Source: Oscillatoriales cyanobacterium (lineage in GTDB: Bacteria; Cyanobacteriota; Cyanobacteriia; Cyanobacteriales; Laspinemataceae). From it: DNA of 64,000 nucleotides. Every line of letters begins with the position of its first letter. The first letter of the stretch is position 1. This document shows, one piece after another, positions 1 to 64,000 of this stretch. The DNA is taken from NCBI GenBank assembly GCA_011390955.1, contig JAABRM010000001.1, positions 174,694-238,693 of the forward strand, read 5' to 3'. The notes beneath the pieces are model-generated. The model was given only the letters and a program-made list of their open reading frames with translations. It was not told the DNA's origin and did no database searches. The position numbers were made by a program, and so were the translations under genes.

Positions 1-1358
1 ATAACCCCCAAAAATTGGCAACGGTTTATCATGCTGATTTATGGGGAAAGCGAGAAATTTATCGAGAAATAGAGCAAGGGAAAGAACTGATCGGGGGAAA
101 ATATCACTGGTTAGCGGCAAACGATCTTAATTCTACAGAATGGACAAAGATAGAACCGCAAACCCCTAATTATTTGTTTAAACCCCAAGATACTAATTTG
201 CTTTCGGAATATGAGCCAGGATGGAAAATATCTGAAATAATGATCGTTAATAGTTTAGGATTGACAACAGCTAGAGATCAACTCACCATTCATTGGACTA
301 AAGAGGAAGCTTGGCAAACGGTGAATCAGTTTGCTAATTTATCGGTAGAAGATGCTCGCAATACCTATAACTTAGGTAAAGATAGCAGAGATTGGAAAGT
401 TCATATGGCGCAACAAGACTTAAAGCAATCGGGTCTTGATTCAAATAACTTAGTCCCCATTTTTTATCGACCGTTCGATCTGCGCTACACATACTATACC
501 GGAAAATCCAGAGGGTTTCACTGTATGCCCAGAGGGGAGGTGATGAATCATATTATTGCCGGGGATAATTTAGCGATCGCCACTTTGCGAAGACCTAGAA
601 ATGAAATAGTAGATAACTTTTTTGTTTCTAACAGTATTACGGATAAATGTATTATTTCATCTCTAGATAATGCGAGTATTTTCCCTCTCTACTTATATCC
701 GACAAATCAACCCACTCTTTTCGAGTTAAAGACCTCTAATGCACCAGGGGGACGCTATCCTAACTTGGCAGAAGAATTTACCCAAGACTTCGCGAGTCGC
801 TTAGGATTAGCATTTATCCCTGATGGTAAAGGCGATATCCAAACAACTTTTGGCCCTGAAGATATTTTTCACTATATTTATGCGGTGTTTCACTCTCCCA
901 ACTACCGCGAACGTTACGCCGAATTCCTGAAAATAGACTTTCCTCGCGTTCCCTTAACCTCCCAAATTGGTCTATTTCAAGGATTATGTGAAAAGGGCGA
1001 TCGCTTAGTCAATTTGCATTTAATGAAAGCAACGGGTTATTTACGGGTGACATATCCCGAACCGGGAGATAATCAAGTAGAAAAAATCCTTTATACTGAC
1101 CCGAAAAACAATCAGCCCGGACGAGTTTACCTGAACAAAACTCAATACTTTGAGGGAGTACCTCCAGAAGTTTGGCATTTCTATATCGGTGGCTATCAAG
1201 TTTGTCAGAAATGGCTGAAAGACCGCCAAGGGAAAACCTTAGATTATGACGATTTAACCCATTATCAAAATATTGTCGCGGCTTTGGCAGAAACCATAAC
1301 TTTGATGCAAGAAATTGATGCGCTAATTAACGAATATGGGGGTTTTCCGATTTATTAA
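1..1358 (+). CDS. C-terminal fragment (5'-truncated by window edge) of a large Type ISP/IIG-like restriction-modification enzyme (C-terminal target-recognition/coupler region)
   Basis: Reading frame is open from nt 1 with no upstream stop. The ORF-track start is a TTG at 15. C-terminal motif YIGGYQVCQKWLKDRQGKTLDYDDLTHYQNIVAALAETITLMQEID resembles the conserved tail of Type ISP (LlaGI-like) enzymes. No methyltransferase or helicase motifs are present in this fragment, so the catalytic part must lie upstream of the window. Confidence 0.5.
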   Translation, partial: NPQKLATVYHADLWGKREIYREIEQGKELIGGKYHWLAANDLNSTEWTKIEPQTPNYLFKPQDTNLLSEYEPGWKISEIMIVNSLGLTTARDQLTIHWTKEEAWQTVNQFANLSVEDARNTYNLGKDSRDWKVHMAQQDLKQSGLDSNNLVPIFYRPFDLRYTYYTGKSRGFHCMPRGEVMNHIIAGDNLAIATLRRPRNEIVDNFFVSNSITDKCIISSLDNASIFPLYLYPTNQPTLFELKTSNAPGGRYPNLAEEFTQDFASRLGLAFIPDGKGDIQTTFGPEDIFHYIYAVFHSPNYRERYAEFLKIDFPRVPLTSQIGLFQGLCEKGDRLVNLHLMKATGYLRVTYPEPGDNQVEKILYTDPKNNQPGRVYLNKTQYFEGVPPEVWHFYIGGYQVCQKWLKDRQGKTLDYDDLTHYQNIVAALAETITLMQEIDALINEYGGFPIY

Positions 1359-1391
1359 TAGTATAGTCATTTCAATTTAACGTGCTTGATA

Positions 1392-1453
1392 CAATAATGT
1401 AGGGGCGCTTGGACGTAGCGATGGGCGCAAGCATTGCCACGAAAAAGCCCCTA
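1392..1453. repeat. GTAGGGGC...GCCCCTAC hairpin element (family member) between convergent genes
   Basis: GTAGGGGCGCTTGG...GGGCGCAAGCATTGCC...AAAAAGCCCCTAC. The termini are inverted and there is an internal GCAAGCATTGC palindrome. Same family at 25067, 25240, 32243, 32823, 60404 and 62596. Confidence 0.6.
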
Positions 1454-1511
1454 CGATCGCCCCTGATGCTTTGTCTCAAGTATTATTGAAATAACTATAT
1501 CATGGGAAAAA

Positions 1512-4500
1512 TTAATCGGCTTGAATGGGTAATATAATCGTGAATTCAGCACCATTTCCAGGGGATGAATGACAAATTAGTTGCCCGTGGTGTTTTTCTA
1601 CGATAATTTGGTGGCTAATTGATAAACCTAATCCTTTGCCGCTGCCCACAGGTTTGGTAGTAAAAAATGGTTCAAAAATTTTCTCACATAAGGCTTGTGG
1701 GATGCCAGGGCCATTATCCCGAATTTTGATGGAAATCGAGTCTCGATCGATTTGTTCAGTGGCGACCAAAATTGTTGGCATGGTTACTGTCTGGTTTTCC
1801 GAGTTAATTTTCTGGTTACTGGTTGGAGATGCGGCTAAACTTAAAGCATAGATAGAATTGTCTAGAATATTGAAAAATACTTGATTTAAGTCTCCAGCGT
1901 AACACTGGACTAAAGGCAGTTTGCCATATTGCTTAATTAAGTTAATATTATTTAATCGATGCTGTAAAATCATCAAGGTGCTGTCTAGACCTGTGTGAAT
2001 GTCAATCCGTTTTATTTCCGCTTCGTCTAACCGAGAAAATGTGCGTAGCCCCAGGACTACATCACGAATGCGATCGCTCCCGTTTTTCATAGAAGACAAA
2101 ATTTTGAGCAAGTCTTCACTTAAATATTCCAGGTCAATATCTTCGATTTTTGCTTCAATTTCCGGTGGAACTTTGGGGAAGTTGGTTTGATAAAGGTCTA
2201 AAAGTTCTAACAAGTCTTGGATGTAATCATTGGCTGGGTCTAAATTAGCGGCAATGAAATTAATGGGATTATTAATTTCGTGAGCAATTCCGGCCACCAT
2301 TTGACCGAGAGAAGACATTTTTTCTGTCTGAATGAGTTGAGCTTCAGTTTTTTGCAGTTGCTTCAAAGTGGCTTGTAACTCCTGGGTTCTCTGCTCGACT
2401 TTTTGTTCTAAGTTATTGTTATAATCTTCTAACTGCTGATTGGCATTGGCTAAATTGCTATAGAGACGAGCATTTTCTAAGGAAATCGCGGCTTGAGATG
2501 ATAACAATTGTAAAACTTCTAGGCGATCGCTGGTAAAAGCCCCGGTGGTTAGGTTGTTTTCTAAGTAAAGTAAACCGATCGCCTGTCCTCTGGCACTAAT
2601 CGGAATACATAATACAGACTTGGGTTGGTGCTTGAGAATATAGGTATCATTGGCAAGTATTTCTTCATCAATGGCATTATTGACCACCAAACTTTGCTGC
2701 GTTCTTTGCACATAATTTAAGGCTGACATTGGTACAGTGTCACTCATTTCTTTTGGGCAAGACTGCAACACCCTGATGCGATCGCCATCCACTTCCCCCA
2801 TAACGGCGATCGTCAAGTTATCGTTGTCATTGAGCATGAGAACCCCTTTTTGAGCGCCACTATTTTGTAAAAGAATTGTCATCAATTTTTCCAGCAAATT
2901 ACTCAGGACAATTTCACTGGATATCGCCTGGGCTGCTTTCATCACCGTGGGTAAATCTAGCAGATTTAAACCTGTAGGCGCTGTTGTTCTGGTGCGAGTG
3001 ATTTCAGTGCTTTGACTGGGGGAGATAGCAATTTGTCCCAGTATTTCTGGATATTGAGTTTCCAGTTGTTTAACTTTGGCGATCGCCCCCCAGCGAAGAT
3101 AACCTTGATGGGCTTCGGTTATATAAAAACGTCCCATATTTTCTCGATCGCGAGACAGATGAAATTCCCCGGCTAGTTCATTGGCGAGGGCTTCTTCTTG
3201 GATATAACCTTGCTGACGGGCTCCAGCGATCGCCTTTTCATAATGTGCGATCGCCTGAGTATCTCTCCCCCGGAATTTAGCCCTTTCTGCCTCCACTAAA
3301 TCATACTTATGCTGAAAATTTTCCGGGCAATGTGCAGCCCACAACTTCATTTGTTTTTGATTGGCTGATATGGTTTTCAAGTAGCGTTTTTTGCTCGGTA
3401 CATCAATCCGCTCTAAATTAGCCAACAGTGCCAAAGAATAGTAAAAAATGTGAGCATAGTATTGAAATGATCCTACACCACCTTTTTTATATTTATCGGT
3501 TAATTCGCCAAATTTTACCGCTGCTTCATAAATTTTTAATAAATAAGCCAGTATGGTTTTATAATGATTGATCATAAACAATAAAGTAATGTTATTTGTT
3601 TCCTCAAATAACTGAACAATTTCGGCTTCTTTCTGGCTTGATTCTCCTAAACACAACGGTGATTCTGAAGGATGAATTAAATTAAACACCATTTGATAAC
3701 ATAACTGGCTAAACCAACTATGAAACTCTAGCTTAGATTTTTTAATTAATTCTAAGTAATGCTTTTTTTGAATAATTAATAAATTGAGCGGATGGCCGCT
3801 AAAAAACATATGATTTGTGTGTTGGACAATGCAATAAAAGCCATATTCTAAATCTCCGTCATTCATGCCAATTTCCCAGGCTTTAAACAACGGTGCTATG
3901 GTTTTTTTAATATGCACATGAACGGGAAGTATCAAGACATAAATAATGTCCATCACTTTACAGCGAATTTTCGACTGAGAATCCTGGTATCGCTCCATCA
4001 CAGCGAGGGATACCCGAGCAAATTCATAAGCTTTTTCCAGTTGCCCGTAAAATCCCGACAAAATCATGGCATAATTGACATAAGCATAAGTCGCTAATGG
4101 TGAATTACCGTTAACAACACAAAGCTTAACCATTGTCAAAATCATTAACTCTAAGAGCAAAGAATTCACATGAAAAGCTGCTCCTATAGCACTTTGAAGA
4201 ATTCTTATGGCTGCTAACTGATAAGGATCGGTCATTTCTGGCAAGTTGATTAAATCAGCAGTTGCCGGAAGTCTACTGGATAATTCTTCTTTCAGCAACC
4301 GAGTTTCTTTTAAAATCTGTGATTTACTATGGGGAAATTGAATTTTTAATTGAGCCAAAATATCCTCAGCAGTTTCTAGGGCTTTTTGTGCCTGAGACTG
4401 ATTAACATAGAACTGCATTTTTACTTCATAAATGGGAATAATATCTAAAATTGACTTAGCTTGCGCGATCGCTACTGCCGCTAAAAAATTTCCTCGCTCT

Positions 4501-7013
4501 GGATTTGCACTTAAGTATTCGATTTCCCCCGCTTGCACATAAAGATTTAAAGTTAAATCGTAATAGCGATCCCAGCGATCTGCTTCTAATAAATTTAAGC
4601 CAATATTTAAATAGTTCAAAGCCGCTTTATATGCCGTGGCTGACTTAGCCTTTTTAGCCGCCATGAGATTTAAAGAGGCTAACTCGTATTTTTCTAATGA
4701 ATTTTCTATTAAGTCAATGGCCAAATTTAGTTGATTGACTAAAATAAAAATCTGATTTTTTTGCGTCTCAGGAGGTAAATTTTCCAGCAGCAAACGACCG
4801 ATTTTTAAATGAGTGAGTTGTTTTTCCGATTCAGGAATCAGAGAATAAGCGGCTTGCTGTACTCGGTCATGTAAAAATTTGTAATCAATGTTTAAGCTAT
4901 TTTGGCGATCGCCCAGGATTGTTTCTCGATAATTTTCTGCCCACTGGTGCTCTGGAATTAACGGACTATCACTGTCTAAAAGCATGGGAATTTTATATGC
5001 ATCACTCAAAGGCAGGACTAGCCCCAACTCCAGAGCATTCCACAGCTTTAAAGCGGTTTCAGTGGTTGATTGCTCATTGACAATGGCCAGAATATCTAAA
5101 TTAAACTGGTTGCCAATACAAGCCGCAAACTTTAAAACTTTTTGCGTATCTTCGGGCAGTTTACTTAAGTTACGGGCAATCAGTTGGACGACATTATAAT
5201 CGGTAATGCCAATCCCTTGAATTTTCGCAATATCCCACTGCCATTTTGCTAAAGTTAAGTCATAATTTAATAATTTTTCTGTCGCGAGAGTTTTCAATAT
5301 TTGAGTTAAAAAGAAAGGATTTCCTTGGGTTTTATTCTCAATCAGTAATGCCAACTGACAAATATGGTGATTTTCTGGATCGGCCTTGAGGGTATCCGCA
5401 ATCAATTCGCGAATATGCTGATGAGATAATGGTTTTAATTCAATATTATGAATGAATGTTCCAGAAGCCTTGATGGTTTCCAAGGTTTGCATAGTTAAAT
5501 GCGTGGGACTGACTTCATTTTCTCGATAAGCCCCAATCACAAATAGATATTGATGGTCTGGGTCAGTCATCAAAAATTCGAGTAATTTTAAAGTAGCGGG
5601 GTCTGCCCATTGTAAATCATCTAAAAAAATCACCAAAGGATGTTCGGCTTGACAAAATACATTAATAAATTCTCGAAAAACCCGATGAAATCGATTTTGC
5701 GCTTCATAAATACCCAATTGAGGGACGGGAGGTTGTTCCCCTAAAATGAGTTCAAGTTCGGGAATGACATCAATAATGACTTGAGCATTTTGCTTGAGAC
5801 TACCTAATATTTTTTGTTGCCAATTCTTCAGATTTTGCGAAGTTTCCGTTAACAGTTGTCGAATTAATTGTTGAAAAGCTTGAATAATTGCTGCATAAGG
5901 AATGTTGCTCTCATATTGATCGAATTTACCGGCGATAAAATAGCCTCTGGTTTTGACGATGGGTTTATGAACTTCATAAACTACTGAGGTTTTACCGACC
6001 CCAGAATACCCACTCACAAGCATTATTTCGCTGGTCCCTTTGCTGACTCGTTCAAAGGCATCTAATAGAGTCTGAACTTCTGCTTCTCTTCCGTATAGTT
6101 TTTGCGGGATCAGGAGGACGCTGGCTCGATCGCGCATTCCTGGGGGGAAAGAATTAATCATCCCGGTAGTTTGTAACTCAGATAAACAAGTTTCTAAATC
6201 CGCTTGCAGTCCGGCTGCGGTTTGATATCTATCTTCTGCGGTTTTACTTAAAAGTTTCAGTATAATCGCCGCAGTAGTGGCATCAAGTTCGGGTCGATGT
6301 TGCTGTGGAGAAATCGCTTCAACGGCTAAATGGCAGTGAACCATTTCCATCGGATCCGTGGTGTTAAAAGGCAATTTACCTGTGAATAGTTGATAAAATG
6401 TCACCCCCAAAGAATAGAAATCCGTGCGATAATCTAAAAAACGATTCATTCTGCCCGTTTGTTCTGGGGACATATACGCCAGAGTGCCTTCTAATAAATT
6501 GCCATGACTCAAGTCAGTGTTTTCTCGATCTAGGCGTGAGGCTATACTAAAGTCTGTGAGTTTGACTTCTTTAGTGTCCGGGTTAATAATAATGTTAGAC
6601 GGGTTAATATCTTTGTGAATAATCCGGGCTTGATGTAGCTGTCCGACAATTTTAACCAGGGCGATCGCAATTTCTAACCCTTGCTGAATTGTCACCGATT
6701 GATTGGTCATCCATTCTTGCAAGGATTGTCCGCCAAAATCCTCTAAAATTAACGCATAACTATTTTGGTAGCGTTTCAGTTCATAGGCTTGAACAATTCC
6801 GGGAATATTCACGGAATGCATCAAGGTATATTCTTGTTTGATCCGGGTAATTTCTTCTAAAGTGGGATTGCTAGAGGCTAATGTTTTAATAATCACCGGG
6901 ATTTGACTGCTTTGTTCACTGCTTTGTTGAATTCCTCGATAAATGAGATTTTTTTCATTGGCGCTAATGGCCTCGGTAATCTGATATCCACTTAAAGAAA
7001 TCATTATCGTCAA
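1512..7013 (-). CDS. Multidomain signalling protein: N-terminal Hanks-type Ser/Thr kinase, AAA/P-loop NTPase, long helical/TPR-like region, GAF, then C-terminal histidine kinase (HisKA + HATPase_c)
   Basis: Kinase motifs [30 protein letters not shown]. Walker [11 protein letters not shown]-box [17 protein letters not shown]-lid G-boxes DNGPGIP and [11 protein letters not shown] at the C-terminus. Confidence 0.85.
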
Positions 7014-7170
7014 CTCCTGTGAATTGGGGCTAATATTGAGGCTAAGAATTTGTCATCAGGGTAATTTTAGGTTAAATTATGAAATCCAACCACTTTCAGG
7101 CAGTTACTAAGTTATAATACCTTGTATCCTTAAACCATGTTCCATTAGTAAAAAATCTTAATAATTGATC

Positions 7171-7222
7171 CAAGCAACAAGCAACAATCAACAAGCAACA
7201 ATCAACAATCAACCAACAATAA
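7171..7222. repeat. (CAACAA/CAAGCAA)n block immediately upstream of the kinase start codon
   Basis: caagcaacaagcaacaatcaacaagcaacaatcaacaatcaaccaacaataac ends 4 nt before the ATG at 7227. Member of the CAACAA/TTGTTG repeat family also seen at 29796, 45065, 47941 and 58975. Confidence 0.6.
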
Positions 7223-7226
7223 CATT

Positions 7227-9089
7227 ATGGCAGAATTCCCTGATTTTAGCAAATACGGCTATCAAATAAAACGTGAATTGGGTCGCAATGTAGCCGGAGG
7301 ACGGCTGACCTACTTGGCTAACCGGATTTTACCCCAAAATTCATCAGCCAATAACGCCGAAAACTGGGTAGTGATTAAGCAATTTCAGTTTGCCACAACG
7401 AGCGCCAATTGGTCAGATTTTAAAGCCCACGATCGCGAAATTAAAGTTTTGCAAAGCCTCGATCGTCCAGGAATTCCTAAATATTTGGATTCTTTCGAGA
7501 CGCCCACGGGTTTTTGTATGGTGCAGGAGTATAAAGAAGCAAAATCTCTGGGAATATTACGCAGTTTTGAGCCAGAACAGATTAAACAAATTGCCCTAGA
7601 CTTGTTAGGAATTTTAGTTTATTTACAAAGTTTAAACCCGTTGGTGATTCATCGAGATATCAAACCAGAAAATATTTTAGTGGCGGAAAATTCCGCAGGT
7701 TCGCTGAAGGTTTATCTGGTTGATTTTGGCTTTGCTCAAATGGGCGGGGGCGAAGTGGCGATGAGCAGTATGGTGAAAGGCACTCTAGGGTTTATGGCAC
7801 CGGAACAGTTGTTTAATCGCAATCTGACTCCGGCATCGGATCTTTATGGTTTGGGGGCGTCTTTAATTTGTTTGCTGACGGCAACTAAATCGATGGAGGT
7901 GGGTAAGTTATTGGATGAAAACTATCATTTTGAATTTAGAGAATTGCTGCCTAAATTGAGTCGGCGCTGGATTTCTTGGCTGGAAAAAATGGTCGAGCCA
8001 GATCCGAAAAATCGCTATGCAAATGCGGCGGAAGCTTTGGCGGCATTGCAACCAATTTATGTTAACCGAACCCCAGAGGTTAAGCTGAGTCCGTCTCCCA
8101 TTGAGTTAGCCGCGTCCAAGGTTGGGGAAACGTTGCGGGTGCAGGTGCTAATAAAAAATTCTGTGCCAGAAACGTTGCTGACGGGTTGGTGGGAGGTGGC
8201 ACCGCATCCGAACGATCCCCCCCAGCCCCCCTTATTAAAGGGGGAGAACGATCCCCCCCAGCCCCCCTTATTAAGGGGGGAGAACGATCCCCCCCAGCCC
8301 CCCTTATTAAGGGGGGAGAACGATCCCCTCCAGCCCCCCTTATTAAGCCATTCTTGGATTAGTTTTAGTCCGTCAAGATTTGCAGACAATCGCGTGGTTT
8401 GTGAGATTTTGATTAATACGCGGAAGCTGAGAACGGGTCAAGTTTACGATCGCCAATTGTTGTTACATACGAATGGGGTGCCGGAAACTCAGACGGTCAG
8501 CTTGACGGTGCAGACGGCGCCGGTGCCGATCGCGGTGCGAAAATTGCCTCGTCGGTTTTTGGGATTACTGTTTTTGGTGGCTGCCGGTGGTTCGGTGGTG
8601 GCTTTGGAGTCCATGATGACTTTGGTGACGGTGGCGATCGCCGGTTTTGTGACTTGGGCGGGTCTTTCGCGGATTTTGGGCAGTCGAAACCATTGGCTAA
8701 AAGTGCTTGTAGCTTTTTTGACTACAATGGTAGTGGCGGGAATTGCCGGATTTGGGATTGGCGTTGTGCTTGGGGCGACGGCGACCGGGTTGTGGACAAC
8801 GGCGATCGCTGCTGCGGTGACGGTGGCAACAGGGGCAAGCTTGCTGGCAACTGCCACGGGAGTGAGAAAAAATTTCGGTACTGGGTGGGCGATCGCGCTT
8901 TGTTTGCTCACAGCAATTTGCGGCATTACTTTCGGTCTGGGTTTAAAATTACAATTATTAGCCTCTCCCTGGCTGTTAGCAATTGCTACCACTGCCCCGG
9001 TACTCGCTTTAGTCCTAATTTTGCCCGCCAGCGATCGGCGACGCCTTGCCAAATATCGGCAATCGGAGCAACATTTAATTGAATCTTAG
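7227..9089 (+). CDS. Membrane-anchored Hanks-type Ser/Thr protein kinase (N-terminal kinase domain, C-terminal multi-TM hydrophobic domain), paralog A
   Basis: Kinase motifs HRDIKPENILV, VDFGFAQ, GTLGFMAPEQ. The C-terminal ~200 aa is almost entirely hydrophobic helices. The central part contains the in-frame 36-bp tandem repeat. Confidence 0.85.
   Translation: MAEFPDFSKYGYQIKRELGRNVAGGRLTYLANRILPQNSSANNAENWVVIKQFQFATTSANWSDFKAHDREIKVLQSLDRPGIPKYLDSFETPTGFCMVQEYKEAKSLGILRSFEPEQIKQIALDLLGILVYLQSLNPLVIHRDIKPENILVAENSAGSLKVYLVDFGFAQMGGGEVAMSSMVKGTLGFMAPEQLFNRNLTPASDLYGLGASLICLLTATKSMEVGKLLDENYHFEFRELLPKLSRRWISWLEKMVEPDPKNRYANAAEALAALQPIYVNRTPEVKLSPSPIELAASKVGETLRVQVLIKNSVPETLLTGWWEVAPHPNDPPQPPLLKGENDPPQPPLLRGENDPPQPPLLRGENDPLQPPLLSHSWISFSPSRFADNRVVCEILINTRKLRTGQVYDRQLLLHTNGVPETQTVSLTVQTAPVPIAVRKLPRRFLGLLFLVAAGGSVVALESMMTLVTVAIAGFVTWAGLSRILGSRNHWLKVLVAFLTTMVVAGIAGFGIGVVLGATATGLWTTAIAAAVTVATGASLLATATGVRKNFGTGWAIALCLLTAICGITFGLGLKLQLLASPWLLAIATTAPVLALVLILPASDRRRLAKYRQSEQHLIES
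8210..8347 (+). repeat. In-frame 36-bp tandem repeat (3.8 copies), each unit carrying the palindrome CCCCCCTTATTAAGGGGGG
   Basis: Unit GAACGATCCCCCCCAGCCCCCCTTATTAAGGGGGGA starts at 8210, 8246, 8282 and 8318. It is translated as (ENDPPQPPLL[K/R]G)n. Paralog B (9295..11235) has no repeat at the equivalent site (APHPNDPKVKPPGHGW). Confidence 0.9.
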
Positions 9090-9090
9090 T

Positions 9091-9219
9091 TAAGTAGGTG
9101 AAGATAATTAATTGCACTTTTCGTTTCCCTCCGTAAATCCGTGGATTCCCGCCTGCGCGGGAATGACAGTTTTTCTTTTAATGGGGTCTATGGTGCATTT
9201 ATTTCTGCCCACCTACTTA
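9091..9219 (+). mobile_element. MITE-like element copy A (129 bp) with terminal inverted repeats TAAGTAGGTG / CACCTACTTA and an internal hairpin
   Basis: Termini are inverted complements. Internal ATTCCCGCCTGCGCGGGAAT palindrome. No coding capacity. Near-identical copies at 11285..11411 and, reverse-oriented, at 41164..41317. Confidence 0.8.
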
Positions 9220-9294
9220 TTTGTTATTTCTGATTTATTATGCAAATCTGCAAATAACAAATAAAGCATAACCCAAATATACAAGCTATTCATA

Positions 9295-11235
9295 ATGAAC
9301 TTCCCTGATTTTTCCCAACAAGGCTATCAAATTATCGAAGAACTAGGCCATAATCATGCCGGTGGTCGAGTCACTTATTTAGCATCAACTTTAGCATCAA
9401 ATCATCCTGAAGAAAAAGTTGTCATTAAAGAGTTTCAATTTGCCAAAAGTTCGGAAACCTCTTGGGCAGAGTACGACGCTTACCAAAGAGAGATAGAAGT
9501 ATTGCAGGGATTAAATCATCCGGGAATTCCTCGGTATTTAAACTCTTTTGAGACCGCCCAGGGTTTTTGTTTGGTGCAAGAATATAAAAATGCCCAACCT
9601 TTATCCGTTGAAAATGCTTGGATCGCCAAAGATATTAAAAAAATTGCGATCGCGCTATTAGAAATATTAGCCTATTTGCAAAATAGAATACCTCCAGTAT
9701 TTCATCGGGATATCAAGCCAGAAAATATCCTAGTAGATGGCCAACTCAATGTTTATTTAGTCGATTTTGGTTTTGCCCATATTGGTCAGGGAGAAGTAGC
9801 CATGAGTAGCATGGTTAAGGGCACCTTGGGCTTTATGCCACCAGAACAGTTATTTAACCAAGAATTGACCCTGGGTTCAGACCTTTATGGAGTCGGGGCA
9901 ACCCTGATTTGTTTGTTGACTCAGACTAAATCGGTGGATATTGGGAATTTAATTGATGCTTACTATCGGATTAATTTTAAATCTAAAATTCGGCGGATTA
10001 ATCCAGATTTAATTAACTGGCTAGAAAAAATGGTCGAACCGAAACCAAAAGACCGTTTTCCTGATGCTAATACTGCCTTAGAAGCCCTGAAGCCCCTAGA
10101 AGTACGACCAACGGCAAAAGTTAATTGTAGCGCTCAAATTGTTGAAGTCACCGCTCGTGAATTTTCAGAACAACTCACCACTAAAATCGTGATTTCAAAT
10201 CCGATTCGGGGGACAATGCTGGCGGGTCGATTAGCGATCGCGCCCCATCCTAACGACCCAAAAGTAAAACCCCCCGGTCATGGCTGGATTCACATCAGTC
10301 CTCGTCATTTTAAACAGAATCAAGTTCAGTGTAATATTACCATATCTACGAAAAAATTACAAGCAGATTCAACTTATGAACGAGAAATTTTATTAATCAC
10401 CAATGCTAGTAATGAACCGTATAGAATTCCTCTCAGAGTGAATACGGCGTCATTGCCCAAACAAAGTCAGCTACCCTACGGCCATATCGCCACATTATTT
10501 GGCTTGAGTTTTCTTTTATGTTGGCGAATATTATTTGTATTGTGCGGCCATCTGATCTTTTCTTTGATTTTTCATAGTTATGGTTTTTTATTGTTATTAA
10601 TTATCCTAATTGGATGGGCGGTGTTGGCTCAAAAGTTGAGTGAAGAAAAATATGCGACAAACACTGGTGCATGGGCTGGGTTAATTATGTCGGCAGCGAT
10701 CGCATTGGTGACAGGTAATCTTTTTTTAGATATCTTTAATCTAGGTACGGTAATGATGGTATTGGGCAGTTGTTTGGGTGCTCATGCGGGGGGACTTACA
10801 GAAATATTCACTTGGTGGTTTACCAAAACTTCAGCCCCGCACATCGCCAAGGTATTAGCTGGGGCGATCGCCGGTACAATGGCGGCAATTACTGTGTCTT
10901 TATATTACACAAAATATTACATAGAATTACTCCCAGGAGATATCGGAATTTTGTTCTGGTTAATTATGGGAATGTTTGTCAGCGTGTTTGTCGGGGTAGT
11001 GGTCTCTGATTTGATGCTAGAAGATTTTACCCCCCCCTGGGCTGTGACTTTTTCTTTGTTAACTATGGGTCTGGGAATGACAATAGGCATGGTCTCGATC
11101 TGGGGCTGGTGGTCGATGTTATTGCCGGGAATTATTATGGCCGTTTGTTTGGGTAAAATGATTTCTCCCACCACTAAGCGATCGCGCTTAATTAAAACCT
11201 ATCAAAAAAATATATTGCAGTTGATTAAACCCTAG
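9295..11235 (+). CDS. Membrane-anchored Hanks-type Ser/Thr protein kinase, paralog B
   Basis: Kinase domain is collinear with paralog A (HRDIKPENILV, VDFGFAH, GTLGFMPPEQ). Multi-TM C-terminal half. Confidence 0.85.
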   Translation: MNFPDFSQQGYQIIEELGHNHAGGRVTYLASTLASNHPEEKVVIKEFQFAKSSETSWAEYDAYQREIEVLQGLNHPGIPRYLNSFETAQGFCLVQEYKNAQPLSVENAWIAKDIKKIAIALLEILAYLQNRIPPVFHRDIKPENILVDGQLNVYLVDFGFAHIGQGEVAMSSMVKGTLGFMPPEQLFNQELTLGSDLYGVGATLICLLTQTKSVDIGNLIDAYYRINFKSKIRRINPDLINWLEKMVEPKPKDRFPDANTALEALKPLEVRPTAKVNCSAQIVEVTAREFSEQLTTKIVISNPIRGTMLAGRLAIAPHPNDPKVKPPGHGWIHISPRHFKQNQVQCNITISTKKLQADSTYEREILLITNASNEPYRIPLRVNTASLPKQSQLPYGHIATLFGLSFLLCWRILFVLCGHLIFSLIFHSYGFLLLLIILIGWAVLAQKLSEEKYATNTGAWAGLIMSAAIALVTGNLFLDIFNLGTVMMVLGSCLGAHAGGLTEIFTWWFTKTSAPHIAKVLAGAIAGTMAAITVSLYYTKYYIELLPGDIGILFWLIMGMFVSVFVGVVVSDLMLEDFTPPWAVTFSLLTMGLGMTIGMVSIWGWWSMLLPGIIMAVCLGKMISPTTKRSRLIKTYQKNILQLIKP

Positions 11236-11284
11236 GGTAAAACCTGATATAATCAATAGTCACTCAAATATTCCGTCCATGAAT

Positions 11285-11411
11285 TAAGTAGGTGAACATA
11301 ATTAATTGCACTTTTCTTTCCCCGCCGATAGGCTGTGGATTCCCGCCTTCGCGGGAATGACAGTCTTTTTCTCATTCGGTCTGTGGTGCATTTATTTCTG
11401 CCCGTCTACTT
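11285..11411 (+). mobile_element. MITE-like element copy B (same family as 9091..9219; 3' terminus slightly degenerate)
   Basis: Starts TAAGTAGGTGAACATAATTAATTGCACTTTT and ends TTTATTTCTGCCCGTCTACTT. Internal CCCGCCTTCGCGGGAAT hairpin. Confidence 0.75.
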
Positions 11412-11448
11412 GATTTAAAATAAAACCCTAGAAGGAAAATTTTTATCT

Positions 11449-12150
11449 ATGAAAAACCGCGCAACTTTTTGGCTTGTTTTTCCCTTAATGCTGGGCTTAT
11501 TTGCCTGTTCAAATTCCGGGGAAAGCGATCTCGCCGATACATCCACTGTGCCCCCTCCACCGGCAGAAAATCCGGTGAGTAACCCATTACCCGTTCCCAC
11601 AACTCCCCCGGCAGATATGGCCAATCAGCGATCGGGAACTTCCGGGAAATCCGCAGCAATGTCCCCGGAAATTCGCCAGCAAATTTTAACGGAACTTTAT
11701 AGTCAGCAAGAAGCATTAAATCTCTGCGATGGTTTCTTGGATCGAAACTATTCCCAAACCGAGTCACAAGTCTTCGCTTTAGACGCAGAAACTTATTTAG
11801 TGCATTTACAATGTAGTTTAGCCGCTTATCAAGCCAGTTTTGAATTTTTGACCTATCAGAAAACTGCGTCGGGCGGTGAATTTACGCCCATGAACCTGAC
11901 TGTATTTAGCGAAAACCCATCGGGAGAACCGACTGAAGAAAATGTGAGAACTTTGGGGGGAATGCCGACCTATGATCCAGAAACGCGATCGCTGACTATT
12001 TTTACCAGATTTAGAGGATTAGGTGATTGTGGTTCATTCGCCAACTATCAACTAAAAGACGGTCAATTTCGCCTGGTGAAATACCAAGCAAAATTTGCCT
12101 GTGATGGCAATGCGATCGACCCAGAAACATATCCGCAAATTTTTCCTTAG
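11449..12150 (+). CDS. Hypothetical lipoprotein
   Basis: Signal peptide with lipobox LGLFAC, then a Pro-rich linker. No recognisable catalytic motif. Confidence 0.55.
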   Translation: MKNRATFWLVFPLMLGLFACSNSGESDLADTSTVPPPPAENPVSNPLPVPTTPPADMANQRSGTSGKSAAMSPEIRQQILTELYSQQEALNLCDGFLDRNYSQTESQVFALDAETYLVHLQCSLAAYQASFEFLTYQKTASGGEFTPMNLTVFSENPSGEPTEENVRTLGGMPTYDPETRSLTIFTRFRGLGDCGSFANYQLKDGQFRLVKYQAKFACDGNAIDPETYPQIFP

Positions 12151-12256
12151 AAGTATCAGATAAGTATCAGAAACCGGGTTTCCGCCCACATTGGGTAACG
12201 GGGGCAAAAATTATCGCCGAAATCCGGTTTTTGGGGTAGCCATTTAAATATCCCAT

Positions 12257-13897
12257 TTAAATATCAATTTTTACTTCTACTTGTGAATTGGTTAACCGAG
12301 AAACCTTTTCACTATCTTCAGGATCTAAGCGAATTTTTACCTCGACCACGCGCACATCTACATCAGCGGTGGGGTCTGTATCTAAAATATCTCGTTTGCC
12401 AATTTTCCAGCCAATTTGATCTACAGTTCCCGCCAATTCAGAGGCGATCGCATCACTGGTAATTAAAGCCCGTTGACCCAAACGGACTTGGGAAATATCT
12501 GTCTCATAAATTTCTGCCACTACATACATTCGATCGGTCTGACCAATCTCAACAATGCCATCATTACTAATTAACTCACCGGGACGAGTAAAAATATCCA
12601 AAACCCGGCCATTAATCGGGGATCTAATATAAGCTTGATCCAGGTCAACTTGGGCTTGAGAAACAGCAGCGATCGCTCGATCCACTTCTGATTGCGCCAC
12701 GGTCACATCCACGGGGCGAACTTCCATTAAACTATTCAAAATCGAACTAGCCTGATTAACTTGCTCATTGCCGGTTTCTAAAATTCGTTTAAAGTTAGTT
12801 TGGGCTTGAGTAATTTCGGCGTTGGAGGTGGTGTTAATTCGTTCTAAATTGGCTTTAGCTTCTGCGATTTGTTTATTCCCCGTTTGCATAATCCGGGTTA
12901 AAATGACTTGTGCTTCATTAATTTTTTCCCGACCCGTGATGAGCATTTCTTGGAGTACGGCATCAGCTTCTTTTAATCTTTCCTGACCCGTTTGGACTGC
13001 TAATCGTTTCGTATCAAATAATGACTGACTAATAGCCCCTTCTCGATACAGTTGTTCGTGACGCCAATATTCAGTTTGAGCATTGTCTAATTCAGCATAT
13101 AAGCGATCGATGGTCGCTTGTTGGGCCTGAATATTTCCCTCTAATTCCGCTGCCAAACGTTGAATTGTCGCTTCCTGGGCAGCTATATCCCCACTGAGTT
13201 GGGCCTCTAAGCGAGCGATCGCCGCTTCTTGGGTGAGAGTCTCCCCTCGTTGTTGGGCTTCGAGACGAGCGATCGCCGCTTGTTGCCCTTCCAACTCCCT
13301 GGGAATTTGGGCTTTCAGTCGGGCAATTTCTGCTTTTTGGGCATCAATATCACCAGTTCTTGTCCCCGCTCTCACTTTGTCTAAATTTGCTTGGGCAATT
13401 TTTACTTGCTGTTTGGCTACTTCCAAAGCTTGTAAAAGGCGATCGCGACTATCCAAAATAGCGATTACTTGCCCTTCTCGCACGCGATCGCCTACTTCCA
13501 CAAATAACTCTTGTAACTTATCTGAAGGTTGGCCGAGTCCTTGACCCCCTCTTGCTGACAGTTTGATCGTTTCTTCTTTCGGTTCAATGCGACCTAAACC
13601 GGAGATCGCTTTTTCTGATAATAAAGGGGGTAAAGTTTCTGGGGTAGAAAAGAAATTTACCCCCAGAGTTGACTGGGAATCGATCAGAATATAAAGAGAA
13701 AAACCGCCAGTAGCGATCGCACCTAATACCACCAGTGCGATCGCCCAGGTGGGGATGAAACCTTTGTGTTTTGTTCCCTTGAACAAAATACCCAGAGTTT
13801 TGCCAGCATCAGATTGAATAGACTCCCGATAAATGGGACTCTGCTGTAGCTGATTCTCTGGCATTTCATCAAGATTTTCTTTAAACCCCTCACCCAT
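12257..13897 (-). CDS. HlyD/DevB-family membrane fusion (periplasmic adaptor) protein of an ABC-type exporter
   Basis: N-terminal TM helix. Long coiled coil with repeated AIARLEAQ heptads. C-terminal beta-barrel/lipoyl-like segment typical of the HlyD family (RSPINGRVLDI...VVAEIYETDI...VDVRVVEVKI). Confidence 0.7.
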   Translation of the reverse strand: MGEGFKENLDEMPENQLQQSPIYRESIQSDAGKTLGILFKGTKHKGFIPTWAIALVVLGAIATGGFSLYILIDSQSTLGVNFFSTPETLPPLLSEKAISGLGRIEPKEETIKLSARGGQGLGQPSDKLQELFVEVGDRVREGQVIAILDSRDRLLQALEVAKQQVKIAQANLDKVRAGTRTGDIDAQKAEIARLKAQIPRELEGQQAAIARLEAQQRGETLTQEAAIARLEAQLSGDIAAQEATIQRLAAELEGNIQAQQATIDRLYAELDNAQTEYWRHEQLYREGAISQSLFDTKRLAVQTGQERLKEADAVLQEMLITGREKINEAQVILTRIMQTGNKQIAEAKANLERINTTSNAEITQAQTNFKRILETGNEQVNQASSILNSLMEVRPVDVTVAQSEVDRAIAAVSQAQVDLDQAYIRSPINGRVLDIFTRPGELISNDGIVEIGQTDRMYVVAEIYETDISQVRLGQRALITSDAIASELAGTVDQIGWKIGKRDILDTDPTADVDVRVVEVKIRLDPEDSEKVSRLTNSQVEVKIDI

Positions 13898-13926
13898 AAA
13901 ATATCAACTCAACATTTTTGGATTCA

Positions 13927-14973
13927 TTACTTTAGTTTGTCATAAGCGGCCAGAATGAGTTTTTCGGTTTCCTCCCAGCTAATACATTTATCTGTCACCG
14001 ACACCCCATATTTTAAATCCTTCAAATCCTTGGGAATACTTTGATTGCCTTCAAACAAATGAGATTCTAACATCATGCCCACAATTGAATCATGGCCGTC
14101 TAAAATTTGCTCGATCGCATTTTCAAATACCGCAGTTTGTTTCCGGTGGTCTTTATTAGAATTGCCGTGACTGCAATCAATCACAATTCTTTGGGGTAAA
14201 TCCGCTGCTTTTAAGCGTTCTTCCGCAAACTTGACCCAAGCCGCATCATAATTTGGCTTGCCGCCGCCGCCGCGTAAAATAATATGACAGTAGGGGTTCC
14301 CAGTAGTCTTAAATAAGCTCACTTGTCCTTGTTGATTAATCCCTAAAAAACTGTGAGGTTCTCTAGCGGATTGCATCGCATTAATCGCCACTTCAATGCT
14401 GCCATCGGTGCTATTTTTTAAGCCAACTGGCATCGAAAGTCCGCTGGTCATTTCCCGGTGAGTTTGTGATTCAATCGTCCGCGCACCAATAGCAGCCCAA
14501 GAAATCAGTTCACCAATATACTGAGGCACAATGGGATCGAGAGCTTCGGTGCCCGCAGGTAATCCTAACTCAGCAATTTTCAGCAACAAATTCCGAGCCA
14601 AAATTAAGCCCTTATCAATATGGAAAGAATCATCCATATTTGGGTCATTAATTAAGCCTTTCCACCCCACCGTTGTCCGGGGTTTTTCAAAGTAAACCCG
14701 CATAATTAGCAGCATCTTATCCCGCACGCGATCGGCTAAAGGTTTTAGTTTTTGGGCATAAACTTCTGCGGCGTCGATATCATGAATTGAACAAGGGCCA
14801 ACCACAACAAATTTTCGGGAATCTTGCCCCGCAATAATTTTTTTCAATTCCGAGCGATAGGTTAGAACCGTTTTTTCAGCGGGATCCGTTAACGGTAACT
14901 TTTCTTTGATCTCTTGAGGAGTGAGTAAGACTCGCGAACTTTCAATATGGGTGTTAAATATTTCTTTAAGCAT
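13927..14973 (-). CDS. aroG: 3-deoxy-7-phosphoheptulonate (DAHP) synthase, class I
   Basis: VVVGPCSIHD motif and overall collinearity with the AroF/G/H family. Length 348 aa. Confidence 0.85.
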   Translation of the reverse strand: MLKEIFNTHIESSRVLLTPQEIKEKLPLTDPAEKTVLTYRSELKKIIAGQDSRKFVVVGPCSIHDIDAAEVYAQKLKPLADRVRDKMLLIMRVYFEKPRTTVGWKGLINDPNMDDSFHIDKGLILARNLLLKIAELGLPAGTEALDPIVPQYIGELISWAAIGARTIESQTHREMTSGLSMPVGLKNSTDGSIEVAINAMQSAREPHSFLGINQQGQVSLFKTTGNPYCHIILRGGGGKPNYDAAWVKFAEERLKAADLPQRIVIDCSHGNSNKDHRKQTAVFENAIEQILDGHDSIVGMMLESHLFEGNQSIPKDLKDLKYGVSVTDKCISWEETEKLILAAYDKLK

Positions 14974-15510
14974 AAGATGAAGCTTTTGGCAAATCGGTCA
15001 ACTTATGATTATATCTTCTACGGGCTAATTTTTTTCAGAATTCCGATCGATTCCTGGTTGAGGTTCTGTTGGTGGCGATCGCCTGCACTGACCACCAAGG
15101 GTTAAAGGTGATTTGAATTGCCGGTCGATCGCTTCCCCAGAGGGCGATCGCCTCACATCCGCCAATTTGTCGCTTTAGTTAAGCTTTGCTGACAATCAAA
15201 GTCAGAAAAGCCTTAGAGAGCGATCGATTGTTGTTTGCTACCAGAACACATGACCCTCCTATGGATTAAAATAGCCCGATTGCAAGGATTAGGGTCGGGT
15301 TTTGTTTGGGCAAAACTACAACGATAGGTACAACCATAGGCGATCGCTGTCCCAGTTTTAACTCTAAAAAAATTAACCAATTTCACACCCAGAGAACAAA
15401 AAAATTTTATATAGTTGTGTTCTCTGTGTTCTCTGTGTCTCTGTGGTTTTGCATCCGAGCGGAAAATAGACACAAAAAGTAATTAAATTGCGCTTTTCTA
15501 CTTTGTCTGC

Positions 15511-17031
15511 TTACTTTGGCCGTTTCACCCCTCCTTTACGTTTCACTTGAAAGCCATACAAATAAATTTCCGGCATATTAATCAGTCCATCAAAACGACT
15601 TTCAACAATTCCCAGTTGGAGTAAATATTTCAATATTTCTTCAGAGTTATTAGCCGGTGGTTTTTTTTCAGGTCTTTCACTCCATCGAGTAGATTGTACC
15701 CGATCTAAAAATGTCTCCCTGGGCATCGGAGCATTCAAACCCACTAAGCTAGTCTTCAGCGATTCTAACCAGGGGTATTCCTCTTGTAATTCCCGAATGC
15801 GATCTTCGGAAGTATCCATTAAAGCCCCCTGTAAATCAGAAGGTTGCAACAGTTTTGTTTCCGGTAGGTTCTGTTCAGATTGTGCGGAAATTCTTCTGCT
15901 GGCTGCTAAGGCAAATAATTTTAGAAAAGAACGTGGGGCAATTCGACCACCAGCATCTTGAAGGTGATTAGGAATCCAACGATAGGTAATTCCTTTTTTA
16001 GGAGCATTTCCCATATACTTACCAATCATCATCTCGATCAGTTGTTCCAACAATTTTTCGTTGGATGTGGCAGTCCATCCCAAGCTATTTTTTTCTTCAA
16101 TAATTAAACCTGGAATGTTTTGTAAATATGCTCGCATTTCATTACTATAATTGGCGAGACGCTTGACTAAAAGTTGGTAAAGCCAGGAATGTTGCCACTC
16201 CAAGCGAATTTGATGACCCGATAGTTTGGAAGCATCGGGAAAATTCAAAAATTCTTCTCGAAATAGATCGGTTCGCAAAAATATTTTCGGGCAGATTCTC
16301 TCCCAACGGCGCGATCGATCCAGCCATAAGGCTAAAAGTTCACGAATTGGGCTGGCTAAGGCAGTGTAAGAACTGACTAACCGATCTAATTCGTCATAAT
16401 TAACAAATAACCAATTATCGGTTTCGATTAATTTTTCATCTAATTTATCTAATACATCATTAAATTTTTCTAGATGTTCATTCACCAAAGGCAGCCAATC
16501 GGATAAAAGGGACAATTTTTCTTTTAGTTTATTGGCAATAAAAGCGATCGCTGGATCGATTTCGGCAAAAATAAAATCTTTTAGCTTACAGTCTTCTTGC
16601 TGTAGGATAACACCTAACATTAACCCGATCCAAAAACTGCGCCATTCAATGTTTGTAGCATTTGGCATCAGAGACTCAACAATGTCTGGTGTCGGAAAGC
16701 GCTTTTCTGCCTTGCGAGTCCGCCCAAAGCCAGCTATCCATGTTGTTTGGCTTAAAGGAGGTAATGCTCTAATTTTCAAACTTTCCACCAAAGCTTCCCG
16801 TCCTGAAGGAATGGCCAGTAAACGGAATAATTCTGTTTTGCCGACGCCCCGACCTCCTTGGATTAATAATATATTAGGTTCTAGTGCCCTGCGATAATCG
16901 GCAATCGGCAAAAAGTTTTTTAAGAATTCCTCCTCATTATAGCTTTCACCTTCAGCGGCTGCCCCTCCAGGGGCAATTTGACTAATTAATTCCAGTAAAT
17001 TTTGTTGATTAAATTCACTCATGGTTTTCAT
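15511..17031 (-). CDS. P-loop NTPase of unknown family (Walker A GGRGVGKT near the N-terminus), third gene of a three-gene operon
   Basis: LIQGGRGVGKTELFRLL Walker A. Candidate Walker B LFVNYDELD. No match to a named family that I recognise. Its start overlaps the upstream gene's stop by 4 nt (ATGA). Confidence 0.6.
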   Translation of the reverse strand: MKTMSEFNQQNLLELISQIAPGGAAAEGESYNEEEFLKNFLPIADYRRALEPNILLIQGGRGVGKTELFRLLAIPSGREALVESLKIRALPPLSQTTWIAGFGRTRKAEKRFPTPDIVESLMPNATNIEWRSFWIGLMLGVILQQEDCKLKDFIFAEIDPAIAFIANKLKEKLSLLSDWLPLVNEHLEKFNDVLDKLDEKLIETDNWLFVNYDELDRLVSSYTALASPIRELLALWLDRSRRWERICPKIFLRTDLFREEFLNFPDASKLSGHQIRLEWQHSWLYQLLVKRLANYSNEMRAYLQNIPGLIIEEKNSLGWTATSNEKLLEQLIEMMIGKYMGNAPKKGITYRWIPNHLQDAGGRIAPRSFLKLFALAASRRISAQSEQNLPETKLLQPSDLQGALMDTSEDRIRELQEEYPWLESLKTSLVGLNAPMPRETFLDRVQSTRWSERPEKKPPANNSEEILKYLLQLGIVESRFDGLINMPEIYLYGFQVKRKGGVKRPK

Positions 17032-18404
17032 TGATTAACTTTGTTGAATTCACGGCCAAAAATTAAACATAATTTTTCGGCAATATTCTGATAATGAAAA
17101 TCAGTCATTATTCTGACAATATCTGACAGTCTATTTAACTCTTCTGGGCTTGAGTTGCGGCTAAATAGAGCAATGTCTCCTCGGAGGATATCCTGATATG
17201 GTACAACAAAAGGGTTAAATGGCGCATCGGGATCGTTGGCGTTAGGGACAGTTTCATTTTCAGAATAATAGTTATTTTGAAAAATGGTGTAGGCTTGTTC
17301 TCGAAATTCAGTTAACTCTTGTTCCCTGCCCGTTATGCCTAATCCTGGTGCCATTGAATGTACGAGAATCAACGGCAAACGGTCATCAACTCCAGGGCTG
17401 GCTAAATGGCGAATCACATGGGTTAAACCCGCCCAACTTTGACGGGATTTCGTGCTAAAAATAACTGCTGCGTGGGAAAGATTCGCGATCGCCAAGCCAC
17501 CAATATCGTGAAAACCAGCCCGTGCATCCATCAGAATAAAATCTAAAGGTTTGGCGGCACTTTCTAATTCTTTTAACATATCTCCCATTGTCCTGCCGAT
17601 CTCACCATCGACAAGGTTTTGAAAGTCCAACCGGGCTAATTTTTCTAAGTAATCGCGATCGACGGTTCCTGCGGGAAGTAATTGGATGGTTTCGCCCTCA
17701 TCTCCGAGCAAAGTGCGATCGCTAATATTGATCAATTGAGGGCGAAGTTTCCAATTCTTTCCTTGCACCTTTTTTTCCAGTAAATAATCAATCACCCCAA
17801 AATTATGAGAGTCATCAGGTAAAAAAATTGTGGCCAGACCTGGTGCTTCTAAATCCAGATCGACAATCGCCGATCGATGACCATTACGAGCTAAAGTCAA
17901 TGCGGTTGCAACCAGGGTACTTGTTCGCCCCACACCGCCTTTAAAAGAGAAAAAAGATATGATGGCAGGCTTATATTTTTGATAGACTAATTCTGGTTTC
18001 CAAGGTGGTTGACCGACGTTTTTATTTGTCCATGCTTGTTTGGCAATATGACGCTCAAGAATATACCAGCGAAGTGTCTCTGATTCATCATCCCAAGATG
18101 CCGGTTCCCTTTCGGCTTTAATCGTATCAATTAAAGCTTTATAAGCATCTTGTTCTCCGGTAGGCAACCAAATATCATTCCCATAATAAAGCCCAAGGTT
18201 TTGAGAAAGAAACCGATCCAGGTGAGTTGTATTAACGGCTTCTGGTGTTTGTCCTCCTGATAAATCAAGAAACAGGCGAATTTTGCCATTCACATCACGA
18301 ATAATGGTGACAGACTCAAGCTTAGGTACAAGTTCAGATAAAATACTTGGTTCCTGAAAGCATTCCCTTACTTTCTCTAATGTTTGACCAAAAGCGATCG
18401 TCAT
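17028..18404 (-). CDS. ParA/MinD-like ATPase with deviant Walker A KGGVGR (KGGVGR-motif variant AAA ATPase) and a ~150-aa N-terminal extension
   Basis: FFSFKGGVGRTSTLVATALTLA motif. ParA-like fold continues with DLDLEAPGL. The N-terminal 150 aa are unassigned. Confidence 0.7.
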   Translation of the reverse strand: MTIAFGQTLEKVRECFQEPSILSELVPKLESVTIIRDVNGKIRLFLDLSGGQTPEAVNTTHLDRFLSQNLGLYYGNDIWLPTGEQDAYKALIDTIKAEREPASWDDESETLRWYILERHIAKQAWTNKNVGQPPWKPELVYQKYKPAIISFFSFKGGVGRTSTLVATALTLARNGHRSAIVDLDLEAPGLATIFLPDDSHNFGVIDYLLEKKVQGKNWKLRPQLINISDRTLLGDEGETIQLLPAGTVDRDYLEKLARLDFQNLVDGEIGRTMGDMLKELESAAKPLDFILMDARAGFHDIGGLAIANLSHAAVIFSTKSRQSWAGLTHVIRHLASPGVDDRLPLILVHSMAPGLGITGREQELTEFREQAYTIFQNNYYSENETVPNANDPDAPFNPFVVPYQDILRGDIALFSRNSSPEELNRLSDIVRIMTDFHYQNIAEKLCLIFGREFNKVNQ

Positions 18405-18407
18405 GGA

Positions 18408-18854
18408 TTAAATATCCTTACTATAAATTGAGCCATTTAGCACTAAGTTTGGGATGATTTTCCGGTAAATTGCTTCGGCAGCTTCAACCGCTAACTTTGC
18501 TTGTTCTTCAGTCCAAAGCGGAGACTTGGCATACCTTCTTTCAGGGTGATCCTGCGCTAAAACAGTATCAATGATTGTTGCACATGGAAGTTGTCGATCT
18601 AAAATGGGATAGATAACCCGCAACCTTTCCATTGCCCTTCCCTCAAGTTCATTGAGGTCATGTCCATACTTCTTGACGGCCTTTTTATCATGCTTAAAAT
18701 ATTGCTCTACCAGCAGTTTAAAGGAACATTCTACCACATAGCCCGCGAGGTAAACGGCGTTGTCCCAGCGTTGGTTTTCTAAGAGAATTTTGGCATCAAT
18801 CAGATGCCTCCCGGCTGAGTTGGAATAGGACTCTTGCATTGTCTCAGTAATCAC
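18408..18854 (-). CDS. Small HEPN-like protein (first gene of the operon)
   Basis: 148 aa. Helix pattern AVYLAGYVVECSFKLLV...KKYGHDLNELEGRA resembles the minimal HEPN fold (pfam05168-like), but a canonical Rx4-6H motif is not obvious. 3-nt gap to the downstream ATPase gene. Confidence 0.45.
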   Translation of the reverse strand: MITETMQESYSNSAGRHLIDAKILLENQRWDNAVYLAGYVVECSFKLLVEQYFKHDKKAVKKYGHDLNELEGRAMERLRVIYPILDRQLPCATIIDTVLAQDHPERRYAKSPLWTEEQAKLAVEAAEAIYRKIIPNLVLNGSIYSKDI

Positions 18855-19107
18855 GACTATATTTATTTATATCATTAAGGACAAAATGATGGACTTAATT
18901 TTTAATTTTTATGCCAGAGTTAGGGCGATCGCGATTCTAAAGCCGCTTAATTTATTTCATCCGCTGGGTTAACGGGGGGCGATCGCGCAGAAAAAAACGC
19001 TTTCGACTCCCTGGCTGCCACCACACTGACAATTCGTGATATCCTATTTAAAGGTTAGCCTGCTGCCCAGAAAACGTTACACGATAACACTTAGGAAATT
19101 TGCAATT

Positions 19108-20214
19108 ATGTCACTACAAGAAGAAATTGATAAAGTCAGACAAGAAATTAAGACAGATAGTTACTCAATGTCTATTGGCGAGTTGATCAGCCTTTATGAA
19201 CAGGGTGAAATCGATATTCACCCTGATTTTCAAAGGTTTTTCCGTTGGTCAAATTATCAAAAATCAACTTTTATCGAATCAATTATTTTAGGCATCCCAA
19301 TTCCCCCAATTTTTGTCAGTCAAAGAGATGATGGTATTTGGGATGTAGTTGACGGGTTACAAAGACTCTCAACAATTTATGAATTTGTCGGCATTTTGAA
19401 CCAAAATGATACAGATGAATATCAACCTTTTGTTGCTTTAGAAGCAACCACATACTTACCTTCATTGAAAGGTAAAAAGTGGAACGATCCCAATGATGAA
19501 CACAACTCTTTAACTCAATTTCAACGCCTATTAATCAAGCGATCTAAAATCGCCGTGAATATCGTGGCAAAAGAAAGCGATAAAATGATTAAATATGAGC
19601 TATTTCAGCGACTCAATACAGGCGGTTCGATCGCTACACCCCAAGAAGTAAGAAATTGCATTGTTTTAATGTTGAATAAGGATTTATATAAATTGATGCG
19701 TTCATTGGCAGATAGAGAGTCTTTTAAAAACTGTATTTCTTTGAGCGATCGCCTGTATGAAGAACAGTATGATATGGAATTAGTATCGCGTTTTATTCTT
19801 CTATACGAGCGAGATAATGCAAGTATTCAAGAGTTAAAGGGTGATGTTAGCGAGTTTTTAACAGTTGGCATACGCCAAATGGCTCTTCAAGAAGATTTAG
19901 ACTACCGTCGTATAGAAAAAGCGTTTGATGTAACATTTAATATTCTTAATGAAGCAATGGGAGATAATAGCTTCAAGCGATATAGAGCGGAAGATGATAG
20001 ATTTCTTGGAGGGTTTCTATTATCTGTTTATGAAGTAGTAGCACTAGGCATTGGATTCCACCACCAAAATCCAATTTCAGCGGATAAAATACCCAATCAA
20101 ATTAAAACTATTTGGTCACATCAAATCTATAAAAAATGGTCGGGGGCTGGAGTAAATGCGGCAAGACGCTTACCCTATCTGATTCAGCTTGGTAGAGAGG
20201 TATTTGCTCCATGA
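19108..20214 (+). CDS. DUF262 (ParB-like/GmrS-like) domain protein
   Basis: DGLQRLSTI motif (the DGQQR signature of DUF262) near the N-terminus. The ATG at 19108 is preferred over the ORF-track start at 19036. The stop overlaps the next gene by 4 nt. Confidence 0.75.
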   Translation: MSLQEEIDKVRQEIKTDSYSMSIGELISLYEQGEIDIHPDFQRFFRWSNYQKSTFIESIILGIPIPPIFVSQRDDGIWDVVDGLQRLSTIYEFVGILNQNDTDEYQPFVALEATTYLPSLKGKKWNDPNDEHNSLTQFQRLLIKRSKIAVNIVAKESDKMIKYELFQRLNTGGSIATPQEVRNCIVLMLNKDLYKLMRSLADRESFKNCISLSDRLYEEQYDMELVSRFILLYERDNASIQELKGDVSEFLTVGIRQMALQEDLDYRRIEKAFDVTFNILNEAMGDNSFKRYRAEDDRFLGGFLLSVYEVVALGIGFHHQNPISADKIPNQIKTIWSHQIYKKWSGAGVNAARRLPYLIQLGREVFAP

Positions 20215-20864
20215 GCATCCGAACTCTTGAAAACTTAAGCGATAAACTAGCTCAAGACTTGGCTTGGCGAAAAAGAGAACTGGCCGAAATTAAATCTTTA
20301 GTAGAAGCGAAAAAAAATGTTTCCGACCAAAGACATAAGGTATTAGTGAGAAGTGCGGTATGTATCCTTTATTCCCATTGGGAAGGTTTCGTAAAATTAG
20401 CGGCTAACGCTTATGTAGAATATGTTCGGCTAAAAAGGCTTACCTACCAGGATATTTCTACTAATTTTTTGGCTTTGGCCATGAAAGAAAAACTGAAGGA
20501 GGCAAAAGAAACCAATAAACCATCTTTGTATATACCCGTTTGTCAGTTTTTGATTTCAGAATTAAATCAACGATGTATTTTACCTAAAGATCCAATATCT
20601 ACTGCATCGAATCTAAACTCAGAAATTTTGAAAGACATCGCGGATATTCTGGGAATAGACTTTTCCCCCTACTTGACGAAATCTAAGTTAATCGATGAAA
20701 AGCTGTTAAAAACCAGAAACGAAATTGCTCACGGGGAGTATTCGGGGGTTGATAGGAATGAGTATATAGAGTTACACCAAGAAATTATCAATCTGCTGGA
20801 TATATTTAAAACCCAAATAGAAAATGCGGCTAGTGAAGAAAGATTTAAGCGCAAGTCACCTTAA
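20211..20864 (+). CDS. HEPN-family putative nuclease (MAE_28990/MAE_18760-like)
   Basis: C-terminal R-x4-H motif (KTRNEIAHGEY) typical of HEPN RNase/nuclease domains. Translationally coupled to the DUF262 gene (ATGA overlap). Confidence 0.6.
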   Translation: MSIRTLENLSDKLAQDLAWRKRELAEIKSLVEAKKNVSDQRHKVLVRSAVCILYSHWEGFVKLAANAYVEYVRLKRLTYQDISTNFLALAMKEKLKEAKETNKPSLYIPVCQFLISELNQRCILPKDPISTASNLNSEILKDIADILGIDFSPYLTKSKLIDEKLLKTRNEIAHGEYSGVDRNEYIELHQEIINLLDIFKTQIENAASEERFKRKSP

Positions 20865-20945
20865 GTTTATCAATCTGTAAATATCAGCAGCCTAAAAAAA
20901 ATAAAGATTAAATCGGTATTATAAAGCAAAGAGGAAAGCAAAATC

Positions 20946-23600
20946 GTGTCCATTGTGTCTCAATTTGATATCGCCAACAAAATTAGCCGTGAGCCCTACT
21001 ACAGCACTCAGCTAGGTTCAGCCTACTTGGGCAATAGTTTAGAACTGATGGCAGAATTGCCCGATGAAAGTGTCGATTTAATTTGCACTTCTCCACCTTT
21101 CGCCCTGGTAAGAAAGAAAGAATACGGCAATGTAGATGCTCATCAATATGTTGAATGGTTCAAGACATTTGCCCGTGAATTCTATCGGATTCTTAAGCCT
21201 CAAGGGTCGCTATTTATCGATATTGGCGGCACTTGGCTGAAAGGTTTTCCGGTGCGATCGCTCTATCATTTTGAGTTAGTCATCGAGCTTTGTCAACCTA
21301 AATCAAAAGGCGGTTTAGGGTTTTTCCTGGCTCAAGAAATTTTCTGGTATAATCCCGCCAAACTTCCGACCCCAGCAGAATGGGTGACAGTGCGACGAGA
21401 GCGGGTGAAAGATGCTGTAAATACGGTTTGGTGGTTATCAAAAGATCCCCACCCTAAAGCCAATAATAAGCGAGTTTTACGCCCTTACAGTGAGGCGATG
21501 AAAAACCTGCTAAAAAATGGTTATGAGGCAAAACTACGCCCCTCTGGACATGATATTTCTACTAAGTTTCAGACCGATCGCGGTGGGGCGATTCCTCCCA
21601 ATATTATCGCCGATACTGCGTCTAGTGCAGGCACATTTATTGGTCAACCAGTATTGGGGGAATTTAATTGGATTTTAGACCATGATTTAGCCCAGCCCGT
21701 GAATGTGATTGCCGCTTCTAACACCGCATCTAATGACTACTATCAGCGACGCTGCAAGGAAGCCGGAATTAAACCTCATCCGGCGAGATTTCCCCAAGCA
21801 TTACCGGAATTTGCGATCGCACTTTGTACGGAACCCGGTGATTTAGTCCTCGATCCGTTTGCCGGTTCAAATATGACTGGACGAGTCGCCGAAACCCTCG
21901 ATCGCCGTTGGTTAGGCTTTGAATTAGATGAAAATTATATTAAAGCATCACAATTTAGATTTGAAGCCGATGCGCCCCTAGTAGTTAATCCATTAAAAGA
22001 CCGAAAATATCTTAAACAAAAAGCGCTAGATTTAGCCCCTGCCCCTGATTATCGAAAAAAATCATCTACCATAGATGATAAAAATAGTCATATTCAATTA
22101 GACTTATTTCAATCACAGAGTAACGATATGCCAGAACAAAAACTTAAATTCACCTATGGTCATCAGTTTGAACCCAAAACGATGCATTTACCTGAACTGA
22201 TGCAGCTATGTAAAGAAAATCAGCCCGATCGCCGGGTTCTACAGGATGAAATTGCCAAGCGCTACTATTCCAGCCACTCAAACCAAAATGATTTACAGAA
22301 AGGAGAAAATCGTAGCAAACTGGCAATGAATACATTTCTCTCTCTTCGTGCTTACAAGTTAGTTGAATCGATTAATGATGATGATTGGCAGTACCAAGTC
22401 ACAGATATTGCTAATCAAATCCTAGAACATCAAAGTGATGCTGATGAAGTCGCGACAATTTTTGCCCGTCACATCCTGACTAACTTAACCGGAATGTCTT
22501 TACTCAAAGCGGTGGAAGCGATTAATAGTAGAGGCGATCGACCCAAATTGGATTTAATTGGTTATGAACTGCAAGAAATGGGGTATTCTCTCTCTCCCAA
22601 CGCTATTTATGTGAGCACCATGCGACAATGGCTAGAAAAGGCAGGAGTATTTGAGAAAACCTACGAGATTAACTGGGATCGAGTCTATGATATCCTAGAA
22701 CTTGATAAAGATTATATTGACGAGATTTATACTCTGACCTCAGAGCAAAAGTATTTTCTTTTAGCCATGCTCCAGATGAGCATTACAGAACTCACTAAAT
22801 GGAATGACATTGCTAACTATGCGGTGAGTGTTTATAAAGTCCGCTTTCCCTCTAAGTCATTTGTTAAGGATATTATTCAACCTTTAGTAGAATTTGGGTT
22901 GATTTCCACGGAAAAAACTACCGGAGGACGTGGGGCTAAACCTAATCTGGTTAAACTGACGGAAAAAGCGCAACGTGAATTATTGTCTCAACTGTTAGAG
23001 GCGATCGCCGAACTGACAGAAATCTCCCAAACTGAGCTAAATCGAAGTTTTGAAGATGTGGTCAATGATTTAGATCATCCCGATAAACATATTAAAGGCA
23101 AAGCCCTGGAATTGTTAGCAATTTGGATGATTCGTTTGACCAGTCTTCGCTTCACAAAATGGCGGAAACGGGACTATGAAACTGGACAAGGGGAAGTTGA
23201 TGTTTTAGCGGCATCCGATCGCTTTGTCTATCACCGCTGGCAAATTCAGTGCAAAAATACCAAACGAGTTGATGTTGAAGTGTTAGCGAAAGAAGTCGGG
23301 ATGACTTTTGTCACTGGGGCTGATGTGGTAATGATTGTCACCACGGGTGAGTTTACCAGAGATGCTTTCCAATATGCTTATCGGATGATGGAAATATCTC
23401 GTTATTATATGGTGTTAATTCAAAAAGAGGATATTGAGGCGATTAAAGCCGATCGCACTAATATTATTAAGATTCTCGATCGCCGCGCAAGGCGTGTATT
23501 TGCTAAGAAAGAACTGGGGTTAACAGATGATGCGGTGGATGAGATAGAAAGTGAAGAAGATTCCCTGACAGAATTTGAGGGAACCTTGGCAGAAGAATAG
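20946..23600 (+). CDS. Fusion protein: beta-class amino-DNA methyltransferase (N4-C/N6-A) in the N-terminal half, Mrr-like PD-(D/E)xK restriction-endonuclease domain near the C-terminus
   Basis: Motif IV DLICTSPPF precedes motif I DPFAGSNMTG (beta-class order). C-terminal GEVDVLAASD...WQIQCKN matches the Mrr_cat D...(E/Q)xK core. GTG start with GAGGAAAG Shine-Dalgarno. Confidence 0.7.
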   Translation: MSIVSQFDIANKISREPYYSTQLGSAYLGNSLELMAELPDESVDLICTSPPFALVRKKEYGNVDAHQYVEWFKTFAREFYRILKPQGSLFIDIGGTWLKGFPVRSLYHFELVIELCQPKSKGGLGFFLAQEIFWYNPAKLPTPAEWVTVRRERVKDAVNTVWWLSKDPHPKANNKRVLRPYSEAMKNLLKNGYEAKLRPSGHDISTKFQTDRGGAIPPNIIADTASSAGTFIGQPVLGEFNWILDHDLAQPVNVIAASNTASNDYYQRRCKEAGIKPHPARFPQALPEFAIALCTEPGDLVLDPFAGSNMTGRVAETLDRRWLGFELDENYIKASQFRFEADAPLVVNPLKDRKYLKQKALDLAPAPDYRKKSSTIDDKNSHIQLDLFQSQSNDMPEQKLKFTYGHQFEPKTMHLPELMQLCKENQPDRRVLQDEIAKRYYSSHSNQNDLQKGENRSKLAMNTFLSLRAYKLVESINDDDWQYQVTDIANQILEHQSDADEVATIFARHILTNLTGMSLLKAVEAINSRGDRPKLDLIGYELQEMGYSLSPNAIYVSTMRQWLEKAGVFEKTYEINWDRVYDILELDKDYIDEIYTLTSEQKYFLLAMLQMSITELTKWNDIANYAVSVYKVRFPSKSFVKDIIQPLVEFGLISTEKTTGGRGAKPNLVKLTEKAQRELLSQLLEAIAELTEISQTELNRSFEDVVNDLDHPDKHIKGKALELLAIWMIRLTSLRFTKWRKRDYETGQGEVDVLAASDRFVYHRWQIQCKNTKRVDVEVLAKEVGMTFVTGADVVMIVTTGEFTRDAFQYAYRMMEISRYYMVLIQKEDIEAIKADRTNIIKILDRRARRVFAKKELGLTDDAVDEIESEEDSLTEFEGTLAEE

Positions 23601-23667
23601 AATAATGTTGGGCAGAAGGTGACGGAATTATCTCTGCCTGAATATTGACAAAACTCTGGGAGGATAA

Positions 23668-25029
23668 TTGGGTATTAGCCGTTTAGCCCATCCAAAGATA
23701 GACTACAATATGATTCAGCAGTGGTTTTTTGGGGATTGCAAAGTAGCAATGGATCAAGATTTTTTTACTCAAGGATTAGCCAAAGCTGGCAATAAAGACT
23801 ATCTAGGGGCGATCGCCTGTTTTGACCAAGCATTAGCCAGTAATCCCGATTTTACTCAAGGTTACTATCATCGCGGTTTAGCTAAGTTTGACTCAGGAGA
23901 TCCTCAAGGGGCGATCGCCGATTATACCCAAGCCTTAAACCTCAATTCTGAATATATCGAGGCTTATTTTGCCCGATGTTTAGGACACATTGCTTTAGGA
24001 GATTTGCCGCAAGCGCTGGCTGATATCGACCGGGCAATTGCCATCAATCCCAATTCTGCTAAAGCCTATAAATTGCGGGGAACCGTCTACCGAAAAATGG
24101 GCAATAATGAAGCAGCGATCGCCAATTTTAAACAAGGGGCAGAACTTTATATTCAGCAGAAAGACGCGGCAAATGCTCGCCAATGTCTCGATCAAATTAA
24201 AAACCTACAATGTCCAGCACCTGCCCCGGTTTTTCCCCAGAAAAAGCCCGTCATCTTGCCACAAATGTTATCGGAAAAACAGTTATATGCCCAATTGCTA
24301 GAAAAAGCCGAAACTGGTGACATTCAAGGAGCATTAGCGGGGTTAAATTGGGCAGTTGAAGTCGATCCAAAAGATGCCGCAGCTTATCTCTGTCGAGGGA
24401 TTGTGCGCTGTAAAGTGCAAAATTATCGAGAGGCGATCGCGGATTTCAATCAAGCCTTAAAATTAGCCCCAGAAGATATCACTATTTACCGCAATCGTGG
24501 CAAAGCCAGAGCCGCATTTGGTGACGCTCAAGGTGCGATCGCGGACTATAATAAAGTCCTGGAAAAAGACCCAAAAGATCCCTTAGCCTATATTGCCAGA
24601 GGCAATGCTTATCGGGAAACTAGCAAGTATGCTGAAGCCATGCAAGACTATAACCAAGCCATCAAAATTAACTCCCAAGAAGGGGACGCTTATTATAATC
24701 GGGCGATCGTCCACAGTCGCTTAGAAGAAATCTCAGCAGCCATCCAAGATTATCAAACTGCCGCCCAAATTTTTTGCGAAAAAGAAGACTGGGACAACTA
24801 CCAAAAAGCCCTAGATAGCCAGAAAAAAATTCAAGGAGCAACTCCCCCGGAAAAAGACCCGAATCTTTTCAAAAATCAACAAAAGCAACGGCTACTTTTA
24901 TTAGTCGGGGGCTATTGGGAAATTGCCGAACGTTTAATTCAGCAAGCGAAAGACAAATATCCAGGTAATTCAGAGCAATGGTACTGGGAAAAAGTGATTG
25001 CTGACTTAGAGCGCGATCGCGGTTTATAA
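23668..25029 (+). CDS. Tetratricopeptide-repeat (TPR) protein
   Basis: At least 8 tandem 34-aa TPR units (AxxxYxxALxxxP pattern, e.g. AIADYTQALNLNSEYIEAYFARCLGH). Confidence 0.85.
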   Translation: MGISRLAHPKIDYNMIQQWFFGDCKVAMDQDFFTQGLAKAGNKDYLGAIACFDQALASNPDFTQGYYHRGLAKFDSGDPQGAIADYTQALNLNSEYIEAYFARCLGHIALGDLPQALADIDRAIAINPNSAKAYKLRGTVYRKMGNNEAAIANFKQGAELYIQQKDAANARQCLDQIKNLQCPAPAPVFPQKKPVILPQMLSEKQLYAQLLEKAETGDIQGALAGLNWAVEVDPKDAAAYLCRGIVRCKVQNYREAIADFNQALKLAPEDITIYRNRGKARAAFGDAQGAIADYNKVLEKDPKDPLAYIARGNAYRETSKYAEAMQDYNQAIKINSQEGDAYYNRAIVHSRLEEISAAIQDYQTAAQIFCEKEDWDNYQKALDSQKKIQGATPPEKDPNLFKNQQKQRLLLLVGGYWEIAERLIQQAKDKYPGNSEQWYWEKVIADLERDRGL

Positions 25030-25066
25030 TCGATTATAATACCGTTTTTAATAAAAAATGCAGTAG

Positions 25067-25170
25067 TAGGGGCGCAATGCTTGCGCCCAAATTAAGCTCG
25101 GAATTGTAGCATTATAGTTCTTTCAATTGCGCTTCATAGCATTAAGGGCGCAAGCATTGCGCCCCTACAA
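25067..25170. repeat. GTAGGGGC...GCCCCTAC hairpin element (104 bp) between convergent genes
   Basis: GTAGGGGCGCAATGCTTGCGCCC...GGGCGCAAGCATTGCGCCCCTAC. Confidence 0.7.
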
Positions 25171-25239
25171 TTTTTTGTCAAATTAGTAGAAATTGGTTTA
25201 CAGCAATTTTCTATTGAATCTACCACAAATTTTTGTAGG

Positions 25240-25303
25240 GGCGAAGCATGACCGCAGACAAATTATTGCTGAAAATATTAATCTGAATCCGGTCATGCTT
25301 CGC
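25240..25303. repeat. Second hairpin element of the same family (GTAGGGGCGAAGCATGACC...GGTCATGCTTCGCCC)
   Basis: Perfect 16-bp inverted arms containing GAAGCATG/CATGCTTC. Confidence 0.65.
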
Positions 25304-25445
25304 CCGATCGCGGGTTATAATCGATTATAAATTGGTTTAAATCAGATTTTTTTGGGGAATTTTTTGGTAATTAGAGGCCAACCGCCGTTGACCCCTAATT
25401 ACCATTAATTACCCGGATTTGGCAGCGCCAATAATCAAGCAAAGT

Positions 25446-26945
25446 CTAAGCTTTAATCCGCTGTAACAAGTCATAAAATGGTTGCCAATTATCCTCAACA
25501 GCGATCGCTTCCCAAATCGCCTCAATTTCTGGTCGTAATAGAACCGTTTGGGGATTAAATCGCCGTAACCGTTCACCGATTTTTGCCAGTTCATCCCCGG
25601 ATAAAAACTGTAACAGATGATGATATAACTGCCGCCAAGGTTGCAAAGCATCCGACGTTTCTACCTCTGGGAAAATCAGATTAAAATCTTCACGCCATTC
25701 GGGGGAAAACTGTTGAGTCAATTGCCAGAAAAACTCGTGATACCCCACTTCATATTCCCTTAAAACTTGCAGGGTTAACTTAACTAATTCCCGACCTTCT
25801 TCTGTGGGTACGCTTTCAAACCCCAATTTTTTCAGCATTAGTTCTCGATAGGCAGCCTCATAATACTCATAAAACCGATCTAAAGCTGCTTCCATCTCAT
25901 TGGGAGCGATCGCTGGTTTTAAGGGAACTTGCAACTTTTGTAAATTCCAGTAACAAATTGTCGGTTGATTGCCGTAACTGTAGCGACCATAATAGTCAAA
26001 ATAAGCCGCCGTAAACTGGGGATTATAGCTGGGAATAAACGCATAAGGGCCATAGTCAAAACTTTCCCCGGTAATAGACATATTATCCGTATTTAAAACC
26101 GCATGACAAAACCCGGCGGCCATCCATTGCGCCACTAATTCGGCCACTCTTTGCACTAATTCCGCATAGAAACGGGTATAATGCTCTTGACTATATTCCT
26201 CCAACCCATTCTGAATAAAATCAGGGGCGATCGGTGGCAAAACTGTCCGCATTTTCCGCCCACTCACAGCGGGATAATATTGAGAAATCACATGATTTAA
26301 TAGCTTGACAATTAAATCTGGGCGGCTAATATAATGCAATCGTTCAAAAGTACCAAACCGGATATGAGACTTGCTGAAACGAATCATCACCGAAGACCGG
26401 GTGGGAGAAGGTTCGTCCCCACGCCAAAGTTGTTCCCCAGTTTCAATCAGACTCAAACACCGAGAAGTCCGCACCCCCATGCGTTGTAAGGCTTCAGCAG
26501 CCAGGACTTCGCGCACTCCCCCTTTCAGAGTTAAGCGACCATCAGCGGTACGAGAATAAGGGGTTTTACCGCTGCCTTTGGTCCCCAGGTCGTAGAGTTC
26601 GCCATCCACTCCGCGCACCTGTCCATAAAGAAAACCCCGACCATCGCCTAAATTAGGGTTATATTCACCAAACTGGTAGCCGTGGTAACGCAGGGCTAAA
26701 AAAGGTCGGACACCCAGAAAATAACCGAACGCTTCGATAAAATCTCGATCGGTGACTTCTCTTGGGTCGAGTCCCAAAGTGGGCAGTAAGTCGTCATTGC
26801 GAAAACGCAGAATAGTTGCGGGAAATTCGGCAGCAGAAACCGGATCGTAGTAGTCATACCCCAAATTTTCCAGAACAGGTTCATAGTTCAGGGTTAAAAA
26901 AGGATTCGCAGTTTCGATGGTTTTGAACGGTTGAGTTTGGGTCAC
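25446..26945 (-). CDS. selO: Protein adenylyltransferase SelO (YdiU/UPF0061 family)
   Basis: Conserved [23 protein letters not shown] block and N-terminal [10 protein letters not shown] region. Length 499 aa. Confidence 0.85.
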
Positions 26946-27097
26946 GGATACAAAGATTAATTGGTTTTTTTTCTATCCTCTATTTTGCCAGTTTTTTGCC
27001 AGTTTTTTTGCCCGCCAACTTATCGGTTATCCCATCCGTTATCCCATTCGTTGGTGGTGCGTTACGTTCCACTTCGTTCCACTAACGCACCCTACCA

Positions 27098-27184
27098 CTG
27101 CCACATCCGTTGCCACATCCGTTGCCAATCCGCTGCCAATCCGTTGCCAATCCGTTGCCAATCCGCTGCCAATCCGCTGCCAAA
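27098..27184. repeat. 12-bp tandem repeat TGCCA(A/C)ATCCG(T/C) x7 in the selO/kinase divergent-convergent spacer
   Basis: ctgccacatccgttgccacatccgttgccaatccgctgccaatccgttgccaatccgttgccaatccgctgccaatccgctgcc. Confidence 0.85.
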
Positions 27185-27194
27185 AATCACAAAC

Positions 27195-28820
27195 TTAGCC
27201 AAAAAAGCTGCGTTTGCCATTGGGTTTAATCGTGTTCCAATTGGTGCGAGCATAAGATAACTGCTGATCGGTAATCATCGCCCCAGTCAAATTCGCCCCA
27301 CAGAGATTAACTCCCCGCAAATTCGCATAAGTAAAAGAGGCATAACTTAAGTCCGCGCCGCGCAAATCAGCGCCGCTTAAGTTGGCATAAAGAAAAGAAG
27401 CTTTGCTTAAGTTTGTATTCCGCAAATTGGCTTGAGTTAAGCTGGATCGGTCAAAACTAGCATTAAATAAGTCTGAACCTTCAAGATTGACTTGATCTAA
27501 TTTTGAGTGATAAAAGTTAGCTTTTTGTAAGAGACTGTTTTGCAGATTTAATCCGACTAAATCGCATTCAATAAAATCGCGTTTACCTTTGGTATAAGCT
27601 AATCTGACTCCATTGGCATCGAGGGCTTCTGAATCTGGGGGCATTTTCGCGTGAGTCCGACTTTGAGAACCTCCAGATCCACCAGATTGGGCAACGGTTC
27701 TGGGATCCATGCCCGTATTCATGGTTAAACCTTGTTTTAAGATGGTTTTTTCTTTTCTGGCTTTGCGATCGCGAATTGCCCGGGCTTGACGAATATGTTC
27801 TGGCAACCATTTAGAGTCTTCCGTATCGATTTGGGTCACTTCTTCCGGTGCTTGAATCGGAGTCAGAGGACGAGTCACCATACTTTGGGCCAACTCATTA
27901 CTATGGGATTCCAGATCCAAAGCTCGGAGGACTTCATCGGCGCTATGATAGCGATCGCGCACTCCTGCCGCCAGCATTTTCGCCAGAATCTCCGCAAACC
28001 CATTGCTAATTTGCACGAATGGTCGCCAAATAATCTCGCAAGTTAGCGGATCGTAGCCGAAATTTTTCGGCGATTGGCCGGTCAACAAATAAAGACAAGT
28101 TGCCCCGATCGCATAGATATCGCTGGCATAAACCGGACGCAAAGCCATCTGTTCTTGGGGAGCAAAACCCGGTGTACCAATGGCGAATGAAGTAAAAGCG
28201 GTTTCCCCGGTATTGTTGCTCATAATGGTTTGACTCACCTCATCTTTCACCGCCCCAAAATCAATCAAAACCAACTGTCGATCGATATCGCGACGGATAA
28301 TATTCGCCGGTTTAATATCGCGGTGAATCACCTCATTCTCGTGGAGGTATTTAATCAGGGGCAAAATTTGCCGGAGAAAGTCTTTAGCCCCCTGTTCGCT
28401 CAGAGGGCCATTAGCCTTCACTTCTTGTTTCAGGTTTTTGCCCGCAATATATTCTTGAACCAAATAGAAAAATTCTTGGCCAATGGCTGGATCTTTCACC
28501 GCAAAATAGTCTAATAGTCTCGGCACCTGGGGATGATCCCCAACCCGACCCAGGGTTTTGGCTTCTCGCGCAAAAAGCTGCCGCGCCATTTCTAGAACAC
28601 GGGGGGAATCAGAAGCCGGACGGAGTTGCTTAATCACGCAGACCGGGGCACCGGGTAAGGAACGATCTCTGGCGATAAATGTGGCGCCAAAGCCACCTTG
28701 ACCCAACGCTTTGATCGCCTGGTAGCGATCGCGCAGGAGAAGGTTTGCCCCGCAACTTTGACATCGGCGAGTTGTGTCAGGATTTTTCGGATTAGGACAA
28801 GCTGGATTAACGCAGTACAT
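27195..28820 (-). CDS. Ser/Thr protein kinase with N-terminal Cys4 zinc ribbon and C-terminal pentapeptide repeats
   Basis: CVNPACPNP...CQSCGA. Kinase motifs HRDIKPANII, IDFGAVK, GTPGFAPQEQ. C-terminal A(N/D)LxG pentapeptide array (ANLSGADLRGADLSYASFTYANLRGVNLCGANLTGA). Confidence 0.9.
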   Translation of the reverse strand: MYCVNPACPNPKNPDTTRRCQSCGANLLLRDRYQAIKALGQGGFGATFIARDRSLPGAPVCVIKQLRPASDSPRVLEMARQLFAREAKTLGRVGDHPQVPRLLDYFAVKDPAIGQEFFYLVQEYIAGKNLKQEVKANGPLSEQGAKDFLRQILPLIKYLHENEVIHRDIKPANIIRRDIDRQLVLIDFGAVKDEVSQTIMSNNTGETAFTSFAIGTPGFAPQEQMALRPVYASDIYAIGATCLYLLTGQSPKNFGYDPLTCEIIWRPFVQISNGFAEILAKMLAAGVRDRYHSADEVLRALDLESHSNELAQSMVTRPLTPIQAPEEVTQIDTEDSKWLPEHIRQARAIRDRKARKEKTILKQGLTMNTGMDPRTVAQSGGSGGSQSRTHAKMPPDSEALDANGVRLAYTKGKRDFIECDLVGLNLQNSLLQKANFYHSKLDQVNLEGSDLFNASFDRSSLTQANLRNTNLSKASFLYANLSGADLRGADLSYASFTYANLRGVNLCGANLTGAMITDQQLSYARTNWNTIKPNGKRSFFG

Positions 28821-29148
28821 TAAACTTCACCATTAAATTCCACGGTTGTACAACAACCACCTACGAAAATCGATGCTCCCAATGGCTTGTAATTGCTTCA
28901 ATCGATTCTTCTACATTACCTTAGAGAATGCCCCGATTATAGGCGATCGCTCGGCCTAAACTACCGGCGCACTTACCATAGTAATTGAATCACCAGATTA
29001 ATCAAGGATTCCGTTGGCTCATTTCGGTCGATGGGATTCCGCAAAGCGCGGATCGCGGCAGCGAATCGCCTCAAACTGGGACGGTCTTCCCCGCTACTGG
29101 CTTTCATCGAATTATCTCTATATTAGACCTCTTGCAAAATTCTTAAAA

Positions 29149-29176
29149 GCCCCCCTTTTTAAGGGGGGTTGGGGGG
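29149..29176. repeat. C6-W7-G6 hairpin (GCCCCCCTTTTTAAGGGGGGTTGGGGGG)
   Basis: Same architecture as the CCCCCCTTATTAAGGGGGG unit repeated inside the kinase at 8210..8347, and as TCCCCCTTAAAAAAGGGGGA at 46452..46472. Confidence 0.6.
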
Positions 29177-29446
29177 ATCGAGATATTTATTTTGCGCTCT
29201 TGTCTATTTATCTCTATTTTAAGAGTTATTAAAATCAACGACAATAGGTAGCCTGCTAAACTACGAGCCGATCGACTGCCAAAGTGGAAATCGCTCAAAT
29301 TACAGATTTCAAAAATTCAGCAATTTCGGAAAAACCCCCACATACTTGGTCAGATTTTTTGTCCCCCTCTCCCACAAAGGGAGAGGGTTTAGGGCTGAGG
29401 TTTTTCTCACCAGCGATCTAACAATGCTATAGGGAGCAAATCGTAA

Positions 29447-29743
29447 TTAAATTTCTACTTTTACCCCCCGCCAAAATCCCACATATCCAGCAATATTCTT
29501 GGCTGCCTCTTTGGGAGTTGGATAATACCAAGCCGCATCCTTATTTTGTTGACCATCAACTTCAATGGTGTAGTAACTGGCTACTCCTTTCCAACCACAA
29601 GTGGTATGAGTATTGCTAGGTTTAAGATATTCCTGATTAATAGAATCAGGGGGAAAGTATTGATTGCCTTCTACCACTTCGCAGCGATCGCTTTCTGCTA
29701 ATACCGCACCATTCCAAATTGCTTTTGGCATCAGAAACTCCAT
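29447..29743 (-). CDS. DUF427 domain protein
   Basis: WNGAVLAESD...GNQYFP...CGWKGVASYY...AAWYYP matches the conserved DUF427 pattern. Confidence 0.7.
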   Translation of the reverse strand: MEFLMPKAIWNGAVLAESDRCEVVEGNQYFPPDSINQEYLKPSNTHTTCGWKGVASYYTIEVDGQQNKDAAWYYPTPKEAAKNIAGYVGFWRGVKVEI

Positions 29744-29795
29744 CAGTAAGTATTTTTTTAGTTTATTTAGTTTATCGTGTTTTTGGCTGAAAAAA

Positions 29796-29937
29796 TTTGT
29801 TGTTGGTTATTTGTTATTCGTTATTCGTTGGGTAGGGATTCTTTGGTGGTTGGTGGTTGGTGGCTGGGGAATATTCCTCCCATAACAAATAACAAGTAAC
29901 CAACAACGAACAACCAACAACAAACAACCAACAACAA
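29796..29937. repeat. Palindromic (TTGTTG)n ... (CAACAA)n block with a central GGTTGGT repeat
   Basis: Left arm tttgttgttggttatttgttattcgttattcgttgg. Right arm aacaaataacaagtaaccaacaacgaacaaccaacaacaaacaaccaacaacaaa. The arms are inverted complements. Confidence 0.8.
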
Positions 29938-29986
29938 AAAAATTATGAAGTTTTATATGGATTTGATCAAATTAGATCCTTAAGAG

Positions 29987-32230
29987 TTGACTAACAACAT
30001 AAAATATGGGAGATGTTTTACCCCACAAAAGCAAACAATGTTAGGGAGCAGTCCTCCACCCGCTATCGCTCAGGTGCAACTAAACAAAGCCTTAAAACAA
30101 TTTTTTGGCTATGATACTTTTCGCCCCGGACAGCAGCAAATCATTGAAGCGGCGCTACAAAATCGGGATTTATTAATTGTGATGCCCACGGGGGGCGGAA
30201 AATCCCTCTGTTTTCAACTGCCTGCATTGTTGAAACGCGGGGTGACGGTGGTGGTTTCACCCTTAATTGCTTTGATGCAAGACCAGGTAGAAGCCTTGCG
30301 GAATAATGGCATTGGGGCGACTTTTCTCAACAGCACTTTATCGCCCCAAGAGATGCGATCGCGGGAAATGGCGATTATCAATGGCAAAGTGAAACTGCTT
30401 TATGTCGCCCCAGAACGCTTGCTATCCGATCGCTTTTTACCCTTTTTAGACTTACTCCACTATCAAATCGGCATTCACGCTTTTGCCATTGATGAAGCGC
30501 ATTGTGTATCAGAATGGGGGCATGATTTTCGCCCGGAATATCGCCAGTTAAAACTATTGCGCGATCGCTATCCCGATATTCCCATGATGGCACTCACCGC
30601 CACCGCTACAGACCGGGTACGCCAAGATATTATCCAACAACTTGCCCTCAAACAAGTCCTAGTTCATCTAGCGAGTTTTAACCGTCCCAACCTTTACTAT
30701 GAAGTGCGGCAAAAAAACCACAATTCCTATGGGGAACTCCTGCAACTAATTCGCCAAAGCCAAGGGTCTTCTATTGTCTATTGTCTGAGTCGCAAAAAAG
30801 TTGATGAACTAGCTTTTCGCCTCCAACAAGACGGGATTGCCGCTTTACCTTACCATGCCGGAATGCGCGATGAAGACCGCACCAACAATCAAACCCGCTT
30901 TATTCGCGATGACGTGCAAGTAATTGTCGCCACCATTGCTTTTGGCATGGGAATTAATAAGCCAGATGTGCGCTTAGTCGTGCATTATGACTTGCCCAAA
31001 AATATCGAAGGTTACTATCAGGAATCCGGACGGGCAGGACGAGATGGGGAAGAAGCTAAATGTATCTTATTTTTTAGTTATGGGGATTTAAGAACTATCG
31101 ATTTTATTATCGAGCAAAAAACTGAACCCGAAGAACAAAAAATTGCCCGCCAACAGCTTCGCCAAATTATTAACTATGCGGAAGGCACCGACTGTCGGCG
31201 GACAATTTTGCAAGGATATTTTGGCGAAAAACATCCGGGAAATTGTCGAAATTGTGATAATTGTTGCAATCCTCAACCTACGGAAGATTGGACAATTGAA
31301 GCCCAAAAGTTTCTCTCTTGTGTGGCGCGGTGCCAAGAACGCTTTGGCATGGTTTATATTATTGATGTTTTGCGGGGTTCTAAGCAAAAAAGAATTCTCC
31401 AAAATGGTCACGATCGCTTATCCACTTATGGCATTGGCATGGAGAAAACAGCGGAAGAATGGAAGCTATTAGGGCGATCGCTCATTCACCAAGGGTTAGT
31501 GACAGAAACTAATGATGGCTATTCGGTGCTAAAACTAAATGATGCCAGTTGGGAAATCTTGCGAAAACAGCGGTCAGTTTACATCGCTATTCCGAAGAAA
31601 TCTGTCAATGTTCTGACCCCTGCTTCTAATAAAAAAGTTGAATTTGAGACCTTATTTGAAATGTTACGAAGTTTACGCAAACAAGTCGCTGACGAACAAG
31701 CGATCGCCCCTTATATGGTATTTGCGGATTCCACTTTGCGTTTAATGGCACAAATGCGGCCCGAAACCTTAGCCGCGTTGCGAGATATTCCCGGAGTGGT
31801 CGAGTATAAAGTCGCCCAATATGGCGATCGCTTTATCTCCGTGATTACGTCCTATCTTCAAACCCAAATTAACACCCAAAACACCGCCCGAAAATACCCA
31901 AAAACTACGGCATCCGGTTTACCCACCTCTACCCAAATTCATACATTACAATTATATCAAAATGGGTTAACTATCGCCGAAATTGCCGCAATTAGAAATA
32001 TTAAAACCAGTACAGTTGCCAGTCATTTAGCTGATTTAATTGAACTGAATCAACCCATTGATATTAATCAACTTGTTCCCCCGGAACGACAATCGGTAAT
32101 TTGCCAAGCATTCCAAGTCGTAGGCGATCGAGCTTTAACCCCAGTTCGGGATTATTTAGGGGAAAGTTATTCCTATGATGAAATTCGCCTCGTTCGCGGT
32201 GTATGGCGACAACAAAATCCCGAATTTTGA
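29987..32230 (+). CDS. recQ: ATP-dependent DNA helicase RecQ
   Basis: Helicase motifs I (PTGGGKSLCFQLPAL), II (DEAHCVSEWGHDFRP) and ARG-finger region. RQC zinc-binding cysteines (CRNCDNCC). HRDC-like C-terminus. The real start is probably the ATG at 30038 (MLGSSPP). Confidence 0.9.
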   Translation: MTNNIKYGRCFTPQKQTMLGSSPPPAIAQVQLNKALKQFFGYDTFRPGQQQIIEAALQNRDLLIVMPTGGGKSLCFQLPALLKRGVTVVVSPLIALMQDQVEALRNNGIGATFLNSTLSPQEMRSREMAIINGKVKLLYVAPERLLSDRFLPFLDLLHYQIGIHAFAIDEAHCVSEWGHDFRPEYRQLKLLRDRYPDIPMMALTATATDRVRQDIIQQLALKQVLVHLASFNRPNLYYEVRQKNHNSYGELLQLIRQSQGSSIVYCLSRKKVDELAFRLQQDGIAALPYHAGMRDEDRTNNQTRFIRDDVQVIVATIAFGMGINKPDVRLVVHYDLPKNIEGYYQESGRAGRDGEEAKCILFFSYGDLRTIDFIIEQKTEPEEQKIARQQLRQIINYAEGTDCRRTILQGYFGEKHPGNCRNCDNCCNPQPTEDWTIEAQKFLSCVARCQERFGMVYIIDVLRGSKQKRILQNGHDRLSTYGIGMEKTAEEWKLLGRSLIHQGLVTETNDGYSVLKLNDASWEILRKQRSVYIAIPKKSVNVLTPASNKKVEFETLFEMLRSLRKQVADEQAIAPYMVFADSTLRLMAQMRPETLAALRDIPGVVEYKVAQYGDRFISVITSYLQTQINTQNTARKYPKTTASGLPTSTQIHTLQLYQNGLTIAEIAAIRNIKTSTVASHLADLIELNQPIDINQLVPPERQSVICQAFQVVGDRALTPVRDYLGESYSYDEIRLVRGVWRQQNPEF

Positions 32231-32282
32231 CCTGATTTATAGGGCAAAGCATTTCGCTAATAAATTTGGGATTTTCATCAAT

Positions 32283-32365
32283 ATGCTTAAAGGGCGAAGC
32301 ATTTCGGGAATAAATCTCGGCTTTTAACCGAGAAATCATCTGCCGAAATGCTTCGCCCCTACAAT
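32283..32365. repeat. 83-bp direct repeat, copy 1 (nested palindromes, ends in GCTTCGCCCCTAC)
   Basis: Identical to 32823..32905: atgcttaaagggcgaagcatttcgggaataaatctcggcttttaaccgagaaatcatctgccgaaatgcttcgcccctacaat. Confidence 0.9.
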
Positions 32366-32372
32366 GGCACAA

Positions 32373-32804
32373 TGTAGGGTGTGTTCGCGGAAACTTTGGC
32401 ATCAACAATTAACCTCTATTCCAGCCGTAACGCACCACTGGCGGCTAATTAATCATGTTTTAAATTAAATCTGGAACAGGTGTAGGGTGTGTTCGCGGAA
32501 ACTTTGGCATCAACAATTAACCTCTATTCCAGCCGTAACGCACCACTGGCGGCTAATTAATCATGTTTTAAATTAAATCTGGAACAGGTGTAGGGTGTGT
32601 TCGCGGAAACTTTGGCATCAACAATTAACCTCTATTCCAGCCGTAACGCACCACTGGCGGCTAATTAATCATGTTTTAAATTAAATCTGGAACAGGTGTA
32701 GGGTGTGTTCGCGGAAACTTTGGCATCAACAATTAACCTCTATTCCAGCCGTAACGCACCACTGGCGGCTAATTAATCATGTTTTAAATTAAATATGGAA
32801 CAGT
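32373..32804. repeat. Non-coding tandem array: 108-bp unit x4 (nearly identical copies)
   Basis: Unit starts (tgtagggtgtgttcgcggaaactttggcatcaacaattaacc...) are at 32373, 32481, 32589 and 32697. There are stops in all frames. The last unit diverges at its 3' end. Confidence 0.9.
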
Positions 32805-32822
32805 TTAGTATTATCTGCCGAA

Positions 32823-32905
32823 ATGCTTAAAGGGCGAAGCATTTCGGGAATAAATCTCGGCTTTTAACCGAGAAATCATCTGCCGAAATGCTTCGCCCCT
32901 ACAAT
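32823..32905. repeat. 83-bp direct repeat, copy 2
   Basis: Identical to 32283..32365. Confidence 0.9.
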
Positions 32906-32931
32906 AGTTTAATAAATTGGAGATTAAACTC

Positions 32932-33897
32932 ATGCCTGTGGAACTGACTCTGGAACAACAAGAATCTCAAACTGTCCAAAATGCCGAAGTCCACAATACC
33001 GAAGTCCACAATACCGAAGTCCACAATACCGAAGTCCACAATACCGAAGTCCAGAACGCGGAATCCGAAGAGTGGACTCCAACACCTCCCCCTACCGATC
33101 TAATATTTGACGACGGAGAACCGAGGACAAGTAATCGCCATCGCATCGCCATGAATGCCCTCATTGAAGCTGTCACCCTAGCTTATGAAGGACGAGAAGA
33201 TTATTTTGCTGGTGGAAATATGTTCATTTATTACAGCAGCAAACAAGCCCGAAATCGAGATTTTAAAGGCCCTGATGTTTTTATTACCTTGAATGTGGAT
33301 GGGACAAAAGAACGTCAAGGTTGGGTGGTTTGGGAAGAAGAAGGACGCTATCCCGATGTGATTATCGAGTTGATGTCCCCTTCTACTGCGGCTGAGGATT
33401 TGGGCAATAAGAAAAAGCTCTACGAGCAAACTTTTAAAACGGGGCATTATTTTGTCTATGACCCATTTGCTCCCGAATCTTTACAGGGTTGGAAACTAGG
33501 CGAAAATTTCCGTTATGAAGCGATCGCTCCTGACGATCGCGGCTGGCTGTGGTGTTCTAGTTTAGGACTATGGTTGGGTCATTGGTCGGGCACGATCTTA
33601 CGGGAGACGGCGACTTGGTTGCGCTTTTATGACGAAGCGGGAAATTTAGTCAAATTATCCTTTGAGTTAGCTCAACAAGAGCGAGAAATTGCTCAACAAG
33701 AGCGAGAAATTGCTCAACAGGAAAAAGACCGGGCCGATCGCGCTGAATCGGATCTCCAGCAAGAACAACTGGAGAAACAACAAGAAAAAGACCGGGCCGA
33801 TCGCGCTGAAGCTGCTTTAGCCGCAGAACGCGAACAAAAACAAAAATTACGCGATCGCCTACAAGCACTGGGCATTGACCCGGATCGACTGGCTTAA
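32932..33897 (+). CDS. Uma2-family (DUF820) PD-(D/E)xK putative endonuclease with an N-terminal TEVHN x4 repeat and a C-terminal coiled coil
   Basis: Core YFAGGNMFIYY...PDVFITL...PDVIIELMSPST matches the Uma2 family. In-frame 15-bp repeat accgaagtccacaat x4 at 32997..33056. 21-bp and 30-bp coding repeats (QQEREIA x2, QEKDRADRAE x2) at 33663..33810. ATG at 32932 with a GGAG Shine-Dalgarno. Confidence 0.7.
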   Translation: MPVELTLEQQESQTVQNAEVHNTEVHNTEVHNTEVHNTEVQNAESEEWTPTPPPTDLIFDDGEPRTSNRHRIAMNALIEAVTLAYEGREDYFAGGNMFIYYSSKQARNRDFKGPDVFITLNVDGTKERQGWVVWEEEGRYPDVIIELMSPSTAAEDLGNKKKLYEQTFKTGHYFVYDPFAPESLQGWKLGENFRYEAIAPDDRGWLWCSSLGLWLGHWSGTILRETATWLRFYDEAGNLVKLSFELAQQEREIAQQEREIAQQEKDRADRAESDLQQEQLEKQQEKDRADRAEAALAAEREQKQKLRDRLQALGIDPDRLA

Positions 33898-34036
33898 GCA
33901 ATTGAAAAGAAGGCGATCGCACCTTTGGGAGCCAACATTTGCGCCCGCCAAAATTTGGCTCCCTCTCCCATTGCTTCAGTAAGTCCTAATTCAGATCGCC
34001 TAAGATAGCCTCTATGAGATATCTACGATCAAATAA

Positions 34037-36052
34037 ATGTCCATGAATGCTTCTTTTTCTTCACAACTCCGCGATCGCGACCAGGCTTATTTAACCGCCA
34101 CCAGCGATTATGTCAATGTCCAATCCCTGCCCGAAGTGTGGGAAAAGGCGCGATCGCGCTTTGGCAATACCTTAGCCCTGTGGGATCCCCACGCCACCCC
34201 CCCAGTCCAAGTCACCTACAGCGAACTGGTCGCACAAATCCAACAATTTGCCGCAGGAATTCAAGCCCTAGGACTGCCACCAATTAGCAACAAGATGCCA
34301 CCGCGAGTGGCTTTATTTGCCAACGACAGCCCCCGATGGATCGTCGCCGACCAAGGGTTAATCTATGCCGGTGCTGCTGATGTGGTGCGAGGCAGTGACG
34401 CTGACCGGGAAGAATTGCTGTATATCCTGCAAAATAGCGGCAGTCATGGTCTGGTAGTCGAAAACCTGGACTTGTTGGAAAAATTGGGCTCTGGCTTAGA
34501 CGATCTGCCCTTGCAGTGGGTGGTGTTGCTGTCCGATGAAGATCCACCGACGGCGATTAGCGATCAACCAGAATCCTTGGCTATATTTTCTTACGATGAA
34601 GTAATGGCCAAAGGCACAAACCGCCCCCTAGAACCCGCGATCCTCAAACGGGATATGTTGGCCACTTTACTTTATACTTCCGGCACCACGGGCAAACCCA
34701 AGGGAGTCATGCTCACTCATGGCAACCTGCTGCATCAAATCAATACCTTGGTCAGCATTATTCAGCCACAACCGGGCGATCGCATTCTGGGGATATTACC
34801 CACTTGGCATTCCCTGGGACGGGCCGCCGAATATTTTGTCCTCTCCCAAGGTTGCACCATTGTTTACACCAGCATTCGCCACATCAAGCGCGATTTTGCC
34901 AAATATCAACCTAAATTTATGATTGCCGTTCCTCGGTTATGGGAATCAATTTATGAAGGAGTGCAAAAGCAATTCCGGGAACAACCGGAAAATAAACAAA
35001 AATTAGTTAACACTTTCTTGAGTATTTCCGAACGCTATATTTTAGCCCGTCGCACCTGGGAAGGTTTACGTTTAGATACCCACAATTCTTCATCAATGGA
35101 GCGATCGCTTGCAGCCCTGCAAATGGCTCTCTGTTGGCCGATCCATGCGATCGCCGGTAAACTGGTTTATGGAAAAGTCCGGGAAGCTACCGGGGGTCAG
35201 CTTAAATATGTCATCAGTGGGGGCGGTTCCCTCGCCATGCACTTAGAAACATTTTTTGAAATTGTCGGCTTAGAAGTGCTCGTGGGCTACGGTTTAACGG
35301 AAACAGCCCCGGTACTCAGCGCCCGTCGTTATTGGCGCAACTTACGGGGTTCTGCCGGTTTGCCCATTCCCGAAACAGAAATCAAAATCGTCGATCCTGA
35401 AACCAGACAAGCCCTACCCGTGGGCGATCGCGGCTTAGTCCTCGCCCGTGGCCCCCAAGTCATGCAAGGCTATTTTAACAATCCCGAAGCCACCAGCAAA
35501 GCCCTTGACGCCGAAGGCTGGTTTGACACTGGGGACTTGGGCTTAATCACCACCGAAGGTCATCTCGTCCTCACCGGACGGGCAAAAGATACGATTGTGC
35601 TGACCAACGGGGAAAACATTGAACCCCAACCAATTGAAGACGCTTGTATCCGCAGCCCTTATATCGATCAAATGATGCTAGTCGGACAAGACCAAAAATA
35701 TCTCGGTGCCCTAATTGTCCCCAATTTTGACGCATTAGAACAATGGGCCGCCAGCCAAAACTTACAATTCCGTCTGCCGTCAACGGTGAAAACCTCCTCA
35801 CCCAAGGCACCCAGCAACCCCGAGCCAGAAATCACCTTAGATAACCCAGTGGTGCAGGAATTATTCCGCCAAGAACTCAATCGAGAGGTGAAAAGTCGGC
35901 CCGGATATCGTCCTGATGACCGGATCGGGGTTTTCCGCTTAATTACTGAGCCATTTTCCCTAGAAAACGGTCTAATGACCCAAACCCTGAAAATTAAACG
36001 TCCCGTGGTGAGCGATCGCTACCGCCAACTCATTGATGAAATGTTCCGCTAA
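34037..36052 (+). CDS. AMP-dependent synthetase/ligase (long-chain acyl-ACP/CoA synthetase, Aas/FadD-like)
   Basis: AMP-binding motif LLYTSGTTGKPKGVMLTHGNL. Motif II GYGLTE. C-terminal GWFDTGDLG...GRAKD. Confidence 0.8.
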   Translation: MSMNASFSSQLRDRDQAYLTATSDYVNVQSLPEVWEKARSRFGNTLALWDPHATPPVQVTYSELVAQIQQFAAGIQALGLPPISNKMPPRVALFANDSPRWIVADQGLIYAGAADVVRGSDADREELLYILQNSGSHGLVVENLDLLEKLGSGLDDLPLQWVVLLSDEDPPTAISDQPESLAIFSYDEVMAKGTNRPLEPAILKRDMLATLLYTSGTTGKPKGVMLTHGNLLHQINTLVSIIQPQPGDRILGILPTWHSLGRAAEYFVLSQGCTIVYTSIRHIKRDFAKYQPKFMIAVPRLWESIYEGVQKQFREQPENKQKLVNTFLSISERYILARRTWEGLRLDTHNSSSMERSLAALQMALCWPIHAIAGKLVYGKVREATGGQLKYVISGGGSLAMHLETFFEIVGLEVLVGYGLTETAPVLSARRYWRNLRGSAGLPIPETEIKIVDPETRQALPVGDRGLVLARGPQVMQGYFNNPEATSKALDAEGWFDTGDLGLITTEGHLVLTGRAKDTIVLTNGENIEPQPIEDACIRSPYIDQMMLVGQDQKYLGALIVPNFDALEQWAASQNLQFRLPSTVKTSSPKAPSNPEPEITLDNPVVQELFRQELNREVKSRPGYRPDDRIGVFRLITEPFSLENGLMTQTLKIKRPVVSDRYRQLIDEMFR

Positions 36053-36154
36053 CCGCCTCCAGTTCCATTGCTAGATGGGAGTCGTCATGCTCCCATCCCC
36101 CCCAACTCTTCTGGCTGAAGCATCTGAGGCTATTTTTGGGACGCTTTTAGGCCG

Positions 36155-36664
36155 CTATTTTTGGCTGGCTCGATCCACCGAGGCATCACCCACCCCCAGG
36201 GTAAACTTTAAAGGCAAACGGGAAGGATAAGCTTTGGCCACTTCACGGTAAACTTGATGGTTCGTTGGCAGCTTAACCGTCTCTGTTCCTAGCTGATAAG
36301 TCAAGTTATATTCTACTTGCTTCAACAGTTCAGTCGCCCCTGGAGTTTCATTGGGTTGTTGCTTTGCTTCAATATCATCAACGGTGGGACGGGGTGGCAA
36401 AGCTGGCCACCAGAGCCCTTGGTCATCGGGTCCAGTCACCGCACCGTCTGGTTTTTGCCCATTCTGATTCAGCAACGAATTCGTCCCAAAAGTTTCCTTT
36501 CGCGGGAATTTTTCCCGCTTATCGGTATAGGGGACTTGCCAAGTATAGGTGACTAAAGCAGTGGCTTCATAGCGATCGGTGACAATATTGTTGCAACCTG
36601 TGAGGGTGAATAGTAATAATGTATTCACCGTCAATAAAGAACTCATGGAGATGATTGCTTTCAT
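36155..36664 (-). CDS. Hypothetical lipoprotein
   Basis: Signal peptide MKAIISMSSLLTVNTLLLFTLTGC with lipobox. The ORF-track start at 36796 would leave no promoter space before the divergent gene, so the internal ATG at 36664 is preferred. Confidence 0.45.
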   Translation of the reverse strand: MKAIISMSSLLTVNTLLLFTLTGCNNIVTDRYEATALVTYTWQVPYTDKREKFPRKETFGTNSLLNQNGQKPDGAVTGPDDQGLWWPALPPRPTVDDIEAKQQPNETPGATELLKQVEYNLTYQLGTETVKLPTNHQVYREVAKAYPSRLPLKFTLGVGDASVDRASQK

Positions 36665-36811
36665 TGGTTGTTTTGCGGAATCCCCCAAACGGATCCGCTT
36701 GGCTCCATCGCCAATAGTCAAATTGCTTAAGGGTTTCGGGAGGGGTAGGGGCAGCCCGCCATCGTTTTTCTTCATCAAACACCTACAAAAATTCAAAAAA
36801 ATTTACAGAAT

Positions 36812-37525
36812 TTGCCCAGAATTTTCATGCAATTTGCACCCCTCTATCCTATTATTTATTCAATTCTTAAACCCATCTTTCCGAACAGCCTCTGGTCAGG
36901 GGATACAAGTGTTCCTCAAATTGCCCTGACTTTTGATGACGGTCCCCATGAGCAGTGGACACCGCAACTCCTAGAAGTTTTAGATCGCTATGAGATCCGC
37001 GCTAGTTTTTTTTGGCTAGGAAGTTGCGTGCAGCGCTGCCCCGATCTAGCAAAATCCGTGTATGAACGAGGTCATGGCATTGGTTTACATGGTTATGACC
37101 ATCGTTGTTTTCCCTTGCTATCTGAGGCGGAGTTCCAGCAGAGTTTAGCCAAAACCCAAGAGGCGATCGCTGCCGCTTGTCACTTAGACCTCGATTTTGT
37201 GCAAAAATATTGCCGAAATGTTCGACCTCCCAATGGAGTATTTACCCCGAAAACGTTACAAAAGTTAAACCAATGGTCTTATCAACCTGTGATGTGGAGT
37301 GTGGTGCCCGAAGACTGGCAACGACCTGGATCCGCTGTGGTGGTTTCCCGTGTCCTGAAACAAGTTCAAAATGGATCGATCGTTGTTTTGCATGATGGTT
37401 ATTATGGAGGACAAGACGTGGCCCAAACCACTGATTTGTTGTTACCGCAACTGATCCAGCAAGGTTATCAGCTAGTGACAATCGATCGCATCGCCCAAAC
37501 CATGTCATCCCCTGACATACTGTGA
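36812..37525 (+). CDS. Polysaccharide deacetylase (NodB-homology, CE4) family protein
   Basis: IALTFDDGP...RASFFWLG...GHGIGLHGYDH NodB motifs. Confidence 0.85.
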   Translation: MPRIFMQFAPLYPIIYSILKPIFPNSLWSGDTSVPQIALTFDDGPHEQWTPQLLEVLDRYEIRASFFWLGSCVQRCPDLAKSVYERGHGIGLHGYDHRCFPLLSEAEFQQSLAKTQEAIAAACHLDLDFVQKYCRNVRPPNGVFTPKTLQKLNQWSYQPVMWSVVPEDWQRPGSAVVVSRVLKQVQNGSIVVLHDGYYGGQDVAQTTDLLLPQLIQQGYQLVTIDRIAQTMSSPDIL

Positions 37526-39565
37526 CTCAGCCCGAATCTCAACCCGGATGCGATCGCCGATATACACTAATAGGAGAGTCAACTGAGCAAGCAGACACTA
37601 AATATATGGGATATTGGGGCAACGGATCTGAATTCCGCACAAACCCTTTAAATTCAATCGGCATGAGATCGGAACATGGCTTTTGCTGACTAATGTAACT
37701 ACAATAGAGACTATCGCCGGAGTCCATACCAATCACCCAAGGGAAAAACGGCTCAAATGTTAATTTACGATCGATAGTCATTGTCAATCGTGGATCCATT
37801 AACTAAAATAACAATAAATACCCCATTGGGTAAAATGACATATAATGATAGATAAGGACCATTCAAGCAATAAAATCCAACGACGGGAGGGAGAATTTTA
37901 CAGATCATTTAATCATCTGTAAGACCGAAGCTGCTTTTCTATGTTGGTCGCGGATCCAATCCCTCTGTGTTATTTTATGCCTGGGGTCGAGCGGGTCCGC
38001 TCCCGATCCAAGAAATTACGGATTCTCCCATTTAATTAATTTTTTATTAGATCGATGGCCAACGAGACTAGATTCTGTAAATATACGGAAACATTTTGAT
38101 TTCACATCTGGAAAAAAACTCTAGTTGGTCGCACTGTTCAAATTTATGCACAATTCATCTGGATGATTTACAGATGGTGATAGGGTAGATTTTTCTACGA
38201 TTAACTAAACGGTCAACCAAGTCATACCAATTAACGGAATATGGTGATTCGTCCAAAAAATCAGTCCGTTCAGTCAGTGAAATCTAAATTCGTTAACATA
38301 TCTCTTGTAAAAGAGGATCAAAGTCAAAACACTATCTCTCGGAGATTTATTTATAATAGAGGAGGTTAATGCGGCTGAACGGTTTATGCAGCACTGTTGA
38401 CTAATTGGTAAACCAAAAAGCATTAGTCCCCTCTTTAATAGAGGAGTCAAATATTTGTCCCAACTCAATCTCCCTCTGAGCCAAATCTGGGTAATATGAC
38501 CAGGCAATAATTTTTTCCCTTGAAGAGTTTGTCAGAGGATGGATAGAGGGATTTTGGTGAAAATTTTCCGCCAATTAACTAGGTTAAAACCAATGAAAAT
38601 ACAGCGAAAAAGTCAACCAAACCCCAAGAAGTTAAACCATTGAGGGTTCTGGTAAGGCTGACCCTGGACAACCCCATCTGAATCATGTTGCTATCTTAAG
38701 CTGGAGCCAAAATCAGCAACAGTAAAATTCAGACCGATTCTGTGTCCGAACCAGTTAAACCGATCTCAGAAACCATGCGATCGAAGGATCGAATATGGTC
38801 TTTCAGGAGGAAGGGAAATAGCTGGCGGGGCAAAATAGACCCAAAAGCTGTAAAATTTTCGTTTCCTTCGCTATCATGGGTGAAAAACTACTATTCAATA
38901 TGGGTGCAACGATCGAGCAAACTAAAAAACACAAGCCAAAAAAAGAAATCGGCAGTTTTCCGCAATTCGCCGTAACTGTCGTCAAGCGATCGCCTCAAAG
39001 AATTATTCACCTTCTGTACCGAAATCAATCAGGAGATGATCTGACTGGCTTTGACCCTTAGAGTAAATGAAGATGTACTAACATACAGAAATCTAGTATC
39101 TATAATGATCCGGTAAGCTTGTTTATTCAGATGAGACAACATCATTCAGAATCAAAAAACCGGGCATTCAAAAATTATTTCACTAAACAGCGGTCAATTT
39201 TTGTGAAACAGGTTACAATCAAAAAGGATTTCCATAAACCTGATAGAATCAGACTCGGTTGATTTTTATCCCTCAACCAAAGTCGCAGGTCTATCAAATT
39301 ACCCTGCTAAAAGGGTTCAGCATTAGCGCGATCGCGCTAATCGCACCTTCACATTTTTGAGGAAATATTGTGCTGACCTGTTGTCAAGTGACTACACTGA
39401 CTGGTATTCAGGTAAAGGCACTTTACTAGGCTAGGCTTAAACCAGAGACTTCACCAAATAAGCGGTTGTAAAACCTTCTTACTGCCTAGATTTTCACCGA
39501 AATTAATGCCATCGCGCGATCGGTGAAGTGTTGATTTTTTCATTAAGGAGCATGAGGAACGCGGC

Positions 39566-40741
39566 ATGACCCAGGCTAATAACGTACTGGCCCCCATCGA
39601 TCAGTCTAATCTAAAGAAAACGATGACTTCTTCTGAGAATGAGTTAGGTCTACTGCTAGATGATGCAGATGATTTGCCACTCGGCACCTCAGATGATGAC
39701 GATATATATTTAGACGCTCATTCTGATGACGATGAAGATGAGAAGTCTGGCAAACTTCGCTCGACTCGTCGGAAAACTCAAGCCAAGAAAAAGCAGTACA
39801 CGGAAGATTCTATTCGTCTATATTTACAAGAAATTGGCCGAATTCGCCTCCTCCGAGCGGATGAGGAAATTGAACTGGCGCGGAAAATTGCCGACTTGCT
39901 GGAGTTAGAGCGAGTCCGGGAAGATCTAATGGATCAGTTAGATCGGGAACCCAACTTGCTGGAGTGGTCGAGCGCCGTTCGCATGGGTGTCCCAGAATTT
40001 CGCAAGCGCCTGCACATGGGCCGGCGGGCGAAAGAAAAGATGGTTCAATCTAACTTGCGATTGGTCGTTTCGATCGCCAAGAAATATATGAACCGGGGAT
40101 TATCTTTCCAAGACCTGATTCAAGAAGGTTCTCTGGGTTTGATTCGGGCAGCGGAAAAGTTTGACCACGAAAAAGGCTATAAGTTTTCTACTTATGCAAC
40201 TTGGTGGATTCGCCAAGCGATTACCCGGGCGATCGCCGACCAATCCCGCACAATTCGTCTGCCGGTTCACTTGTATGAAACCATCTCCCGGATCAAGAAG
40301 ACCACCAAACTGCTCTCTCAAGAAATGGGACGCAAGCCCACGGAAGAAGAAATCGCCACTCGGATGGAAATGACCATCGAAAAGTTACGATTTATTGCCA
40401 AATCCGCCCAGCTACCCATTTCTCTAGAAACGCCGATTGGCAAAGAAGAAGATTCTCGTCTGGGAGATTTCATCGAATCTGACGGCGAAACCCCAGAAGA
40501 TCAAGTTTCTAAGAGCTTACTGCGGGAAGACCTCGAAAGTGTTCTGGATACTTTGAGCCCTCGCGAACGGGATGTTTTACGGCTTCGCTATGGCTTAGAT
40601 GATGGCAGAATGAAAACCTTAGAAGAAATTGGCCAAATTTTCAACGTCACCCGGGAACGGATTCGTCAAATAGAAGCCAAAGCCTTAAGAAAGCTGCGCC
40701 ATCCTAACCGCAACAGCATTCTTAAGGAGTATATCCGCTAA
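39566..40741 (+). CDS. sigA: RNA polymerase sigma-70 factor, RpoD/SigA type (length and acidic N-terminus suggest a group 1 principal sigma)
   Basis: Region 1.2/2 [14 protein letters not shown]. Region 2.4 [14 protein letters not shown]. Region 4 [33 protein letters not shown] Shine-Dalgarno about 15 nt upstream. Preceded by a ~2-kb AT-rich leader. Confidence 0.8.
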
Positions 40742-41163
40742 AAGTTATCGGTAGATTAAGAACTGTTGGCTTAATTCAGTTTTTTGCCATGATTTCACCG
40801 ATCGAGTTATTAGTGAAATCAGTTAAAAAACTCTAAACAACGTCAACAGTTCACTGAATAATTTTACTGAAGATTTTTGCGGATTTCCATATATAATTTT
40901 GTTTGCGATCTCGTCAGTCAATCTAGGGATTAGATTTTTTCTAATTAGCTCTAGTCATGCTGTATGCAAAGATAAGCTCCTTTGCCGATGATTTCCTTTC
41001 GCAGATTCCTCCGGGATAACCCAAACTGATTTAATGTTGGGGGGGTGGGAAATCCATAAATTAATTGGCTCTTTGAGCCAAATTGGGACGAGATTTTTTC
41101 GCCCCAATTTTTTTTATGGCTGTTTTTTTATTCCATCAGAACTGACACATCACGCTCTATAAG

Positions 41164-41317
41164 TAAGTGGGCAGAAATAAATGCACCACAGACCCCCATT
41201 AGAAGAAAAACTGTCATTCCCGCGTCCTTTGAAGCCTGGCGCGTTAGCGCTATAGACGGGAATCCAAGGATTTACGGTAGGGAACGAAAAGTGCAATTAA
41301 TTATGTTCACCTACTTA
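41164..41317 (-). mobile_element. MITE-like element copy C (reverse orientation, 154 bp, enlarged internal hairpin loop)
   Basis: TAAGTGGGCAGAAATAAATGCACCACAGACC...CATTCCCGCG[31-nt loop]CGGGAATCC...GTGCAATTAATTATGTTCACCTACTTA is the reverse complement of the 9091..9219 family. Confidence 0.75.
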
Positions 41318-41375
41318 TTGATATATTGAGTGAAGGGGAAATTCCGAAAAACCTGTAAATTAGGTTAACTTGTCG

Positions 41376-41558
41376 TTATCGACCTTTGAGAGCCTTGTTA
41401 AAATTCTGGCGATAAGGTTTATTTGTCGCCAGTAACAATGGCCACATCAAGGTTAAACGGATTTTTCCTTCACTAAAGTTCGTATGGCGAAAGCCTTTCC
41501 AGAATTTCCAGGCACCACCCACATAGACCACTAAAAATGCTAAACCCAGTAATTCCAT
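41376..41558 (-). CDS. Possible small membrane protein (60 aa)
   Basis: ATG preceded by AAGGAA about 8 nt upstream. One predicted TM helix (LLGLAFLVVYVGGAWKFW). No homology recognised. Lies beside the MITE copy. Confidence 0.3.
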   Translation of the reverse strand: MELLGLAFLVVYVGGAWKFWKGFRHTNFSEGKIRLTLMWPLLLATNKPYRQNFNKALKGR

Positions 41559-41828
41559 TGGATTTATTCCTTATTTAATCAAACGAATGACCAGCGGTGA
41601 AATCAACTTGCCTGCCACCAGTCCGACTGGAGGTCTGGGCAGAGATTCTTTTTCCAGTGTAAACCTTATGCTTCAGAGATGCTTCAGAGTTAGAGTGAGA
41701 ATGAGAATAAGTGGCGATCGCCACTTATTCTGCCTCCGTGAGATGATATGAGTTAAAGCAATTAGGATCAAAGAAGCGGAATCATCACATCTGCTGCTTT
41801 GACCGCACAGGTAAAGATAGGAGGAACT

Positions 41829-44339
41829 ATGCGAGCAGTGTTAATGGCAGGAGGTTCAGGCACCAGGTTGAGACCGTTAACCTGCGATCTCCCTAAACCA
41901 ATGGTTCCAGTGCTCAACCGACCGATCGCCGAACATATTATTAATCTCCTCAAGCGACATGACATCACCGAAGTGATTGCCACATTGCACTATCTCCCGG
42001 ACGTCATGCGGGACTATTTCCAAGACGGGAGTGATTTTGGGGTGCTTATGACTTATGCCGTGGAAGAAGATCAGCCACTTGGTACAGCAGGGTGCGTCAA
42101 AAATATTGCCGAACTGCTCGATGATACCTTTTTAGTCATTAGCGGCGATAGTATTACGGACTTTAATCTGACGGAAGCGATCAAATTTCATAAAGCCAAG
42201 GGATCAAAAGCCACCCTGGTGTTAGCCCATGTTCCTAACCCCATTGAATTCGGGGTCGTGATTACCGATAAAAATGGGGCAATTAGCCGGTTTCTGGAAA
42301 AGCCATCTACCAGTGAAATTTTTTCCGATACGGTCAACACCGGCACTTATATCTTAGAGCCGGAAGTTTTGGAATACTTGCCTGCTAATCAAGAATGTGA
42401 CTTCTCTCAAGATTTGTTCCCCCTGTTGCTGGAAGAAGGGGAACCCATGTATGGCTATATTGGGCAAGGATATTGGTGTGATGTGGGGCATTTAGATACT
42501 TACCGGGAAGCTCAATATGACGCTTTGTACGGCAAAGTCAAGCTGGAATTTGCCTATCCGCAAAAGTCTCCCGGTCTATGGGTGGGTCAGAATACATATA
42601 TCGATCCGACCGTTAAAATTGAAACCCCCGCGTTAATTGGGGATAATTGCCGGATTGGGCAGCGGGTGATCGTGGAAGCCGGAACCACGATCGGGGATAA
42701 TGTGACGATTGGTGCGGATGCGGAATTGAAGCGTCCGATTATTTGGAATGGGGTAATCATCGGCGAAGAGGCGAATTTAAGTGCTTGTGTCACCGCCAGG
42801 GGGGTGAGAGTCGATCGCCGCGCTCATATTTTAGAAGGGGCGGTGGTGGGTTCTCTTTCTAATGTCGGGGAAGAGGCGCTGATTAATACTTCCGTGCGGG
42901 TTTGGCCGAGCAAAAAGATTGAGTCTGGCGCCACATTAAATATTAATTTAATTTGGGGCAATACCGCACAGCGCAATCTATTCGGCCAACGGGGAGTTTC
43001 CGGTTTGGCCAATATTGATATTACCCCAGAGTTTGCGGTGAAATTGGGAGCCGCTTATGGTTCCACCTTGAAACCAGGGGCACAAGTAAGCGTTTCTCGC
43101 GACCAACGGGGGATTTCTCGGATGGTTTCCCGGTCTTTAATTGCCGGATTGATGTCTGTGGGAACAAATATCCAAAACTTGGAGGCCACGGCGATCCCTT
43201 TGGCCCGTTCCATTATCTCGACTCTTTCGGTGGCCGGAGGCATTCATGTGCGGGTTCACCCCGACCGGCCTGATTCTTTGTTAATTGAATTTTTTGATGA
43301 GCAAGGGATCAATATTTCTAAGTCCCGGGAGAAGAAAATTGAGGGGGCTTATTTTAAGGAGGATTTCCGGCGATCGCAGATTCACGAAATTGGCAATATG
43401 TCTTATCCCAGCCAAACGATCGAACTTTATAGCGTGGGATTTGAGCAGTATCTCAATGTGGAAGCCATTCGCCATAGTCGGGCCAAGGTGGTAATTGATT
43501 ATATGTATGCGGTCTACGGTGCCGTGCTGCCGTTGCTGTTGGCTAAGTTTGGGGTGGATGCGGTGGTGCTCAATGCCAGCCTCAGTCAAACTGCGCCCAG
43601 TTCAGCGGAAAGAGAAGATTTATTAATTCAACTCGGTCGCGTGGTCGAAGCCGTCAAAGCCAGTTTTGGGGTACAGGTTTCCGCCAATGGCGAACAGCTT
43701 ATTTTAGTGGACGAGTCTGGCACCCCAATTCGGGGGGAAATGTTAACCGCTTTGATGGTCAGTTTGGTGTTGACTTCTTTCCCCCGTGGGACGGTGGTGG
43801 TGCCGGTTCATACCAGTTCGGCGATCGAAGAAATCGCTCGCCGCCATGATGGTCGGGTGATTCGGACTAAAGTCAATCCCACCGCTTTGATGGAAGCTTG
43901 TCACACCAATCCTAATGTGGTCTTGGGTGGTAGTGGCGAAATGGGGTTTATTTTTCCCCAACTACATCCGGGGTTTGATGCTATGTTCTGTATTGCTAAA
44001 GTGATTGAAATGATGACCTTACAAGAGCGATCGCTGATGCAAATTCGGATTGATTTACCTCGTGTCAGCCATAAAAGCTATACCGTGCGTTGTCCCTGGC
44101 GGGTCAAAGGTGCCTTAATGCGTTATCTGGTGGAAACTCATCCCACAGAAAATTTAGAATTGGTCGATGGGGTAAAAATTTTCCAATCTCCCCATAGCGA
44201 TGATTGGGTCTTAATTTTGCCCGATGCGGGAGAACCGTTAGTCCATATTTTTACCAACAGCCCCGATCGCGAATGGGTCGATCAAGCGTTGTGGAATTAC
44301 CGCAGTCAAGTGCAAAAGTTTGTCGCCCAAGAACAATAA
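41829..44339 (+). CDS. Bifunctional sugar-1-phosphate nucleotidyltransferase (GDP-mannose pyrophosphorylase-like, with left-handed beta-helix) fused to a phosphohexomutase (PMM/PGM) domain
   Basis: [18 protein letters not shown]...GTAG nucleotidyltransferase signature. Hexapeptide repeats around residue 270-370. C-terminal alpha-D-phosphohexomutase-like region. AGGAGGAA Shine-Dalgarno before the ATG at 41829. Confidence 0.8.
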
Positions 44340-44474
44340 GGGATGGCTAACTCCCTAAATTGTTCAGACAATTTCAGCCCGAAGCGATCTATTGTAGAAG
44401 AAATCTTCTTCGGACTGATTTCGCTGGATATTTCCGTGGAATCAGTCCATGTCCACGAATATGCCAAGAAAAAG

Positions 44475-45062
44475 ATGAATAGTTGTATTTTAATGGCGGA
44501 GATTATTCAAGAACCGCAACTACGCTACACCGCAGATAACCAAACCGCCATTACGGAAATGGTGGTTCAGTTTGAAAGTACCCGCCCTGACGATCCACCG
44601 GCTACTTTAAAGGCGATCGCCTGGGGCAATCGGGCACAGGAAGTCTATGACCATTACAAAGTGGGCGATCGCGTGGTCTTGGAAGGACGACTCACCATGA
44701 GAAATATCGATCGCCCCGAAGGATTTAAAGAAAAACGGGCGGAACTGGTTGTCTCACGGGTTCATGCTTTAGGTGCTACTCCCGCAACTACTTACCAGTC
44801 CCCAACCCCACAAACATTTGTGGCCTCGACCCCTTCTACCCCAAATGTTGTCTCAATTGAATCTCGTCGGCAACCGGCAAATAGCCTCCCGAATCAAACT
44901 CCCGTTTTCACTGCCCCCTCGGTGCCTCAACCTTTAGCCGGTGTCCCCAGTTCTGCGACAACATCTCCGACTTATTCCCCAGACATCTCCTCTCGTCCAC
45001 CATCGATGCCCTCAAGTTCTGACTCCCCATCGGAAACGGATTTAGACGAAATTCCTTTCTAG
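44475..45062 (+). CDS. ssb: Single-stranded DNA-binding protein
   Basis: OB-fold N-terminus MNSCILMAEIIQEPQLRYTADNQTAI...AWGNRAQEV...GDRVVLEGRL. Pro/Ser-rich linker. C-terminal acidic tip DLDEIPF. The ORF-track start at 44343 is less likely. Confidence 0.85.
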   Translation: MNSCILMAEIIQEPQLRYTADNQTAITEMVVQFESTRPDDPPATLKAIAWGNRAQEVYDHYKVGDRVVLEGRLTMRNIDRPEGFKEKRAELVVSRVHALGATPATTYQSPTPQTFVASTPSTPNVVSIESRRQPANSLPNQTPVFTAPSVPQPLAGVPSSATTSPTYSPDISSRPPSMPSSSDSPSETDLDEIPF

Positions 45063-45064
45063 GA

Positions 45065-45355
45065 GTCATAAACAAATTTGTTGTTGGTTATTTGTTATTT
45101 GTTGGTTGTTATTCGTTATGCTTTACTCGTGATTTGCCTCAAATCACCAACCGACAACAAACAACCAACAACCAACAAACAACCAACAACCAACAACTAA
45201 CAACCGACAACAAACAACCAACAAACAACCAACAACCAACAACCAACAACCAACAACCAACAACCAACAACCAACAACCAACAACCAACCAACAACCAAC
45301 AACCAACAACCAACAACCAACAACCAACAACCAACAACTAACAACTAATAACATC
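45065..45355. repeat. Largest (CAACAA)n/(TTGTTG)n palindromic block (~290 bp) between the convergent ssb and lipB
   Basis: A TTGTTGGTTATTTGTTATTTGTTGG arm is followed by about 200 bp of CAACAACCAACAA units. The ORFs overlapping it (QQTTNN / LLVVGCW translations) are artefacts. Confidence 0.85.
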
Positions 45356-46015
45356 GATCAACTGAAGCCCAAAGACTTCCGCAAAAATCATGGCCACCTG
45401 TTCTCGAACTAAATCCATTTGAATATCGGGGATAAACTCAGCTAAACTGCCCACGGGGCGATCGACAATGCCACAAGGCACAATCTTTTGAAACCCTTGC
45501 AGATCGGGACAAACATTCAAAGAAAAACCATGCATCGTAATCCAGCGACTCACTTTAATCCCGATCGCCGCTACTTTTCGCCCCTCGACCCAAACCCCCG
45601 TCAGTCCGGGAATTCGACCACCGTCTAAACCATACAGCGCCAACACCCGAATTAAAACTTCTTCCAACTGACGTAAGTACCAATGTAGGTCGGGACGGTA
45701 ATGCCGTAAATTTAAAATCGGATAGCCCACCAATTGACCGGGACAATGGTAAGTCACTTCTCCCCCCCGTTCAATCCGATGAACTGGGACTTCGCTGGTT
45801 TCTGGGTCAAATTTGAGAAACTCTAAACTGGCACCCGTTCCCAGGGTATAAACCGGCGGATGTTCTAAAAAAATTAACACATCATTCAGTTCAGGATGCG
45901 ATCGACGACTCTCCACCAGAGAACGTTGCCAGTTCCAAGCTTCGATGTAGTCCATCAGACCCAGATTATAGAACTCACATAAACGGTTTGGCTTGGGTTT
46001 GGTGTCAGAAAACAT
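45338..46015 (-). CDS. lipB: Lipoyl(octanoyl) transferase LipB
   Basis: [14 protein letters not shown]...[10 protein letters not shown]...[19 protein letters not shown]...[22 protein letters not shown]. The start is uncertain. 46015 is preferred over 46072 by alignment to the usual LipB N-terminus. Confidence 0.8.
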
Positions 46016-47185
46016 AGTGCTTAATCGGTGCTTAAAAAAGACAGAGGGCATGGGGGCAGGGGGAAAATGCAACAGATTTTAAAGAGAAATCACCAAAAAC
46101 TGTAAAATAGAACACAAAGTGGTAATGTGGAAAGATAACTAAGATTTTCCCGGAGGATCGTGTTTATACCCTTAAGCGTATAATAGAGATAAGCAATTCT
46201 ACATTGCCATCTCACACTAAATCTGATGGTGATTCCTTCGTTACGAAAAAGTGACGCCAAATATTAGCCATCTGCCGGAAAAGCTTTGAAGCAGAATGCT
46301 GGCAACGGCGGCTAAATAACCATTTTTGGCCCTGTGTGGTAGATATCCCTTGAGTTGTGGATGATTTGTCTTCAAGCGACTCAAGACTCAGAAGAGAAAT
46401 CTTCATCAAATCGCTACACTGATCTGTCAGTTAATTCATCCATTCCCCTAAGTCCCCCTTAAAAAAGGGGACGGTGATTTATTTTATTTCTGCTGACAGA
46501 TATACTTAGTGGAGTTGCTCTGAGCGTAACGGATTTTGAGCAGCATCGTGACAAAATTCTCCTAAATCTTAGGTAGCTAATTTCCCGCTGTTTCCCAGTC
46601 ACAGATTCATCTGACTTAGATCATCTTTAAACCCTTAAAGATGATTCAACCCTTGTCAGATGACCTCCAATAACCCTCTAGTTTGGCTGACACCACTTTT
46701 AACTCAGGGTTGGCGAAACAATCTGGATATTGGGGTTAACGATAGTGAAAATTAGCGCTGATTTATCGTGGAGTTTTTATGTCTAAAAACTGATTTATTT
46801 TCTGACTTCACAATTGGCTAAATTGCTGATATAATGATAAGCATAGAGGATCTAAATCATTGGGACATTGGGATAGGCACCCTCCCTAGGGGTTTCCCTG
46901 TTCACAATTTAGACATTTCATCAATGATTTAGAAATGCTATAAAGGCAATGAAAGGCCAAATTCTTGACCAGAAAATCGCTGTTTTTTCAGGAAAAATCT
47001 CCATGATCCAACAATCAGAAACTAGCGACCCACCAAGCCTTGTAGCGGAAATTAGTATTTCGGCTAGGTTTTTGATCGATTATCAAAAAAACTAGCAAAG
47101 ATATTCAGTTTCGGGAAGCGGCAATACCCGCCCCGTTTCCTCTAAATGTAAATAAATATGGGTTCTTCAGCGGGAGCATATTGAT

Positions 47186-47785
47186 ATGAAGCTTGTTATC
47201 CACGGCAAAAATATTGAAATCACCGACTCAATTCGGGAATATGTTACTCAAAAAGTAGAAAAGGGCGTGAGTCACTTTCAGGACTTGACCCTAGAGGTTG
47301 ATGTGCATTTGTCAGTGGCCAAAAATCCTCGGAATAATTTAAAACAAACGGCTGAAGTGACCATTTTTGCCAATAAAACCGTAATCCGTGCCGAAGAAAG
47401 TAGTGAAAATCTGTATGCCAGTATAGATTTAGTTTCGGATAAAATTTCTCGGCAGTTGCGTAAGTATAAAGAAAAACGTTTAGCACAAAAGACTAGCGTT
47501 CGCGCCAAAACGATTGAGTTGGTCGAAGAACAGCCAGTGGTTAAGGATTTGATTGGCTCGCGCAGTCCCGAATTACCGAAAGAAGTGGTGCGGACTAAGT
47601 ATTTTATGATGTCTCCGATGACCGTAGAAGACGCTTTGGAACAACTTCAACTGGTGGATCACGATTTCTATATGTTCCGCAACTCTGAAACGGGCGAAAT
47701 TAATGTGATCTATGAACGGAATCACGGTGGTTATGGTGTGCTGCAACCCCGCGAAAATGGTGCTGTGGTTAATGGTAAAGTCTGA
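47186..47785 (+). CDS. hpf: Ribosome hibernation-promoting factor (long HPF / LrtA-type)
   Basis: [26 protein letters not shown]...[21 protein letters not shown] plus a C-terminal dimerisation domain. About 1.1-kb leader upstream. Confidence 0.9.
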
Positions 47786-47892
47786 TTTTACGCTTCCCTG
47801 GTTGAGAAATCTTCGGGAAACAATGCCGCAGGATTTGTCAGCGGTTTAACTAACATGAAAAATTCAGCGCAACCAGATCAAACCTGATTAAA

Positions 47893-47940
47893 AAGAAGAG
47901 GAGGCTATACGATCGCACAGCCTTCTCTTCTTTTTTTGAT
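47893..47940. terminator. Putative bidirectional intrinsic terminator between hpf and prxQ
   Basis: 14-bp stem AAGAAGAGGAGGCT / AGCCTTCTCTTCTT (1 mismatch). Loop ATACGATCGCAC contains a HIP1-like core. A7 on the 5' side and T7 on the 3' side give a U-run in both orientations. Confidence 0.6.
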
Positions 47941-48017
47941 TTGTTGTTGATTTGTTGTTTTATCTGGAAGGTGGGCATTGCCCCGCTGCCATAGGAGGCG
48001 ATCGCCTCCTACCCCAG

Positions 48018-48470
48018 TTAAATTTCTTTGAGGGTTTTCAGGGACTCTTCTACATGACCTGTGAAATTCATCATGGAATCAAAAATATGGCGAACCACTC
48101 CCTGTTTGTCGATCGCATAAGTCACCCGACCAGGAAGAATAAATAAGGTGGCCGGAACTCCGTATAATTGCCGCAATTTATTGTCACGATCGCTTAACAG
48201 AATAAATGGCAGGTTGTACTTGCGGGCAAATTGCTGGTGAGACTGCTGGGAGTCCCCACTTACGCCGATCACTTCGGCGCCTGCTTCTTTGAATACTTCG
48301 TAGCTATCCCGGAAAGCACAAGATTCAGCAGTGCAACCAGGGGTGTCATCTTTCGGATAAAAATATAAGACGACAGATTTTTTACCATAGAAATCTTTCA
48401 GGCTGACTTTTTCTCCGGTGGCAGAATTTAGGGTAAAATCTGGCGCTTTGTCTCCAACTTTGATTGCCAT
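48018..48470 (-). CDS. bcp: Thioredoxin-dependent peroxiredoxin (Bcp/PrxQ)
   Basis: YFYPKDDTPGCTAESCAFRD active-site block. 150 aa. Confidence 0.9.
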   Translation of the reverse strand: MAIKVGDKAPDFTLNSATGEKVSLKDFYGKKSVVLYFYPKDDTPGCTAESCAFRDSYEVFKEAGAEVIGVSGDSQQSHQQFARKYNLPFILLSDRDNKLRQLYGVPATLFILPGRVTYAIDKQGVVRHIFDSMMNFTGHVEESLKTLKEI

Positions 48471-48523
48471 AGTTGCGATTTATTACAGATGTATTACAAG
48501 TTTGGGCAAAATGTTAACTTTTG

Positions 48524-50530
48524 TTATGCTACCGCAGATGGGCGTAATATCCGCATGGCATTTAAAATCGCGAGTAGGGCGACACCGACATCGGCGAATA
48601 CCGCTGCCCACATACTGGCAAGGCCAAAAATTCCCAGGAGAATGAATAAGATTTTGATGCCCACGGCAAATCCGATGTTTTGCCAGATAATTTGACGAGT
48701 TTTTCGGGCAATTTGAATGGCTTCGGCGACTTTTGCGGGGGCATCGCTCATAATTACTACATCGGCAGTGGCGATCGCTGCATCGGATCCCAGCCCTCCC
48801 ATTGCAATGCCCACATCTGCCAGGGCGATCGCTGGTGCATCATTAATCCCGTCGCCCACAAAGGCGGTTTTTTCCCCGCCCCAAAAATGGTTTTTAACGG
48901 TTTTTTTGAGTAGCTTTTCCAGTTCTGCGACTTTTTGTTCCGGCAATAATTCCGCGTGATAACAGTCGATCGCCAATTCTTCACTAACTTTTTTGGCGAC
49001 GGTGCGATCGTCTCCGGTTAACATCACCACTTGTTCAACCCCTAATTTTTTCAGGGTTTGGATGGAATTAGCCGCATCTTCTTTGACTCGATCGGCAATG
49101 ACCAGATATCCCGCATAAAGACGATCCACGGCCAAATGCACCACCGTGCCTTCCAAGTCCATGCATTCGTGGGGGATATTTTCTCGATGTAATAGACGAT
49201 GATTCCCCGCGAGGACGGTGGTATCCCTGACCCTCGCCCGGATCCCATGTCCGGCAATTTCTTCATAGTCGGCGATCGCTACAGTTGCCAGGTTATTTGG
49301 CGCCGCTTCTCGGATCGATTTGGCGACCGGATGATTGGAATGTATTTCGGCACTGGCAGCAATATTTAAAAGTTCTGATTCACTTAAACCATTGTTTGTC
49401 ACTACCTCGGTGACTTTAAAGACCCCTTGAGTCAGAGTGCCGGTTTTGTCAAAAACTACGGTGGTGACTGAGTTTAAGGCGTCTAAAAATTTAGAGCCTT
49501 TGATTAAAATGCCTCGTTTGGCTGCTCCCCCAATGCCGCCAAAATATCCCAAGGGAATACTAATCACCAGTCCGCAAGGACAAGAAATTACCAGGACTAC
49601 TAAGGAACGGTAAATCCATTGATCTAAGGTTGCCCCAGGAATGAGTAATGGCGGCAGAATGGCGATCGCCAGAGAGACGAACACCACGATCGGCGTATAG
49701 TATCGGGCAAAAGTAGTAATAAATTTTTCTGTATCGGCTTTCTGGGCTTTGGCGTTTTCGACTAAGTGTAAAATCTGGGCAATGGAAGATTCCCCAAAAG
49801 GTTTTGTGACTCGAATAGTTAACAGTCCTCCTAGGTTCATAGTCCCGGCTAAAACCGGATCTCCCGTTTTAATGCTTCGGGGGACGGATTCTCCGGTTAA
49901 TGGAGAAGTATCGATCTGAGATTTACCTTCAATAACTTCACCGTCTAAGGGAATTTTTTCCCCTGGTTTGACAAGAATAATGTCCCCAATGTTGACGGTT
50001 TCCGGGGCTACCGTTTGCACCGTGTCATTGATTTTCCGGTTGGCATAATCTGGTCGTACTTCTAAGAGGGCTTTGATGGAACGGCGAGAACGCGAGACTG
50101 CTTGATTTTGAAATAGTTCGCCGATTTGAAAAAAGAGCATCACCCCGACGGCTTCCGGTAATTCCCCGATCGCGATCGCCCCTAGGGTGGCGATAGTCAT
50201 CAGAAAATTTTCATCAAAAATTCGGCCATCGATCAGATTTCGTCCCGCAGTGGAGAGCACCGTCCAACCACTGAGTAAATAAGCGGGGATAAAGACTAAA
50301 TGTTCCGCGATCGCGAATGGGGTATCTTGCAGGGCTTTTTGCCCGATTAACCCCAGAGTAAATAAGGCGATCGCCACAGAAATTTTCAGAAATTCTTGAG
50401 TTTTGTAAAATTTTCCAATTTTCTCAGATTCCTGCCCATCTCTTTGGGACTTATTCTCATGGTTAGATTCGGCGTTAGATTCGGCATTTCCGGTGCAACT
50501 GCAACAATGAGATGTATGTTGTCGATCCAT
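48524..50530 (-). CDS. Heavy-metal (Zn/Cd/Pb-type, P1B) translocating P-type ATPase
   Basis: His/Cys-rich N-terminus. CPC motif (SCPCGLVIS). DKTGTLT phosphorylation site. GDGINDAPAL hinge. Confidence 0.9.
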   Translation of the reverse strand: MDRQHTSHCCSCTGNAESNAESNHENKSQRDGQESEKIGKFYKTQEFLKISVAIALFTLGLIGQKALQDTPFAIAEHLVFIPAYLLSGWTVLSTAGRNLIDGRIFDENFLMTIATLGAIAIGELPEAVGVMLFFQIGELFQNQAVSRSRRSIKALLEVRPDYANRKINDTVQTVAPETVNIGDIILVKPGEKIPLDGEVIEGKSQIDTSPLTGESVPRSIKTGDPVLAGTMNLGGLLTIRVTKPFGESSIAQILHLVENAKAQKADTEKFITTFARYYTPIVVFVSLAIAILPPLLIPGATLDQWIYRSLVVLVISCPCGLVISIPLGYFGGIGGAAKRGILIKGSKFLDALNSVTTVVFDKTGTLTQGVFKVTEVVTNNGLSESELLNIAASAEIHSNHPVAKSIREAAPNNLATVAIADYEEIAGHGIRARVRDTTVLAGNHRLLHRENIPHECMDLEGTVVHLAVDRLYAGYLVIADRVKEDAANSIQTLKKLGVEQVVMLTGDDRTVAKKVSEELAIDCYHAELLPEQKVAELEKLLKKTVKNHFWGGEKTAFVGDGINDAPAIALADVGIAMGGLGSDAAIATADVVIMSDAPAKVAEAIQIARKTRQIIWQNIGFAVGIKILFILLGIFGLASMWAAVFADVGVALLAILNAMRILRPSAVA

Positions 50531-50583
50531 ATTGTCATCATTTTAGTTAACTCTTGTAATATTTTACCTATAAAACTTTCATT

Positions 50584-50671
50584 TTATCTGATATTTTGGG
50601 ACTTTTCTTTAGGTTTTTTTAATCTTTTTATCTGATATTTTGGGACTTTTCTTTAGGTTTTTTTAATCTTT
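50584..50671. promoter_or_regulatory. Perfect 44-bp tandem direct repeat x2 immediately upstream of the metal ATPase gene
   Basis: ttatctgatattttgggacttttctttaggtttttttaatcttt at 50584..50627 and again at 50628..50671. The gene start is at 50530 on the minus strand. Confidence 0.5.
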
Positions 50672-51203
50672 ATGGCGCTAAATCTCCAGGGGTTGCTGGG
50701 AGCGGGTAATTGAGTTTTTTCATAAACTTAAATTGATTGACCTGAAACTTTAAAATTGATTTAACTCAACCTTAATGGTAATTTTTGATACTGTTGTTGA
50801 GGCAAGTTCTATGTTTCACTTAAAACAACGAAAAAAAGGGATACTCACTCTGGTAAACCAAGCCTCAGCCGTACAAAAGGCTGGAGTTGACAAGCGCATC
50901 AGGATAAAAATTTGCCTTTTATATTTTTGTCGGTAATTCAATCAGCGTATAGATTTTGTGATGTTTTTAGCTGTAAGCATTCAGGGTTCAGACACCAGGG
51001 GTCATGGTTCAGAGATCGGCGGTTGTGCATAAAAGACCCACTCAGTTAACAAAAAGCTAATCCCTGACCACCGATCGCTGACGGCTTAATTTTAGATTTC
51101 TGAGAGATTCGGCTTTTAAGTGATGCCAAGATAAAATTTCATTAAATATTTAGCATTTATAGCCATCCTTTCTAGGATATCGCTGCTCAGTTAGGTATTT
51201 GCA

Positions 51204-51500
51204 ATGGTGAACGCAGTTATGGAAATCGGATTCAACCCTGCTCAACAACTTGAAATTCTCTGCTATTACTTTAATGAAAGTAGTGAGAAGCAAATCGTCA
51301 AACTGAATAAAAATTCTCAAGCAGTTGAGGTAGCATTGCTGCCTAAACAAGGGATATTTTTTGAAGCAATGCCCGATAACTTGCTGAAAATTTATCGGTC
51401 TATTTTTAGTGGCAGAGAAATTGTAGACGCCATTCGGTGCAAAGCTTTGCACGTTTGTGACAATGTGCCGGATTACCGGAGGCTTCAAGCGATCGCATAA
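51204..51500 (+). CDS. DUF1830 domain protein (cyanobacterial conserved)
   Basis: ILCYYFNESSEKQIVKLNKNS...GIFFEA matches the DUF1830 signature. The overlapping minus-strand ORF 51150..51554 is rejected. Confidence 0.6.
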   Translation: MVNAVMEIGFNPAQQLEILCYYFNESSEKQIVKLNKNSQAVEVALLPKQGIFFEAMPDNLLKIYRSIFSGREIVDAIRCKALHVCDNVPDYRRLQAIA

Positions 51501-51844
51501 GCAAAAATCAACTGGAAAAATAGGCTTATATAACCGCATTTGCCAGTTTTTCACGAATTTGTGCCAACACGAGAAAACATGAGCAAATAATAAAAAATAA
51601 TCAATTTGCTCGGAATGCTGACTGTCCTAATTCTGCGATTCTATTGGACAATATTTTTTAATTCTATTGAATCTGTTGATTGCCCATTGATGATGCTTGA
51701 TTTCCGAGGGTTGATGGGCAATTTGCCGTGGCTAAAATTGGCCATAAGTTCTGTCACTCTTGGCGCGAATGAAATTTTCCTAAGTGTTACGATTGATAAA
51801 ATGATCGAGACTGCCAGCTAGTCAGCGTCAGTCCCCAGCCGTCA

Positions 51845-52897
51845 GTGATTCATCTTATCAAAATATTATCTCTTATGGTGCAAGGCTTTGAAACCAGCGT
51901 TAATCAATCAAAACAGGTTGATTATCTGCGGATCAGTTTGGTTGACCGTTGTAATTTTCGCTGTCAGTATTGTATGCCCGAAGAGGCAGAACTCAACTAT
52001 ATTTTGCAGCAGGATTTACTGACGAATGAAGAATTGTTAATCCTAATTCGGGAAGTGTTTATCCCCGCAGGGTTTACCCGGTTTCGGCTGACGGGAGGAG
52101 AACCCCTGATCCGTCCGGGGGTGGTGGAGTTGGTTAGGGCGATCGCTTCTTTGGATCGAGTTGAAGATTTAGCCATGACCACCAATGGCTTTTTATTGGC
52201 AAAAATGGCGCAGGATCTCTATGAAGCGGGTTTGCGTCGGCTAAATATTAGTCTGGACTCGTTAAATGCGGAGACTTTTGACTGGTTGGTGGGTCGGAAC
52301 GGGCAAAGCCGTTGGCCCCTAGTTTGGGCGGGAATTCAGCAAGCTTATCAAGTGGGGTTCAATCCCCTGAAATTGAATGTGGTGGTAATTCCTGGGGTGA
52401 ACGACCATGAAGTGCTCGATTTGGCCAGTTTAACCATAGACCGGAAATGGCACGTCCGATTTATTGAGTTTATGCCGATTGGCAATCACCAGCTATTTAG
52501 CGATCGCGGTTGGGTGCCGTCAGAAGAGTTGCGACAACGTATTCGCGATCGCTGGGGGTTAGAAGCTGGACAAGTTCGGGGCAATGGCCCGGCGGATGTG
52601 TTTCAAATTCCTGGCGCTTTGGGGACTTTAGGTTTTATTTCCCAAATGTCAGAATGTTTCTGCGATCGCTGTAACCGAATGCGTTTCAGTGCGGATGGCT
52701 GGTTGCGTCCTTGTTTATTGAATGAAACCGGCCAAATTGACTTAAAAACAGCCCTTCGTAACGGGGTCACATTCAGCAAATTATTAGAACAAGTACAGAG
52801 TTTACTAGCCATCAAACCAGAAATCAACTATAAAGGACGTGATTCTGGCACCTTGGCTGGCGGTTACAGCCGCACCATGTCCCAAATTGGCGGATAG
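51845..52897 (+). CDS. moaA: GTP 3',8-cyclase MoaA (radical SAM, Moco biosynthesis)
   Basis: [19 protein letters not shown] CxxxCxxC radical-SAM cluster. RLTGGEPL. C-terminal second-cluster cysteines CxxCxRxR. The start may be the ATG at 51875. Confidence 0.9.
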
Positions 52898-52972
52898 CGG
52901 ATAAAAAAAGGAATCGGGAACAGGCCACCTAACCCACACCCAGTTAGCTCCAACCTGGTTCCCTTCATCCTT

Positions 52973-53581
52973 CTAGGCTTGACGCGAGTAGTATTCAACC
53001 ACTAGCAGTTCATTAATTTGCAAAGCCACCCACTCCCGTTCGACCAGTCCGTTAACTTTGCCGGTCAATTTTTCTTTTTCAAATTCTAAATGGCTCGGCA
53101 AGTGAGCCAAACCGGGAGATTGCAGATTAGCTTTGACCATTTCTCGTGACTTGTCCCGGTCTCTAACCGCGATCGCATCCCCTGGACGACAGCTATAGCT
53201 GGCAATATTCACCCCCCGACCATTCACCATAATATGGCCATGATTGACCAATTGGCGAGCCGCCGGAATTGTTGGCGCCATGCCTAGGCGAAAAACGGTG
53301 TTATCCAAACGCATTTCCAGCAGTTGCAGCAGCACCAAACCCGTAGAACCTGTGGCCCGACGCGCTCGACGCACATAGCGCAGCATTTGCTTTTCGGTTA
53401 AGCCATAGTTAAAGCGCAGCTTTTGCTTTTCTTCTAAGCGGATCGCATATTCAGAACGTTTGCGACGCGCTTGACCGTGTTGACCAGGGGGATAAGCACG
53501 CTTGGCACTTTTACGAGTTAAACCGGGCAGTTCTCCCAGACGACGAACGATTCTGAGACGAGCGCCTCTGTATCTTGACAT
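52973..53581 (-). CDS. rpsD: 30S ribosomal protein S4
   Basis: [16 protein letters not shown]...YGLTEKQ...[10 protein letters not shown], 202 aa. Confidence 0.95.
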
Positions 53582-53730
53582 ATTTTATTGACTCCGTTGG
53601 TCTTAATTTTACCCAGACTCTCTATTATAAAACGGGAAAGCAAAATCAGCGATAAAAATTCACAAAATTCTGATGCGGATCGAATCAGGGGTCACAGGCA
53701 ACCGAGTCCAGGCTTGAAATTTGACTCTCG

Positions 53731-53917
53731 ATCTCTCCGTGTATCTCCGTATATCTCCGTATATCTCCGTGTATCTCCGTATATCTCCGTATGTTTCCGT
53801 ATGTTTCCGTATGTTTCCGTATGTTTCCGTATGTTTCCGTATGTTTCCGTATGTTTCCGTATGTTTCCGTATGTTTCCGTATGTTTCCGTATGTTTCCGT
53901 ATGTTTCCGTATGTTTC
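53731..53917. repeat. 10-bp microsatellite (TCTCCGTRTA x6 then TTTCCGTATG x12) in the rpsD / downstream-gene divergent promoter region
   Basis: 18 perfect 10-bp units. Spurious ORFs with (YLRVSP)n / (FRMFPYVSVC)n translations overlap it on both strands. Confidence 0.9.
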
Positions 53918-54058
53918 TCAGTGTTCGCCATTGTTCGCCACTGTCGATCGGTGTTCCCCAGTTTTTTCCGCCACAGCACCTTGCCTTTACCTGTCAACTG
54001 CCAACAATCACCGATTACAATTCATCTATAAGGTTTTCTCAATTTTTGTAGGCCACTT

Positions 54059-54622
54059 ATGAAACAAAAACCAACCAAAACCCCTAGGCATTCCCCCGCT
54101 AGAGGAAAAACGATCGCCATTAAGCATTTGGTGATTGCTGCTTTGCCCTTGGTATTCTCTGTGATGCCTTTGGCGAATCCAGCAAATGCGGCTAAAAATG
54201 AATACGATCGATGTGCCGGGGCTTTAATGAAGCTGAATCTGAGTCCCCAAGAGGTTGCCACAACCTGTAGCGAAAGTCTGTACCCGGAAAATTTGGCCAG
54301 TTGTGTGGTGGATATCGCCGGGGGTACGGATATTCTGGCGGTGGATGCTTTGGCCACTTGTAGGCGGGTGCGTCGTCCTTTACAGTTGGCAACTTGTGTG
54401 GTGGATATTAGTAAAGTGGGTACGGCTGCGGATGCTCCGGCTATTTTAGACCACTGTCGTCGCAGCTTGTTGCCGGAGAATTTTTCTAAATGTGTTTCGG
54501 GTCTGGTGAATCAGACGGATTTGGGTACTACGGCGGCTTTGAGATATTGCATTGATGGCAGCGATCGCGATCGCAATTTGAATTTAAGCTGGCTGCCGCT
54601 ACTACCCACTAATTTAAATTAG
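54059..54622 (+). CDS. Secreted hypothetical protein with three ~35-aa Cys-containing repeats
   Basis: Signal peptide (IAALPLVFSVMPLANPANA). The unit C..(16-18)..C..(8)..CVVDI[AS] recurs three times. Confidence 0.5.
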   Translation: MKQKPTKTPRHSPARGKTIAIKHLVIAALPLVFSVMPLANPANAAKNEYDRCAGALMKLNLSPQEVATTCSESLYPENLASCVVDIAGGTDILAVDALATCRRVRRPLQLATCVVDISKVGTAADAPAILDHCRRSLLPENFSKCVSGLVNQTDLGTTAALRYCIDGSDRDRNLNLSWLPLLPTNLN

Positions 54623-54681
54623 TCAGCTTTCAGGGGTCAGCGATCGGGAATCAGCGATCGCCTTTCAGTTTTTAGGATTCA

Positions 54682-54718
54682 GCAGTCAGGATTCAGGTTT
54701 TTACTGATTCCTGACTGC
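54682..54718. terminator. Possible hairpin terminator after 54059..54622
   Basis: GCAGTCAGGATTCAGG-TTTTTAC-TGATTCCTGACTGC, a 15-bp stem. No clear U-run follows, so this is uncertain. Confidence 0.3.
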
Positions 54719-55202
54719 TGAGGCGCGAATCCCCGATCCACGAACACAGGGTTGAATTGGTAAAAAATTCGGTAATTTTGCCCGATCCATCATCTACAAA
54801 TTCCGACTAACATATTTGACAATTTTAATTTCTTAGGACTTACGCAAATCTAGGATTTAATCACTATATATATTGCATGGTGGGCAATGCCCACCCTACA
54901 TATAGATTAGCTGCTATCGTCCTGTTTCTAATGTCAATTTTTCCTCACAAATTCCCCGATTAAGTCATGGGGCGATAAAAAAACCTAGCTGATTGTTTGT
55001 CTTAGCTAGGTTAGGCAGAAAATTTAACATTTTTTATTTAACTTTCACTTGATGTAACTTAAATTGAGCAATATTTTCTCATGGGCTGTCTTGTCTGGGT
55101 TAAGCAATCCCGACAGGTTGAGTAAATTTTTGATGACAAAAGACAAGCATTCACAAAAATTAATTTCTTTGAATGGAAGGGCGAGTGGGGGGTGAAGCAA
55201 AA

Positions 55203-55568
55203 CTATCGCGTCAGCGAATCGCCATTGCTGGCACTCCCCACCAGTTGATCTTTAATCGCTTTACCGTAAGCTTGACGCAGTTCACTCTTGGTCAACTGCG
55301 GATGATGCTGTCGATCCAATTGTTCGCGATCGCTGATATTGTTCAGCCGGTTTCCGTGTGGCTTTGGTGTTTGCTGATGTTCTTTGATTAAACGGTTGTA
55401 AGTGCGATAAGGAATGTAATGCAGCGGGTTGTACCCACCAAAGCGCAAGATCAGGAGGCAAGCCCAAGAATACTTTCCGGCTAAAATTGCTTCTACTACT
55501 TGTTCAAACTGCTCTAAAGTCATTATCTTGTCAAGTTTGCTTTCTGGATAAGAAATCTCGTAAGACAT
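55203..55568 (-). CDS. HetP-family protein (heterocyst-commitment HetP-like)
   Basis: [46 protein letters not shown] matches the conserved HetP core as I recall it. Confidence 0.55.
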
Positions 55569-56471
55569 TTTTATTTCTCCTGATTTACAAGGGTATGATT
55601 ACGCTTGAATCTTGAAAATTGGATGTTTTAAGTGACAATCTCTTCAAGAGATTGTGTAGTTAATCTGTTAAAAATCTGCTGATGACAAGTGAAAAGGTTG
55701 AGTAATCTGTTTTGGCAGAAAATTTGATTTAGCAATGATTTGTCTGGATCGGACCACTGGGTCGCTGGGTTCGATCTGGGAAATTTCTCCAGACAATCTC
55801 CTAAAATAAGGCTTTCTGTTGATTTGACCCTGGTTGCTTTTGATAATTGTTTGGTCTGTTGGATGCGTTGGATGCATTGATGCGAGTTTAATATCGATCG
55901 CGATCGCCCCATTGCCCCCCCAAGTCCGAGAGTTCAACGGTGAAAACCGCTACGGTTCATGGGCAGATATATCAAAGCCCAAGTCCCAGTGGATACATTG
56001 ATGACATATTGTTTTCCCATCAACCGATCTGATGGTTTGCCAGTTATTTTAGCCTGCGTATGTACGACCGGATTGATTAACTGGCGGTTCGCAGATAGGT
56101 TTTGTCTATTCTTAGGATAAGCAGGACTTGGATCAAATTTTGCTAATCACGGTTAACTTTACCAAATCTTTAAACTATTTTGATAATTTTTGTGGTTTTT
56201 ACGGATTTTTTTAAAGATTTGGTAAAGTTAAGTAACGTAATATATCCGTATTTATACGGAACGTAGGTGTATTATGGATACCAGGGATGCGGATACGGCC
56301 ATCGGGCGATCGCGCGGTGGGGCGATCGCGTGGTGGGGTGACGGGCAGAAGCCGATCGCGGGGAATTAATCCCAGAGGTTTGTATATTGTAATTGGGATT
56401 TAAGATAATTTAGCCAAAAAATAGCCGCGATCGCGGCTATTTTATCTGGTTCTAATATTAACCTCTAAAAA

Positions 56472-58904
56472 TTAAGAAAAGTTAGATAATTTAAACTCGG
56501 TTAATATGCCATAAATTCCCCAAATTGCCATTGCCCGAAGATAATGACTAGCCCGGAAAGTTTGATTCGCAGTCACGGCTTCAGGGGTGCGGAATTGCAG
56601 GCCATTTTCATATACTTGATTGACCACCGCTTTGGTAATCTCAAAAGCCTCATTTTTCATGCCCATTTGTAACATGAATGCAGCTAACCCAAAGTTAATT
56701 CCCGTCCAAACTTCTAGGGGATGAGTGGCTTTGGGGTTTTCGGGAGAACCATCTAGCATGACCCCATTGGCCATGCCAAATTCACCGTTTTGGAATTTTC
56801 GGAAGCAAGCATCATAGACGGTTTTTAAGGCAGATTCGGCGCGATCGCTCGGCACAATATCTGGTAATCCCAATAAACGGGCATAAAATTGACCGCATAA
56901 TTGGTCAGCCATCACTACCTCAGAACCGCTTTCACTATCCAGGCGATAATATTGCCCATTCCAGAGTTTTTCTTGATAGATTGGTTGGGCTTTTTCTAAC
57001 CAATTACCATAAGTTTCTATGGTGGATTTGACTGCTTCTGGATCGGGAATTGGCCAATCATAAATGCCGTCAATCGGTGGGTGATCGATGAGGGTTTTAC
57101 CGATCGCGATCGCTGCTTCCAAAGCCGCCAGCCATAAGCCCCCACAATAAGCGCTGACCCCTTGCATCCGCCAATCATCAAAAGTCTGGTCAGGGGCCCC
57201 GCTATTTTCGGGAATCCCATCATCATCGCGATCGAAAGTTTTCAGATAAGCCAAAGTTTGCACAATGGAAGGCCAACATTCGCATAAAAACTCATAATCA
57301 TCGGCCCCAGTCAGCAGAAAATCCCGATAGACCTGCAACACAAAATCACAGGGCAAATCTTTCCATAAATTACAGTCTTGATAACTGGTGTAATTGCTTT
57401 TTTGCCAAGGATGCTCATTCGGTGCCCCCAAATCGTGAGGAGTCGCCCCAGTAATTCCTCGCACCGCTTGGGCTTGGTTATAGCCAATAATCCGCACCGT
57501 ATTATCACTGGTGGGGATGGCATGGGCAAAAGCCCGCAACACCGATTTATCCAATTCCGGCCATAGCATCAGTAGGGCAAAAGACCCATAGAGTCGGACA
57601 TCCAGGCTTTCATACCAGCGATAATCAAGACATTCCAGCACCGCAAACCGTCCCTGGGGGTTTTCTTCATCCGCAGGCGACCACAAGGTGCCCCCTTGGG
57701 TGAGAATGTAGAGCTCGTTAAATAAGGCCATTTTCAACCAACTGGGCAAATCTTGTCGATCTAATACCGACTGCTGCCAGGTTTCAATTTGACTGCGCCA
57801 TAAGTCATAGTCTTTTAGGGTCGCCCGAATCATTGACCAGACTCCTTGACCGTTGCGACCAAAAAAGTCGGTATAACGGCGGTATTGGCAAACCCCAGCG
57901 GCAAATTCCGTGACTGGCAAGTCCCAAGCCAGAATAAAGGGAATTTTCCGGGTTTTGCCCGGTCTGAGGGTAAACTTGACCGCCAAAGCTACGGCTGTCC
58001 GTTCTCCCGGTGCAGCGGGTCTTTCGTCTTCTTGGTCTAACAAAAAGCCGTCTTTGGCAAAGTAGTTCCAAATATCGGCACCGTTGCTGGTAGGATTCCA
58101 TCGAGTGTGGTGGTAAACTTCGACCGCTGCATTGGTCATGGTGGCGATCGCTAAACTCCCTTCTCCTTCTTGGGGTTCTGGACTGCTGATGGTTCCGGTC
58201 ATGGAACAGCCAATGCGGTGGAAATCTTCCATTAAAGTATTGATATTGCCGCTACTTTCTCCCCAGCGGGGTTGATATTCATAAACCGGCGATCCATCAT
58301 CCCGCACTTTCACTTCGGGATTTTTCAACACATTGGTAAACCAACCCACAATATTTTCCCAGGTGAGCATAATACTCACGGTGATGGGTTGGTCCGTGGG
58401 GTTATGGGCTGTCCATTCAAAAATCGCCACGGGATAACTGCTTTGTTGGTAATTTCCCGGCAAAATGGGCGAAAACTGCTCGCAAGTTAGTTCCGCTTGA
58501 AACACATTTTCATAGACAAACCAACTGCGGGGATATAAAGCGTGATAAGTCCCGGTGGTTTTCTCTGGGGTTGATGGGGGATACCATTTCCAGGCGGAAA
58601 GGCTGCCATCTTCTGGGGGTTCCGTAGACATGGCATAAGCTTGCCGCCGTCCGTTGGCTTCTTCAAAGACGCTAAATTGACAAGCGGGTAAGGTTTGATA
58701 TGTATGTTCGCCCCCGTCTAGGTGCCAGAGATTAAAGTCACCGCGAGGCGATCGGCCAATGCAACCAGCCCCAAATCCTCCCAGGGGCATACCATGCCAA
58801 GGGCCATCGTCTAAATTGCTGGCATAACGGACAGTGTAGGGGTTGTCCCAACCAAGACCAATGGGACGATTCCAAGTATAAGCAGGGATATCTGGGCGCG
58901 TCAT
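56472..58904 (-). CDS. Glycoside hydrolase family 116 (GBA2-type beta-glucosidase / glucosylceramidase-like)
   Basis: N-terminal GBA2_N-like block (HGMPLGGFGAGCIGRSPRGDFNLWHLDGGEHTY) and a C-terminal (alpha/alpha)6 DUF608 region. 810 aa. Confidence 0.85.
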   Translation of the reverse strand: MTRPDIPAYTWNRPIGLGWDNPYTVRYASNLDDGPWHGMPLGGFGAGCIGRSPRGDFNLWHLDGGEHTYQTLPACQFSVFEEANGRRQAYAMSTEPPEDGSLSAWKWYPPSTPEKTTGTYHALYPRSWFVYENVFQAELTCEQFSPILPGNYQQSSYPVAIFEWTAHNPTDQPITVSIMLTWENIVGWFTNVLKNPEVKVRDDGSPVYEYQPRWGESSGNINTLMEDFHRIGCSMTGTISSPEPQEGEGSLAIATMTNAAVEVYHHTRWNPTSNGADIWNYFAKDGFLLDQEDERPAAPGERTAVALAVKFTLRPGKTRKIPFILAWDLPVTEFAAGVCQYRRYTDFFGRNGQGVWSMIRATLKDYDLWRSQIETWQQSVLDRQDLPSWLKMALFNELYILTQGGTLWSPADEENPQGRFAVLECLDYRWYESLDVRLYGSFALLMLWPELDKSVLRAFAHAIPTSDNTVRIIGYNQAQAVRGITGATPHDLGAPNEHPWQKSNYTSYQDCNLWKDLPCDFVLQVYRDFLLTGADDYEFLCECWPSIVQTLAYLKTFDRDDDGIPENSGAPDQTFDDWRMQGVSAYCGGLWLAALEAAIAIGKTLIDHPPIDGIYDWPIPDPEAVKSTIETYGNWLEKAQPIYQEKLWNGQYYRLDSESGSEVVMADQLCGQFYARLLGLPDIVPSDRAESALKTVYDACFRKFQNGEFGMANGVMLDGSPENPKATHPLEVWTGINFGLAAFMLQMGMKNEAFEITKAVVNQVYENGLQFRTPEAVTANQTFRASHYLRAMAIWGIYGILTEFKLSNFS

Positions 58905-58974
58905 AGATATTTTGGCTTTTTGATGTTATTCGATGATGGATAAAACCAAGATATCAATTAGTTGTCTTCTTAGT

Positions 58975-59102
58975 TCTTTGTTATTCGTTATTGGTTATTT
59001 GTTGTTTGTTGTTGGTTATTGGTTATTTGTTGTTTGTTGTTGGTTGTTGGTTGTTTGTTCAGCAGCCACCATCCAATAACGAATAACCAATAACCAATAA
59101 CT
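58975..59102. repeat. (TTGTTG)n...(CAATAAC)n palindromic block in the GH116 / transporter divergent spacer
   Basis: ctttgttattcgttattggttatttgttgtttgttgttggtt...ccaataacgaataaccaataaccaataac. Confidence 0.8.
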
Positions 59103-59150
59103 AAGATCATCCGGGGATTGACAAAAGCCTAAATTGTAAGTGTAAATGCG

Positions 59151-59200
59151 ATCGCTAATAATCGCTAATAATCGCTAATAATCGCTAATAATCACTACTA
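59151..59200. repeat. 10-bp tandem repeat ATCGCTAATA x4 (+1 degenerate) 24 nt upstream of the transporter start
   Basis: atcgctaataatcgctaataatcgctaataatcgctaataatcactacta. Confidence 0.85.
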
Positions 59201-59223
59201 CAATTATAGAGTAAAAATCATTC

Positions 59224-60375
59224 ATGTTTGGTAAATTTGGTAAAAAAGTTCAATTTAATCGCCATGAAATCGCGGGCAGTTTCGGGGATATCGGCACTGA
59301 CTTACCCTTAATTGTTGGCATGATTCAAGCCGTAAATTTAAACAGTGCCAGTGTCTTTATTATCTTTGGAATTTCCCAGATGTTCGCTGGTTTTTTCTAT
59401 GGCTTACCCATGCCCATGCAGCCATTGAAAGCGATGGCAGTATTAGTTATTACCCAAAAAGTACCTGGGGAAATTTTGTTTGGTGCCGGTTTAGCCATTG
59501 GCATTTTTATGCTGATACTTACCCTCAGTGGGGGACTGAATTTACTGGCTCGGTTGATTCCGTTATGTGTGGTGCGGGGGCTTCAATTTGGCTTAGGACT
59601 TTCCTTAGCTTCCCTAGCTCTCAAAACTTATATTCCCTCAGCAGGAATTCCCGGCTATATAATCGCCGCTTTAGGATTTTTAATTCTGATTACTACTCCA
59701 AAATCTAGTCGAATTCCCGCCGGAATTGCGGTGATTTTATTGGGATTATTATATGCCGGATTGTTTACTTTAAACTTTCAGGAGATTGGGTCAAATATTG
59801 GGTTGGCAATTCCCGAATTTTATCAGCCGAAATGGTCGGATATTTTGACTGGTTTTGTGATTTTAGCGTTACCACAAATTCCTTTGTCAATTTCAAATTC
59901 TTTGATTGCCACGGAGCAGACGGTAAAAGATTTGTTTCCAGAGCAAAGGGTTTCCATTAGACGAATTGGTCTGACTTATGCGATCGCCAATGTAATTGCA
60001 CCTTTTTTTGGGGGAATTCCGGTGTGTCATGGGTGTGGCGGTTTAGCGGGTCATTATGCCCTCGGTGCCCGCACCGGGGGTTCCGTTATTTTATATGGTT
60101 CAATGTATTTGATTATTGGCTTATTTTTTAGCCCAGTTTTTGGCGAAGTTGTCCAAGTTTTTCCCCAGCCAATTTTGGGAGTAATTCTTTTATTTGAATC
60201 TTTAACTTTGCTGTTATTGATTGCTGACCAAGCTGCGGAACGAAGAACTTTTATCATTGCCTTAATTGTGGGGCTTTTGGCTTTGTTAGTTCCTCAAGGT
60301 TATCTCCTGGGACTGGTTATTGGTACAGGACTTTATTATTTATCCAACCGATTAACTTTTTTCACTCAAATGTAG
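59224..60375 (+). CDS. MFS_MOT1-like (molybdate transporter 1 / sulfate-transporter-like) membrane protein
   Basis: N-terminal EIAGSFGDIGTDLPLIVGM...GLPMPMQPLKAMAVLVI closely follows the MOT1-family signature (G-D-x-G-T ... P-M-P-V-Q-P-M-K). Ten or more TM helices. Confidence 0.6.
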   Translation: MFGKFGKKVQFNRHEIAGSFGDIGTDLPLIVGMIQAVNLNSASVFIIFGISQMFAGFFYGLPMPMQPLKAMAVLVITQKVPGEILFGAGLAIGIFMLILTLSGGLNLLARLIPLCVVRGLQFGLGLSLASLALKTYIPSAGIPGYIIAALGFLILITTPKSSRIPAGIAVILLGLLYAGLFTLNFQEIGSNIGLAIPEFYQPKWSDILTGFVILALPQIPLSISNSLIATEQTVKDLFPEQRVSIRRIGLTYAIANVIAPFFGGIPVCHGCGGLAGHYALGARTGGSVILYGSMYLIIGLFFSPVFGEVVQVFPQPILGVILLFESLTLLLLIADQAAERRTFIIALIVGLLALLVPQGYLLGLVIGTGLYYLSNRLTFFTQM

Positions 60376-60496
60376 GTAGAGACACGGCTTACCTATCGAA
60401 CCTTGTAGGGACACGGCATTGCCGTGTCCCTACCACACTTCATAAGTATGGAATCTGCTGTATCCAACCGATTAACTTTTTTTACTCAAATGTAGG
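60341..60496. repeat. 36-bp direct duplication (1 mismatch) of the transporter 3' end, flanking an 84-bp insert that contains the hairpin GTAGGGACACGGCATTGCCGTGTCCCTAC
   Basis: tatccaaccgattaactttttt(c/t)actcaaatgtagg at 60341..60376 and again at 60461..60496. The hairpin is at 60404..60432. Confidence 0.8.
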
Positions 60497-60710
60497 CGTT
60501 AAGGCATCTGTAATTTCCGCCCCAGGGCTTTACCCCCGCTCAGGTTTCGCGCCTTCGCGGGAACCGGATTTGGGATTATTTTAAATCTCGGTATTGTGGC
60601 AAAAGCAACGGAGAACCCGGTTTCTTGGTTTGTGGGAAAGGGGCGATCGCTTTTTGGCTTCAGAAACCGGGTTTCTTATTTTAAATCTCGGTATTGTAAC
60701 CAAAGTTATC

Positions 60711-62099
60711 TCAGAAACCCGGTTTCTTGGTTTCTTTCACATATTCCCTAAATACTGGAGACAATTTAAACAAAATTTTATCCGACTTAAATTTTGTGAC
60801 TATATATCTGTATTGTAAAGATTGTAAACCCTTAACAAAATCCACTGAAGACAAAGCTAAATTTTCTTTTAATTCTTCTCTCGACATAGGTCGATCTAAT
60901 TTACTGAATTCTAAAATTATTTGCTGTTCAATTGGTGATACTCTGTTAAATAAATCGTTAAAACAAGATTGCATATTTTGAGTAATAACCAAGCTAGTTT
61001 CTGCCAAAGAATCTGCTCCATCACCATCATAAACATCTTGAATTAAACTGGCAATATCTTTTAAGTAAGTGGGATTACCTTGATAAAGCTGAATTAACTT
61101 TAACCAACTATCTTGATTATTTAAACCTGTATTGTCTAAAATATTAATGTTATCTAAACCTAATAATTCTAAAGCTTTAACGGGATATAGGCGATCGTCT
61201 AAACATTGCATATCAGCACATTTCTCTTGACTGATTAATATAATATTACTTTGATGCTCTGTTTCAGCGATCGCTGTGAAAAACTTTTGATAATCTTTAG
61301 ATTCAGCTTGATATTGTCCAGCAAATTGTCCCGGAGTAAAGATATGCTGCACATCATCAATAATGATTAAACATCGCTTTTCTTTTAATAAATTTAATAA
61401 CTGGCGAACCGGCGAATTTAAAAATTTTTCTGGAGTTTCAACTGTGGTTAATATTTCGGTGATAATTTGATTTAAGGAGGGAGTTAATTGAAGATTTTTC
61501 CAAATAATTACTTCAAAGCTATCTAAGTTTAAATCAATAAATCTTCTAACTAAAGCAGTTTTGCCAATTCCTGATAATCCTAGAACCGAGATTAAAGGAG
61601 TATTTTGATTAAATATCCAGTTAGAAAGGGTTTGTAATTCAGTTTCTCTGTTAGAAAAATTGATGACTTTAGGCGCAAAGGTTAAATCGCGATAAGCTGA
61701 TTTAACATTATTTTGTGTATTATTACTATCTTGAGGCGAATTTTGTGTATTGTTAACATATAAATTACCGTGAATATGATTAATGTTTTGCAACAAATAA
61801 TGATTGCCTAAATTAATTAATTTTTTTATTGATGTAGCAAAATTAGATTTTTTTACATCAACTTCTTGACCTAACTCTTTTAATTCTTGAGAGACAATAC
61901 CATATAATTCTCGACTAATTTTACCTATATATTCCTCATCATAATTTATACCTTCGGCAATATCAGAGTAGGTTTGATGCTGCAAAATCCCTAAAATAGC
62001 CCTTCTTTGTAAGTCATCAAGAGAGTTTCCTGTGTGCTTAGATACTAACTGATCCATCAATTGTAAAATTTCTGTAACAGACATAAAAGTTAGATTCAC
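60711..62099 (-). CDS. STAND/NB-ARC-like P-loop NTPase with an N-terminal helix-turn-helix domain
   Basis: Walker A VLGLSGIGKTALVRRF. Walker B CLIIIDDVQHI. N-terminal LDDLQRRAILGILQHQTYSDIAEGINYDEEYIGKISRELYGIV resembles a sigma-70 region-4/LuxR-type HTH. AT-rich relative to the rest of the window. Confidence 0.6.
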   Translation of the reverse strand: MNLTFMSVTEILQLMDQLVSKHTGNSLDDLQRRAILGILQHQTYSDIAEGINYDEEYIGKISRELYGIVSQELKELGQEVDVKKSNFATSIKKLINLGNHYLLQNINHIHGNLYVNNTQNSPQDSNNTQNNVKSAYRDLTFAPKVINFSNRETELQTLSNWIFNQNTPLISVLGLSGIGKTALVRRFIDLNLDSFEVIIWKNLQLTPSLNQIITEILTTVETPEKFLNSPVRQLLNLLKEKRCLIIIDDVQHIFTPGQFAGQYQAESKDYQKFFTAIAETEHQSNIILISQEKCADMQCLDDRLYPVKALELLGLDNINILDNTGLNNQDSWLKLIQLYQGNPTYLKDIASLIQDVYDGDGADSLAETSLVITQNMQSCFNDLFNRVSPIEQQIILEFSKLDRPMSREELKENLALSSVDFVKGLQSLQYRYIVTKFKSDKILFKLSPVFREYVKETKKPGF

Positions 62100-62298
62100 T
62101 AATGGTTTCAGCGATTATAGCATAGTTTTAAATTCAGAAAAAATCAGGAAATAACGGTTTTTAACGGTTTTGCTGTAATTTTTGTTTACAAAATAAGTCA
62201 GGAAATATAGGGAAATAACGGGTTTTTAAAGTAGCCGTGCTGTGAAATATTTGGCACAATCGAAGTTAAATAATAAATTTATAGACAGAGGTAAAAAA

Positions 62299-62511
62299 AT
62301 GGCAGAACCCATAACCGCAGCTACTTCAGTTGCCATCTTGGCAGGTTTAAAAGCAGCTTGTGCTGCAAAAGGTGTATCTGTTGGACTTGCTCCAATGGGT
62401 ACTGTCGTCACTGCATATTTCACTGGAGGTAGTACTGCTGCAATTAATGCCGCATACGCAACCGGAATTTATGGTTTTGGCGCATTAGTATCAGCATTTT
62501 TCGGCAAGTAG
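62299..62511 (+). CDS. Small Gly/Ala-rich hydrophobic peptide (70 aa), possibly bacteriocin-like or a small membrane protein
   Basis: GAGGT Shine-Dalgarno 7 nt upstream of the ATG at 62299. Sequence MAEPITAATSVAILAGLKAACAAKGVSVGLAPMGTVVTAYFTGGSTAAINAAYATGIYGFGALVSAFFGK contains several GxxxG/AxxxA motifs. Confidence 0.45.
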   Translation: MAEPITAATSVAILAGLKAACAAKGVSVGLAPMGTVVTAYFTGGSTAAINAAYATGIYGFGALVSAFFGK

Positions 62512-62595
62512 TTACATAAAGTGGGCAATGCTTTTTAATCTTTGATTCTCATTAACAAATTATCTACATTGCCCACCAGATAATTAATTTTTGTA

Positions 62596-62763
62596 GGGGC
62601 ATGACATTAATAACTTATGATACATACAGTTAACATAAAAAATGTCATGCCCCGATTTTATGATTAAAAAAATTAATTTAATTATTAATTATTGATTGGG
62701 TTGGGCATGGCATTTTTTAGGTTATTTATTAGTATCATAAATTAACGATGCCATGCCCCTACA
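62596..62763. repeat. 168-bp element bounded by GTAGGGGCATGACATT ... GATGCCATGCCCCTAC (same terminal family as the other GTAGGGGC hairpins)
   Basis: Two nested hairpins: GGGGCATGACATT...AATGTCATGCCCC and GGGCATGGCATT...GATGCCATGCCC. AT-rich interior. Lies between convergent genes. Confidence 0.65.
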
Positions 62764-62774
62764 TTTGTAATGTA

Positions 62775-63152
62775 TTATTTACCTACAGTTACAGCAATTT
62801 TATCTAACTGTAAACATTCAAGATTAAATTGTTCAAACAACTCAAAAAATAAATCAAAAGCTAACTTTTCATCTTCTACTTGAGACAAAATAATACTTTC
62901 CCAACCTTCAGAAGAATTAATTTGATATTTCCTTTGTATCCATTGTTGAAACTGAGCAAATTGTTTTTCTTCTTGTGTTAATTGTAAACCTAATTCACCC
63001 CTTGACATACCGTAACCCATTAATAACATTTTTAAACGGGTTAAAGACACTTTTCCTAGATACATTCCCGGACGTTGTTTAATTCTTGCTAATAAATTAT
63101 AGAGATATTCCTGACTATTTTTATTACCGTTAGTTGTGTTTAAATCTAACAT
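62775..63152 (-). CDS. Hypothetical protein (125 aa), candidate immunity-type partner of the upstream gene
   Basis: No recognisable motif. Arranged 20 nt downstream of 63172..63552 on the same strand. The call rests on position only. Confidence 0.35.
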   Translation of the reverse strand: MLDLNTTNGNKNSQEYLYNLLARIKQRPGMYLGKVSLTRLKMLLMGYGMSRGELGLQLTQEEKQFAQFQQWIQRKYQINSSEGWESIILSQVEDEKLAFDLFFELFEQFNLECLQLDKIAVTVGK

Positions 63153-63171
63153 AATTTACTCCTGAGTGTGA

Positions 63172-63552
63172 TTAAAAATTTTCCTCAATAATTACTAATT
63201 CTTGTCCTAAATGAATTTTACCAAAAAATTGAAAATTAGCCAACCATTCTCCTTTAGATATTCCTTGAGGATGATGATTGTCAAACACAATTTCAACACC
63301 ATCTATTATAAGAATAACACCTTCATGGTATCCTGTTTCGGAAATAGCATCACCTCCAATACTATCATCATAGAGAAAACAATTACGATAATCTAAATCT
63401 GCTTGAGTATTGATTTTAATTAATTTACCTTTAATCCCCGCCAGTAGTAAATAATTTTTGATAGCTGAAGCACATTGAATACATTGTAAATTAGGATAAC
63501 TATTAGCTATTTTTGCTAAATCTTTTCTTTGTTTTGCTGTTAAATATTGCAT
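63172..63552 (-). CDS. Hypothetical protein (126 aa) with a Cys...His...Asp/Asn arrangement suggestive of a papain-like (toxin-type) fold
   Basis: NLQCIQCASAIKNYL ... GYHEGVILIIDGVEIVFDNHHPQG. The order and spacing are compatible with a Cys-His-Asp triad. Weak, motif-level only. Confidence 0.3.
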   Translation of the reverse strand: MQYLTAKQRKDLAKIANSYPNLQCIQCASAIKNYLLLAGIKGKLIKINTQADLDYRNCFLYDDSIGGDAISETGYHEGVILIIDGVEIVFDNHHPQGISKGEWLANFQFFGKIHLGQELVIIEENF

Positions 63553-63587
63553 GAAAATATATTTTCATTTAATTTAACTATTAAATT

Positions 63588-63992
63588 TTATAACTCTGAC
63601 CAAGTCTCTAAATTCAAACCCTCAACTCTGGCTAAGTCAGTATCATTAGAAACCACAATTAAATCTTTGACTATCGCAGTAGCCGCAATTAAAATATCCT
63701 CAGTTTGAATCGGTAAACCTCTTAATCTCAGATTAGCATGAACTTCGGCGGCTTTTTCTAATATTGCCAAATCATCTAAAAGAATAATCGGATATCTTTG
63801 AGAAAAATCCTCAAATCTTGCTCTTTGTTTTGGCGCATCAACCGCTAAAAACCCTCTCCTTATTTCAAAATAAGTAATACAGCTAATAAATATAGCTTTT
63901 TTTTGATCCTTAATATCTTTAATTTTTTCAAGAATTTGGCGATTTCCCTTAATAGCAAAAGAAACGATATTGGTATCTAATAAATAACTCAT
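63588..63992 (-). CDS. vapC: Type II toxin-antitoxin PIN-domain toxin (VapC family)
   Basis: LLDTNIVS N-terminal acidic site, plus ...ILLDD...VVSNDTDL downstream acidic residues typical of PIN. The cognate antitoxin would lie beyond the window end. Confidence 0.8.
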   Translation of the reverse strand: MSYLLDTNIVSFAIKGNRQILEKIKDIKDQKKAIFISCITYFEIRRGFLAVDAPKQRARFEDFSQRYPIILLDDLAILEKAAEVHANLRLRGLPIQTEDILIAATAIVKDLIVVSNDTDLARVEGLNLETWSEL

Positions 63993-64000
63993 ATATCTCC

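Follow-up and report, generated by a model that had tools for sequence, protein, structure and literature searches.

Three adjacent minus-strand genes, here called A, B and C in the order in which they are read, occupy positions 15511 to 18854 of the window (the whole 64,000-nt stretch of DNA that was analysed). Gene A (18408..18854) encodes a HEPN protein of 148 aa when read from the GTG at 18854, gene B (17028..18404) a 458-aa KGGVGR-motif ParA/MinD-like NTPase of the SIMIBI class, and gene C (15511..17031) a 506-aa AAA+ ATPase of the Sll1717 family. The A/B junction reads TAA-tcc-ATG, leaving a 3-nt gap, and B ends at 17028 with C starting at 17031, giving a 4-nt overlap; the coordinates and coupling described in an earlier note on this DNA were thus confirmed from the ORF list and the sequence. 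The divergent neighbours that the note had listed were also found by Pfam at 19036-23600, comprising DUF262 (GmrSD_N), HEPN_MAE_28990 and N6_N4-MTase plus Mrr_cat genes. One neighbouring gene (20211-20864) matches PF18737, the MAE_28990/MAE_18760 model, at 4.5e-56 and is unrelated to A. Given E values down to 1e-64 and 1e-81 against curated HMMs and hundreds of full-length homologues, A, B and C are genuine genes and not chance ORFs. An Rfam scan of the whole window gave no match.

Gene products and their conserved residues

The start of gene A is probably the ATG at 18839, giving a 143-aa protein that begins MQES, because its homologues begin there and because A was independently called at 143 aa on two metagenome contigs that carry an identical C protein in the same gene arrangement. 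A promoter-like site on the minus strand (18856..18884; TTGTCC, 17 nt, TATAGT) lies immediately before A, in the gap that separates it from the divergent genes, with its -10 hexamer ending at 18856, 2 nt ahead of the GTG. This is a consensus match only, and since the promoter/terminator scan returned 7 sites against 9.1 ± 3.0 in shuffled sequence, with no excess, we used it as no more than a minor hint for the start codon.

The length of 148 aa given in the earlier note is therefore likely to be too long, but its HEPN assignment is supported at the sequence level. A matches Pfam PF05168 with 26.4 bits (gathering score 22) over 6-113 of the 117 profile positions, as do 17 of 20 diverse A-family members (best E 1.9e-9), and on sequence we place it among the small HEPN proteins of PF05168, or HEPN-T, type. 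Other matches were weak (HEPN_AbiV at E 0.04 and 14.5 bits, below the gathering score of 27.1; HEPN structure 1wol at E 0.21 with the A-family profile against the PDB) or absent, as for a PDB sequence search with A itself and for PF18737. Nine residues of A are invariant across the family (H17, D20, R29, D31, E42, K46, H65, R107 and Y108), among which H17 and H65 are the only histidines. The canonical Rx4-6H motif is missing, the sequence after R107 (Y-A-K-S-P-L-W) having neither His nor Asp at a distance of 4-6 residues, so RNase activity of A is not assured. HEPN-T and AbiV domains likewise lack Rx4-6H and have an alternative conserved His, and PF05168-type HEPN domains include non-catalytic members (PMC3710099).

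Gene B carries the KGGVGR motif at K155 to R160 (17925..17942, minus strand), behind about 145 residues of unassigned N-terminal sequence, which the earlier note had put at about 150. Residues 146-334 match NCBIfam NF047398 (KGGVGR-motif variant AAA ATPase, AAA_KGGVGR) with 181.6 bits against a cut-off of 90, and the predicted structure, a low-confidence model (pLDDT 62.6), has a ParA/McdA/MinD fold. A PDB sequence search gave weak P-loop matches only, of ~40-50 residues. Among 69 B-family members the signature lysine K155 is kept and the P-loop lysine is replaced by arginine (R160) in at least 95%, and the Walker A′ (DxD) residues D182 and D184 and the Walker B residue D293 are conserved at the same level. 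Of the earlier description as a deviant-Walker ParA/MinD-like ATPase, the fold and the acidic residues thus stand, but the second lysine of the deviant Walker A KGGxxK[ST] is an arginine, and B does not have both lysines.

Marginal Pfam matches of B to ParA, CbiA and AAA_31, together with its fold and with database names that in some cases read 'ParA family protein', could point to an ordinary paralogue of ParA-type partition or positioning proteins that has two neighbours by chance. B scores, however, far under the cut-offs of the NCBIfam equivalog models for ParA, MinD and RepA (for example, 23.6 bits against 180 for ParA_partition), the P-loop arginine is family-wide, and A, B and C are strictly linked across phyla and in some loci B is fused to C. 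Nor did we find a ParB, centromere-binding protein, MinE or cargo adaptor, only A and C being conserved next to B. The equivalog scores, the linkage and the arginine effectively refute this explanation, and we give it almost no weight.

The first 145 residues of B (17970..18404, minus strand) form an alpha/beta domain with no Pfam match, modelled at pLDDT 73-90 over residues 10-80 and containing the conserved motifs TIIRD..G..R, YYG.D.W and W..LERH.AK..WT. It occurs in 56 representative clusters out of 1.84 billion, always at the N terminus of B-length or fused proteins; on this sequence evidence the domain is private to the B family, and it may provide the contact surface for A. A reading of the domain as a degenerate MNT was rejected, there being neither a G[SG]...DxD pattern nor a family match.

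For gene C, the Walker A sequence GGRGVGKT was located as reported (residues 59-66; 16834..16857, minus strand). The earlier note could name no family for this protein, yet residues 24-478 match the curated NCBIfam family NF047389 (P-loop ATPase, Sll1717 family) with 118 bits against a cut-off of 75. Conserved throughout the family are K65 of Walker A, D213 of Walker B and a PKIFLRTD block at 248-255. C is predicted to have an ORC/Cdc6/'archaeal ATPase'/BrxC-like AAA+ fold, with intact Walker motifs and a C-terminal helix-plus-hairpin region resembling a winged helix. In structure it comes closest to DNA-bound initiators and loaders and to BrxC, although sequence identity to the ORC/Cdc6 clade, the 'archaeal ATPase' group and BrxC is only 10-15%; a match to Pfam ORC-CDC6-like (22.3 bits) falls under the gathering score of 27, C belonging to its own family, and a PDB sequence search gave no match. 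The exact C protein is carried by the two metagenome contigs only, and none of the genome representatives is more than 79% identical to it. No C homologues were found in phage genomes, so there is no evidence for a phage-borne counter-defence or partition gene.

The operon is a copy of the PADLOC candidate PDC-M28

All three proteins match the PADLOC models of one catalogued phage-defence candidate. A matches PDC-M28A (PDLC04558) at E 1.2e-12, with residues 6-129 on profile positions 1-125 of 138; B matches PDC-M28B (PDLC04559) at E 4.2e-64, with residues 1-409 on positions 1-401 of 438; and C matches PDC-M28C (PDLC04561) at E 1.1e-81, with residues 4-505 on positions 1-479 of 480. The genes are adjacent and co-oriented in the order of the PDC-M28 cassette, FAM_01482>>FAM_02546>>FAM_01036, where the correspondence of these numbers to A, B and C, in that order, follows from PADLOC's A/B/C naming. 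The operon is therefore a typical copy of PDC-M28 and not a new kind of system, and nothing structural sets it apart from the catalogued cassette. This overturns the suggestion that the system was undescribed. The related remark that a small HEPN protein is paired here with two NTPases, in place of the usual minimal nucleotidyltransferase, is correct insofar as neither Pfam nor NCBIfam gave a nucleotidyltransferase match in B, C or the neighbouring genes, but the combination had already been catalogued.

PDC-M28 is one of 145 PDC systems catalogued as candidates, recognised by its location within BREX, DISARM or type I RM loci (Payne, Hughes, Fineran & Jackson, bioRxiv 10.1101/2024.01.29.577857), and it exists as a catalogue entry only. 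In 7.7 million PMC papers and 0.34 million preprints we found no mention of PDC-M28, of KGGVGR in this sense or of Sll1717, and nothing relevant on a HEPN protein combined with a ParA-like ATPase and anti-phage function; the sole literature match for KGGVGR was a mushroom lectin peptide. PDC-M28 is absent from the PDC systems assayed elsewhere, and no report of its anti-phage activity was found in the literature. What is new here is the co-conservation of the module, the B-C fusions, the embedding in BREX-2, and the fold and residue anatomy of the three proteins.

Distribution, genomic context and proposed function

The A-B-C order with the same junctions is kept in 63 of 78 genome loci from at least eight phyla, showing the co-conservation of the trio that the earlier note had proposed to check; of its overall interpretation, the real and co-conserved module survives and the novelty does not. 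B is fused to C in four loci, several loci (L012, L014, L033, L055 and L056) show partial decay, and the scored candidates included 883 homologues of C and 1605 of B. Bloom-forming and filamentous cyanobacteria such as Microcystis, Dolichospermum, Trichodesmium and Microcoleus carry the module particularly often, and plasmid-borne copies occur in Calothrix, Nostoc, Enterobacter, Burkholderia, Streptomyces and others, conjugative plasmids being among the carriers. An IncF copy in Enterobacter asburiae spans 78224-81560 of NZ_CP063442.1. Its flanks are highly variable between loci. In a Streptomyces BREX-2 system a copy of the module separates pglW from pglX, and adjacency to type I RM was also seen. 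A clear defence-island signal was expected in the census of immediate neighbours (78 loci, 139 representatives), but only a weak one was obtained: most neighbours are housekeeping-like, and defence genes are a minority (DISARM, type IIG RM and PtuA two each, Csx1 three, TnpB three to four). The argument for defence consequently rests on the neighbours in the window itself, the embedded cases and the published embedding screen. From this context we infer a self-contained, horizontally transferred module resembling a conflict system, for defence or abortive infection.

With the identity of the operon established, the function and mechanism that we consider moderately probable are those of a conflict system with C as sensor, B as switch and A as effector. 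C would respond to foreign DNA or to a phage protein as an ATP-driven sensor and switch, and B, a ParA/MinD-fold protein, would be physically coupled to it, the fusions implying that the C-terminus of B touches the N-terminal region of C. Because the P-loop lysine is replaced by arginine while the signature lysine and the acidic residues are kept, B may act as a nucleotide-binding dimerisation switch with slow or no hydrolysis. Its N-terminal domain would restrain A, taking the place of the MNT antitoxin of MNT-HEPN pairs; upon sensing, the B-C complex would rearrange, and A would be released or activated. A might then cleave RNA and so arrest the infected cell, using H65 and R107, the alternative His and Arg that characterise HEPN-T and AbiV-type domains. 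We hold more tentatively, at somewhat under even chances, the further proposition that PDC-M28 is a genuine anti-phage system in which an ORC/BrxC-like sensor and a catalytically crippled ParA-fold switch, with its P-loop arginine and private N-terminal domain, control a non-canonical HEPN effector acting through an alternative His/Arg site, by a mechanism with no characterised precedent. If true, this would mean that HEPN nucleases can be regulated by a new logic in place of AMPylation control of the MNT type.

The plasmid-borne copies, the variable flanks and the partially decayed loci would also suit a toxin-antitoxin or addiction module that stabilises plasmids and genomic islands and senses no phage, with A as toxin, B as antitoxin and C as accessory regulator, a logic already proposed for HEPN + ParA/Soj dyads (Anantharaman et al. 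2013, PMC3710099). We regard this as unlikely, given that a large AAA+ partner with intact catalytic motifs, universally kept and fused to B in four loci, is atypical of a simple two-part pair, and that embedding in BREX-2 and beside type I RM fits defence better. That a small putative toxin is encoded first, in tightly coupled genes, does not help to choose between these models, and toxin-antitoxin and abortive-infection functions are not mutually exclusive.

The missing Rx4-6H motif and the non-catalytic members of the PF05168 type raise another explanation, in which A serves as an adaptor or as a subunit that binds nucleotides or RNA, and a B-C ATPase complex acts on DNA in the manner of ORC, TnsC, MuB or BrxC, either blocking replication of invading DNA or, in an accessory role, regulating RM or BREX systems encoded next to it. 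It agrees with the structural relatives of C, with the ParA fold of B, which is typically that of a DNA- or surface-associated switch, and with the copy found inside BREX-2. Yet the polar set H17, D20, R29, E42, K46, H65, R107 and Y108 does not vary between phyla, and this points to an active or ligand-binding site more than to a mere scaffold, and most copies are not beside RM or BREX genes, so that the module must work alone; we therefore rate this explanation as rather improbable.

The operon does not count as a new discovery, but it is well worth experimental work. Concrete mutants follow from the anatomy described here (fused B-C proteins, invariant residues, the N-terminal domain peculiar to B, and the location inside BREX-2), and the Enterobacter homologue would be convenient for testing. 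The module is widespread, being present in at least eight phyla, on conjugative plasmids and commonly in bloom-forming cyanobacteria. If its role is defence, the known controllers of HEPN effectors would gain a ParA-fold pseudo-ATPase and an ORC-like sensor, and the module would be relevant to cyanophage ecology.

Comparison with known systems

Predicted-inactive MinD/ParA-like domains have been described in the vWA-MoxR (VMAP) conflict systems of multicellular bacteria (Kaur et al. 2020, PMC7159879), which share with the present candidate module the use, in an NTP-dependent conflict system, of a ParA/MinD-fold domain whose active site is compromised, and a taxonomic bias towards filamentous cyanobacteria and actinomycetes. 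The VMAP domains occupy the effector position, fused to vWA, kinase or AP-ATPase proteins; B, in contrast, is stand-alone, has a private N-terminal domain, and is partnered by an ORC-like ATPase and a HEPN protein. AbiV, the lactococcal abortive-infection HEPN protein, resembles A in lacking Rx4-6H and having an alternative conserved His, but it is a single-gene system without ATPase partners. MNT-HEPN pairs (HepT/MntA, type VII) likewise combine, in tight coupling, a minimal HEPN protein with a partner that uses nucleotides and is presumed to control it, although the present operon has no nucleotidyltransferase and A lacks the Rx4-6H that HepT uses. The HEPN (MAE_18760 family) plus ParA/Soj ATPase dyad, predicted to be a toxin-antitoxin module with the ATPase as antitoxin or regulator (Anantharaman et al. 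2013, PMC3710099), similarly places a ParA/Soj-like SIMIBI ATPase beside a small HEPN protein in the usual position of the MNT; it differs in that the HEPN protein here is of the PF05168/HEPN-T type and comes first, and that a third gene, for an ORC-like AAA+ protein, is obligatory.

Operon layout and catalogue status

The three minus-strand genes at 15511-18854 are arranged as the earlier note described them, with protein A (HEPN; 18408-18854, 148 aa when read from GTG), protein B (KGGVGR ParA/MinD-like; 17028-18404, 458 aa) and protein C (P-loop ATPase; 15511-17031, 506 aa) encoded by three ORFs next to the divergent neighbours it listed. In the window sequence, 3 nt separate the stop of A from the start of B (TAA-tcc-ATG) and the B/C overlap is 4 nt; both Walker A motifs are in place, KGGVGR at B residues 155-160, preceded by about 145 residues without a family assignment, and GGRGVGKT at C residues 59-66. 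The note had further taken the operon for a candidate undescribed system, a claim that fails because, in PADLOC-DB v2, all three proteins match the phage-defence candidate PDC-M28, a finding of the kind that the note itself had set against its proposal. A matches PDC-M28A (1.2e-12), and B and C match PDC-M28B (4.2e-64) and PDC-M28C (1.1e-81) essentially end to end, making membership a near certainty. The supplement to Payne et al. 2024 (10.1101/2024.01.29.577857) has PDC-M28 as cassette CAS_00115 (FAM_01482>>FAM_02546>>FAM_01036; 121 occurrences in RefSeq), nominated via ‘guilt by embedding’ in loci of BREX, DISARM and type I RM systems and among 145 candidates that those authors explicitly call untested. 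Our literature search found no paper naming PDC-M28, Sll1717 or, in the present sense, KGGVGR, and M28 is absent from the set of a later study that assayed several PDC systems. The window operon is a further copy of this catalogued candidate system.

The annotated GTG start of A is most likely wrong and an ATG at 18839 the true one (143 aa), since homologues begin with ‘MQES’ and two metagenome contigs, whose genes were called independently, have A at 143 aa as well. Both contigs have the same gene arrangement and a C protein identical to that of the window. Upstream of A lies a promoter-like site (18856-18884, minus strand), a consensus match only, whose -10-like TATAGT ends 2 nt ahead of the GTG; a transcript begun from this site would have a very short 5' leader.

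Co-conservation, fusions and genomic context

When we fetched 78 genome loci by alignment of C homologues and scanned all ORFs with A, B and C using phmmer, the linkage seen in the window held across genomes, 63 of the 78 keeping A, B and C intact and on the same strand, distant phyla included. The other loci are cut by a contig end or visibly degraded (L012, L014, L033, L055 and L056). The modal junctions (A/B +3 nt, B/C -4 nt) are those of the window. At about 30% identity the trio is kept in Acidobacteria, Chloroflexota, Nitrospirota, Elusimicrobia and Deltaproteobacteria; further hosts are Firmicutes and Planctomycetes, and in Enterobacter, Streptomyces and Nostoc the trio is plasmid-borne. 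The closest C locus among GTDB representatives is from Microcoleus (79% protein identity), and the only proteins identical to C came from Logan contigs of the runs SRR29699971 and SRR29699999. Three decayed loci retain an intact C: an in-frame deletion in L012 (7642-8013) leaves the first part of A fused to the last part of B, B is reduced to its last 114 residues in L033 (7666-8010), and in L014 (5890-8013) a two-gene insert (183 and 127 aa), which by eye resembles a small TA-like pair, has taken the place of A and of the beginning of B.

B and C form a single polypeptide of 890-1045 aa in four loci, namely L077 (Spirosomataceae), L078 (Bacteroides), L080 (Nostoc plasmid) and the second system of L005, each with both Walker A motifs kept and an A-like ORF ahead. 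These fusions are Rosetta-stone evidence for B and C working as one complex. In L005, an Oscillatoriales contig, the module is present twice (6181-9500 and 11653-14812) with about 2 kb between the copies, once as a three-gene A-B-C and once as a divergent two-gene version consisting of a 152-aa HEPN-like ORF and an 896-aa B-C fusion; their presence on one contig suggests that neither variant makes the other redundant. Clustering of the 262 ORFs that flank the trios gave 210 groups, none of them common beyond one genus, which argues that there is no fourth component and that the module moves as a unit.

On a plasmid of Streptomyces sp. NBC_01334 (L081, 2987-6401) the trio lies between pglW and pglX of BREX-2 (Pgl), a textbook ‘embedded’ arrangement of the sort used to nominate PDC systems, and the Nostoc plasmid copy adjoins hsdR. 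A conjugative IncFIB/IncFII plasmid of Enterobacter asburiae (L079, 3140-6476) has a trio of 181, 438 and 492 aa whose genes overlap at the junctions; a tyrosine recombinase and a TIR-domain protein are encoded on either side of it, and a GNAT/DUF1778 TA pair is nearby; this copy is a tractable homologue for E. coli work. The census of 139 non-redundant immediate neighbours is much less striking than these single embedded cases, with few DISARM, type IIG RM, Septu (PtuA), Csx1 and IS605/TnpB genes and many ordinary families. No C homologue was found in phage genomes. The defence assignment is reasonable but associative, given the embedded cases and the weak census.

Within the window, one flank of the operon (13927-14973) reads in translation as a DAHP synthase-like gene, presumably of housekeeping type. 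Further out on the plus strand are adjacent paralogous ORFs of 620 aa (7227-9089) and 646 aa (9295-11235), whose N-terminal halves are kinase-like by motif reading (HRDIKPENIL, DFG) and whose C-terminal halves are hydrophobic and multi-pass; the first has a proline-rich tandem repeat, GENDPPQPPLL[KR], in some 3-4 copies around 8.25-8.4 kb. A very long minus-strand ORF (1512-7013, 1833 aa) lies upstream of this pair. No Rfam family reached its gathering score anywhere in the 64-kb window. Divergent from the operon, on the plus strand, is a restriction-like set (19036-23600) made up of a GmrSD_N/DUF262 gene (19036-20214; PADLOC matches NsnA, 9.7e-61, and PD-T4-2_A, 9e-31), a HEPN_MAE_28990/RiboL-PSP gene overlapping it by 4 nt (20211-20864; E 4.5e-56) and an 884-aa fusion of N6_N4 methyltransferase and Mrr_cat nuclease domains (20946-23600). 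The two metagenome contigs with the identical C protein carry the trio together with this same set. Exactly such an arrangement is described by Anantharaman et al. 2013 (PMC3710099), with MAE_28990 HEPNs sharing an operon with a ParB/DUF262 nuclease and DNA methylase.

Protein features and proposed function

The domain calls of the earlier note were right: A matches Pfam HEPN PF05168 (26.4 bits, gathering score 22) over almost the whole model, and 17 of 20 diverse A-family members match that model and no other. The family alignment lacks the Rx4-6H motif in A; invariant polar residues are H17, D20, R29, D31, E42, K46, H65, R107 and Y108, a signature that the copies from Enterobacter, Nostoc and Streptomyces share. 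Judged from this alignment, the predicted site is a non-canonical HEPN site. In HEPN-T (PF05168)/AbiV-type domains the canonical His is often missing, with a conserved His elsewhere (Anantharaman et al. 2013). That A is non-catalytic, and that the B-C complex acts on DNA or modulates adjacent RM or BREX systems, we consider decidedly unlikely.

Among 69 B sequences, K155 (signature Lys), D182 and D184 (Walker A') and D293 (Walker B) are conserved, and the P-loop Lys position is Arg (R160) in at least 95%. By analogy with P-loop NTPases in general, R160 suggests that B binds nucleotide with little or no hydrolysis. This substitution also counts against an ordinary ParA partition paralogue, as do the missing partner protein and the strict A-B-C linkage, leaving that explanation extremely improbable. 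Residues 1-145 of B are conserved inside the family, and among 1.84 billion representative proteins searched they occur in 56 clusters only, always N-terminally, be it in proteins of B length, in fragments or in a fusion of about 910 aa; so confined, the domain is private to the module.

Protein C is modelled as an ORC/Cdc6-clade AAA+ ATPase with an ORC/BrxC-like fold, ending in a helix-plus-hairpin region that is winged-helix-like by secondary-structure pattern only. Walker A including K65, Walker B D213, a PKIFLRTD block and R367 are at least 95% conserved in 74 sequences, the most distant included, and this conservation is consistent with an active ATPase.

We infer each step of the following scheme, whose observed basis is the parts list and its linkage. 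C would be an ATP-dependent sensor and switch, by analogy with its ORC, TnsC, BrxC and STAND relatives, coupled to B as a nucleotide-bound ParA-fold dimer whose private N-terminal domain would hold A inactive, as MNT does HepT. An infection cue would rearrange the B-C complex and free A, which would damage RNA and halt the cell. We give this functional logic roughly even odds, and modestly favour the joint statement of PDC-M28 membership with it; a role in TA or addiction that involves no phage sensing seems unlikely, if somewhat less so than a non-catalytic A. The module is still a sound target for phage challenge, and to PDC-M28 are added the B-C fusions, the modelled fold of C, the P-loop Arg and private N-terminal domain of B, the putative non-canonical site of A and the BREX-2-embedded copy. 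A HEPN and ParA/Soj-ATPase dyad has been described, with the ATPase proposed as antitoxin in the place of MNT (Anantharaman et al. 2013). Predicted-inactive MinD/ParA-like domains recur in NTP-dependent conflict systems of multicellular bacteria (Kaur et al. 2020, PMC7159879), and the little or no hydrolysis suggested for B agrees with that ‘inactive’ call.

Follow-up and report, generated by a model that had tools for sequence, protein, structure and literature searches.

A PD-T4-2-type DUF262-HEPN gene pair beside a predicted fused Type II restriction-modification gene in a probable cyanobacterial defence island

When genes for a DUF262 protein, a HEPN protein and a DNA methyltransferase (MTase) fused to an Mrr-like nuclease follow one another on the same strand, do they constitute a single system? 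This question is raised by a locus in a 64,000-nucleotide stretch of an Oscillatoriales cyanobacterium genome (the window), for which a preliminary description had proposed a split GmrSD-type modification-dependent system with a self-protecting methylase. Our analysis favors a different reading, which we consider probable: the region is a Planktothricoides-like cyanobacterial defence island that combines a PD-T4-2-type gene pair, an autonomous Type II restriction-modification (R-M) enzyme and a PDC-M28 candidate module.

The first gene of the pair (gene A; 19108..20214, + strand) has its true start at the ATG at 19108 and codes for a protein of 368 aa, with homologs of equal length. It displays a DUF262/ParB-like NTPase domain akin to those of NsnA and PD-T4-2_A: it is detected by the Pfam GmrSD_N/DUF262 profile (6.5e-25), and among the PADLOC models its best match is NsnA (4.7e-61, spanning aa 11-297), with PD-T4-2_A also recovered (6.7e-31). 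The C-terminal region of gene A falls within the NsnA model, and the span of this match implies the same combination of ParB-DUF262 and ParBDB domains. The DUF262 motif set is complete (3/3), comprising QRxxxW (FQRFFRW, aa 41-47, 19228-19248), DGxQR (DGLQR, aa 82-86, 19351-19365) and FxxxN (FQRLN, aa 166-170, 19603-19617), all on the + strand. The original assignment of this gene to DUF262, made from DGLQR, thus holds on the evidence of Pfam, PADLOC and the motifs alike.

Gene B (20211..20864, + strand, 217 aa) codes for a HEPN protein of the MAE_28990/RiboL-PSP family, a predicted RNase effector, with a full-length match to Pfam HEPN_MAE_28990 (PF18737; 4.5e-56) and a further match to HEPN_RiboL-PSP (PF18735; 1e-41). 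Its Rx4H motif, RNEIAH (aa 169-174, 20715-20732), was already recognized in the preliminary description; R169, N170 and H174 are invariant in an alignment of 27 sequences with 29-49% identity to the query. The motifs YSHWEG (20370-20387) and SNL (20607-20615) are likewise invariant. The family is a large one, with 2293 clusters at 50% identity. The AF2 model of gene B is all-alpha (pLDDT 71); a structure search of the PDB with this model returned no significant fold match, the best matches to HEPN proteins having E-values of ~1.2. The PADLOC model for PD-T4-2_B does not match gene B, and hence the two B subunits are related at the family level only. Profile searches found no match to DUF1524 in any of the three proteins, in keeping with the earlier idea that a separate HEPN protein takes the place of the DUF1524 His-Me nuclease of GmrSD.

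The two genes share an ATGA stop/start overlap at 20211..20214 (+ strand), just as first described, which implies translational coupling. Examination of related loci revealed that such an overlap is a persistent feature: it is present in 75/78 loci, being 4 nt long in 59 and 1 nt long in 16 of them. The DUF262 gene lies directly 5' of the HEPN gene in all 80 genome loci, which range over cyanobacteria, Desulfobacterales, Planctomycetes, Bacillota and Chloroflexi, and likewise in 55 of the 58 metagenome loci whose upstream sequence was long enough to tell. The genes flanking the pair across these loci are a mixture of housekeeping genes. The pair is also carried by a 5.7 kb Col-type plasmid of Enterobacter, which is otherwise annotated with just two genes for mobilisation and a RelE/ParE toxin-antitoxin pair. 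Taken together, DUF262 and HEPN make up a two-gene module that is strictly conserved and translationally coupled.

The gene that follows (20946..23600, + strand) codes for an 884-aa MTase::Mrr fusion. Its M half (20946..21980) is a beta-class, M.PvuII-like N4-cytosine DNA methyltransferase, as had been suspected earlier: it aligns with the N4-cytosine MTase M.PvuII (PDB 1BOO; E 4.9e-97) and matches Pfam N6_N4_Mtase (2.6e-42, aa 43-336) and PADLOC MTase_II (5.5e-116), with the motif SPPF (aa 49-52, 21090-21101) positioned 5' of DPFAGSN (aa 303-309, 21852-21872) in the order typical of the beta class. A disordered linker (21981..22148; pLDDT ~27-30 over model residues 1-33) marks the apparent fusion seam; the separate M and R genes of Ancylothrix are split in this same region. 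The R half consists of a helical and winged-helix region (22149..23045), a putative DNA-recognition module, and an Mrr-type PD-(D/E)xK nuclease domain (23046..23600; Mrr_cat, 2.8e-9, aa 744-816). The AlphaFold model contains the PD-(D/E)xK core anticipated in the preliminary description, and the putative catalytic residues E722 (in the block 23100-23120), D752 (23190-23210) and Q768-x-K770 (23241-23255) are invariant in related sequences. The domain matches for all three genes lie well away from chance expectation.

Since the Pfam family is Mrr_cat, one might conceive of the R half as modification-dependent, in the manner of Mrr or of MspJI- and AspBHI-like enzymes, or even as an inactive DNA-binding module, in which case the 884-aa protein would combine a methylase and a reader domain, or else be Type IV-like. 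We regard this as highly improbable: the conserved catalytic residues speak against inactivity, and an enzyme cleaving the very DNA that its fused methylase has modified would be lethal to the cell. Moreover, the order of M followed by R with an M.PvuII-like methylase, in both split and fused forms, is a hallmark of classical R-M systems, and the structure searches returned FokI as the best whole-length match and AF1548 and R.BspD6I as the best domain matches. Together with its M.PvuII-like MTase half and its occurrence independently of the pair, the FokI-like C-terminal half identifies the 884-aa protein, as judged from sequence and structural modelling, as an autonomous, single-polypeptide fused Type II R-M enzyme.

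Is this enzyme the self-protecting methylase of the pair, as was proposed? If so, the three genes would constitute an integrated system in which a split, GmrSD-like, modification-dependent DUF262-HEPN pair spares the host by virtue of the adjoining methylase. The arrangement in the window is consistent with this, in that the genes directly follow one another in the same orientation, the 81-nt gap between the HEPN and R-M genes contains no terminator-like site, and Planktothricoides genomes retain the three-gene layout. PD-lambda-5 ('ParB/HEPN, methyltransferase') further provides a precedent for cooperation of ParB-HEPN with a methyltransferase, and one related pair (L153) has an N6_N4 MTase gene on each side. 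However, tblastn searches with three parts of the 884-aa protein yielded 0 matches within 10 kb of the pair across the 80 loci, and any MTase of our panel was found within that distance at only 2/73 cyanobacterial loci, neither adjoining the pair. In syntenic loci from three independent assemblies (L085, L086 and L087), where the HEPN protein is 94% identical, the segment equivalent to 21051-23521 has been lost at a GATG microhomology, so that the R-M gene survives only as ~105 nt from its 5' end and 79 nt from its 3' end, while both genes of the pair are intact. This suggests that such genomes tolerate the loss of 20946-23600 and that defence by the pair would be unaffected by it.

The fusion, for its part, is found by itself in Microcystis, flanked by genes for cyanophycin synthetase and a sulfate permease, and on contigs separate from those of the pair in Argonema and Oscillatoriales USR001; in Ancylothrix, a gene for a 358-aa MTase is followed after 20 nt by one for a 498-aa Mrr_cat protein, which shares 65-67% identity with the fusion's C-terminal half. 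GC content differs, at 0.36 in the pair but 0.45 and 0.40 in the halves of the R-M gene. Nor does the comparable PD-T4-2 system call for a methylase: its cloned fragment of 1.8 kb contains two ORFs only, and these suffice for activity. A modification-dependent enzyme would in any case not need a protective methylase, and HEPN proteins are established as RNases, which DNA methylation does not block. The 884-aa protein is therefore not a partner of the pair, and an integrated three-gene system is very unlikely.

A looser relationship may nevertheless exist. Beyond the cyanobacterial clade the pair often tightly adjoins unrelated R-M or MTase genes (Corynebacterium, Bacillus and Psychrobacter plasmids; loci L079, L080, L153 and L138), and, along with the 81-nt gap and the Planktothricoides layout, this indicates that there may be some functional cross-talk between the pair and the R-M gene. 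One could envisage a two-layered 'R-M plus Abi' strategy, as in PrrC-EcoprrI, with exchangeable modules that cooperate where adjacent: the pair would watch the R-M enzyme or the resulting DNA state, and the RNase would fire once a phage beats restriction. In line with this, pairs in other phyla lie directly beside non-homologous R-M systems, namely PaeR7I, BsuBI/PstI, Eco57I and MmeI types and a ResIII-domain protein, in some cases separated by a same-strand gap of 8-59 nt; PD-lambda-5 has been described as a compact RM+Abi system, and the same logic was proposed for R-M-linked HEPN genes (Anantharaman 2013). Against it, ~80% of the examined loci are without an R-M neighbour, as clustering in defence islands would predict; the pair outlasts the loss of the R-M gene, and PD-T4-2 protects alone in a heterologous host. 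We hence deem such coupling unlikely.

A third element of the island, the PDC-M28 candidate defence module (15511..18854, - strand), lies just upstream; it is transcribed divergently from the pair and not part of it. It codes for a 148-aa HEPN protein, a KGGVGR ParA-like ATPase and a Sll1717-type P-loop ATPase, with matches to the PADLOC models PDC-M28A (1.2e-12), M28B (4.2e-64) and M28C (1.1e-81) and to NCBIfam NF047398 and NF047389. At the syntenic L085 locus other genes occupy its place.

By analogy with GmrSD, BrxU, SspE and NsnA, the DUF262/ParB-like protein of the pair would act as an infection sensor through DNA binding and NTP hydrolysis. The HEPN protein, set free or switched on by this sensor, would be the effector, probably cutting RNA via its Rx4H site and thereby bringing translation to a stop. 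With an RNase effector, the host is not expected to gain protection from DNA methylation. The M half would accordingly shield host DNA against its own R half rather than against the HEPN pair, and the R half would engage its presumed recognition site through the winged-helix domains ahead of the Mrr-type PD-(D/E)xK cleavage domain, in a FokI/N.BspD6I-like build.

How do these components compare with known systems? The M half aligns with M.PvuII over almost its full length, and the R half resembles FokI and N.BspD6I in that winged-helix recognition domains precede a PD-(D/E)xK cleavage domain at the C-terminus. Unlike in M.PvuII and the Type IIS/IIC enzymes, a single 884-aa polypeptide here combines M and R, the nuclease being C-terminal; R.PvuII is a small, unrelated enzyme. 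In characterised fused R-M enzymes of the MmeI, Eco57I and BcgI types, the nuclease is N-terminal and the MTase belongs to the gamma class. As in PD-lambda-5, which likewise has a ParB domain, and PrrC-EcoprrI, a HEPN RNase gene stands beside DNA-modification genes in a layered defence; the linkage is built into those systems, whereas the R-M gene of the present locus can be dispensed with and is missing from nearly all relatives.

Gene A shares with GmrSD, BrxU and SspE the N-terminal DUF262 NTPase with its three motifs and, probably, the role of a DNA-sensing switch; the pair differs in having a separate HEPN protein in lieu of the DUF1524 His-Me nuclease, and with a predicted RNase as the effector its expected target is RNA rather than modified DNA. 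While, among the PADLOC models, NsnA of the Menshen system (NsnABC) fits gene A best, neither the NsnB ABC ATPase nor the NsnC inPIN-effector gene is present here, the HEPN gene lying downstream instead. The MAE_28990 HEPN operons, for which the DUF262-HEPN type was described in 2013 (Anantharaman et al. 2013), have the very layout seen here, with gene B as a full-length member; a methylase link is not general among them, occurring at this locus and otherwise in only a minority. PD-T4-2, listed as 'DUF262, HEPN', is an experimentally validated anti-T4 system of E. coli ECOR65 (Vassallo 2022 Table S1): T4 plaquing rises in ECOR65 without it, and its B protein has HHpred matches to HEPN_RiboL-PSP and HEPN_MAE_28990 (Vassallo 2022). 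The two systems, compared via PADLOC models and families and not sequence-to-sequence, differ in operon length (1540 nt in E. coli versus 1757 nt here), in the cyanobacterial host and in gene B lying outside the PD-T4-2_B model; both are two-gene operons of a DUF262/ParB-like gene followed by a small RiboL-PSP/MAE_28990 HEPN gene, without DUF1524, ATPase or methylase, and gene A fits the PD-T4-2_A model. Hence, what endures of the split GmrSD-type reading is a genuine pair of DUF262 with a separate HEPN, shorn of its methylase and with the PD-T4-2 architecture rather than a new design, in a defence island made of already-known kinds.

Profile searches recovered the DUF262, HEPN and MTase::Mrr domains that the preliminary description had ascribed to three plus-strand ORFs, and with the ORFs, the ATGA overlap, the domain matches and the motifs all present, that observation is confirmed. 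The first of these ORFs, gene A (19108-20214, plus strand, with its ATG start at 19108), codes for a DUF262/ParB-like protein of 368 aa, all of whose homologs are equally long. While it is matched by the Pfam GmrSD_N/DUF262 profile (PF03235; 6.5e-25), the PADLOC models NsnA (4.7e-61, aa 11-297) and PD-T4-2_A (6.7e-31) fit it better. The three DUF262 motifs, namely QRxxxW, DGxQR (as DGLQR, aa 82-86) and FxxxN, are found in this protein, and sequence searches of the PDB returned no relatives of it. The TGA stop codon of gene A lies over the ATG of gene B (20211-20864, plus strand), forming an ATGA overlap at 20211-20214 on the same strand.

Gene B encodes a protein of 217 aa that is matched over its full length by the HEPN_MAE_28990 profile (PF18737; 4.5e-56) and also by HEPN_RiboL-PSP (PF18735; 1e-41). 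Its Rx4-6H motif takes the form R169-N-E-I-A-H174, in which the R, N and H are invariant among sequences 29-49% identical to the query, and a YxHWEG and an SNL motif are likewise invariant in a diverse alignment of the family. An AF2 model built from a shallow alignment (pLDDT 71) comprises seven helices. A Foldseek search of the PDB with this model gave no match at E < 0.1, with the HEPN proteins 1jog and 1ylm appearing only at E ~1.2, and a sequence profile search found no PDB relatives of gene B. The predicted HEPN identity of gene B rests on the Pfam profiles together with the Rx4-6H motif.

To gauge its wider distribution, we retrieved 80 genome loci with gene B relatives at 36-80% identity, drawn from cyanobacteria, Desulfobacterales, Planctomycetes, Bacillota and Chloroflexi. 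The DUF262 match ends at the start of the HEPN gene in every one of them (80/80; four of the matches are partial only), and a stop/start overlap of 4 or 1 nt is seen in 75 of 78 loci. A metagenome scan likewise placed DUF262 directly upstream of HEPN in 55 of the 58 loci having enough upstream sequence, and the DUF262-HEPN association proposed from this single locus is accordingly found to recur elsewhere. The protein of gene B has 671 relatives in a large protein collection, most of them from cyanobacteria and 65-96% identical to it, and a profile search groups the family into 2293 clusters at 50% identity, nearly all with proteins of 210-230 aa. The nearest two genes on each side of the pair vary, including sulfate permeases, Na/Ca exchangers, kinases, Uma2 and a few BrxC, and no recurrent third partner was detected among these flanking genes.

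The pair is also carried by a mobilizable Col-type plasmid of Enterobacter cloacae (CP056768.1), which at 5724 bp (5.7 kb) has as its other annotated genes only two mobilisation genes and a RelE/ParE pair; the DUF262-HEPN pair spans the origin of the plasmid (about 4665-5724 plus 1-717). Compared with the cyanobacterial proteins, the DUF262 protein of this plasmid is 47% identical and the HEPN protein only 30%. More generally, we observed that among distant relatives the sensor (DUF262) is consistently better conserved than the effector (HEPN). A search of a phage collection gave a single marginal match (E 1e-3), and hence there is no evidence for a phage-borne version.

The third ORF, gene C (20946-23600, plus strand), encodes a protein of 884 aa that combines an N6_N4_Mtase domain (2.6e-42) with an Mrr_cat domain (2.8e-9). 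Its N-terminal 340 aa align with the N4-cytosine MTase M.PvuII (PDB 1BOO) at E 4.9e-97, and the SPPF motif precedes DPFAGSN (FxGxG), which is the beta-class order; the catalytic and AdoMet motifs are both present. The AlphaFold model of residues 371-884 (mean pLDDT 76.6) runs from a disordered linker through a helical and winged-helix region to a terminal alpha-beta-beta-beta-alpha-beta unit, and the sole significant Foldseek matches of this C-terminal model in the PDB were to whole-length FokI (E 2.3e-5). E722, D752 and Q768-x-K770 are moreover shared by all of 17 close homologs. The modelling thus bears out the PD-(D/E)xK core that had been proposed for the C-terminal domain, and does so with conserved catalytic residues. 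In Ancylothrix (L090), a 358-aa MTase gene is followed after a 20-nt gap by a 498-aa Mrr_cat 'restriction endonuclease' gene, the product of which shares 65-67% identity with the C-terminal half of gene C; M and R here stand as adjacent separate genes, in keeping with their being cognate partners of a Type II R-M system. On the simplest reading, gene C is a fused Type II (IIC-like) R-M enzyme, in which the methylase guards against its own nuclease half. A literature search for a characterized M.PvuII-like::REase fusion found none. Gene C represents a fused R-M enzyme widespread among cyanobacteria, made up of an N4C MTase and a FokI-like nuclease half, that may be a further barrier to the genetic manipulation of these cyanobacteria.

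A further set of proteins of about 800-830 aa (P0193-P0240), many of them non-cyanobacterial, has an M.PvuII-like half ~55% identical to that of gene C, with C-terminal halves that are unrelated to it (20% identity or less) and that contain Mrr_cat in some cases and not in others. From these sequences it would seem that the MTase fusions make up a wider family in which the C-terminal halves, perhaps nuclease/recognition modules, have been exchanged. The sequence CAGCTG is absent from the 64-kb window (0 vs about 8 expected); however, 22 other hexamer palindromes are absent as well, and its absence is therefore uninformative on the recognition site of the R-M enzyme. With 23 of the 64 6-bp palindromes missing in 64 kb, palindrome avoidance is extreme in the window, while the HIP1 octamer GCGATCGC is present in 107 copies vs 0.6 expected; both palindrome avoidance and HIP1 abundance are typical of R-M-rich cyanobacteria. 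In base composition, the right end of the window (61001-64000) is AT-rich, at about 30% GC, and the stretch 8001-9000 is GC-rich, at 54% GC. An Rfam scan of the whole window gave no matches, and the tRNA scan nothing relevant to the locus, with ARAGORN reporting a doubtful tRNA-Ile(aat) at 8190-8267 on the minus strand.

The preliminary description had taken gene C to be a self-protecting methylase belonging to the pair, and it is this part that fails. When three segments of gene C were used in tblastn searches (E <= 1e-5), none was found within 10 kb of the pair in any of the 80 loci, and other MTases and REases, searched for as a panel, were matched in only two cyanobacterial loci, 3-5 kb from the pair. 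Planktothricoides has the same layout, at 96% nucleotide identity over window positions 15233-25361. A sister lineage, represented by three independent assemblies (L085-L087), encodes a HEPN protein 94% identical to that of gene B, and the chromosomal site is again the one that runs from DAHP synthase through TPR, SelO and kinase to RecQ. In these the segment corresponding to window positions 21051-23521 is missing, with the join at a GATG microhomology (L085 position 8840), and remnants of about 105 nt from the 5' end and 79 nt from the 3' end of gene C remain. As both ends of the gene have been left behind, its loss in this lineage was by deletion, and both genes of the pair are intact there, at 368 and 217 aa. 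Conversely, Microcystis has the fusion (81% identical) as a solitary gene flanked by a cyanophycin synthetase and a sulfate permease, and in Argonema and Oscillatoriales USR001 the fusion and the pair are on separate contigs. The GC content is 0.36 for the pair vs 0.45 and 0.40 for the two halves of gene C, and a promoter/terminator scan gave nothing decisive for co-transcription of gene C with the pair. Taken together, these observations show that gene C is independent of the pair, and that genes A and B form an obligate, translationally coupled unit with no need of the methylase.

Directly upstream of the pair and divergently transcribed from it is a PDC-M28 candidate (15511-18854, minus strand), a single operon matched by all three PADLOC models (A, 1.2e-12; B, 4.2e-64; C, 1.1e-81). 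Its genes code for a 148-aa HEPN protein, a ParA-like ATPase with a KGGVGR motif and a P-loop ATPase of the Sll1717 family, and it is similar to a 'toxin-antitoxin' dyad of HEPN and ParA/Soj that was put forward in 2013. The same three genes accompany a DUF262-HEPN pair, at a distance of 4-7 kb, in two loci of Microcoleus type (L005 and L006). In the sister lineage, an AAA_15/AAA_21 ATPase gene and a 136-aa gene stand in place of PDC-M28 (window positions 15456-18938 vs L085 positions 3988-6500). With PDC-M28 swapped, the R-M fusion deleted and the pair kept, the interval between DAHP synthase and TPR/SelO is a variable defence hot spot.

Outside the cyanobacteria, the pair does show a residual link to R-M systems. 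For instance, a PaeR7I-type REase and an N6 MTase tightly adjoin it on a Corynebacterium plasmid, as do BsuBI/PstI-type enzymes on Bacillus and Psychrobacter plasmids. An Eco57I-like RM gene and an MTase lie 8 nt upstream of the pair in a Bacillota MAG, an MmeI-like RM gene lies 59 nt upstream in a Chloroflexi MAG, and a ResIII protein is encoded upstream in a further locus (L138). In a metagenomic locus (L153, positions 5821-9784) the pair is placed between two N6_N4 MTase genes on the same strand, the downstream of which bears a RAMA domain, and the locus lacks an obvious REase; this is the sole arrangement we saw where the pair itself might play the 'R' role. Altogether, an R-M neighbour accompanies the pair in about 10 of about 52 non-cyanobacterial loci vs 0-2 of 73 in the cyanobacterial clade. 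[quoted passage not shown] This adjacency fits defence-island clustering as well as the 'multi-pronged R-M plus HEPN' idea (Anantharaman 2013). There is a modest probability of functional cross-talk between the pair and its R-M neighbours, in which the methylase would still be no component of the system. It is rather improbable that the pair reads the state of a neighbouring modification or restriction enzyme, or its methylation, and fires its RNase upon failure, thereby acting as a portable guard of unrelated R-M systems and, at this locus, of the fused M.PvuII-like/FokI-like R-M class.

What is known of GmrSD, BrxU, SspE and NsnA suggests that protein A of the independent pair would bind DNA and use NTP hydrolysis as a switch responding to an infection cue. 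By the same token, HEPN biology suggests that protein B would be an Rx4H RNase that is kept inactive until released by A, whereupon it would cut RNA and translation would be blocked.

Among the known systems, GmrSD shares with gene A the DUF262 NTPase domain with its DGQQR-type motif; however, where GmrSD-type enzymes cleave modified DNA (glc-hmC, for example), the effector encoded here is a predicted RNase. The DUF1524 His-Me finger nuclease has no match at E <= 0.1 among the three genes A-C and the upstream genes, and we reject membership in the GmrSD-type Type IV systems on account of this absence. Gene A also resembles the Menshen system (NsnABC), being an NsnA-like ParB-DUF262 plus ParBDB protein. 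Nevertheless, the NsnB ABC-type ATPase and NsnC are absent, their place downstream being taken by the HEPN gene and then the MTase::nuclease fusion, and Menshen is likewise rejected. The likeness is closest in kind to PD-T4-2, which is given as 'DUF262, HEPN' (Vassallo et al. 2022): here too a DUF262/ParB-like gene and a small HEPN gene are adjacent and co-oriented. By HHpred, subunit A of PD-T4-2 goes to DUF262 and DndB and subunit B to HEPN_RiboL-PSP (97.8%) and HEPN_MAE_28990 (96.9%), the same two families into which gene B falls. The cloned PD-T4-2 fragment (338141-339964) contains the two ORFs only, and deletion of the system in ECOR65 makes T4 plaquing much higher (Vassallo et al. 2022); phage protection has been assayed for the E. 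coli prototype alone among systems of this type. Reviews place PD-T4-2 with Menshen and Dazbog as DUF262 systems lacking DUF1524, and call it largely uncharacterized. The B subunits here and in E. coli are, however, only distant relatives: the PADLOC PD-T4-2_B model has no match to gene B at E <= 0.1, and PADLOC rules would therefore probably not call PD-T4-2 here. When the Enterobacter DUF262 gene was used as a blastn query against E. coli genomes, no match was obtained.

Judged by its sequence families and the PADLOC A model, the pair is of the PD-T4-2 type, a known kind. The view that a HEPN protein takes the place of the GmrSD His-Me nuclease is hence a fair description of the architecture, though with PD-T4-2 as precedent it is not new; of the earlier interpretation as a whole, the pair and the domains stand and the methylase as a component does not. 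The invariant residues of the two proteins are clear targets for mutagenesis: RN..H, YxHWEG and SNL in HEPN, and QRxxxW, DGxQR and FxxxN in DUF262. The locus as a whole is made up of a PD-T4-2-type pair, a fused Type II R-M enzyme and a PDC-M28 candidate, all of known kinds, and it leaves current concepts unchanged while adding to the PD-T4-2 type a cyanobacterial clade with 65-96% identity across many genera.

Follow-up and report, generated by a model that had tools for sequence, protein, structure and literature searches.

A GTAG-tagged, probably REP-like repeat cluster with a tandemly amplified segment between recQ and uma2 in a Planktothricoides-like cyanobacterium

REP and REPIN clusters made of tandem, near-identical units that include flanking DNA have already been described (PMC3116915, PMC3733652), and the largest cluster in P. 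fluorescens SBW25 comprises four REPINs and one extra REP over >700 bp (Bertels & Rainey 2011, PMC3116915; Di Nocera et al. 2013, PMC3733652). The catalogued GTAG REPs have loops of 2-20 nt (PMC3116915, PMC3733652). Long REPs accompany the cyanobacterial TnpA_REP subclasses 2.4, 2.7, and 2.8, and those belonging to subclasses 2.7 and 2.8 carry a 5' GT[AG]G (Quentin et al. 2018, PMC6006769). In these long REPs, the tag lies 0-2 nt from the stem, and a 1-3-nt bulge joins the basal stem to a second stem (PMC6006769). Each repeat of nsiR1 has its own promoter, and every heterocystous genome has a conserved nsiR1 array beside hetF (PMC4030482).

We analysed a 64-kb stretch of DNA (hereafter, the window) in which four tandem 108-bp units lie in the spacer between recQ and a downstream Uma2-family gene (uma2). 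The host of the array is a Planktothricoides-like cyanobacterium, and the window RecQ protein has 92% identity to that of Planktothricoides raciborskii. The repeat cluster starts 12 bp past the recQ stop codon, and a GGAG ribosome-binding motif lies 5' of the uma2 ATG; the spacer is non-coding, with a longest open run of 59 codons across 32231-32931. Further RecQ matches in the genome-contig search were distant, with ≤60% identity among the matches listed, and searches for the exact RecQ and Uma2 proteins of the window matched no recorded contig. The features of the locus are given below, where A denotes the 83-bp element, H2 the hairpin within each unit, and names beginning with L the contigs that were compared with the window.

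30038-32230, plus strand: recQ (Pfam DEAD, Helicase_C, RecQ_Zn_bind, RQC, HRDC, and HTH_40)
32242-32282, no strand assigned: degenerate half of an older A-family hairpin, GGGCAAAGCATTTCGC plus loop TAATAAATTTGGGATTTTCATCAAT, with 82% identity in register to the start of the 83-bp element
32283-32365, minus strand: left copy of A (A1), identical to 32823-32905; fold of -46.7 kcal/mol, z = -8.4 (minus strand)
32366-32372, no strand assigned: 7-bp linker GGCACAA from A1 to unit 1, also in L088 and L101, not in P. raciborskii
32373-32480, plus strand: unit 1, 108 bp, with H2 at 32374-32437 and then an AT-rich tail at 32438-32480; covariance-model score 74.7 bits
32481-32588, plus strand: unit 2, same as unit 1, with H2 at 32482-32545
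32589-32696, plus strand: unit 3, same as unit 1, with H2 at 32590-32653
32697-32804, plus strand: unit 4, with H2 at 32698-32761, A at 32795, and T at 32804
32805-32822, no strand assigned: TTAGTATTATCTGCCGAA, abutting A2 and retaining in its 3' part a vestige of an A-type 3' arm, ATTATCTGCCGAA running into ATGCTT
32823-32905, minus strand: right copy of A (A2), its CTACAAT end 26 bp 5' of the uma2 start codon
32932-33897, plus strand: Uma2-family gene, the downstream neighbour (Pfam PF05685, E = 9.6e-14)

We consider this locus likely to be a cluster of GTAG-tagged, REP-like stem-loops that grew in the recQ-uma2 spacer, one segment of which was recently amplified in tandem. Its layout is almost the same as that of the SBW25 cluster, and it shows the trait of tandem REPIN clusters, in that each of the four 108-bp units combines an element with a non-element flank. 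As in REPIN and REP clusters, including E. coli BIME-type arrays, the repeats carry a 5' GTAG, are dispersed and nested, and vary in content between strains. Both H2 and A share with GTAG REPs an unpaired tag 0-2 nt from a stable imperfect palindrome; however, their loops are ~29-35 nt long, well above the catalogued 2-20 nt. Because of these long loops, and because GTAG is present at one end only, H2 and A are not canonical REP singlets or REPINs, and we refer to them as REP-like. H2 resembles the long REPs of Quentin et al. in its cyanobacterial host, its tag near the stem, and its bulged two-part stem (9 bp + 6 bp in the H2a variant); however, those REPs are defined as flanking tnpA_REP and were searched for with an apical loop of 2-5 nt, whereas the H2 loop is far larger. 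A tblastn search with IS608 TnpA and YafM queries and an HUH...Y motif scan, which covered the 64-kb window together with ~230 kb from related loci, detected no HUH-Y1 (RAYT or IS200) transposase; the link to REP/RAYT systems is therefore by resemblance only. For oscillatorian cyanobacteria, we found no catalogue of H2 or A families in the literature.

MITE and VNTR loci are likewise similar, since they include small non-autonomous spacer repeats with presence/absence polymorphism and a VNTR-type series such as the 0, 1, and 4 units seen here; however, neither H2 nor A has the combination of TIR and target-site duplication that marks a MITE. When filled and empty recQ-uma2 sites are compared, the difference consists of a duplicated 83 bp plus additional non-element DNA, with no short target-site duplication, and the ends of H2 (GTAGGG... 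and ...GCACCAC) are the base of its stem rather than duplication-flanked TIRs.

TRF identified the array as 4.0 copies of a 108-bp period with 99% matches over 32373-32803. A 30-mer of the unit has four matches compared with 0 expected, which excludes chance. Each unit consists of the 64-nt H2 and a 43-44-bp AT-rich non-element tail, and H2 of unit 1 reads GTAG + GGTGTGTT(C)GCGG ... CCGTAACGCACC + A. A preliminary description of this DNA had placed four 108-bp units between two identical 83-bp elements in the recQ-Uma2 spacer, and both the coordinates and the 100% identity of the elements hold; so do an inner hairpin in the element and stops in all frames of the unit. Units 1-3 are identical, and unit 4 departs from them at 32795 (C>A) and 32804 (G>T); at these two bases, both within the last 10 bp of the unit, unit 4 has the same state as the single unit of L088. 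This resemblance of the 3' end of unit 4 to L088, with two derived bases common to units 1-3, fits a stepwise expansion. The start-to-start distance from A1 to A2 is 540 bp, or 5 x 108; this equality is probably due to chance, as in L088 a 114-bp unit accompanies the same 108 bp of non-unit DNA.

Among the DNA compared, the tail was found at the recQ-uma2 locus only (in the window and L088), and the units are identical along their length, tail included; together these observations point to segmental duplication rather than repeated transposition. The possibility that the unit might be a ubiquitous genomic repeat is thus answered in two parts: its 64-nt core is dispersed, but in the DNA compared the tail, and hence the whole unit, was found only at this locus. 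A search for microhomology at the duplication boundaries found T[G/T]TAG at either end of the lone L088 unit, but the junction as observed carries an additional G.

H2 is a stem-loop of 64-70 nt with a 5' GTAG, a bulged stem of 12-15 bp, a loop of ~34 nt, and a closing stem; in outline its sequence is GTAGGGTGYGTT...GTAACGCACCA, and the GTAG directly adjoins the stem GGTGTGTT.... The H2a stem is 15 bp long, interrupted by a 1-nt bulge (9 bp, bulge, 6 bp), and has z = -4 to -4.7, whereas the H2b stem in the window has 12 bp with a bulge and z = -1.45 only. A dispersal scan was performed with a 20-mer of the H2 3' arm as query. Whole copies of H2, with 81-91% identity to that of the window, are present in five cyanobacterial metagenome contigs, where they occupy unrelated intergenic contexts adjoining DnaJ, SelO, COP23, and DUF4912/MFS genes. 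Three P. raciborskii genomes have a further H2 downstream of selO, tagged CTAG rather than GTAG, which is missing from the orthologous site in the window. Across the contigs compared, H2 occupies six independent intergenic sites. The H2b variant of the window units is also present in L095, whose MFS gene is ≤73% identical to that of any named genus.

The 3' half of the H2 loop, AACAATTAACCTCTATTCC, is conserved across contigs of apparently different genera. The stems are nearly invariant among the seven sequences available, so covariation testing of H2 is uninformative. A covariance-model search of 337 kb returned no new full H2, just other GTAG hairpins of similar build at weak scores, and a search of a plasmid collection (blastn, E ≤ 1e-3) and of viral contigs returned no match. 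The 20-mer of the H2b 5' arm, TGTAGGGTGTGTTCGCGGAA, has no exact match in GTDB representative genomes, indicating that either the source species or the H2b variant is not represented there.

The two copies of A (32283-32365 and 32823-32905) are 83 bp each and 100% identical, and the identity ends exactly at both borders. Whereas the element had been described as ending in CTAC, its real end is ...GCTTCGCCCCTACAAT, and the plus-strand end is CTACAAT. In outline, A reads GTAGGGGCGAAGCAT...ATGCTTCGCCC. Its arms, GGGCGAAGCATTTCGG and CCGAAATGCTTCGCCC, are 16-nt perfect complements placed 35 nt apart, so that the minus strand consists of GTAG, a 16-bp stem, a 35-nt loop with an inner 5-bp hairpin (CTCGGCTTTTAACCGAG), and the returning stem; on that strand, GTAG is followed by GGGGCGAAGCATTTCGG. 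Folding energies of A range from -39 to -47 kcal/mol (z = -6 to -8), and the arm motif has five matches compared with 0.05 expected, which excludes chance. A1 and the first H2 point toward each other with their tagged ends. Relatives of the A family are present in L081, L092, L097, and the window itself (25235-25305), at least five sites in all, and the relative in L092 has a compensatory TCCGG/CCGGA change.

Remnants of A-type hairpins adjoin both copies. The degenerate half hairpin at 32242-32282 is kept in P. raciborskii, L088, and L101, and L081 has a fuller version of it. On the other side, the 19-nt sequence ATTATCTGCCGAAATGCTT from the 32805-32822 region is identical to the A1 3' arm of L088 and L101. 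The analysis extends the preliminary description in three respects: the core of the unit is a dispersed GTAG hairpin, A is of the same general class, and the architecture is one known for REP and REPIN clusters.

Among relatives, the orthologous spacer of the three P. raciborskii genomes and of the P0127 group has one A and 0 units. Of two closer relatives, L088 has A, a single 114-bp unit, and a second A inside which the contig ends, and its two A copies are not identical to each other; L101 has A and then H2, with the contig end inside H2. The window has four units, which gives a series of 0, 1, and 4 among relatives. The single orthologous A of P. raciborskii and the A1 copies of L088 and L101 differ from the window A1 in the loop. 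The repeat content of the spacer is wholly different in L081, L097, and L100, and in more distant relatives the spacer downstream of recQ is also full of repeats. This locus is an ordinary bacterial repeat cluster that is variable between close relatives. The orthologous spacers support the earlier suggestion of an insertion with an amplified internal unit, or of a minisatellite nucleated by a hairpin, and they agree with the view of the array as recent and unstable.

The proposed history has three steps. The ancestor would have had a single A; alternatively, two A copies may have recombined, with loss of the remainder. The ancestor shared by the window, L088, and L101 would then have carried a block comprising the linker, H2, the tail, and a second A. 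In the window lineage, H2 plus tail may have increased from one copy to four by unequal homologous recombination or replication slippage between sister copies, and gene conversion or re-duplication may have made the two A copies 100% identical. A RAYT-type transposase could have played a role in seeding the elements. Growth of the array by local unequal recombination or slippage is the most likely course, and we regard the cluster as most probably neutral or selfish DNA. Because the 83-bp direct repeats are identical, the whole 540-bp cassette is deletable in one recombination step. Any effect of the cluster would be that of a REP in a 3' UTR, where hairpins in read-through recQ RNA would slow 3' exonucleases; alternatively, hairpins in the recQ transcript could attenuate read-through into uma2.

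The copy number of the perfect array (432 bp) hinges on the assembly of the source contig, as does the single unit of L088. We therefore considered whether the four-copy array, or its exact count, is an assembly artefact, which we judge unlikely. Short reads cannot count a perfect 108-bp tandem repeat bounded by 83-bp repeats, the 100% identity of units 1-3 leaves no internal anchor for the count, and the short-read contigs of relatives do break in repeats (L088 in the second A, L101 in H2, and L082-84 in heptamer repeats). However, the order A-H2-tail-A was recovered independently in L088 and partly in L101, which indicates that the structure of the locus is real; the source contig of 302,693 bp runs through many other repeat arrays, and assemblers usually collapse rather than expand such arrays.

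It is similarly improbable that oscillatorian cyanobacteria have in H2 a so far uncatalogued element that acts as a structured RNA or binds protein, and that the array is a dosage expansion near recQ and uma2. The conservation of the 3' half of the H2 loop across genera could reflect a sequence-specific function rather than junk. In that proposal, the usual site of H2 is just downstream of a gene in sense orientation, and the array lies in the recQ 3' UTR or the uma2 5' region.

A related proposal is that the units are tandem small-RNA genes like NsiR1, each 108-bp unit having its own promoter and the H2 hairpin being the RNA core. The nsiR1 array is similar to the one described here in that both consist of non-coding direct repeats of ~100 bp, with a hairpin per repeat, in a cyanobacterial intergenic region, and NsiR1 sets the example of sRNA genes arrayed in tandem with a promoter in each repeat (PMC4030482). 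The H2 sequence, part of the loop included, is conserved across contigs of different organisms, and T.G pairs in the stem make the GTAG strand fold slightly better than its complement (-24.4 vs -22.9 kcal/mol in L088, and -26.2 vs -24.7 kcal/mol in L086). H2 is also co-oriented with the upstream gene at five of the six independent sites; however, this bias is not significant. The preliminary description had raised a match of the unit to a known ncRNA or promoter, and this was not borne out: no Rfam family matched at gathering score or E ≤ 10 beyond generic hairpins, mostly of miRNA precursors, which were far below their gathering scores. A scan limited to the sigma-70-type consensus, and thus only weakly informative as a negative, found no promoter-like site between 32100 and 33000, nor did any unit have a terminator on the plus strand. 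Furthermore, close relatives have no array or a single copy, in contrast to the conserved, syntenic arrays of nsiR1, and the amplified variant is H2b, the weaker folder (z = -1.45 vs -4 to -4.7 for H2a). We regard tandem small-RNA genes as very unlikely.

Hardly any weight can be given to the reading of the locus as a selected regulatory module, in which A and H2 would terminate or insulate recQ, CTACAAT would act as a -10 box, and copy number would tune expression. TACAAT (32900-32905), 26 bp 5' of the uma2 ATG, is retained by all relatives with A at that position, the very stable A hairpin is located just past the recQ stop codon, and most REPs lie 3' of genes and are considered to function as RNA elements (PMC3733652). 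However, the promoter scan returned no acceptable -35/-10 pair, no T-run follows any plus-strand hairpin, terminator-like sites occur solely on the minus strand, with no gene reading in, and the different spacer repeats of L081, L097, and L100 argue against a conserved module. In this proposal, the right A would supply the -10 box for uma2 and the left A that for the array.

Three further candidates were rejected: a CRISPR array, because whole units are identical, including the stretches between hairpins, and there are thus no unique spacers; IS200/IS605 PATE or TnpB omega-RNA remnants, given the single hairpin and no transposase nearby; and pairing of the H2 loop CCUCU with the uma2 ribosome-binding site, for which there is no complementary run.

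Under the preferred reading of a REP-like cluster with one amplified segment, the striking perfect array is ordinary REP-like clustering plus local amplification and need not be pursued as a new system. The recQ-uma2 spacer is a ready VNTR marker (0, 1, or 4 units) for telling Planktothricoides lineages apart, and the consensus sequences of H2 and A add two long-loop GTAG-tagged families to a sparse cyanobacterial REP catalogue. The points at which repeats of the H2 and A type interrupt short-read assemblies are predictable as well. If H2 or A were found to flank a cognate RAYT, this cluster would offer a natural REPIN-cluster life cycle (seeding, amplification, and direct-repeat deletion) outside Proteobacteria.

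The hexamer GTAGGG, with which H2 begins, is enriched, with 29 occurrences compared with 15.6 ± 3.7 expected. A separate element of the window, at 25066-25168, fits the REPIN layout, and L092 contains a true MITE (11-bp TIR, TA duplication) nested inside another copy of H2.

Based on sequence comparison, the repeat array between recQ and the Uma2-family gene appears to have expanded recently and to vary between strains. It is a tandem cluster, four units as assembled, of a dispersed hairpin element tagged with GTAG, and it is flanked by two seemingly homogenised copies of a second GTAG-tagged element, A. Two families of GTAG-tagged long stem-loops are nested in this spacer.

Features of the recQ-uma2 region of the window
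30038-32230, full-length RecQ helicase, neighbour of the array
32283-32365 and 32823-32905, 83-bp copies of A (A1, left; A2, right), 100% identical, with identity breaking off exactly at those ends
32373-32803, 108-bp period, 4.0 copies, 99% matches (Tandem Repeats Finder)
32932-33897, Uma2-family protein, the other neighbour

The preliminary description had reported two identical 83-bp elements with nested palindromes around four near-identical 108-bp units with stops in every frame, and these observations, like the position between recQ and the Uma2 gene, were all confirmed. Comparison of the units found units 1-3 mutually identical, and unit 4 departs from them solely at 32795 (C>A) and 32804 (G>T). 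Each of the unit's six frames is interrupted by stops, the array contains no ORF of ≥40 aa, and shuffled controls excluded a chance origin of the repeat structure. Each 83-bp copy has perfect 16-nt inverted arms (GGGCGAAGCATTTCGG / CCGAAATGCTTCGCCC) separated by 35 nt, with an inner CTCGG...CCGAG hairpin, and folds at -39 to -47 kcal/mol (z = -6 to -8 against shuffled controls).

The window RecQ is 92% identical to that of Planktothricoides raciborskii, so the source is a Planktothricoides-like oscillatorian cyanobacterium. We compared the spacer with those of relatives.

recQ-uma2 spacers of relatives
P. raciborskii, three assemblies including complete genome CP159837: RecQ 92%; spacer ~160 bp
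P0127 group, many metagenome contigs in the 90% RecQ cluster of P. raciborskii: spacer in the same state as P. raciborskii
L088: 94.5% DNA identity across recQ; A, the 7-bp linker GGCACAA, one 114-bp unit, TTAGTATTATCTGCCGAA, then A, within which the contig terminates
L101: RecQ 94%; A, GGCACAA and the beginning of a unit of the L088/window type, where the contig terminates
L081: RecQ 92%, separate lineage; CACTATT heptamers and two related A-type hairpins, without the unit
L097: RecQ 84%; GTAG element nested in an A-like hairpin, followed by hairpins in a 26-bp x 6 array
L100: RecQ 81%; heptamers of GTGAAAA plus several palindromes of the form GTAG...CTAC

In all three P. raciborskii assemblies the spacer consists of a degenerate half-element, one A-type hairpin and the uma2 ribosome-binding site, with no 108-bp unit and no second A. 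Because the spacers hold 0, 1 or 4 units, the array appears to be lineage-specific; the copy-number variation that had been proposed as a check was seen, and the earlier reading as an amplified insertion or hairpin-nucleated minisatellite is supported in refined form. The spacer itself looks like a general dumping ground for small repeats. Downstream of recQ in L097 (6440-6600), each unit of the 26-bp x 6 array (AACCAAGACTAAAGTCTTTACTACGA) is a small hairpin, and this is a separate, independent case of tandem hairpins at this position in the genome. The short-read contigs of the relatives L082-L084 break within a CACTATT heptamer run, 56 bp past recQ.

We scanned metagenome contigs with a 20-mer from the 3' arm of the unit hairpin, H2, and obtained eight matches. 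Three were chance matches in GC-rich coding sequence; the other five were in low-GC cyanobacterial contigs and belonged to a complete element, built as GTAG, GGTGYGTTAGGCTGG, a ~34-nt loop, CCAGCCGTAACGCACC and A(C), spanning 64-71 nt and 81-91% identical to the window copy. These copies occupy unrelated intergenic sites beside DnaJ-domain, SelO, COP23, DUF4912/Rho_N and MFS genes, and no transposase was found near them. An extra copy lies just downstream of selO in 3/3 P. raciborskii assemblies, and the orthologous site in the window (25306-25445) is without H2; at two loci, close relatives differ in whether H2 is present. On the minus strand at 27055-27095, a shorter relative of 41 nt has the outer stem of H2 (GTAGGGTGCGTTA...GTAACGCACCAC); it is conserved in P. 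raciborskii. It abuts an 11-bp x 7.6 array (CTGCCAATCCG), the two together covering 27055-27183, and similar GGCAGCGGATGG-type repeats flank the H2 copies in L093 and L095.

The family has two forms: H2a (...GTTAGGCTGGCAA...; stem of 9 bp, 1-nt bulge and 6 bp; z = -4 to -4.7) and H2b (...GTTCGCGGAA...; 12-bp bulged stem; z = -1.5 to -1.9). All four window units are H2b, and L088 and L101 carry H2a at the recQ-uma2 locus. H2b was also found in L095, a contig with an MFS transporter no more than 73% identical to its counterpart in any named genus; this form therefore appears to be a family variant rather than a private deletion.

The suggestion that the unit might be a ubiquitous repeat held only in part: the H2 hairpin is dispersed, but the remaining 44-nt tail (CTGGCGGCTAATTAATCATGTTTTAAATTAAATCTGGAACAGG) follows no other H2 copy and, among the DNA compared, was seen solely at the recQ-uma2 locus of the window and L088. 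Each unit thus comprises one dispersed hairpin element plus local flank. Because the units include this locus-specific tail, the amplification appears to have proceeded by segmental duplication and not by successive insertions.

On the minus strand, A has a GTAG tag, then a stem of 16-18 bp, a loop of 29-35 nt and the returning stem arm, an architecture it shares with H2. Its relatives have the head GTAGGGGCGAAGCAT in common and differ in inner stems or loops.

Relatives of A
Window 25235-25305, head GTAGGGGCGAAGCAT
L081, two copies
L092, with a compensatory TCCGG/CCGGA change
L097, head GTAGGGGCGAAGCAT

The two A copies of L088 differ at ≥1 base over 45 comparable nt, and A1 of L088 and L101 departs from the window A at 4-5 positions of the loop. 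The window copies therefore seem to have become identical recently, through gene conversion or re-duplication, rather than by inheritance.

The ancestor shared by the window, L088 and L101 may have had a block made up of linker, H2, tail and second A. It could have arrived by recombination involving A homology, or it could have been lost from P. raciborskii by recombination between A1 and A2, which would leave exactly the single-A state seen there. The H2-plus-tail segment would then have grown stepwise through unequal crossing-over or slippage, and the A copies would have been homogenised. Unit 4 retains the L088-like 3' end, and units 1-3 share two derived bases. No clean microhomology was found at the duplication junction. 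As the 83-bp direct repeats are identical, the whole 540-bp cassette could presumably be lost in one recombination event. In the window, 83 + 7 + 18 = 108, the unit length; this equality is probably a coincidence, because in L088 the unit is 114 bp and the non-unit DNA between A starts is still 108 bp (spacing 221-222 bp).

Among known systems, NsiR1-type sRNA arrays (PMC4030482), MITEs and CRISPR arrays each differ from this array in a defining feature. Both unicellular and filamentous cyanobacteria are known to have GTAG-tagged REPs. Cyanobacterial TnpA_REP subclasses 2.4, 2.7 and 2.8 are linked to long REPs with bulges, and the REPs of 2.7 and 2.8 carry 5' GT[AG]G (PMC6006769). H2 and A share with REPs the GTAG tag and the stem and may in part share their extragenic dispersal, H2 having been seen at 6 independent intergenic sites across the contigs compared; the array shares with REPIN clusters a tandem cluster that includes flank, essentially the published layout (PMC3116915, PMC3733652). 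The loops of H2 and A are ~29-35 nt and only one end is tagged, without a short loop or symmetric doublet, and no cognate RAYT was found within the ~230 kb of DNA examined. On these grounds, H2 and A are best described as REP-like long stem-loops and not as canonical REP or REPIN members. They add to the catalogue of cyanobacterial REP-like repeats, and the recQ-uma2 cluster is useful as a typing locus.

Nothing indicates that the array is a gene. The suggested check for a match to a known ncRNA or promoter found none: no Rfam family reached its gathering score, matches at E ≤ 10 were far below those scores and mostly miRNA-precursor hairpins, and no sigma-70-like promoter was found in 32100-33000. 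Terminator-like sites are limited to the inner hairpins of A, on the minus strand, and no gene reads into them. Weak hints of an RNA-level role for H2 come from T.G pairs that make it slightly more stable on the GTAG strand, from its position just downstream of a same-orientation gene at 5/6 independent sites (not significant), and from conservation of part of the loop across contigs. REPs have been proposed to act as 3' UTR hairpins that stabilise or attenuate transcripts (PMC3733652), and by analogy this would be the likeliest effect, if any. That the amplified form is the one predicted to fold more weakly, H2b, speaks against the hairpin having been selected for in the array.

GTAGGG occurs 29 times in the window (15.6 +/- 3.7 expected), and the H2 covariance model weakly matches other GTAG hairpins, reflecting shared build.

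Other GTAG-tagged repeats in the window
25066-25168, perfect REPIN-like doublet: GTAGGGGCGCAATGCTTGCGCCC, 57 nt, then its reverse complement
60405-60433, further GTAG-tagged hairpins
62592-62763, inverted hairpin pair: two 61-nt GTAGGGGCATG...CATGCCC, 50 nt apart, 80% complementary

The last pair appears to be another GTAG-tagged family. The spacer downstream of selO (25066-25305 and 25306-25445) holds the doublet plus a second GTAG hairpin; its P. raciborskii counterpart (L086 5000-5495) has an extra REP and an H2 copy, both missing in the window, so this spacer too seems to vary in repeat content between close relatives. In L092 (~2245-2385, minus strand), the H2 copy downstream of selO has a ~150-bp MITE inserted in its loop. 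This MITE has 11-bp terminal inverted repeats (CAGCGGTTTTC) and an apparent TA duplication, and it contains an A-like hairpin of its own, whose stem shows compensatory TCCGG/CCGGA changes.

The Uma2 gene has in-frame repeats near its N-terminus (32974-33053, 15 bp x 5.3, EVHNT) and C-terminus (33670-33719, 21 bp x 2.4, AQQEREI). The L081 Uma2 gene does not have the 15-bp repeats, which makes the coding sequence adjoining the array a variable-repeat locus too. That orthologue (L081 12553-13443) was called in separate pieces of 57, 113 and 127 aa and may therefore be frameshifted or decaying.

A 36-bp x 3.8 array at 8210-8347, with the palindrome CCCCCCTTATTAAGGGGGG in every unit, appears to be a second tandemly reiterated hairpin in the window. 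A ~72-nt dispersed repeat ending in the palindrome GGTGGGCAATGCCCACCCTAC (54835-54906) is 87.5% identical to positions 178-249 of L093, an unrelated metagenome contig. Long heptamer arrays (AACAAAC / CAACCAA type, STRR-like) with inverted blocks lie at 29795-29938, 45076-45353 and 58973-59109.

Follow-up and report, generated by a model that had tools for sequence, protein, structure and literature searches.

Does a tandem array of eighteen 10-bp units, placed between two divergently transcribed genes, serve either of them, or is it simply the product of a mutational process acting where sequence is free to change? The array lies mid-spacer in a 477-bp divergent gap between rpsD and a gene for a Cys-rich protein. 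The window, by which we mean the whole 64-kb stretch of DNA that was analysed, has a G+C content of 42.7% and contains 106 copies of the HIP1 octamer GCGATCGC, and is cyanobacterial. We approached the question through the internal structure of the array, the genes and predicted promoters on either side of it, the same spacer in related organisms, and the repeat content of the window.

Anatomy of the array and its flanks

An earlier note on this DNA had described six TCTCCGTRTA units followed by twelve TTTCCGTATG units, eighteen copies of a 10-bp repeat in all, and both the sequence and TRF bear this out. The array spans 53734-53917, at most three bases from where it had first been placed, and holds 18.4 units in register; TRF reports a period of 10, 17.2 copies, 97% matches and a score of 281. 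As defined from the sequence together with the units of relatives, the left sub-array (53734..53793) consists of six TCTCCGTRTA/G units, TCTCCGTGTA at 53734, TCTCCGTATA at 53744 and again at 53754, TCTCCGTGTA at 53764, TCTCCGTATA at 53774 and TCTCCGTATG at 53784. Taken three at a time, the six make a 30-bp higher-order unit that occurs twice (G,A,A / G,A,G-type). The last of them, TCTCCGTATG, stands at the junction of the two sub-arrays and is the form that relatives carry. The right sub-array (53794..53917), delimited by TRF and exact matches, is made up of twelve perfect TTTCCGTATG units, or B units, at 53794-53913 and a partial TTTC at 53914-53917, and is the latest expansion in the array. 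Further to the right, TRF, the sequence and relatives reveal a decayed tail (53918..53960) that keeps the 10-bp period in four xTGTTCGCCA-type units, in order GTGTTCGCCA TTGTTCGCCA CTGTCGATCG GTGTTCCCCA.

Since twelve perfect copies amount to about 120 in-phase identical bases, a chance origin of the array is excluded. Two short-read assemblies of the same strain match the window with no mismatches over 3174 and 975 bases, and both junctions of the array are confirmed. Four Logan contigs of this strain end inside the array, within the perfect run. The array thus breaks short-read assemblies, and because the contigs stop within the perfect run, the count of twelve is that of the window's own assembly.

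Several other identities were considered for the array and rejected. Four open reading frames cross it (147, 113, 101 and 86 aa), as they automatically must because the unit contains no stop codon in any frame of either strand; relatives lack these frames, and the period is not a multiple of 3. As for a MITE or other mobile element, the sole flanking inverted repeat is a weak, AT-rich 14-nt pair. Hairpin or cruciform DNA was set aside as well, the array folded as single-stranded DNA giving an MFE of 0 kcal/mol. Rfam 15 yielded no covariance-model match at E <= 10 over 53300-54300 on both strands. A metagenome scan for 2.4 B-type (TTTCCGTATG) units matched nothing, and one with the conserved right-flank 20-mer returned just three unrelated coding-region matches from another organism.

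On the left of the spacer, rpsD (52973..53581, minus strand) encodes the 202-aa ribosomal protein S4, recognized by Pfam PF00163 Ribosomal_S4 (4.7e-23) and PF01479 S4 (1.5e-16). On the right, the gene at 54059..54622 (plus strand), defined by homologue alignment and synteny, encodes a Cys-rich protein of 187 aa. Its N-terminus is basic and then hydrophobic, resembles a signal peptide and ends in ANPANA. The protein has no Pfam match, and among 14 family members eight Cys residues are invariant in a repeated C..L.P..LS.CV pattern. To follow synteny and leader conservation we scanned cyanobacterial genome contigs for rpsD and obtained at least 80 loci, the best of them 82-87% identical; among the matches listed, a homologue of the Cys-rich protein is divergent to rpsD at 66 of 80 loci. 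Judged from this gene order, the moaA-rpsD / divergent Cys-protein arrangement is old. The family is found beside rpsD across Nostocales, Microcoleus, Chroococcidiopsis and others, and the gene at 67-68% identity in L095 and L096 adjoins cobU instead.

Both genes appear to have their promoters close at hand. The predicted rpsD -10 box is a perfect TATAAT on the minus strand (53624..53629), found by inspection and invariant in the alignment of three lineages, and lies 105 bp from the start of the array. Five bases downstream of it begins the motif GTCTGGGTAAAATT (53605..53618, minus strand), which marks the start of the rpsD leader. With up to three substitutions, this motif stands at about -40 from the rpsD ATG in 61 of the 80 loci among the matches listed, spread over several cyanobacterial orders, compared with 9 of 1600 in a shuffled upstream control. 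TATAAT, TATACT or CAAAAT often precedes it, and in these listed matches a -10-like hexamer is present ahead of it only in part (strict TAnnnT at 11 of the 61 loci; CAAAAT in most Nostoc). A leader motif at -40 puts the rpsD promoter near the gene and, here, 105 bp away from the array. The GTCTGGGTAAAATT motif could be an S4 autoregulatory leader element, and it has no match in Rfam. In this same region, six metagenome contigs with identical S4 (L004, L005 and L007-L010; first 26-52 bases) all stop at GGTCTTAA(T), which is 26-27 nt ahead of rpsD. One of them runs on into Illumina adapter, so the ends probably arose during library preparation at an AATT/TTAA site and are uninformative on the array.

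On the other side, a promoter and leader block of the Cys-rich gene extends from CAGTTTTTTCCGCCACAG at 53959 (53959..54058, plus strand) and is conserved in the three-lineage alignment as well as in L094, L097 and L106. Its predicted -10 box, TACAAT at 54016-54021 on the plus strand, is also conserved, reading TAGAAT in the closest lineage. It lies 99 bp from the array, or 94 bp from 53922, where perfect periodicity ends. A sigma-70 and terminator scan, which requires a -35 box, found no sites, including upstream of and within the array. Because of this requirement we located the -10 boxes by eye and by conservation, and they are predicted, not mapped. The TATGTT in each B unit was also considered as a -10-like hexamer and set aside: no -35 partner stands 16-18 bp away, and roughly one random 10-mer in four would contain TAnnnT. 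With the -10 boxes placed as above, the array would precede both predicted core promoters and fall outside the two genes and their short predicted leaders. The Pfam assignment, the signal-peptide-like N-terminus and the conserved promoter blocks all uphold what had been said of its location, that is, a divergent promoter spacer between rpsD and the gene for a secreted Cys protein.

The same spacer in relatives and repeats elsewhere in the window

Relatives were found through Cys-family proteins at 83-100% identity and the members of their clusters, which led to contigs spanning the spacer; three lineages were aligned and further relatives were read directly. About 100 bp next to each ATG is nearly invariant among lineages, and the centre of the spacer can be aligned only as repeat. 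In the closest lineage (L097; nine contigs from nine samples), rpsD DNA is 98.7-98.9% identical, and the spacer measures 285 bp and has no array. In the array's place stand only GATCTCTGAG GATCTCCCCG GATTTCTCAG and then one GTGTTCACCA unit. The two genes and their conserved promoter blocks are all present in this lineage, and its nine contigs indicate that the array is dispensable. Between the predicted boxes, the -10 to -10 distance is about 193 bp in this array-less lineage and 385 bp here, a doubling.

Other relatives carry arrays of their own. In the L091 lineage (L091 and L108-L112; six NCBI assemblies), rpsD DNA is 95% identical and the 353-bp spacer contains eight degenerate 10-bp units, three of them perfect TCTCCGTATG. 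The flanks of these six genomes contain SNPs, and the length is identical in all six. A contig of L094 begins inside an array of 12-bp units, CGTATCTATCTC, and L092 has 2.5 copies of an 18-bp unit, ATCTCCGTATCCGTACTC. Units of 10, 12 and 18 bp, all built on a CCGTAT core, argue that unit length is unconstrained. The xTGTTCGCCA-type tail units likewise differ in number, with four here, one in the closest lineage and about 1.5 in the L091 lineage.

Copy number at the orthologous locus thus varies between lineages, from 18 units to 8 degenerate ones to no array, in spacers of 477, 353 and 285 bp. The comparison of strains proposed in the earlier note therefore shows a site whose length differs over evolutionary time. 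Within lineages we saw no length variation in six L091 genomes and nine L097 contigs; because the arrays of these relatives contain at most three perfect units, their constancy says little about the run of twelve. A CCGTAT-type array has been kept at the site in four of the five sampled lineages. Read across these spacers, an array with a CCGTAT/ATCTC core is seen to have occupied the site through species-level divergence, apparently being remodelled, expanded, contracted or lost in each lineage. Among the matches listed from distant cyanobacteria, 13 of 66 rpsD-Cys spacers contain unrelated tandem arrays (TRF >= 50), mostly of heptamers.

The surrounding DNA differs among relatives too. An ORF of 121 aa at 55203-55568 on the minus strand, between the genes for the Cys-rich protein and GH116, is assigned to HetP (PF28069) by precomputed annotation of relatives' contigs; our own Pfam scan of it gave no match at E <= 0.1. 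The L091 lineage lacks this HetP-like gene and about 1.4 kb of DNA around it. The nearest named relatives of the neighbouring GH116 enzyme, at 74-76% identity, belong to Oscillatoria sp. SIO1A7, [Phormidium] sp. ETS-05 and Microcoleus.

Tandem repeats are common throughout the window. Merged TRF arrays with a score >= 50 number 20 in the 64 kb, 16 of them in non-coding DNA, where they are found in 11 of the window's 37 intergenic gaps and make up 10% of non-coding bases.

Long heptamer arrays of the AACAAAC / CAACCAA / GTTGTTG types, with up to about 27 copies, lie at 45148-45353, 58973-59101, 29795-29938 and 7171-7213. They are found in intergenic gaps, often two to a gap in opposite orientations, and resemble classic cyanobacterial STRR. 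The gap before ORF 32917-33897 contains 4.0 copies of a 108-bp unit (32373-32803; 99% identity). The first part of the ORF itself includes a 15-bp x 5.3 array (32974-33053), so either the annotated start may be wrong or a 5-aa repeat may be encoded. Within the mechanical ORF 7227-9089 is the 36-bp x 3.8 array GAACGATCCCCCCCAGCCCCCCTTATTAAGGGGGGA (8210-8347), which has an internal inverted repeat, CCCCCC...GGGGGG; this part of the ORF may be non-coding or a repeat element instead of coding sequence. Two further arrays in gaps have near-helical units, 11 bp x 7.6 of CTGCCAATCCG at 27098-27183 and 10 bp x 4.7 of ATCGCTAATA at 59151-59197, and they indicate that unit lengths near 10-11 bp are found more than once in this genome, in arrays of unrelated sequence.

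Origin of the array and possible functions

We think it likely that the array is a locus-specific minisatellite (VNTR) without a dedicated function, and we infer both that it came from slipped-strand misalignment in the unconstrained centre of the spacer and that it is neutral. Such an array would arise at a short proto-repeat, either by slipped-strand misalignment or by unequal exchange between sister or homologous chromosome copies. The starting point would have been an ancestral TCTCCGTATG-type unit at the site. From units of this type a variant triplet may have emerged and been duplicated as the 30-bp block. A C-to-T variant, TTTCCGTATG, may likewise have come from the TCTCCGTATG type and undergone the recent expansion to twelve identical copies. 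The adjacent TGTTCGCCA unit would also have been duplicated. Stepwise amplification is indicated by the doubled 30-bp pattern, the twelve perfect units and a junction unit identical to that of relatives; the same features favour the suggestion, already made in the earlier note, of more than one round of amplification. The best-supported account of this unit pattern is that the array records at least three amplification events.

The array probably has no function beyond lengthening the spacer, and it is best read as one case of the genome-wide load of non-coding tandem repeats that is typical of filamentous cyanobacteria. If so, it shows how freely the centre of a divergent spacer can grow while the gene-proximal control regions stay untouched, and it would be usable as a strain marker of the VNTR kind. 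Some observations count against this explanation. Tandem repeats are unstable, and twelve perfect units are expected to change length often. RNA from the plus strand of the array pairs with itself by G.U wobble, which would be relevant if the array were transcribed. Persistence of CCGTAT arrays in four of five lineages could reflect weak selection for a spacer instead of a mutational hot spot, which would weigh against neutrality.

The unit measures one helical turn, and on that basis intrinsic curvature and a repeated factor-binding array had both been put forward for this locus. It seems to us improbable that the array was selected for a structural role, be it as DNA with an intrinsic curve or as an insulator that keeps the divergent promoters from influencing each other, for instance by transcription-driven supercoiling. 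A 10-bp period does sum the bend of each unit, and the array doubles the distance between promoters. We estimated the bend with a dinucleotide wedge model, whose values are to be read as relative and whose absolutes are approximate; on this scale the B-unit array comes out at 12.8 degrees per helical turn, compared with 28.7 for a phased A6 control and 5.6 for an arbitrary unit. Among 184-bp segments of this sequence, local curvature is at about the 88th percentile and the end-to-end/contour ratio of 0.81 at about the 6th. However, phased A6 tracts curve more than twice as strongly, and 300 permutations of the ten unit bases gave 13.5 +/- 7.0, with 52% of them at least as curved as the array. 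Because the array equals its permuted units, it has just the modest curvature that any 10-bp repeat acquires. The longest A/T run in a unit is TTT, and phased A-tracts of at least 4 bp are absent. Relatives, moreover, have 12-bp or 18-bp units that are out of helical phase, or no array. Neither strong curvature nor a selected length of one helical turn is supported by these comparisons. An array of binding sites, for instance for a response regulator on direct repeats at 10-11-bp spacing, would account for the periodicity and the promoter-region location, and nothing more speaks for it. Known regulator sites typically comprise few direct repeats, and eighteen is far beyond that. The unit does not recur in the other intergenic regions of the 64-kb window, where one-mismatch matches to TTTCCGTATG outside the array number 3 against 5.2 expected from shuffles. 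It is absent from the closest lineage, whose promoter blocks are kept, and the period is 12 or 18 bp in others. We regard the factor-binding idea as highly unlikely.

Two further possibilities give the array a part in expression. It might be a contingency locus, where frequent changes in the number of 10-bp units would turn the secreted Cys-rich protein or rpsD on and off, or up and down, through the spacing of distal promoter elements. A run of twelve perfect units should, on general knowledge, be prone to slippage, and this expected instability leaves phase variation some weight. The downstream product is secreted, array length varies among lineages, and a tract upstream of the core promoter of nadA acts in this way (PMC2791445). 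Yet a distance of at least 94-105 bp separates the array from either predicted -10 box, it is outside both genes, and the sequence between array and conserved block is itself poorly conserved, with no candidate distal operator found in the alignment of relatives. The closest lineage has no array, and the six L091 genomes and nine L097 contigs, whose arrays contain at most three perfect units, show no length polymorphism. A genome rich in such arrays points to a general mutational process, not a dedicated switch. Polyploidy, which is common among filamentous cyanobacteria, would weaken any switch that depends on mutation of a single copy. We know of no established cyanobacterial case of repeat-mediated phase variation. 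Most documented examples come from pathogens that are adapted to a host and have small genomes (PMC11475388). On balance a contingency locus is quite improbable. In a version that we consider very unlikely, slippage in the perfect run would alter promoter distance or coupling, or a G.U-paired leader hairpin, so that filaments come to differ in the secreted protein. The array would matter more if its copy number tuned the secreted protein or S4, and if it were a contingency locus, the repeated retention of CCGTAT arrays across lineages would amount to selection for evolvability.

It is also very doubtful that the array works as RNA, transcribed within a long 5' leader of the Cys-rich gene and acting like the ATCTTTC repeats of hmw1A in Haemophilus influenzae, the precedent for such a leader (PMC12721329). 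CGUAUG can pair with itself through G.U wobble, and the plus strand over 53731-54075 folds at -57.2 kcal/mol (z = -3.3 vs shuffles); array RNA of the minus strand gave no structure signal (z = +1.4). Nevertheless, the long hairpin is missing from the centroid, and the MFE structure makes up just 0.0001 of the ensemble. The units of L094 and L092 (CGTATC) lose the self-pairing. The sigma-70 scan, with its -35 requirement, placed no promoter-like site upstream of or in the array, and the conserved -10-like hexamer about 40 nt from the ATG of the Cys-rich gene argues for a short leader. There is, again, no Rfam match.

Comparison with known repeat systems

Two well-described systems illustrate how an upstream repeat tract can vary expression. 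In Neisseria meningitidis, the phase-variable TAAA tract of nadA occupies roughly -65 to -100, with mapped NadR operators on either side and an IHF site next to it, and switching has been measured at about 4e-4 (PMC2791445). Because its unit is 4 bp, each change in the tract rotates the helix face. The array resembles it in that repeats precede the core promoter of a gene whose product is secreted or on the surface; unlike it, the array has a 10-bp unit, lies 94-105 bp from predicted -10 boxes and has no known flanking operators. In the leaders of H. influenzae hmw1A/hmw2A, the ATCTTTC repeats are transcribed and pair with a G-rich partner, which is cut by RNase III (PMC12721329; PMC8262952). 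Here, too, more than ten units of at least 7 bp stand upstream of a gene for a secreted protein, and plus-strand RNA could form a repeat hairpin. In contrast to hmw, the array has no partner region and its self-pairing is not conserved in relatives. What phase variation requires in these systems, operators for nadA and transcribed, paired repeats for hmw, is in neither case seen here. With respect to the predicted promoters, the tract is not within a reading frame, not between -35 and -10, and not accompanied by a conserved distal flanking element. Iterons and other direct-repeat sites conserve both repeat and spacing at orthologous promoters, whereas in relatives this repeat is absent or has a period of 12 or 18 bp.

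The arrays known as STRR are short tandemly repeated repetitive heptanucleotides. Like them, the array is a tandem repeat in the non-coding DNA of a filamentous cyanobacterium, and the window also holds typical heptamer arrays. It differs in that STRR units are 7 bp long and recur at many loci, whereas this unit is 10 bp long and, within the 64-kb window, confined to one locus. Tandem heptanucleotide repeats were first described in Calothrix PCC 7601, according to work cited in PMC4692102. In Nostoc, heptamers are over-represented and other units of 4-11 nt are not (PMC4692102), so that an array of eighteen 10-bp units is among the longer ones for the group.

The array also invites comparison with the intergenic VNTRs, or minisatellites, that are used for MLVA typing in bacteria, and with the long simple-sequence repeats that surveys have recorded across prokaryotic genomes (PMC4060949; PMC4692102). 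The VNTR class is made up of head-to-tail units of about 6-100 bp in non-coding DNA, and the array, 18.4 x 10 bp with no gene covering it, has this form. Although it is known, unlike those loci, from a single assembly, it shares their short non-coding head-to-tail units and the absence of a coding role. As in those loci, its internal variant units record stepwise amplification, and its length varies across related lineages.
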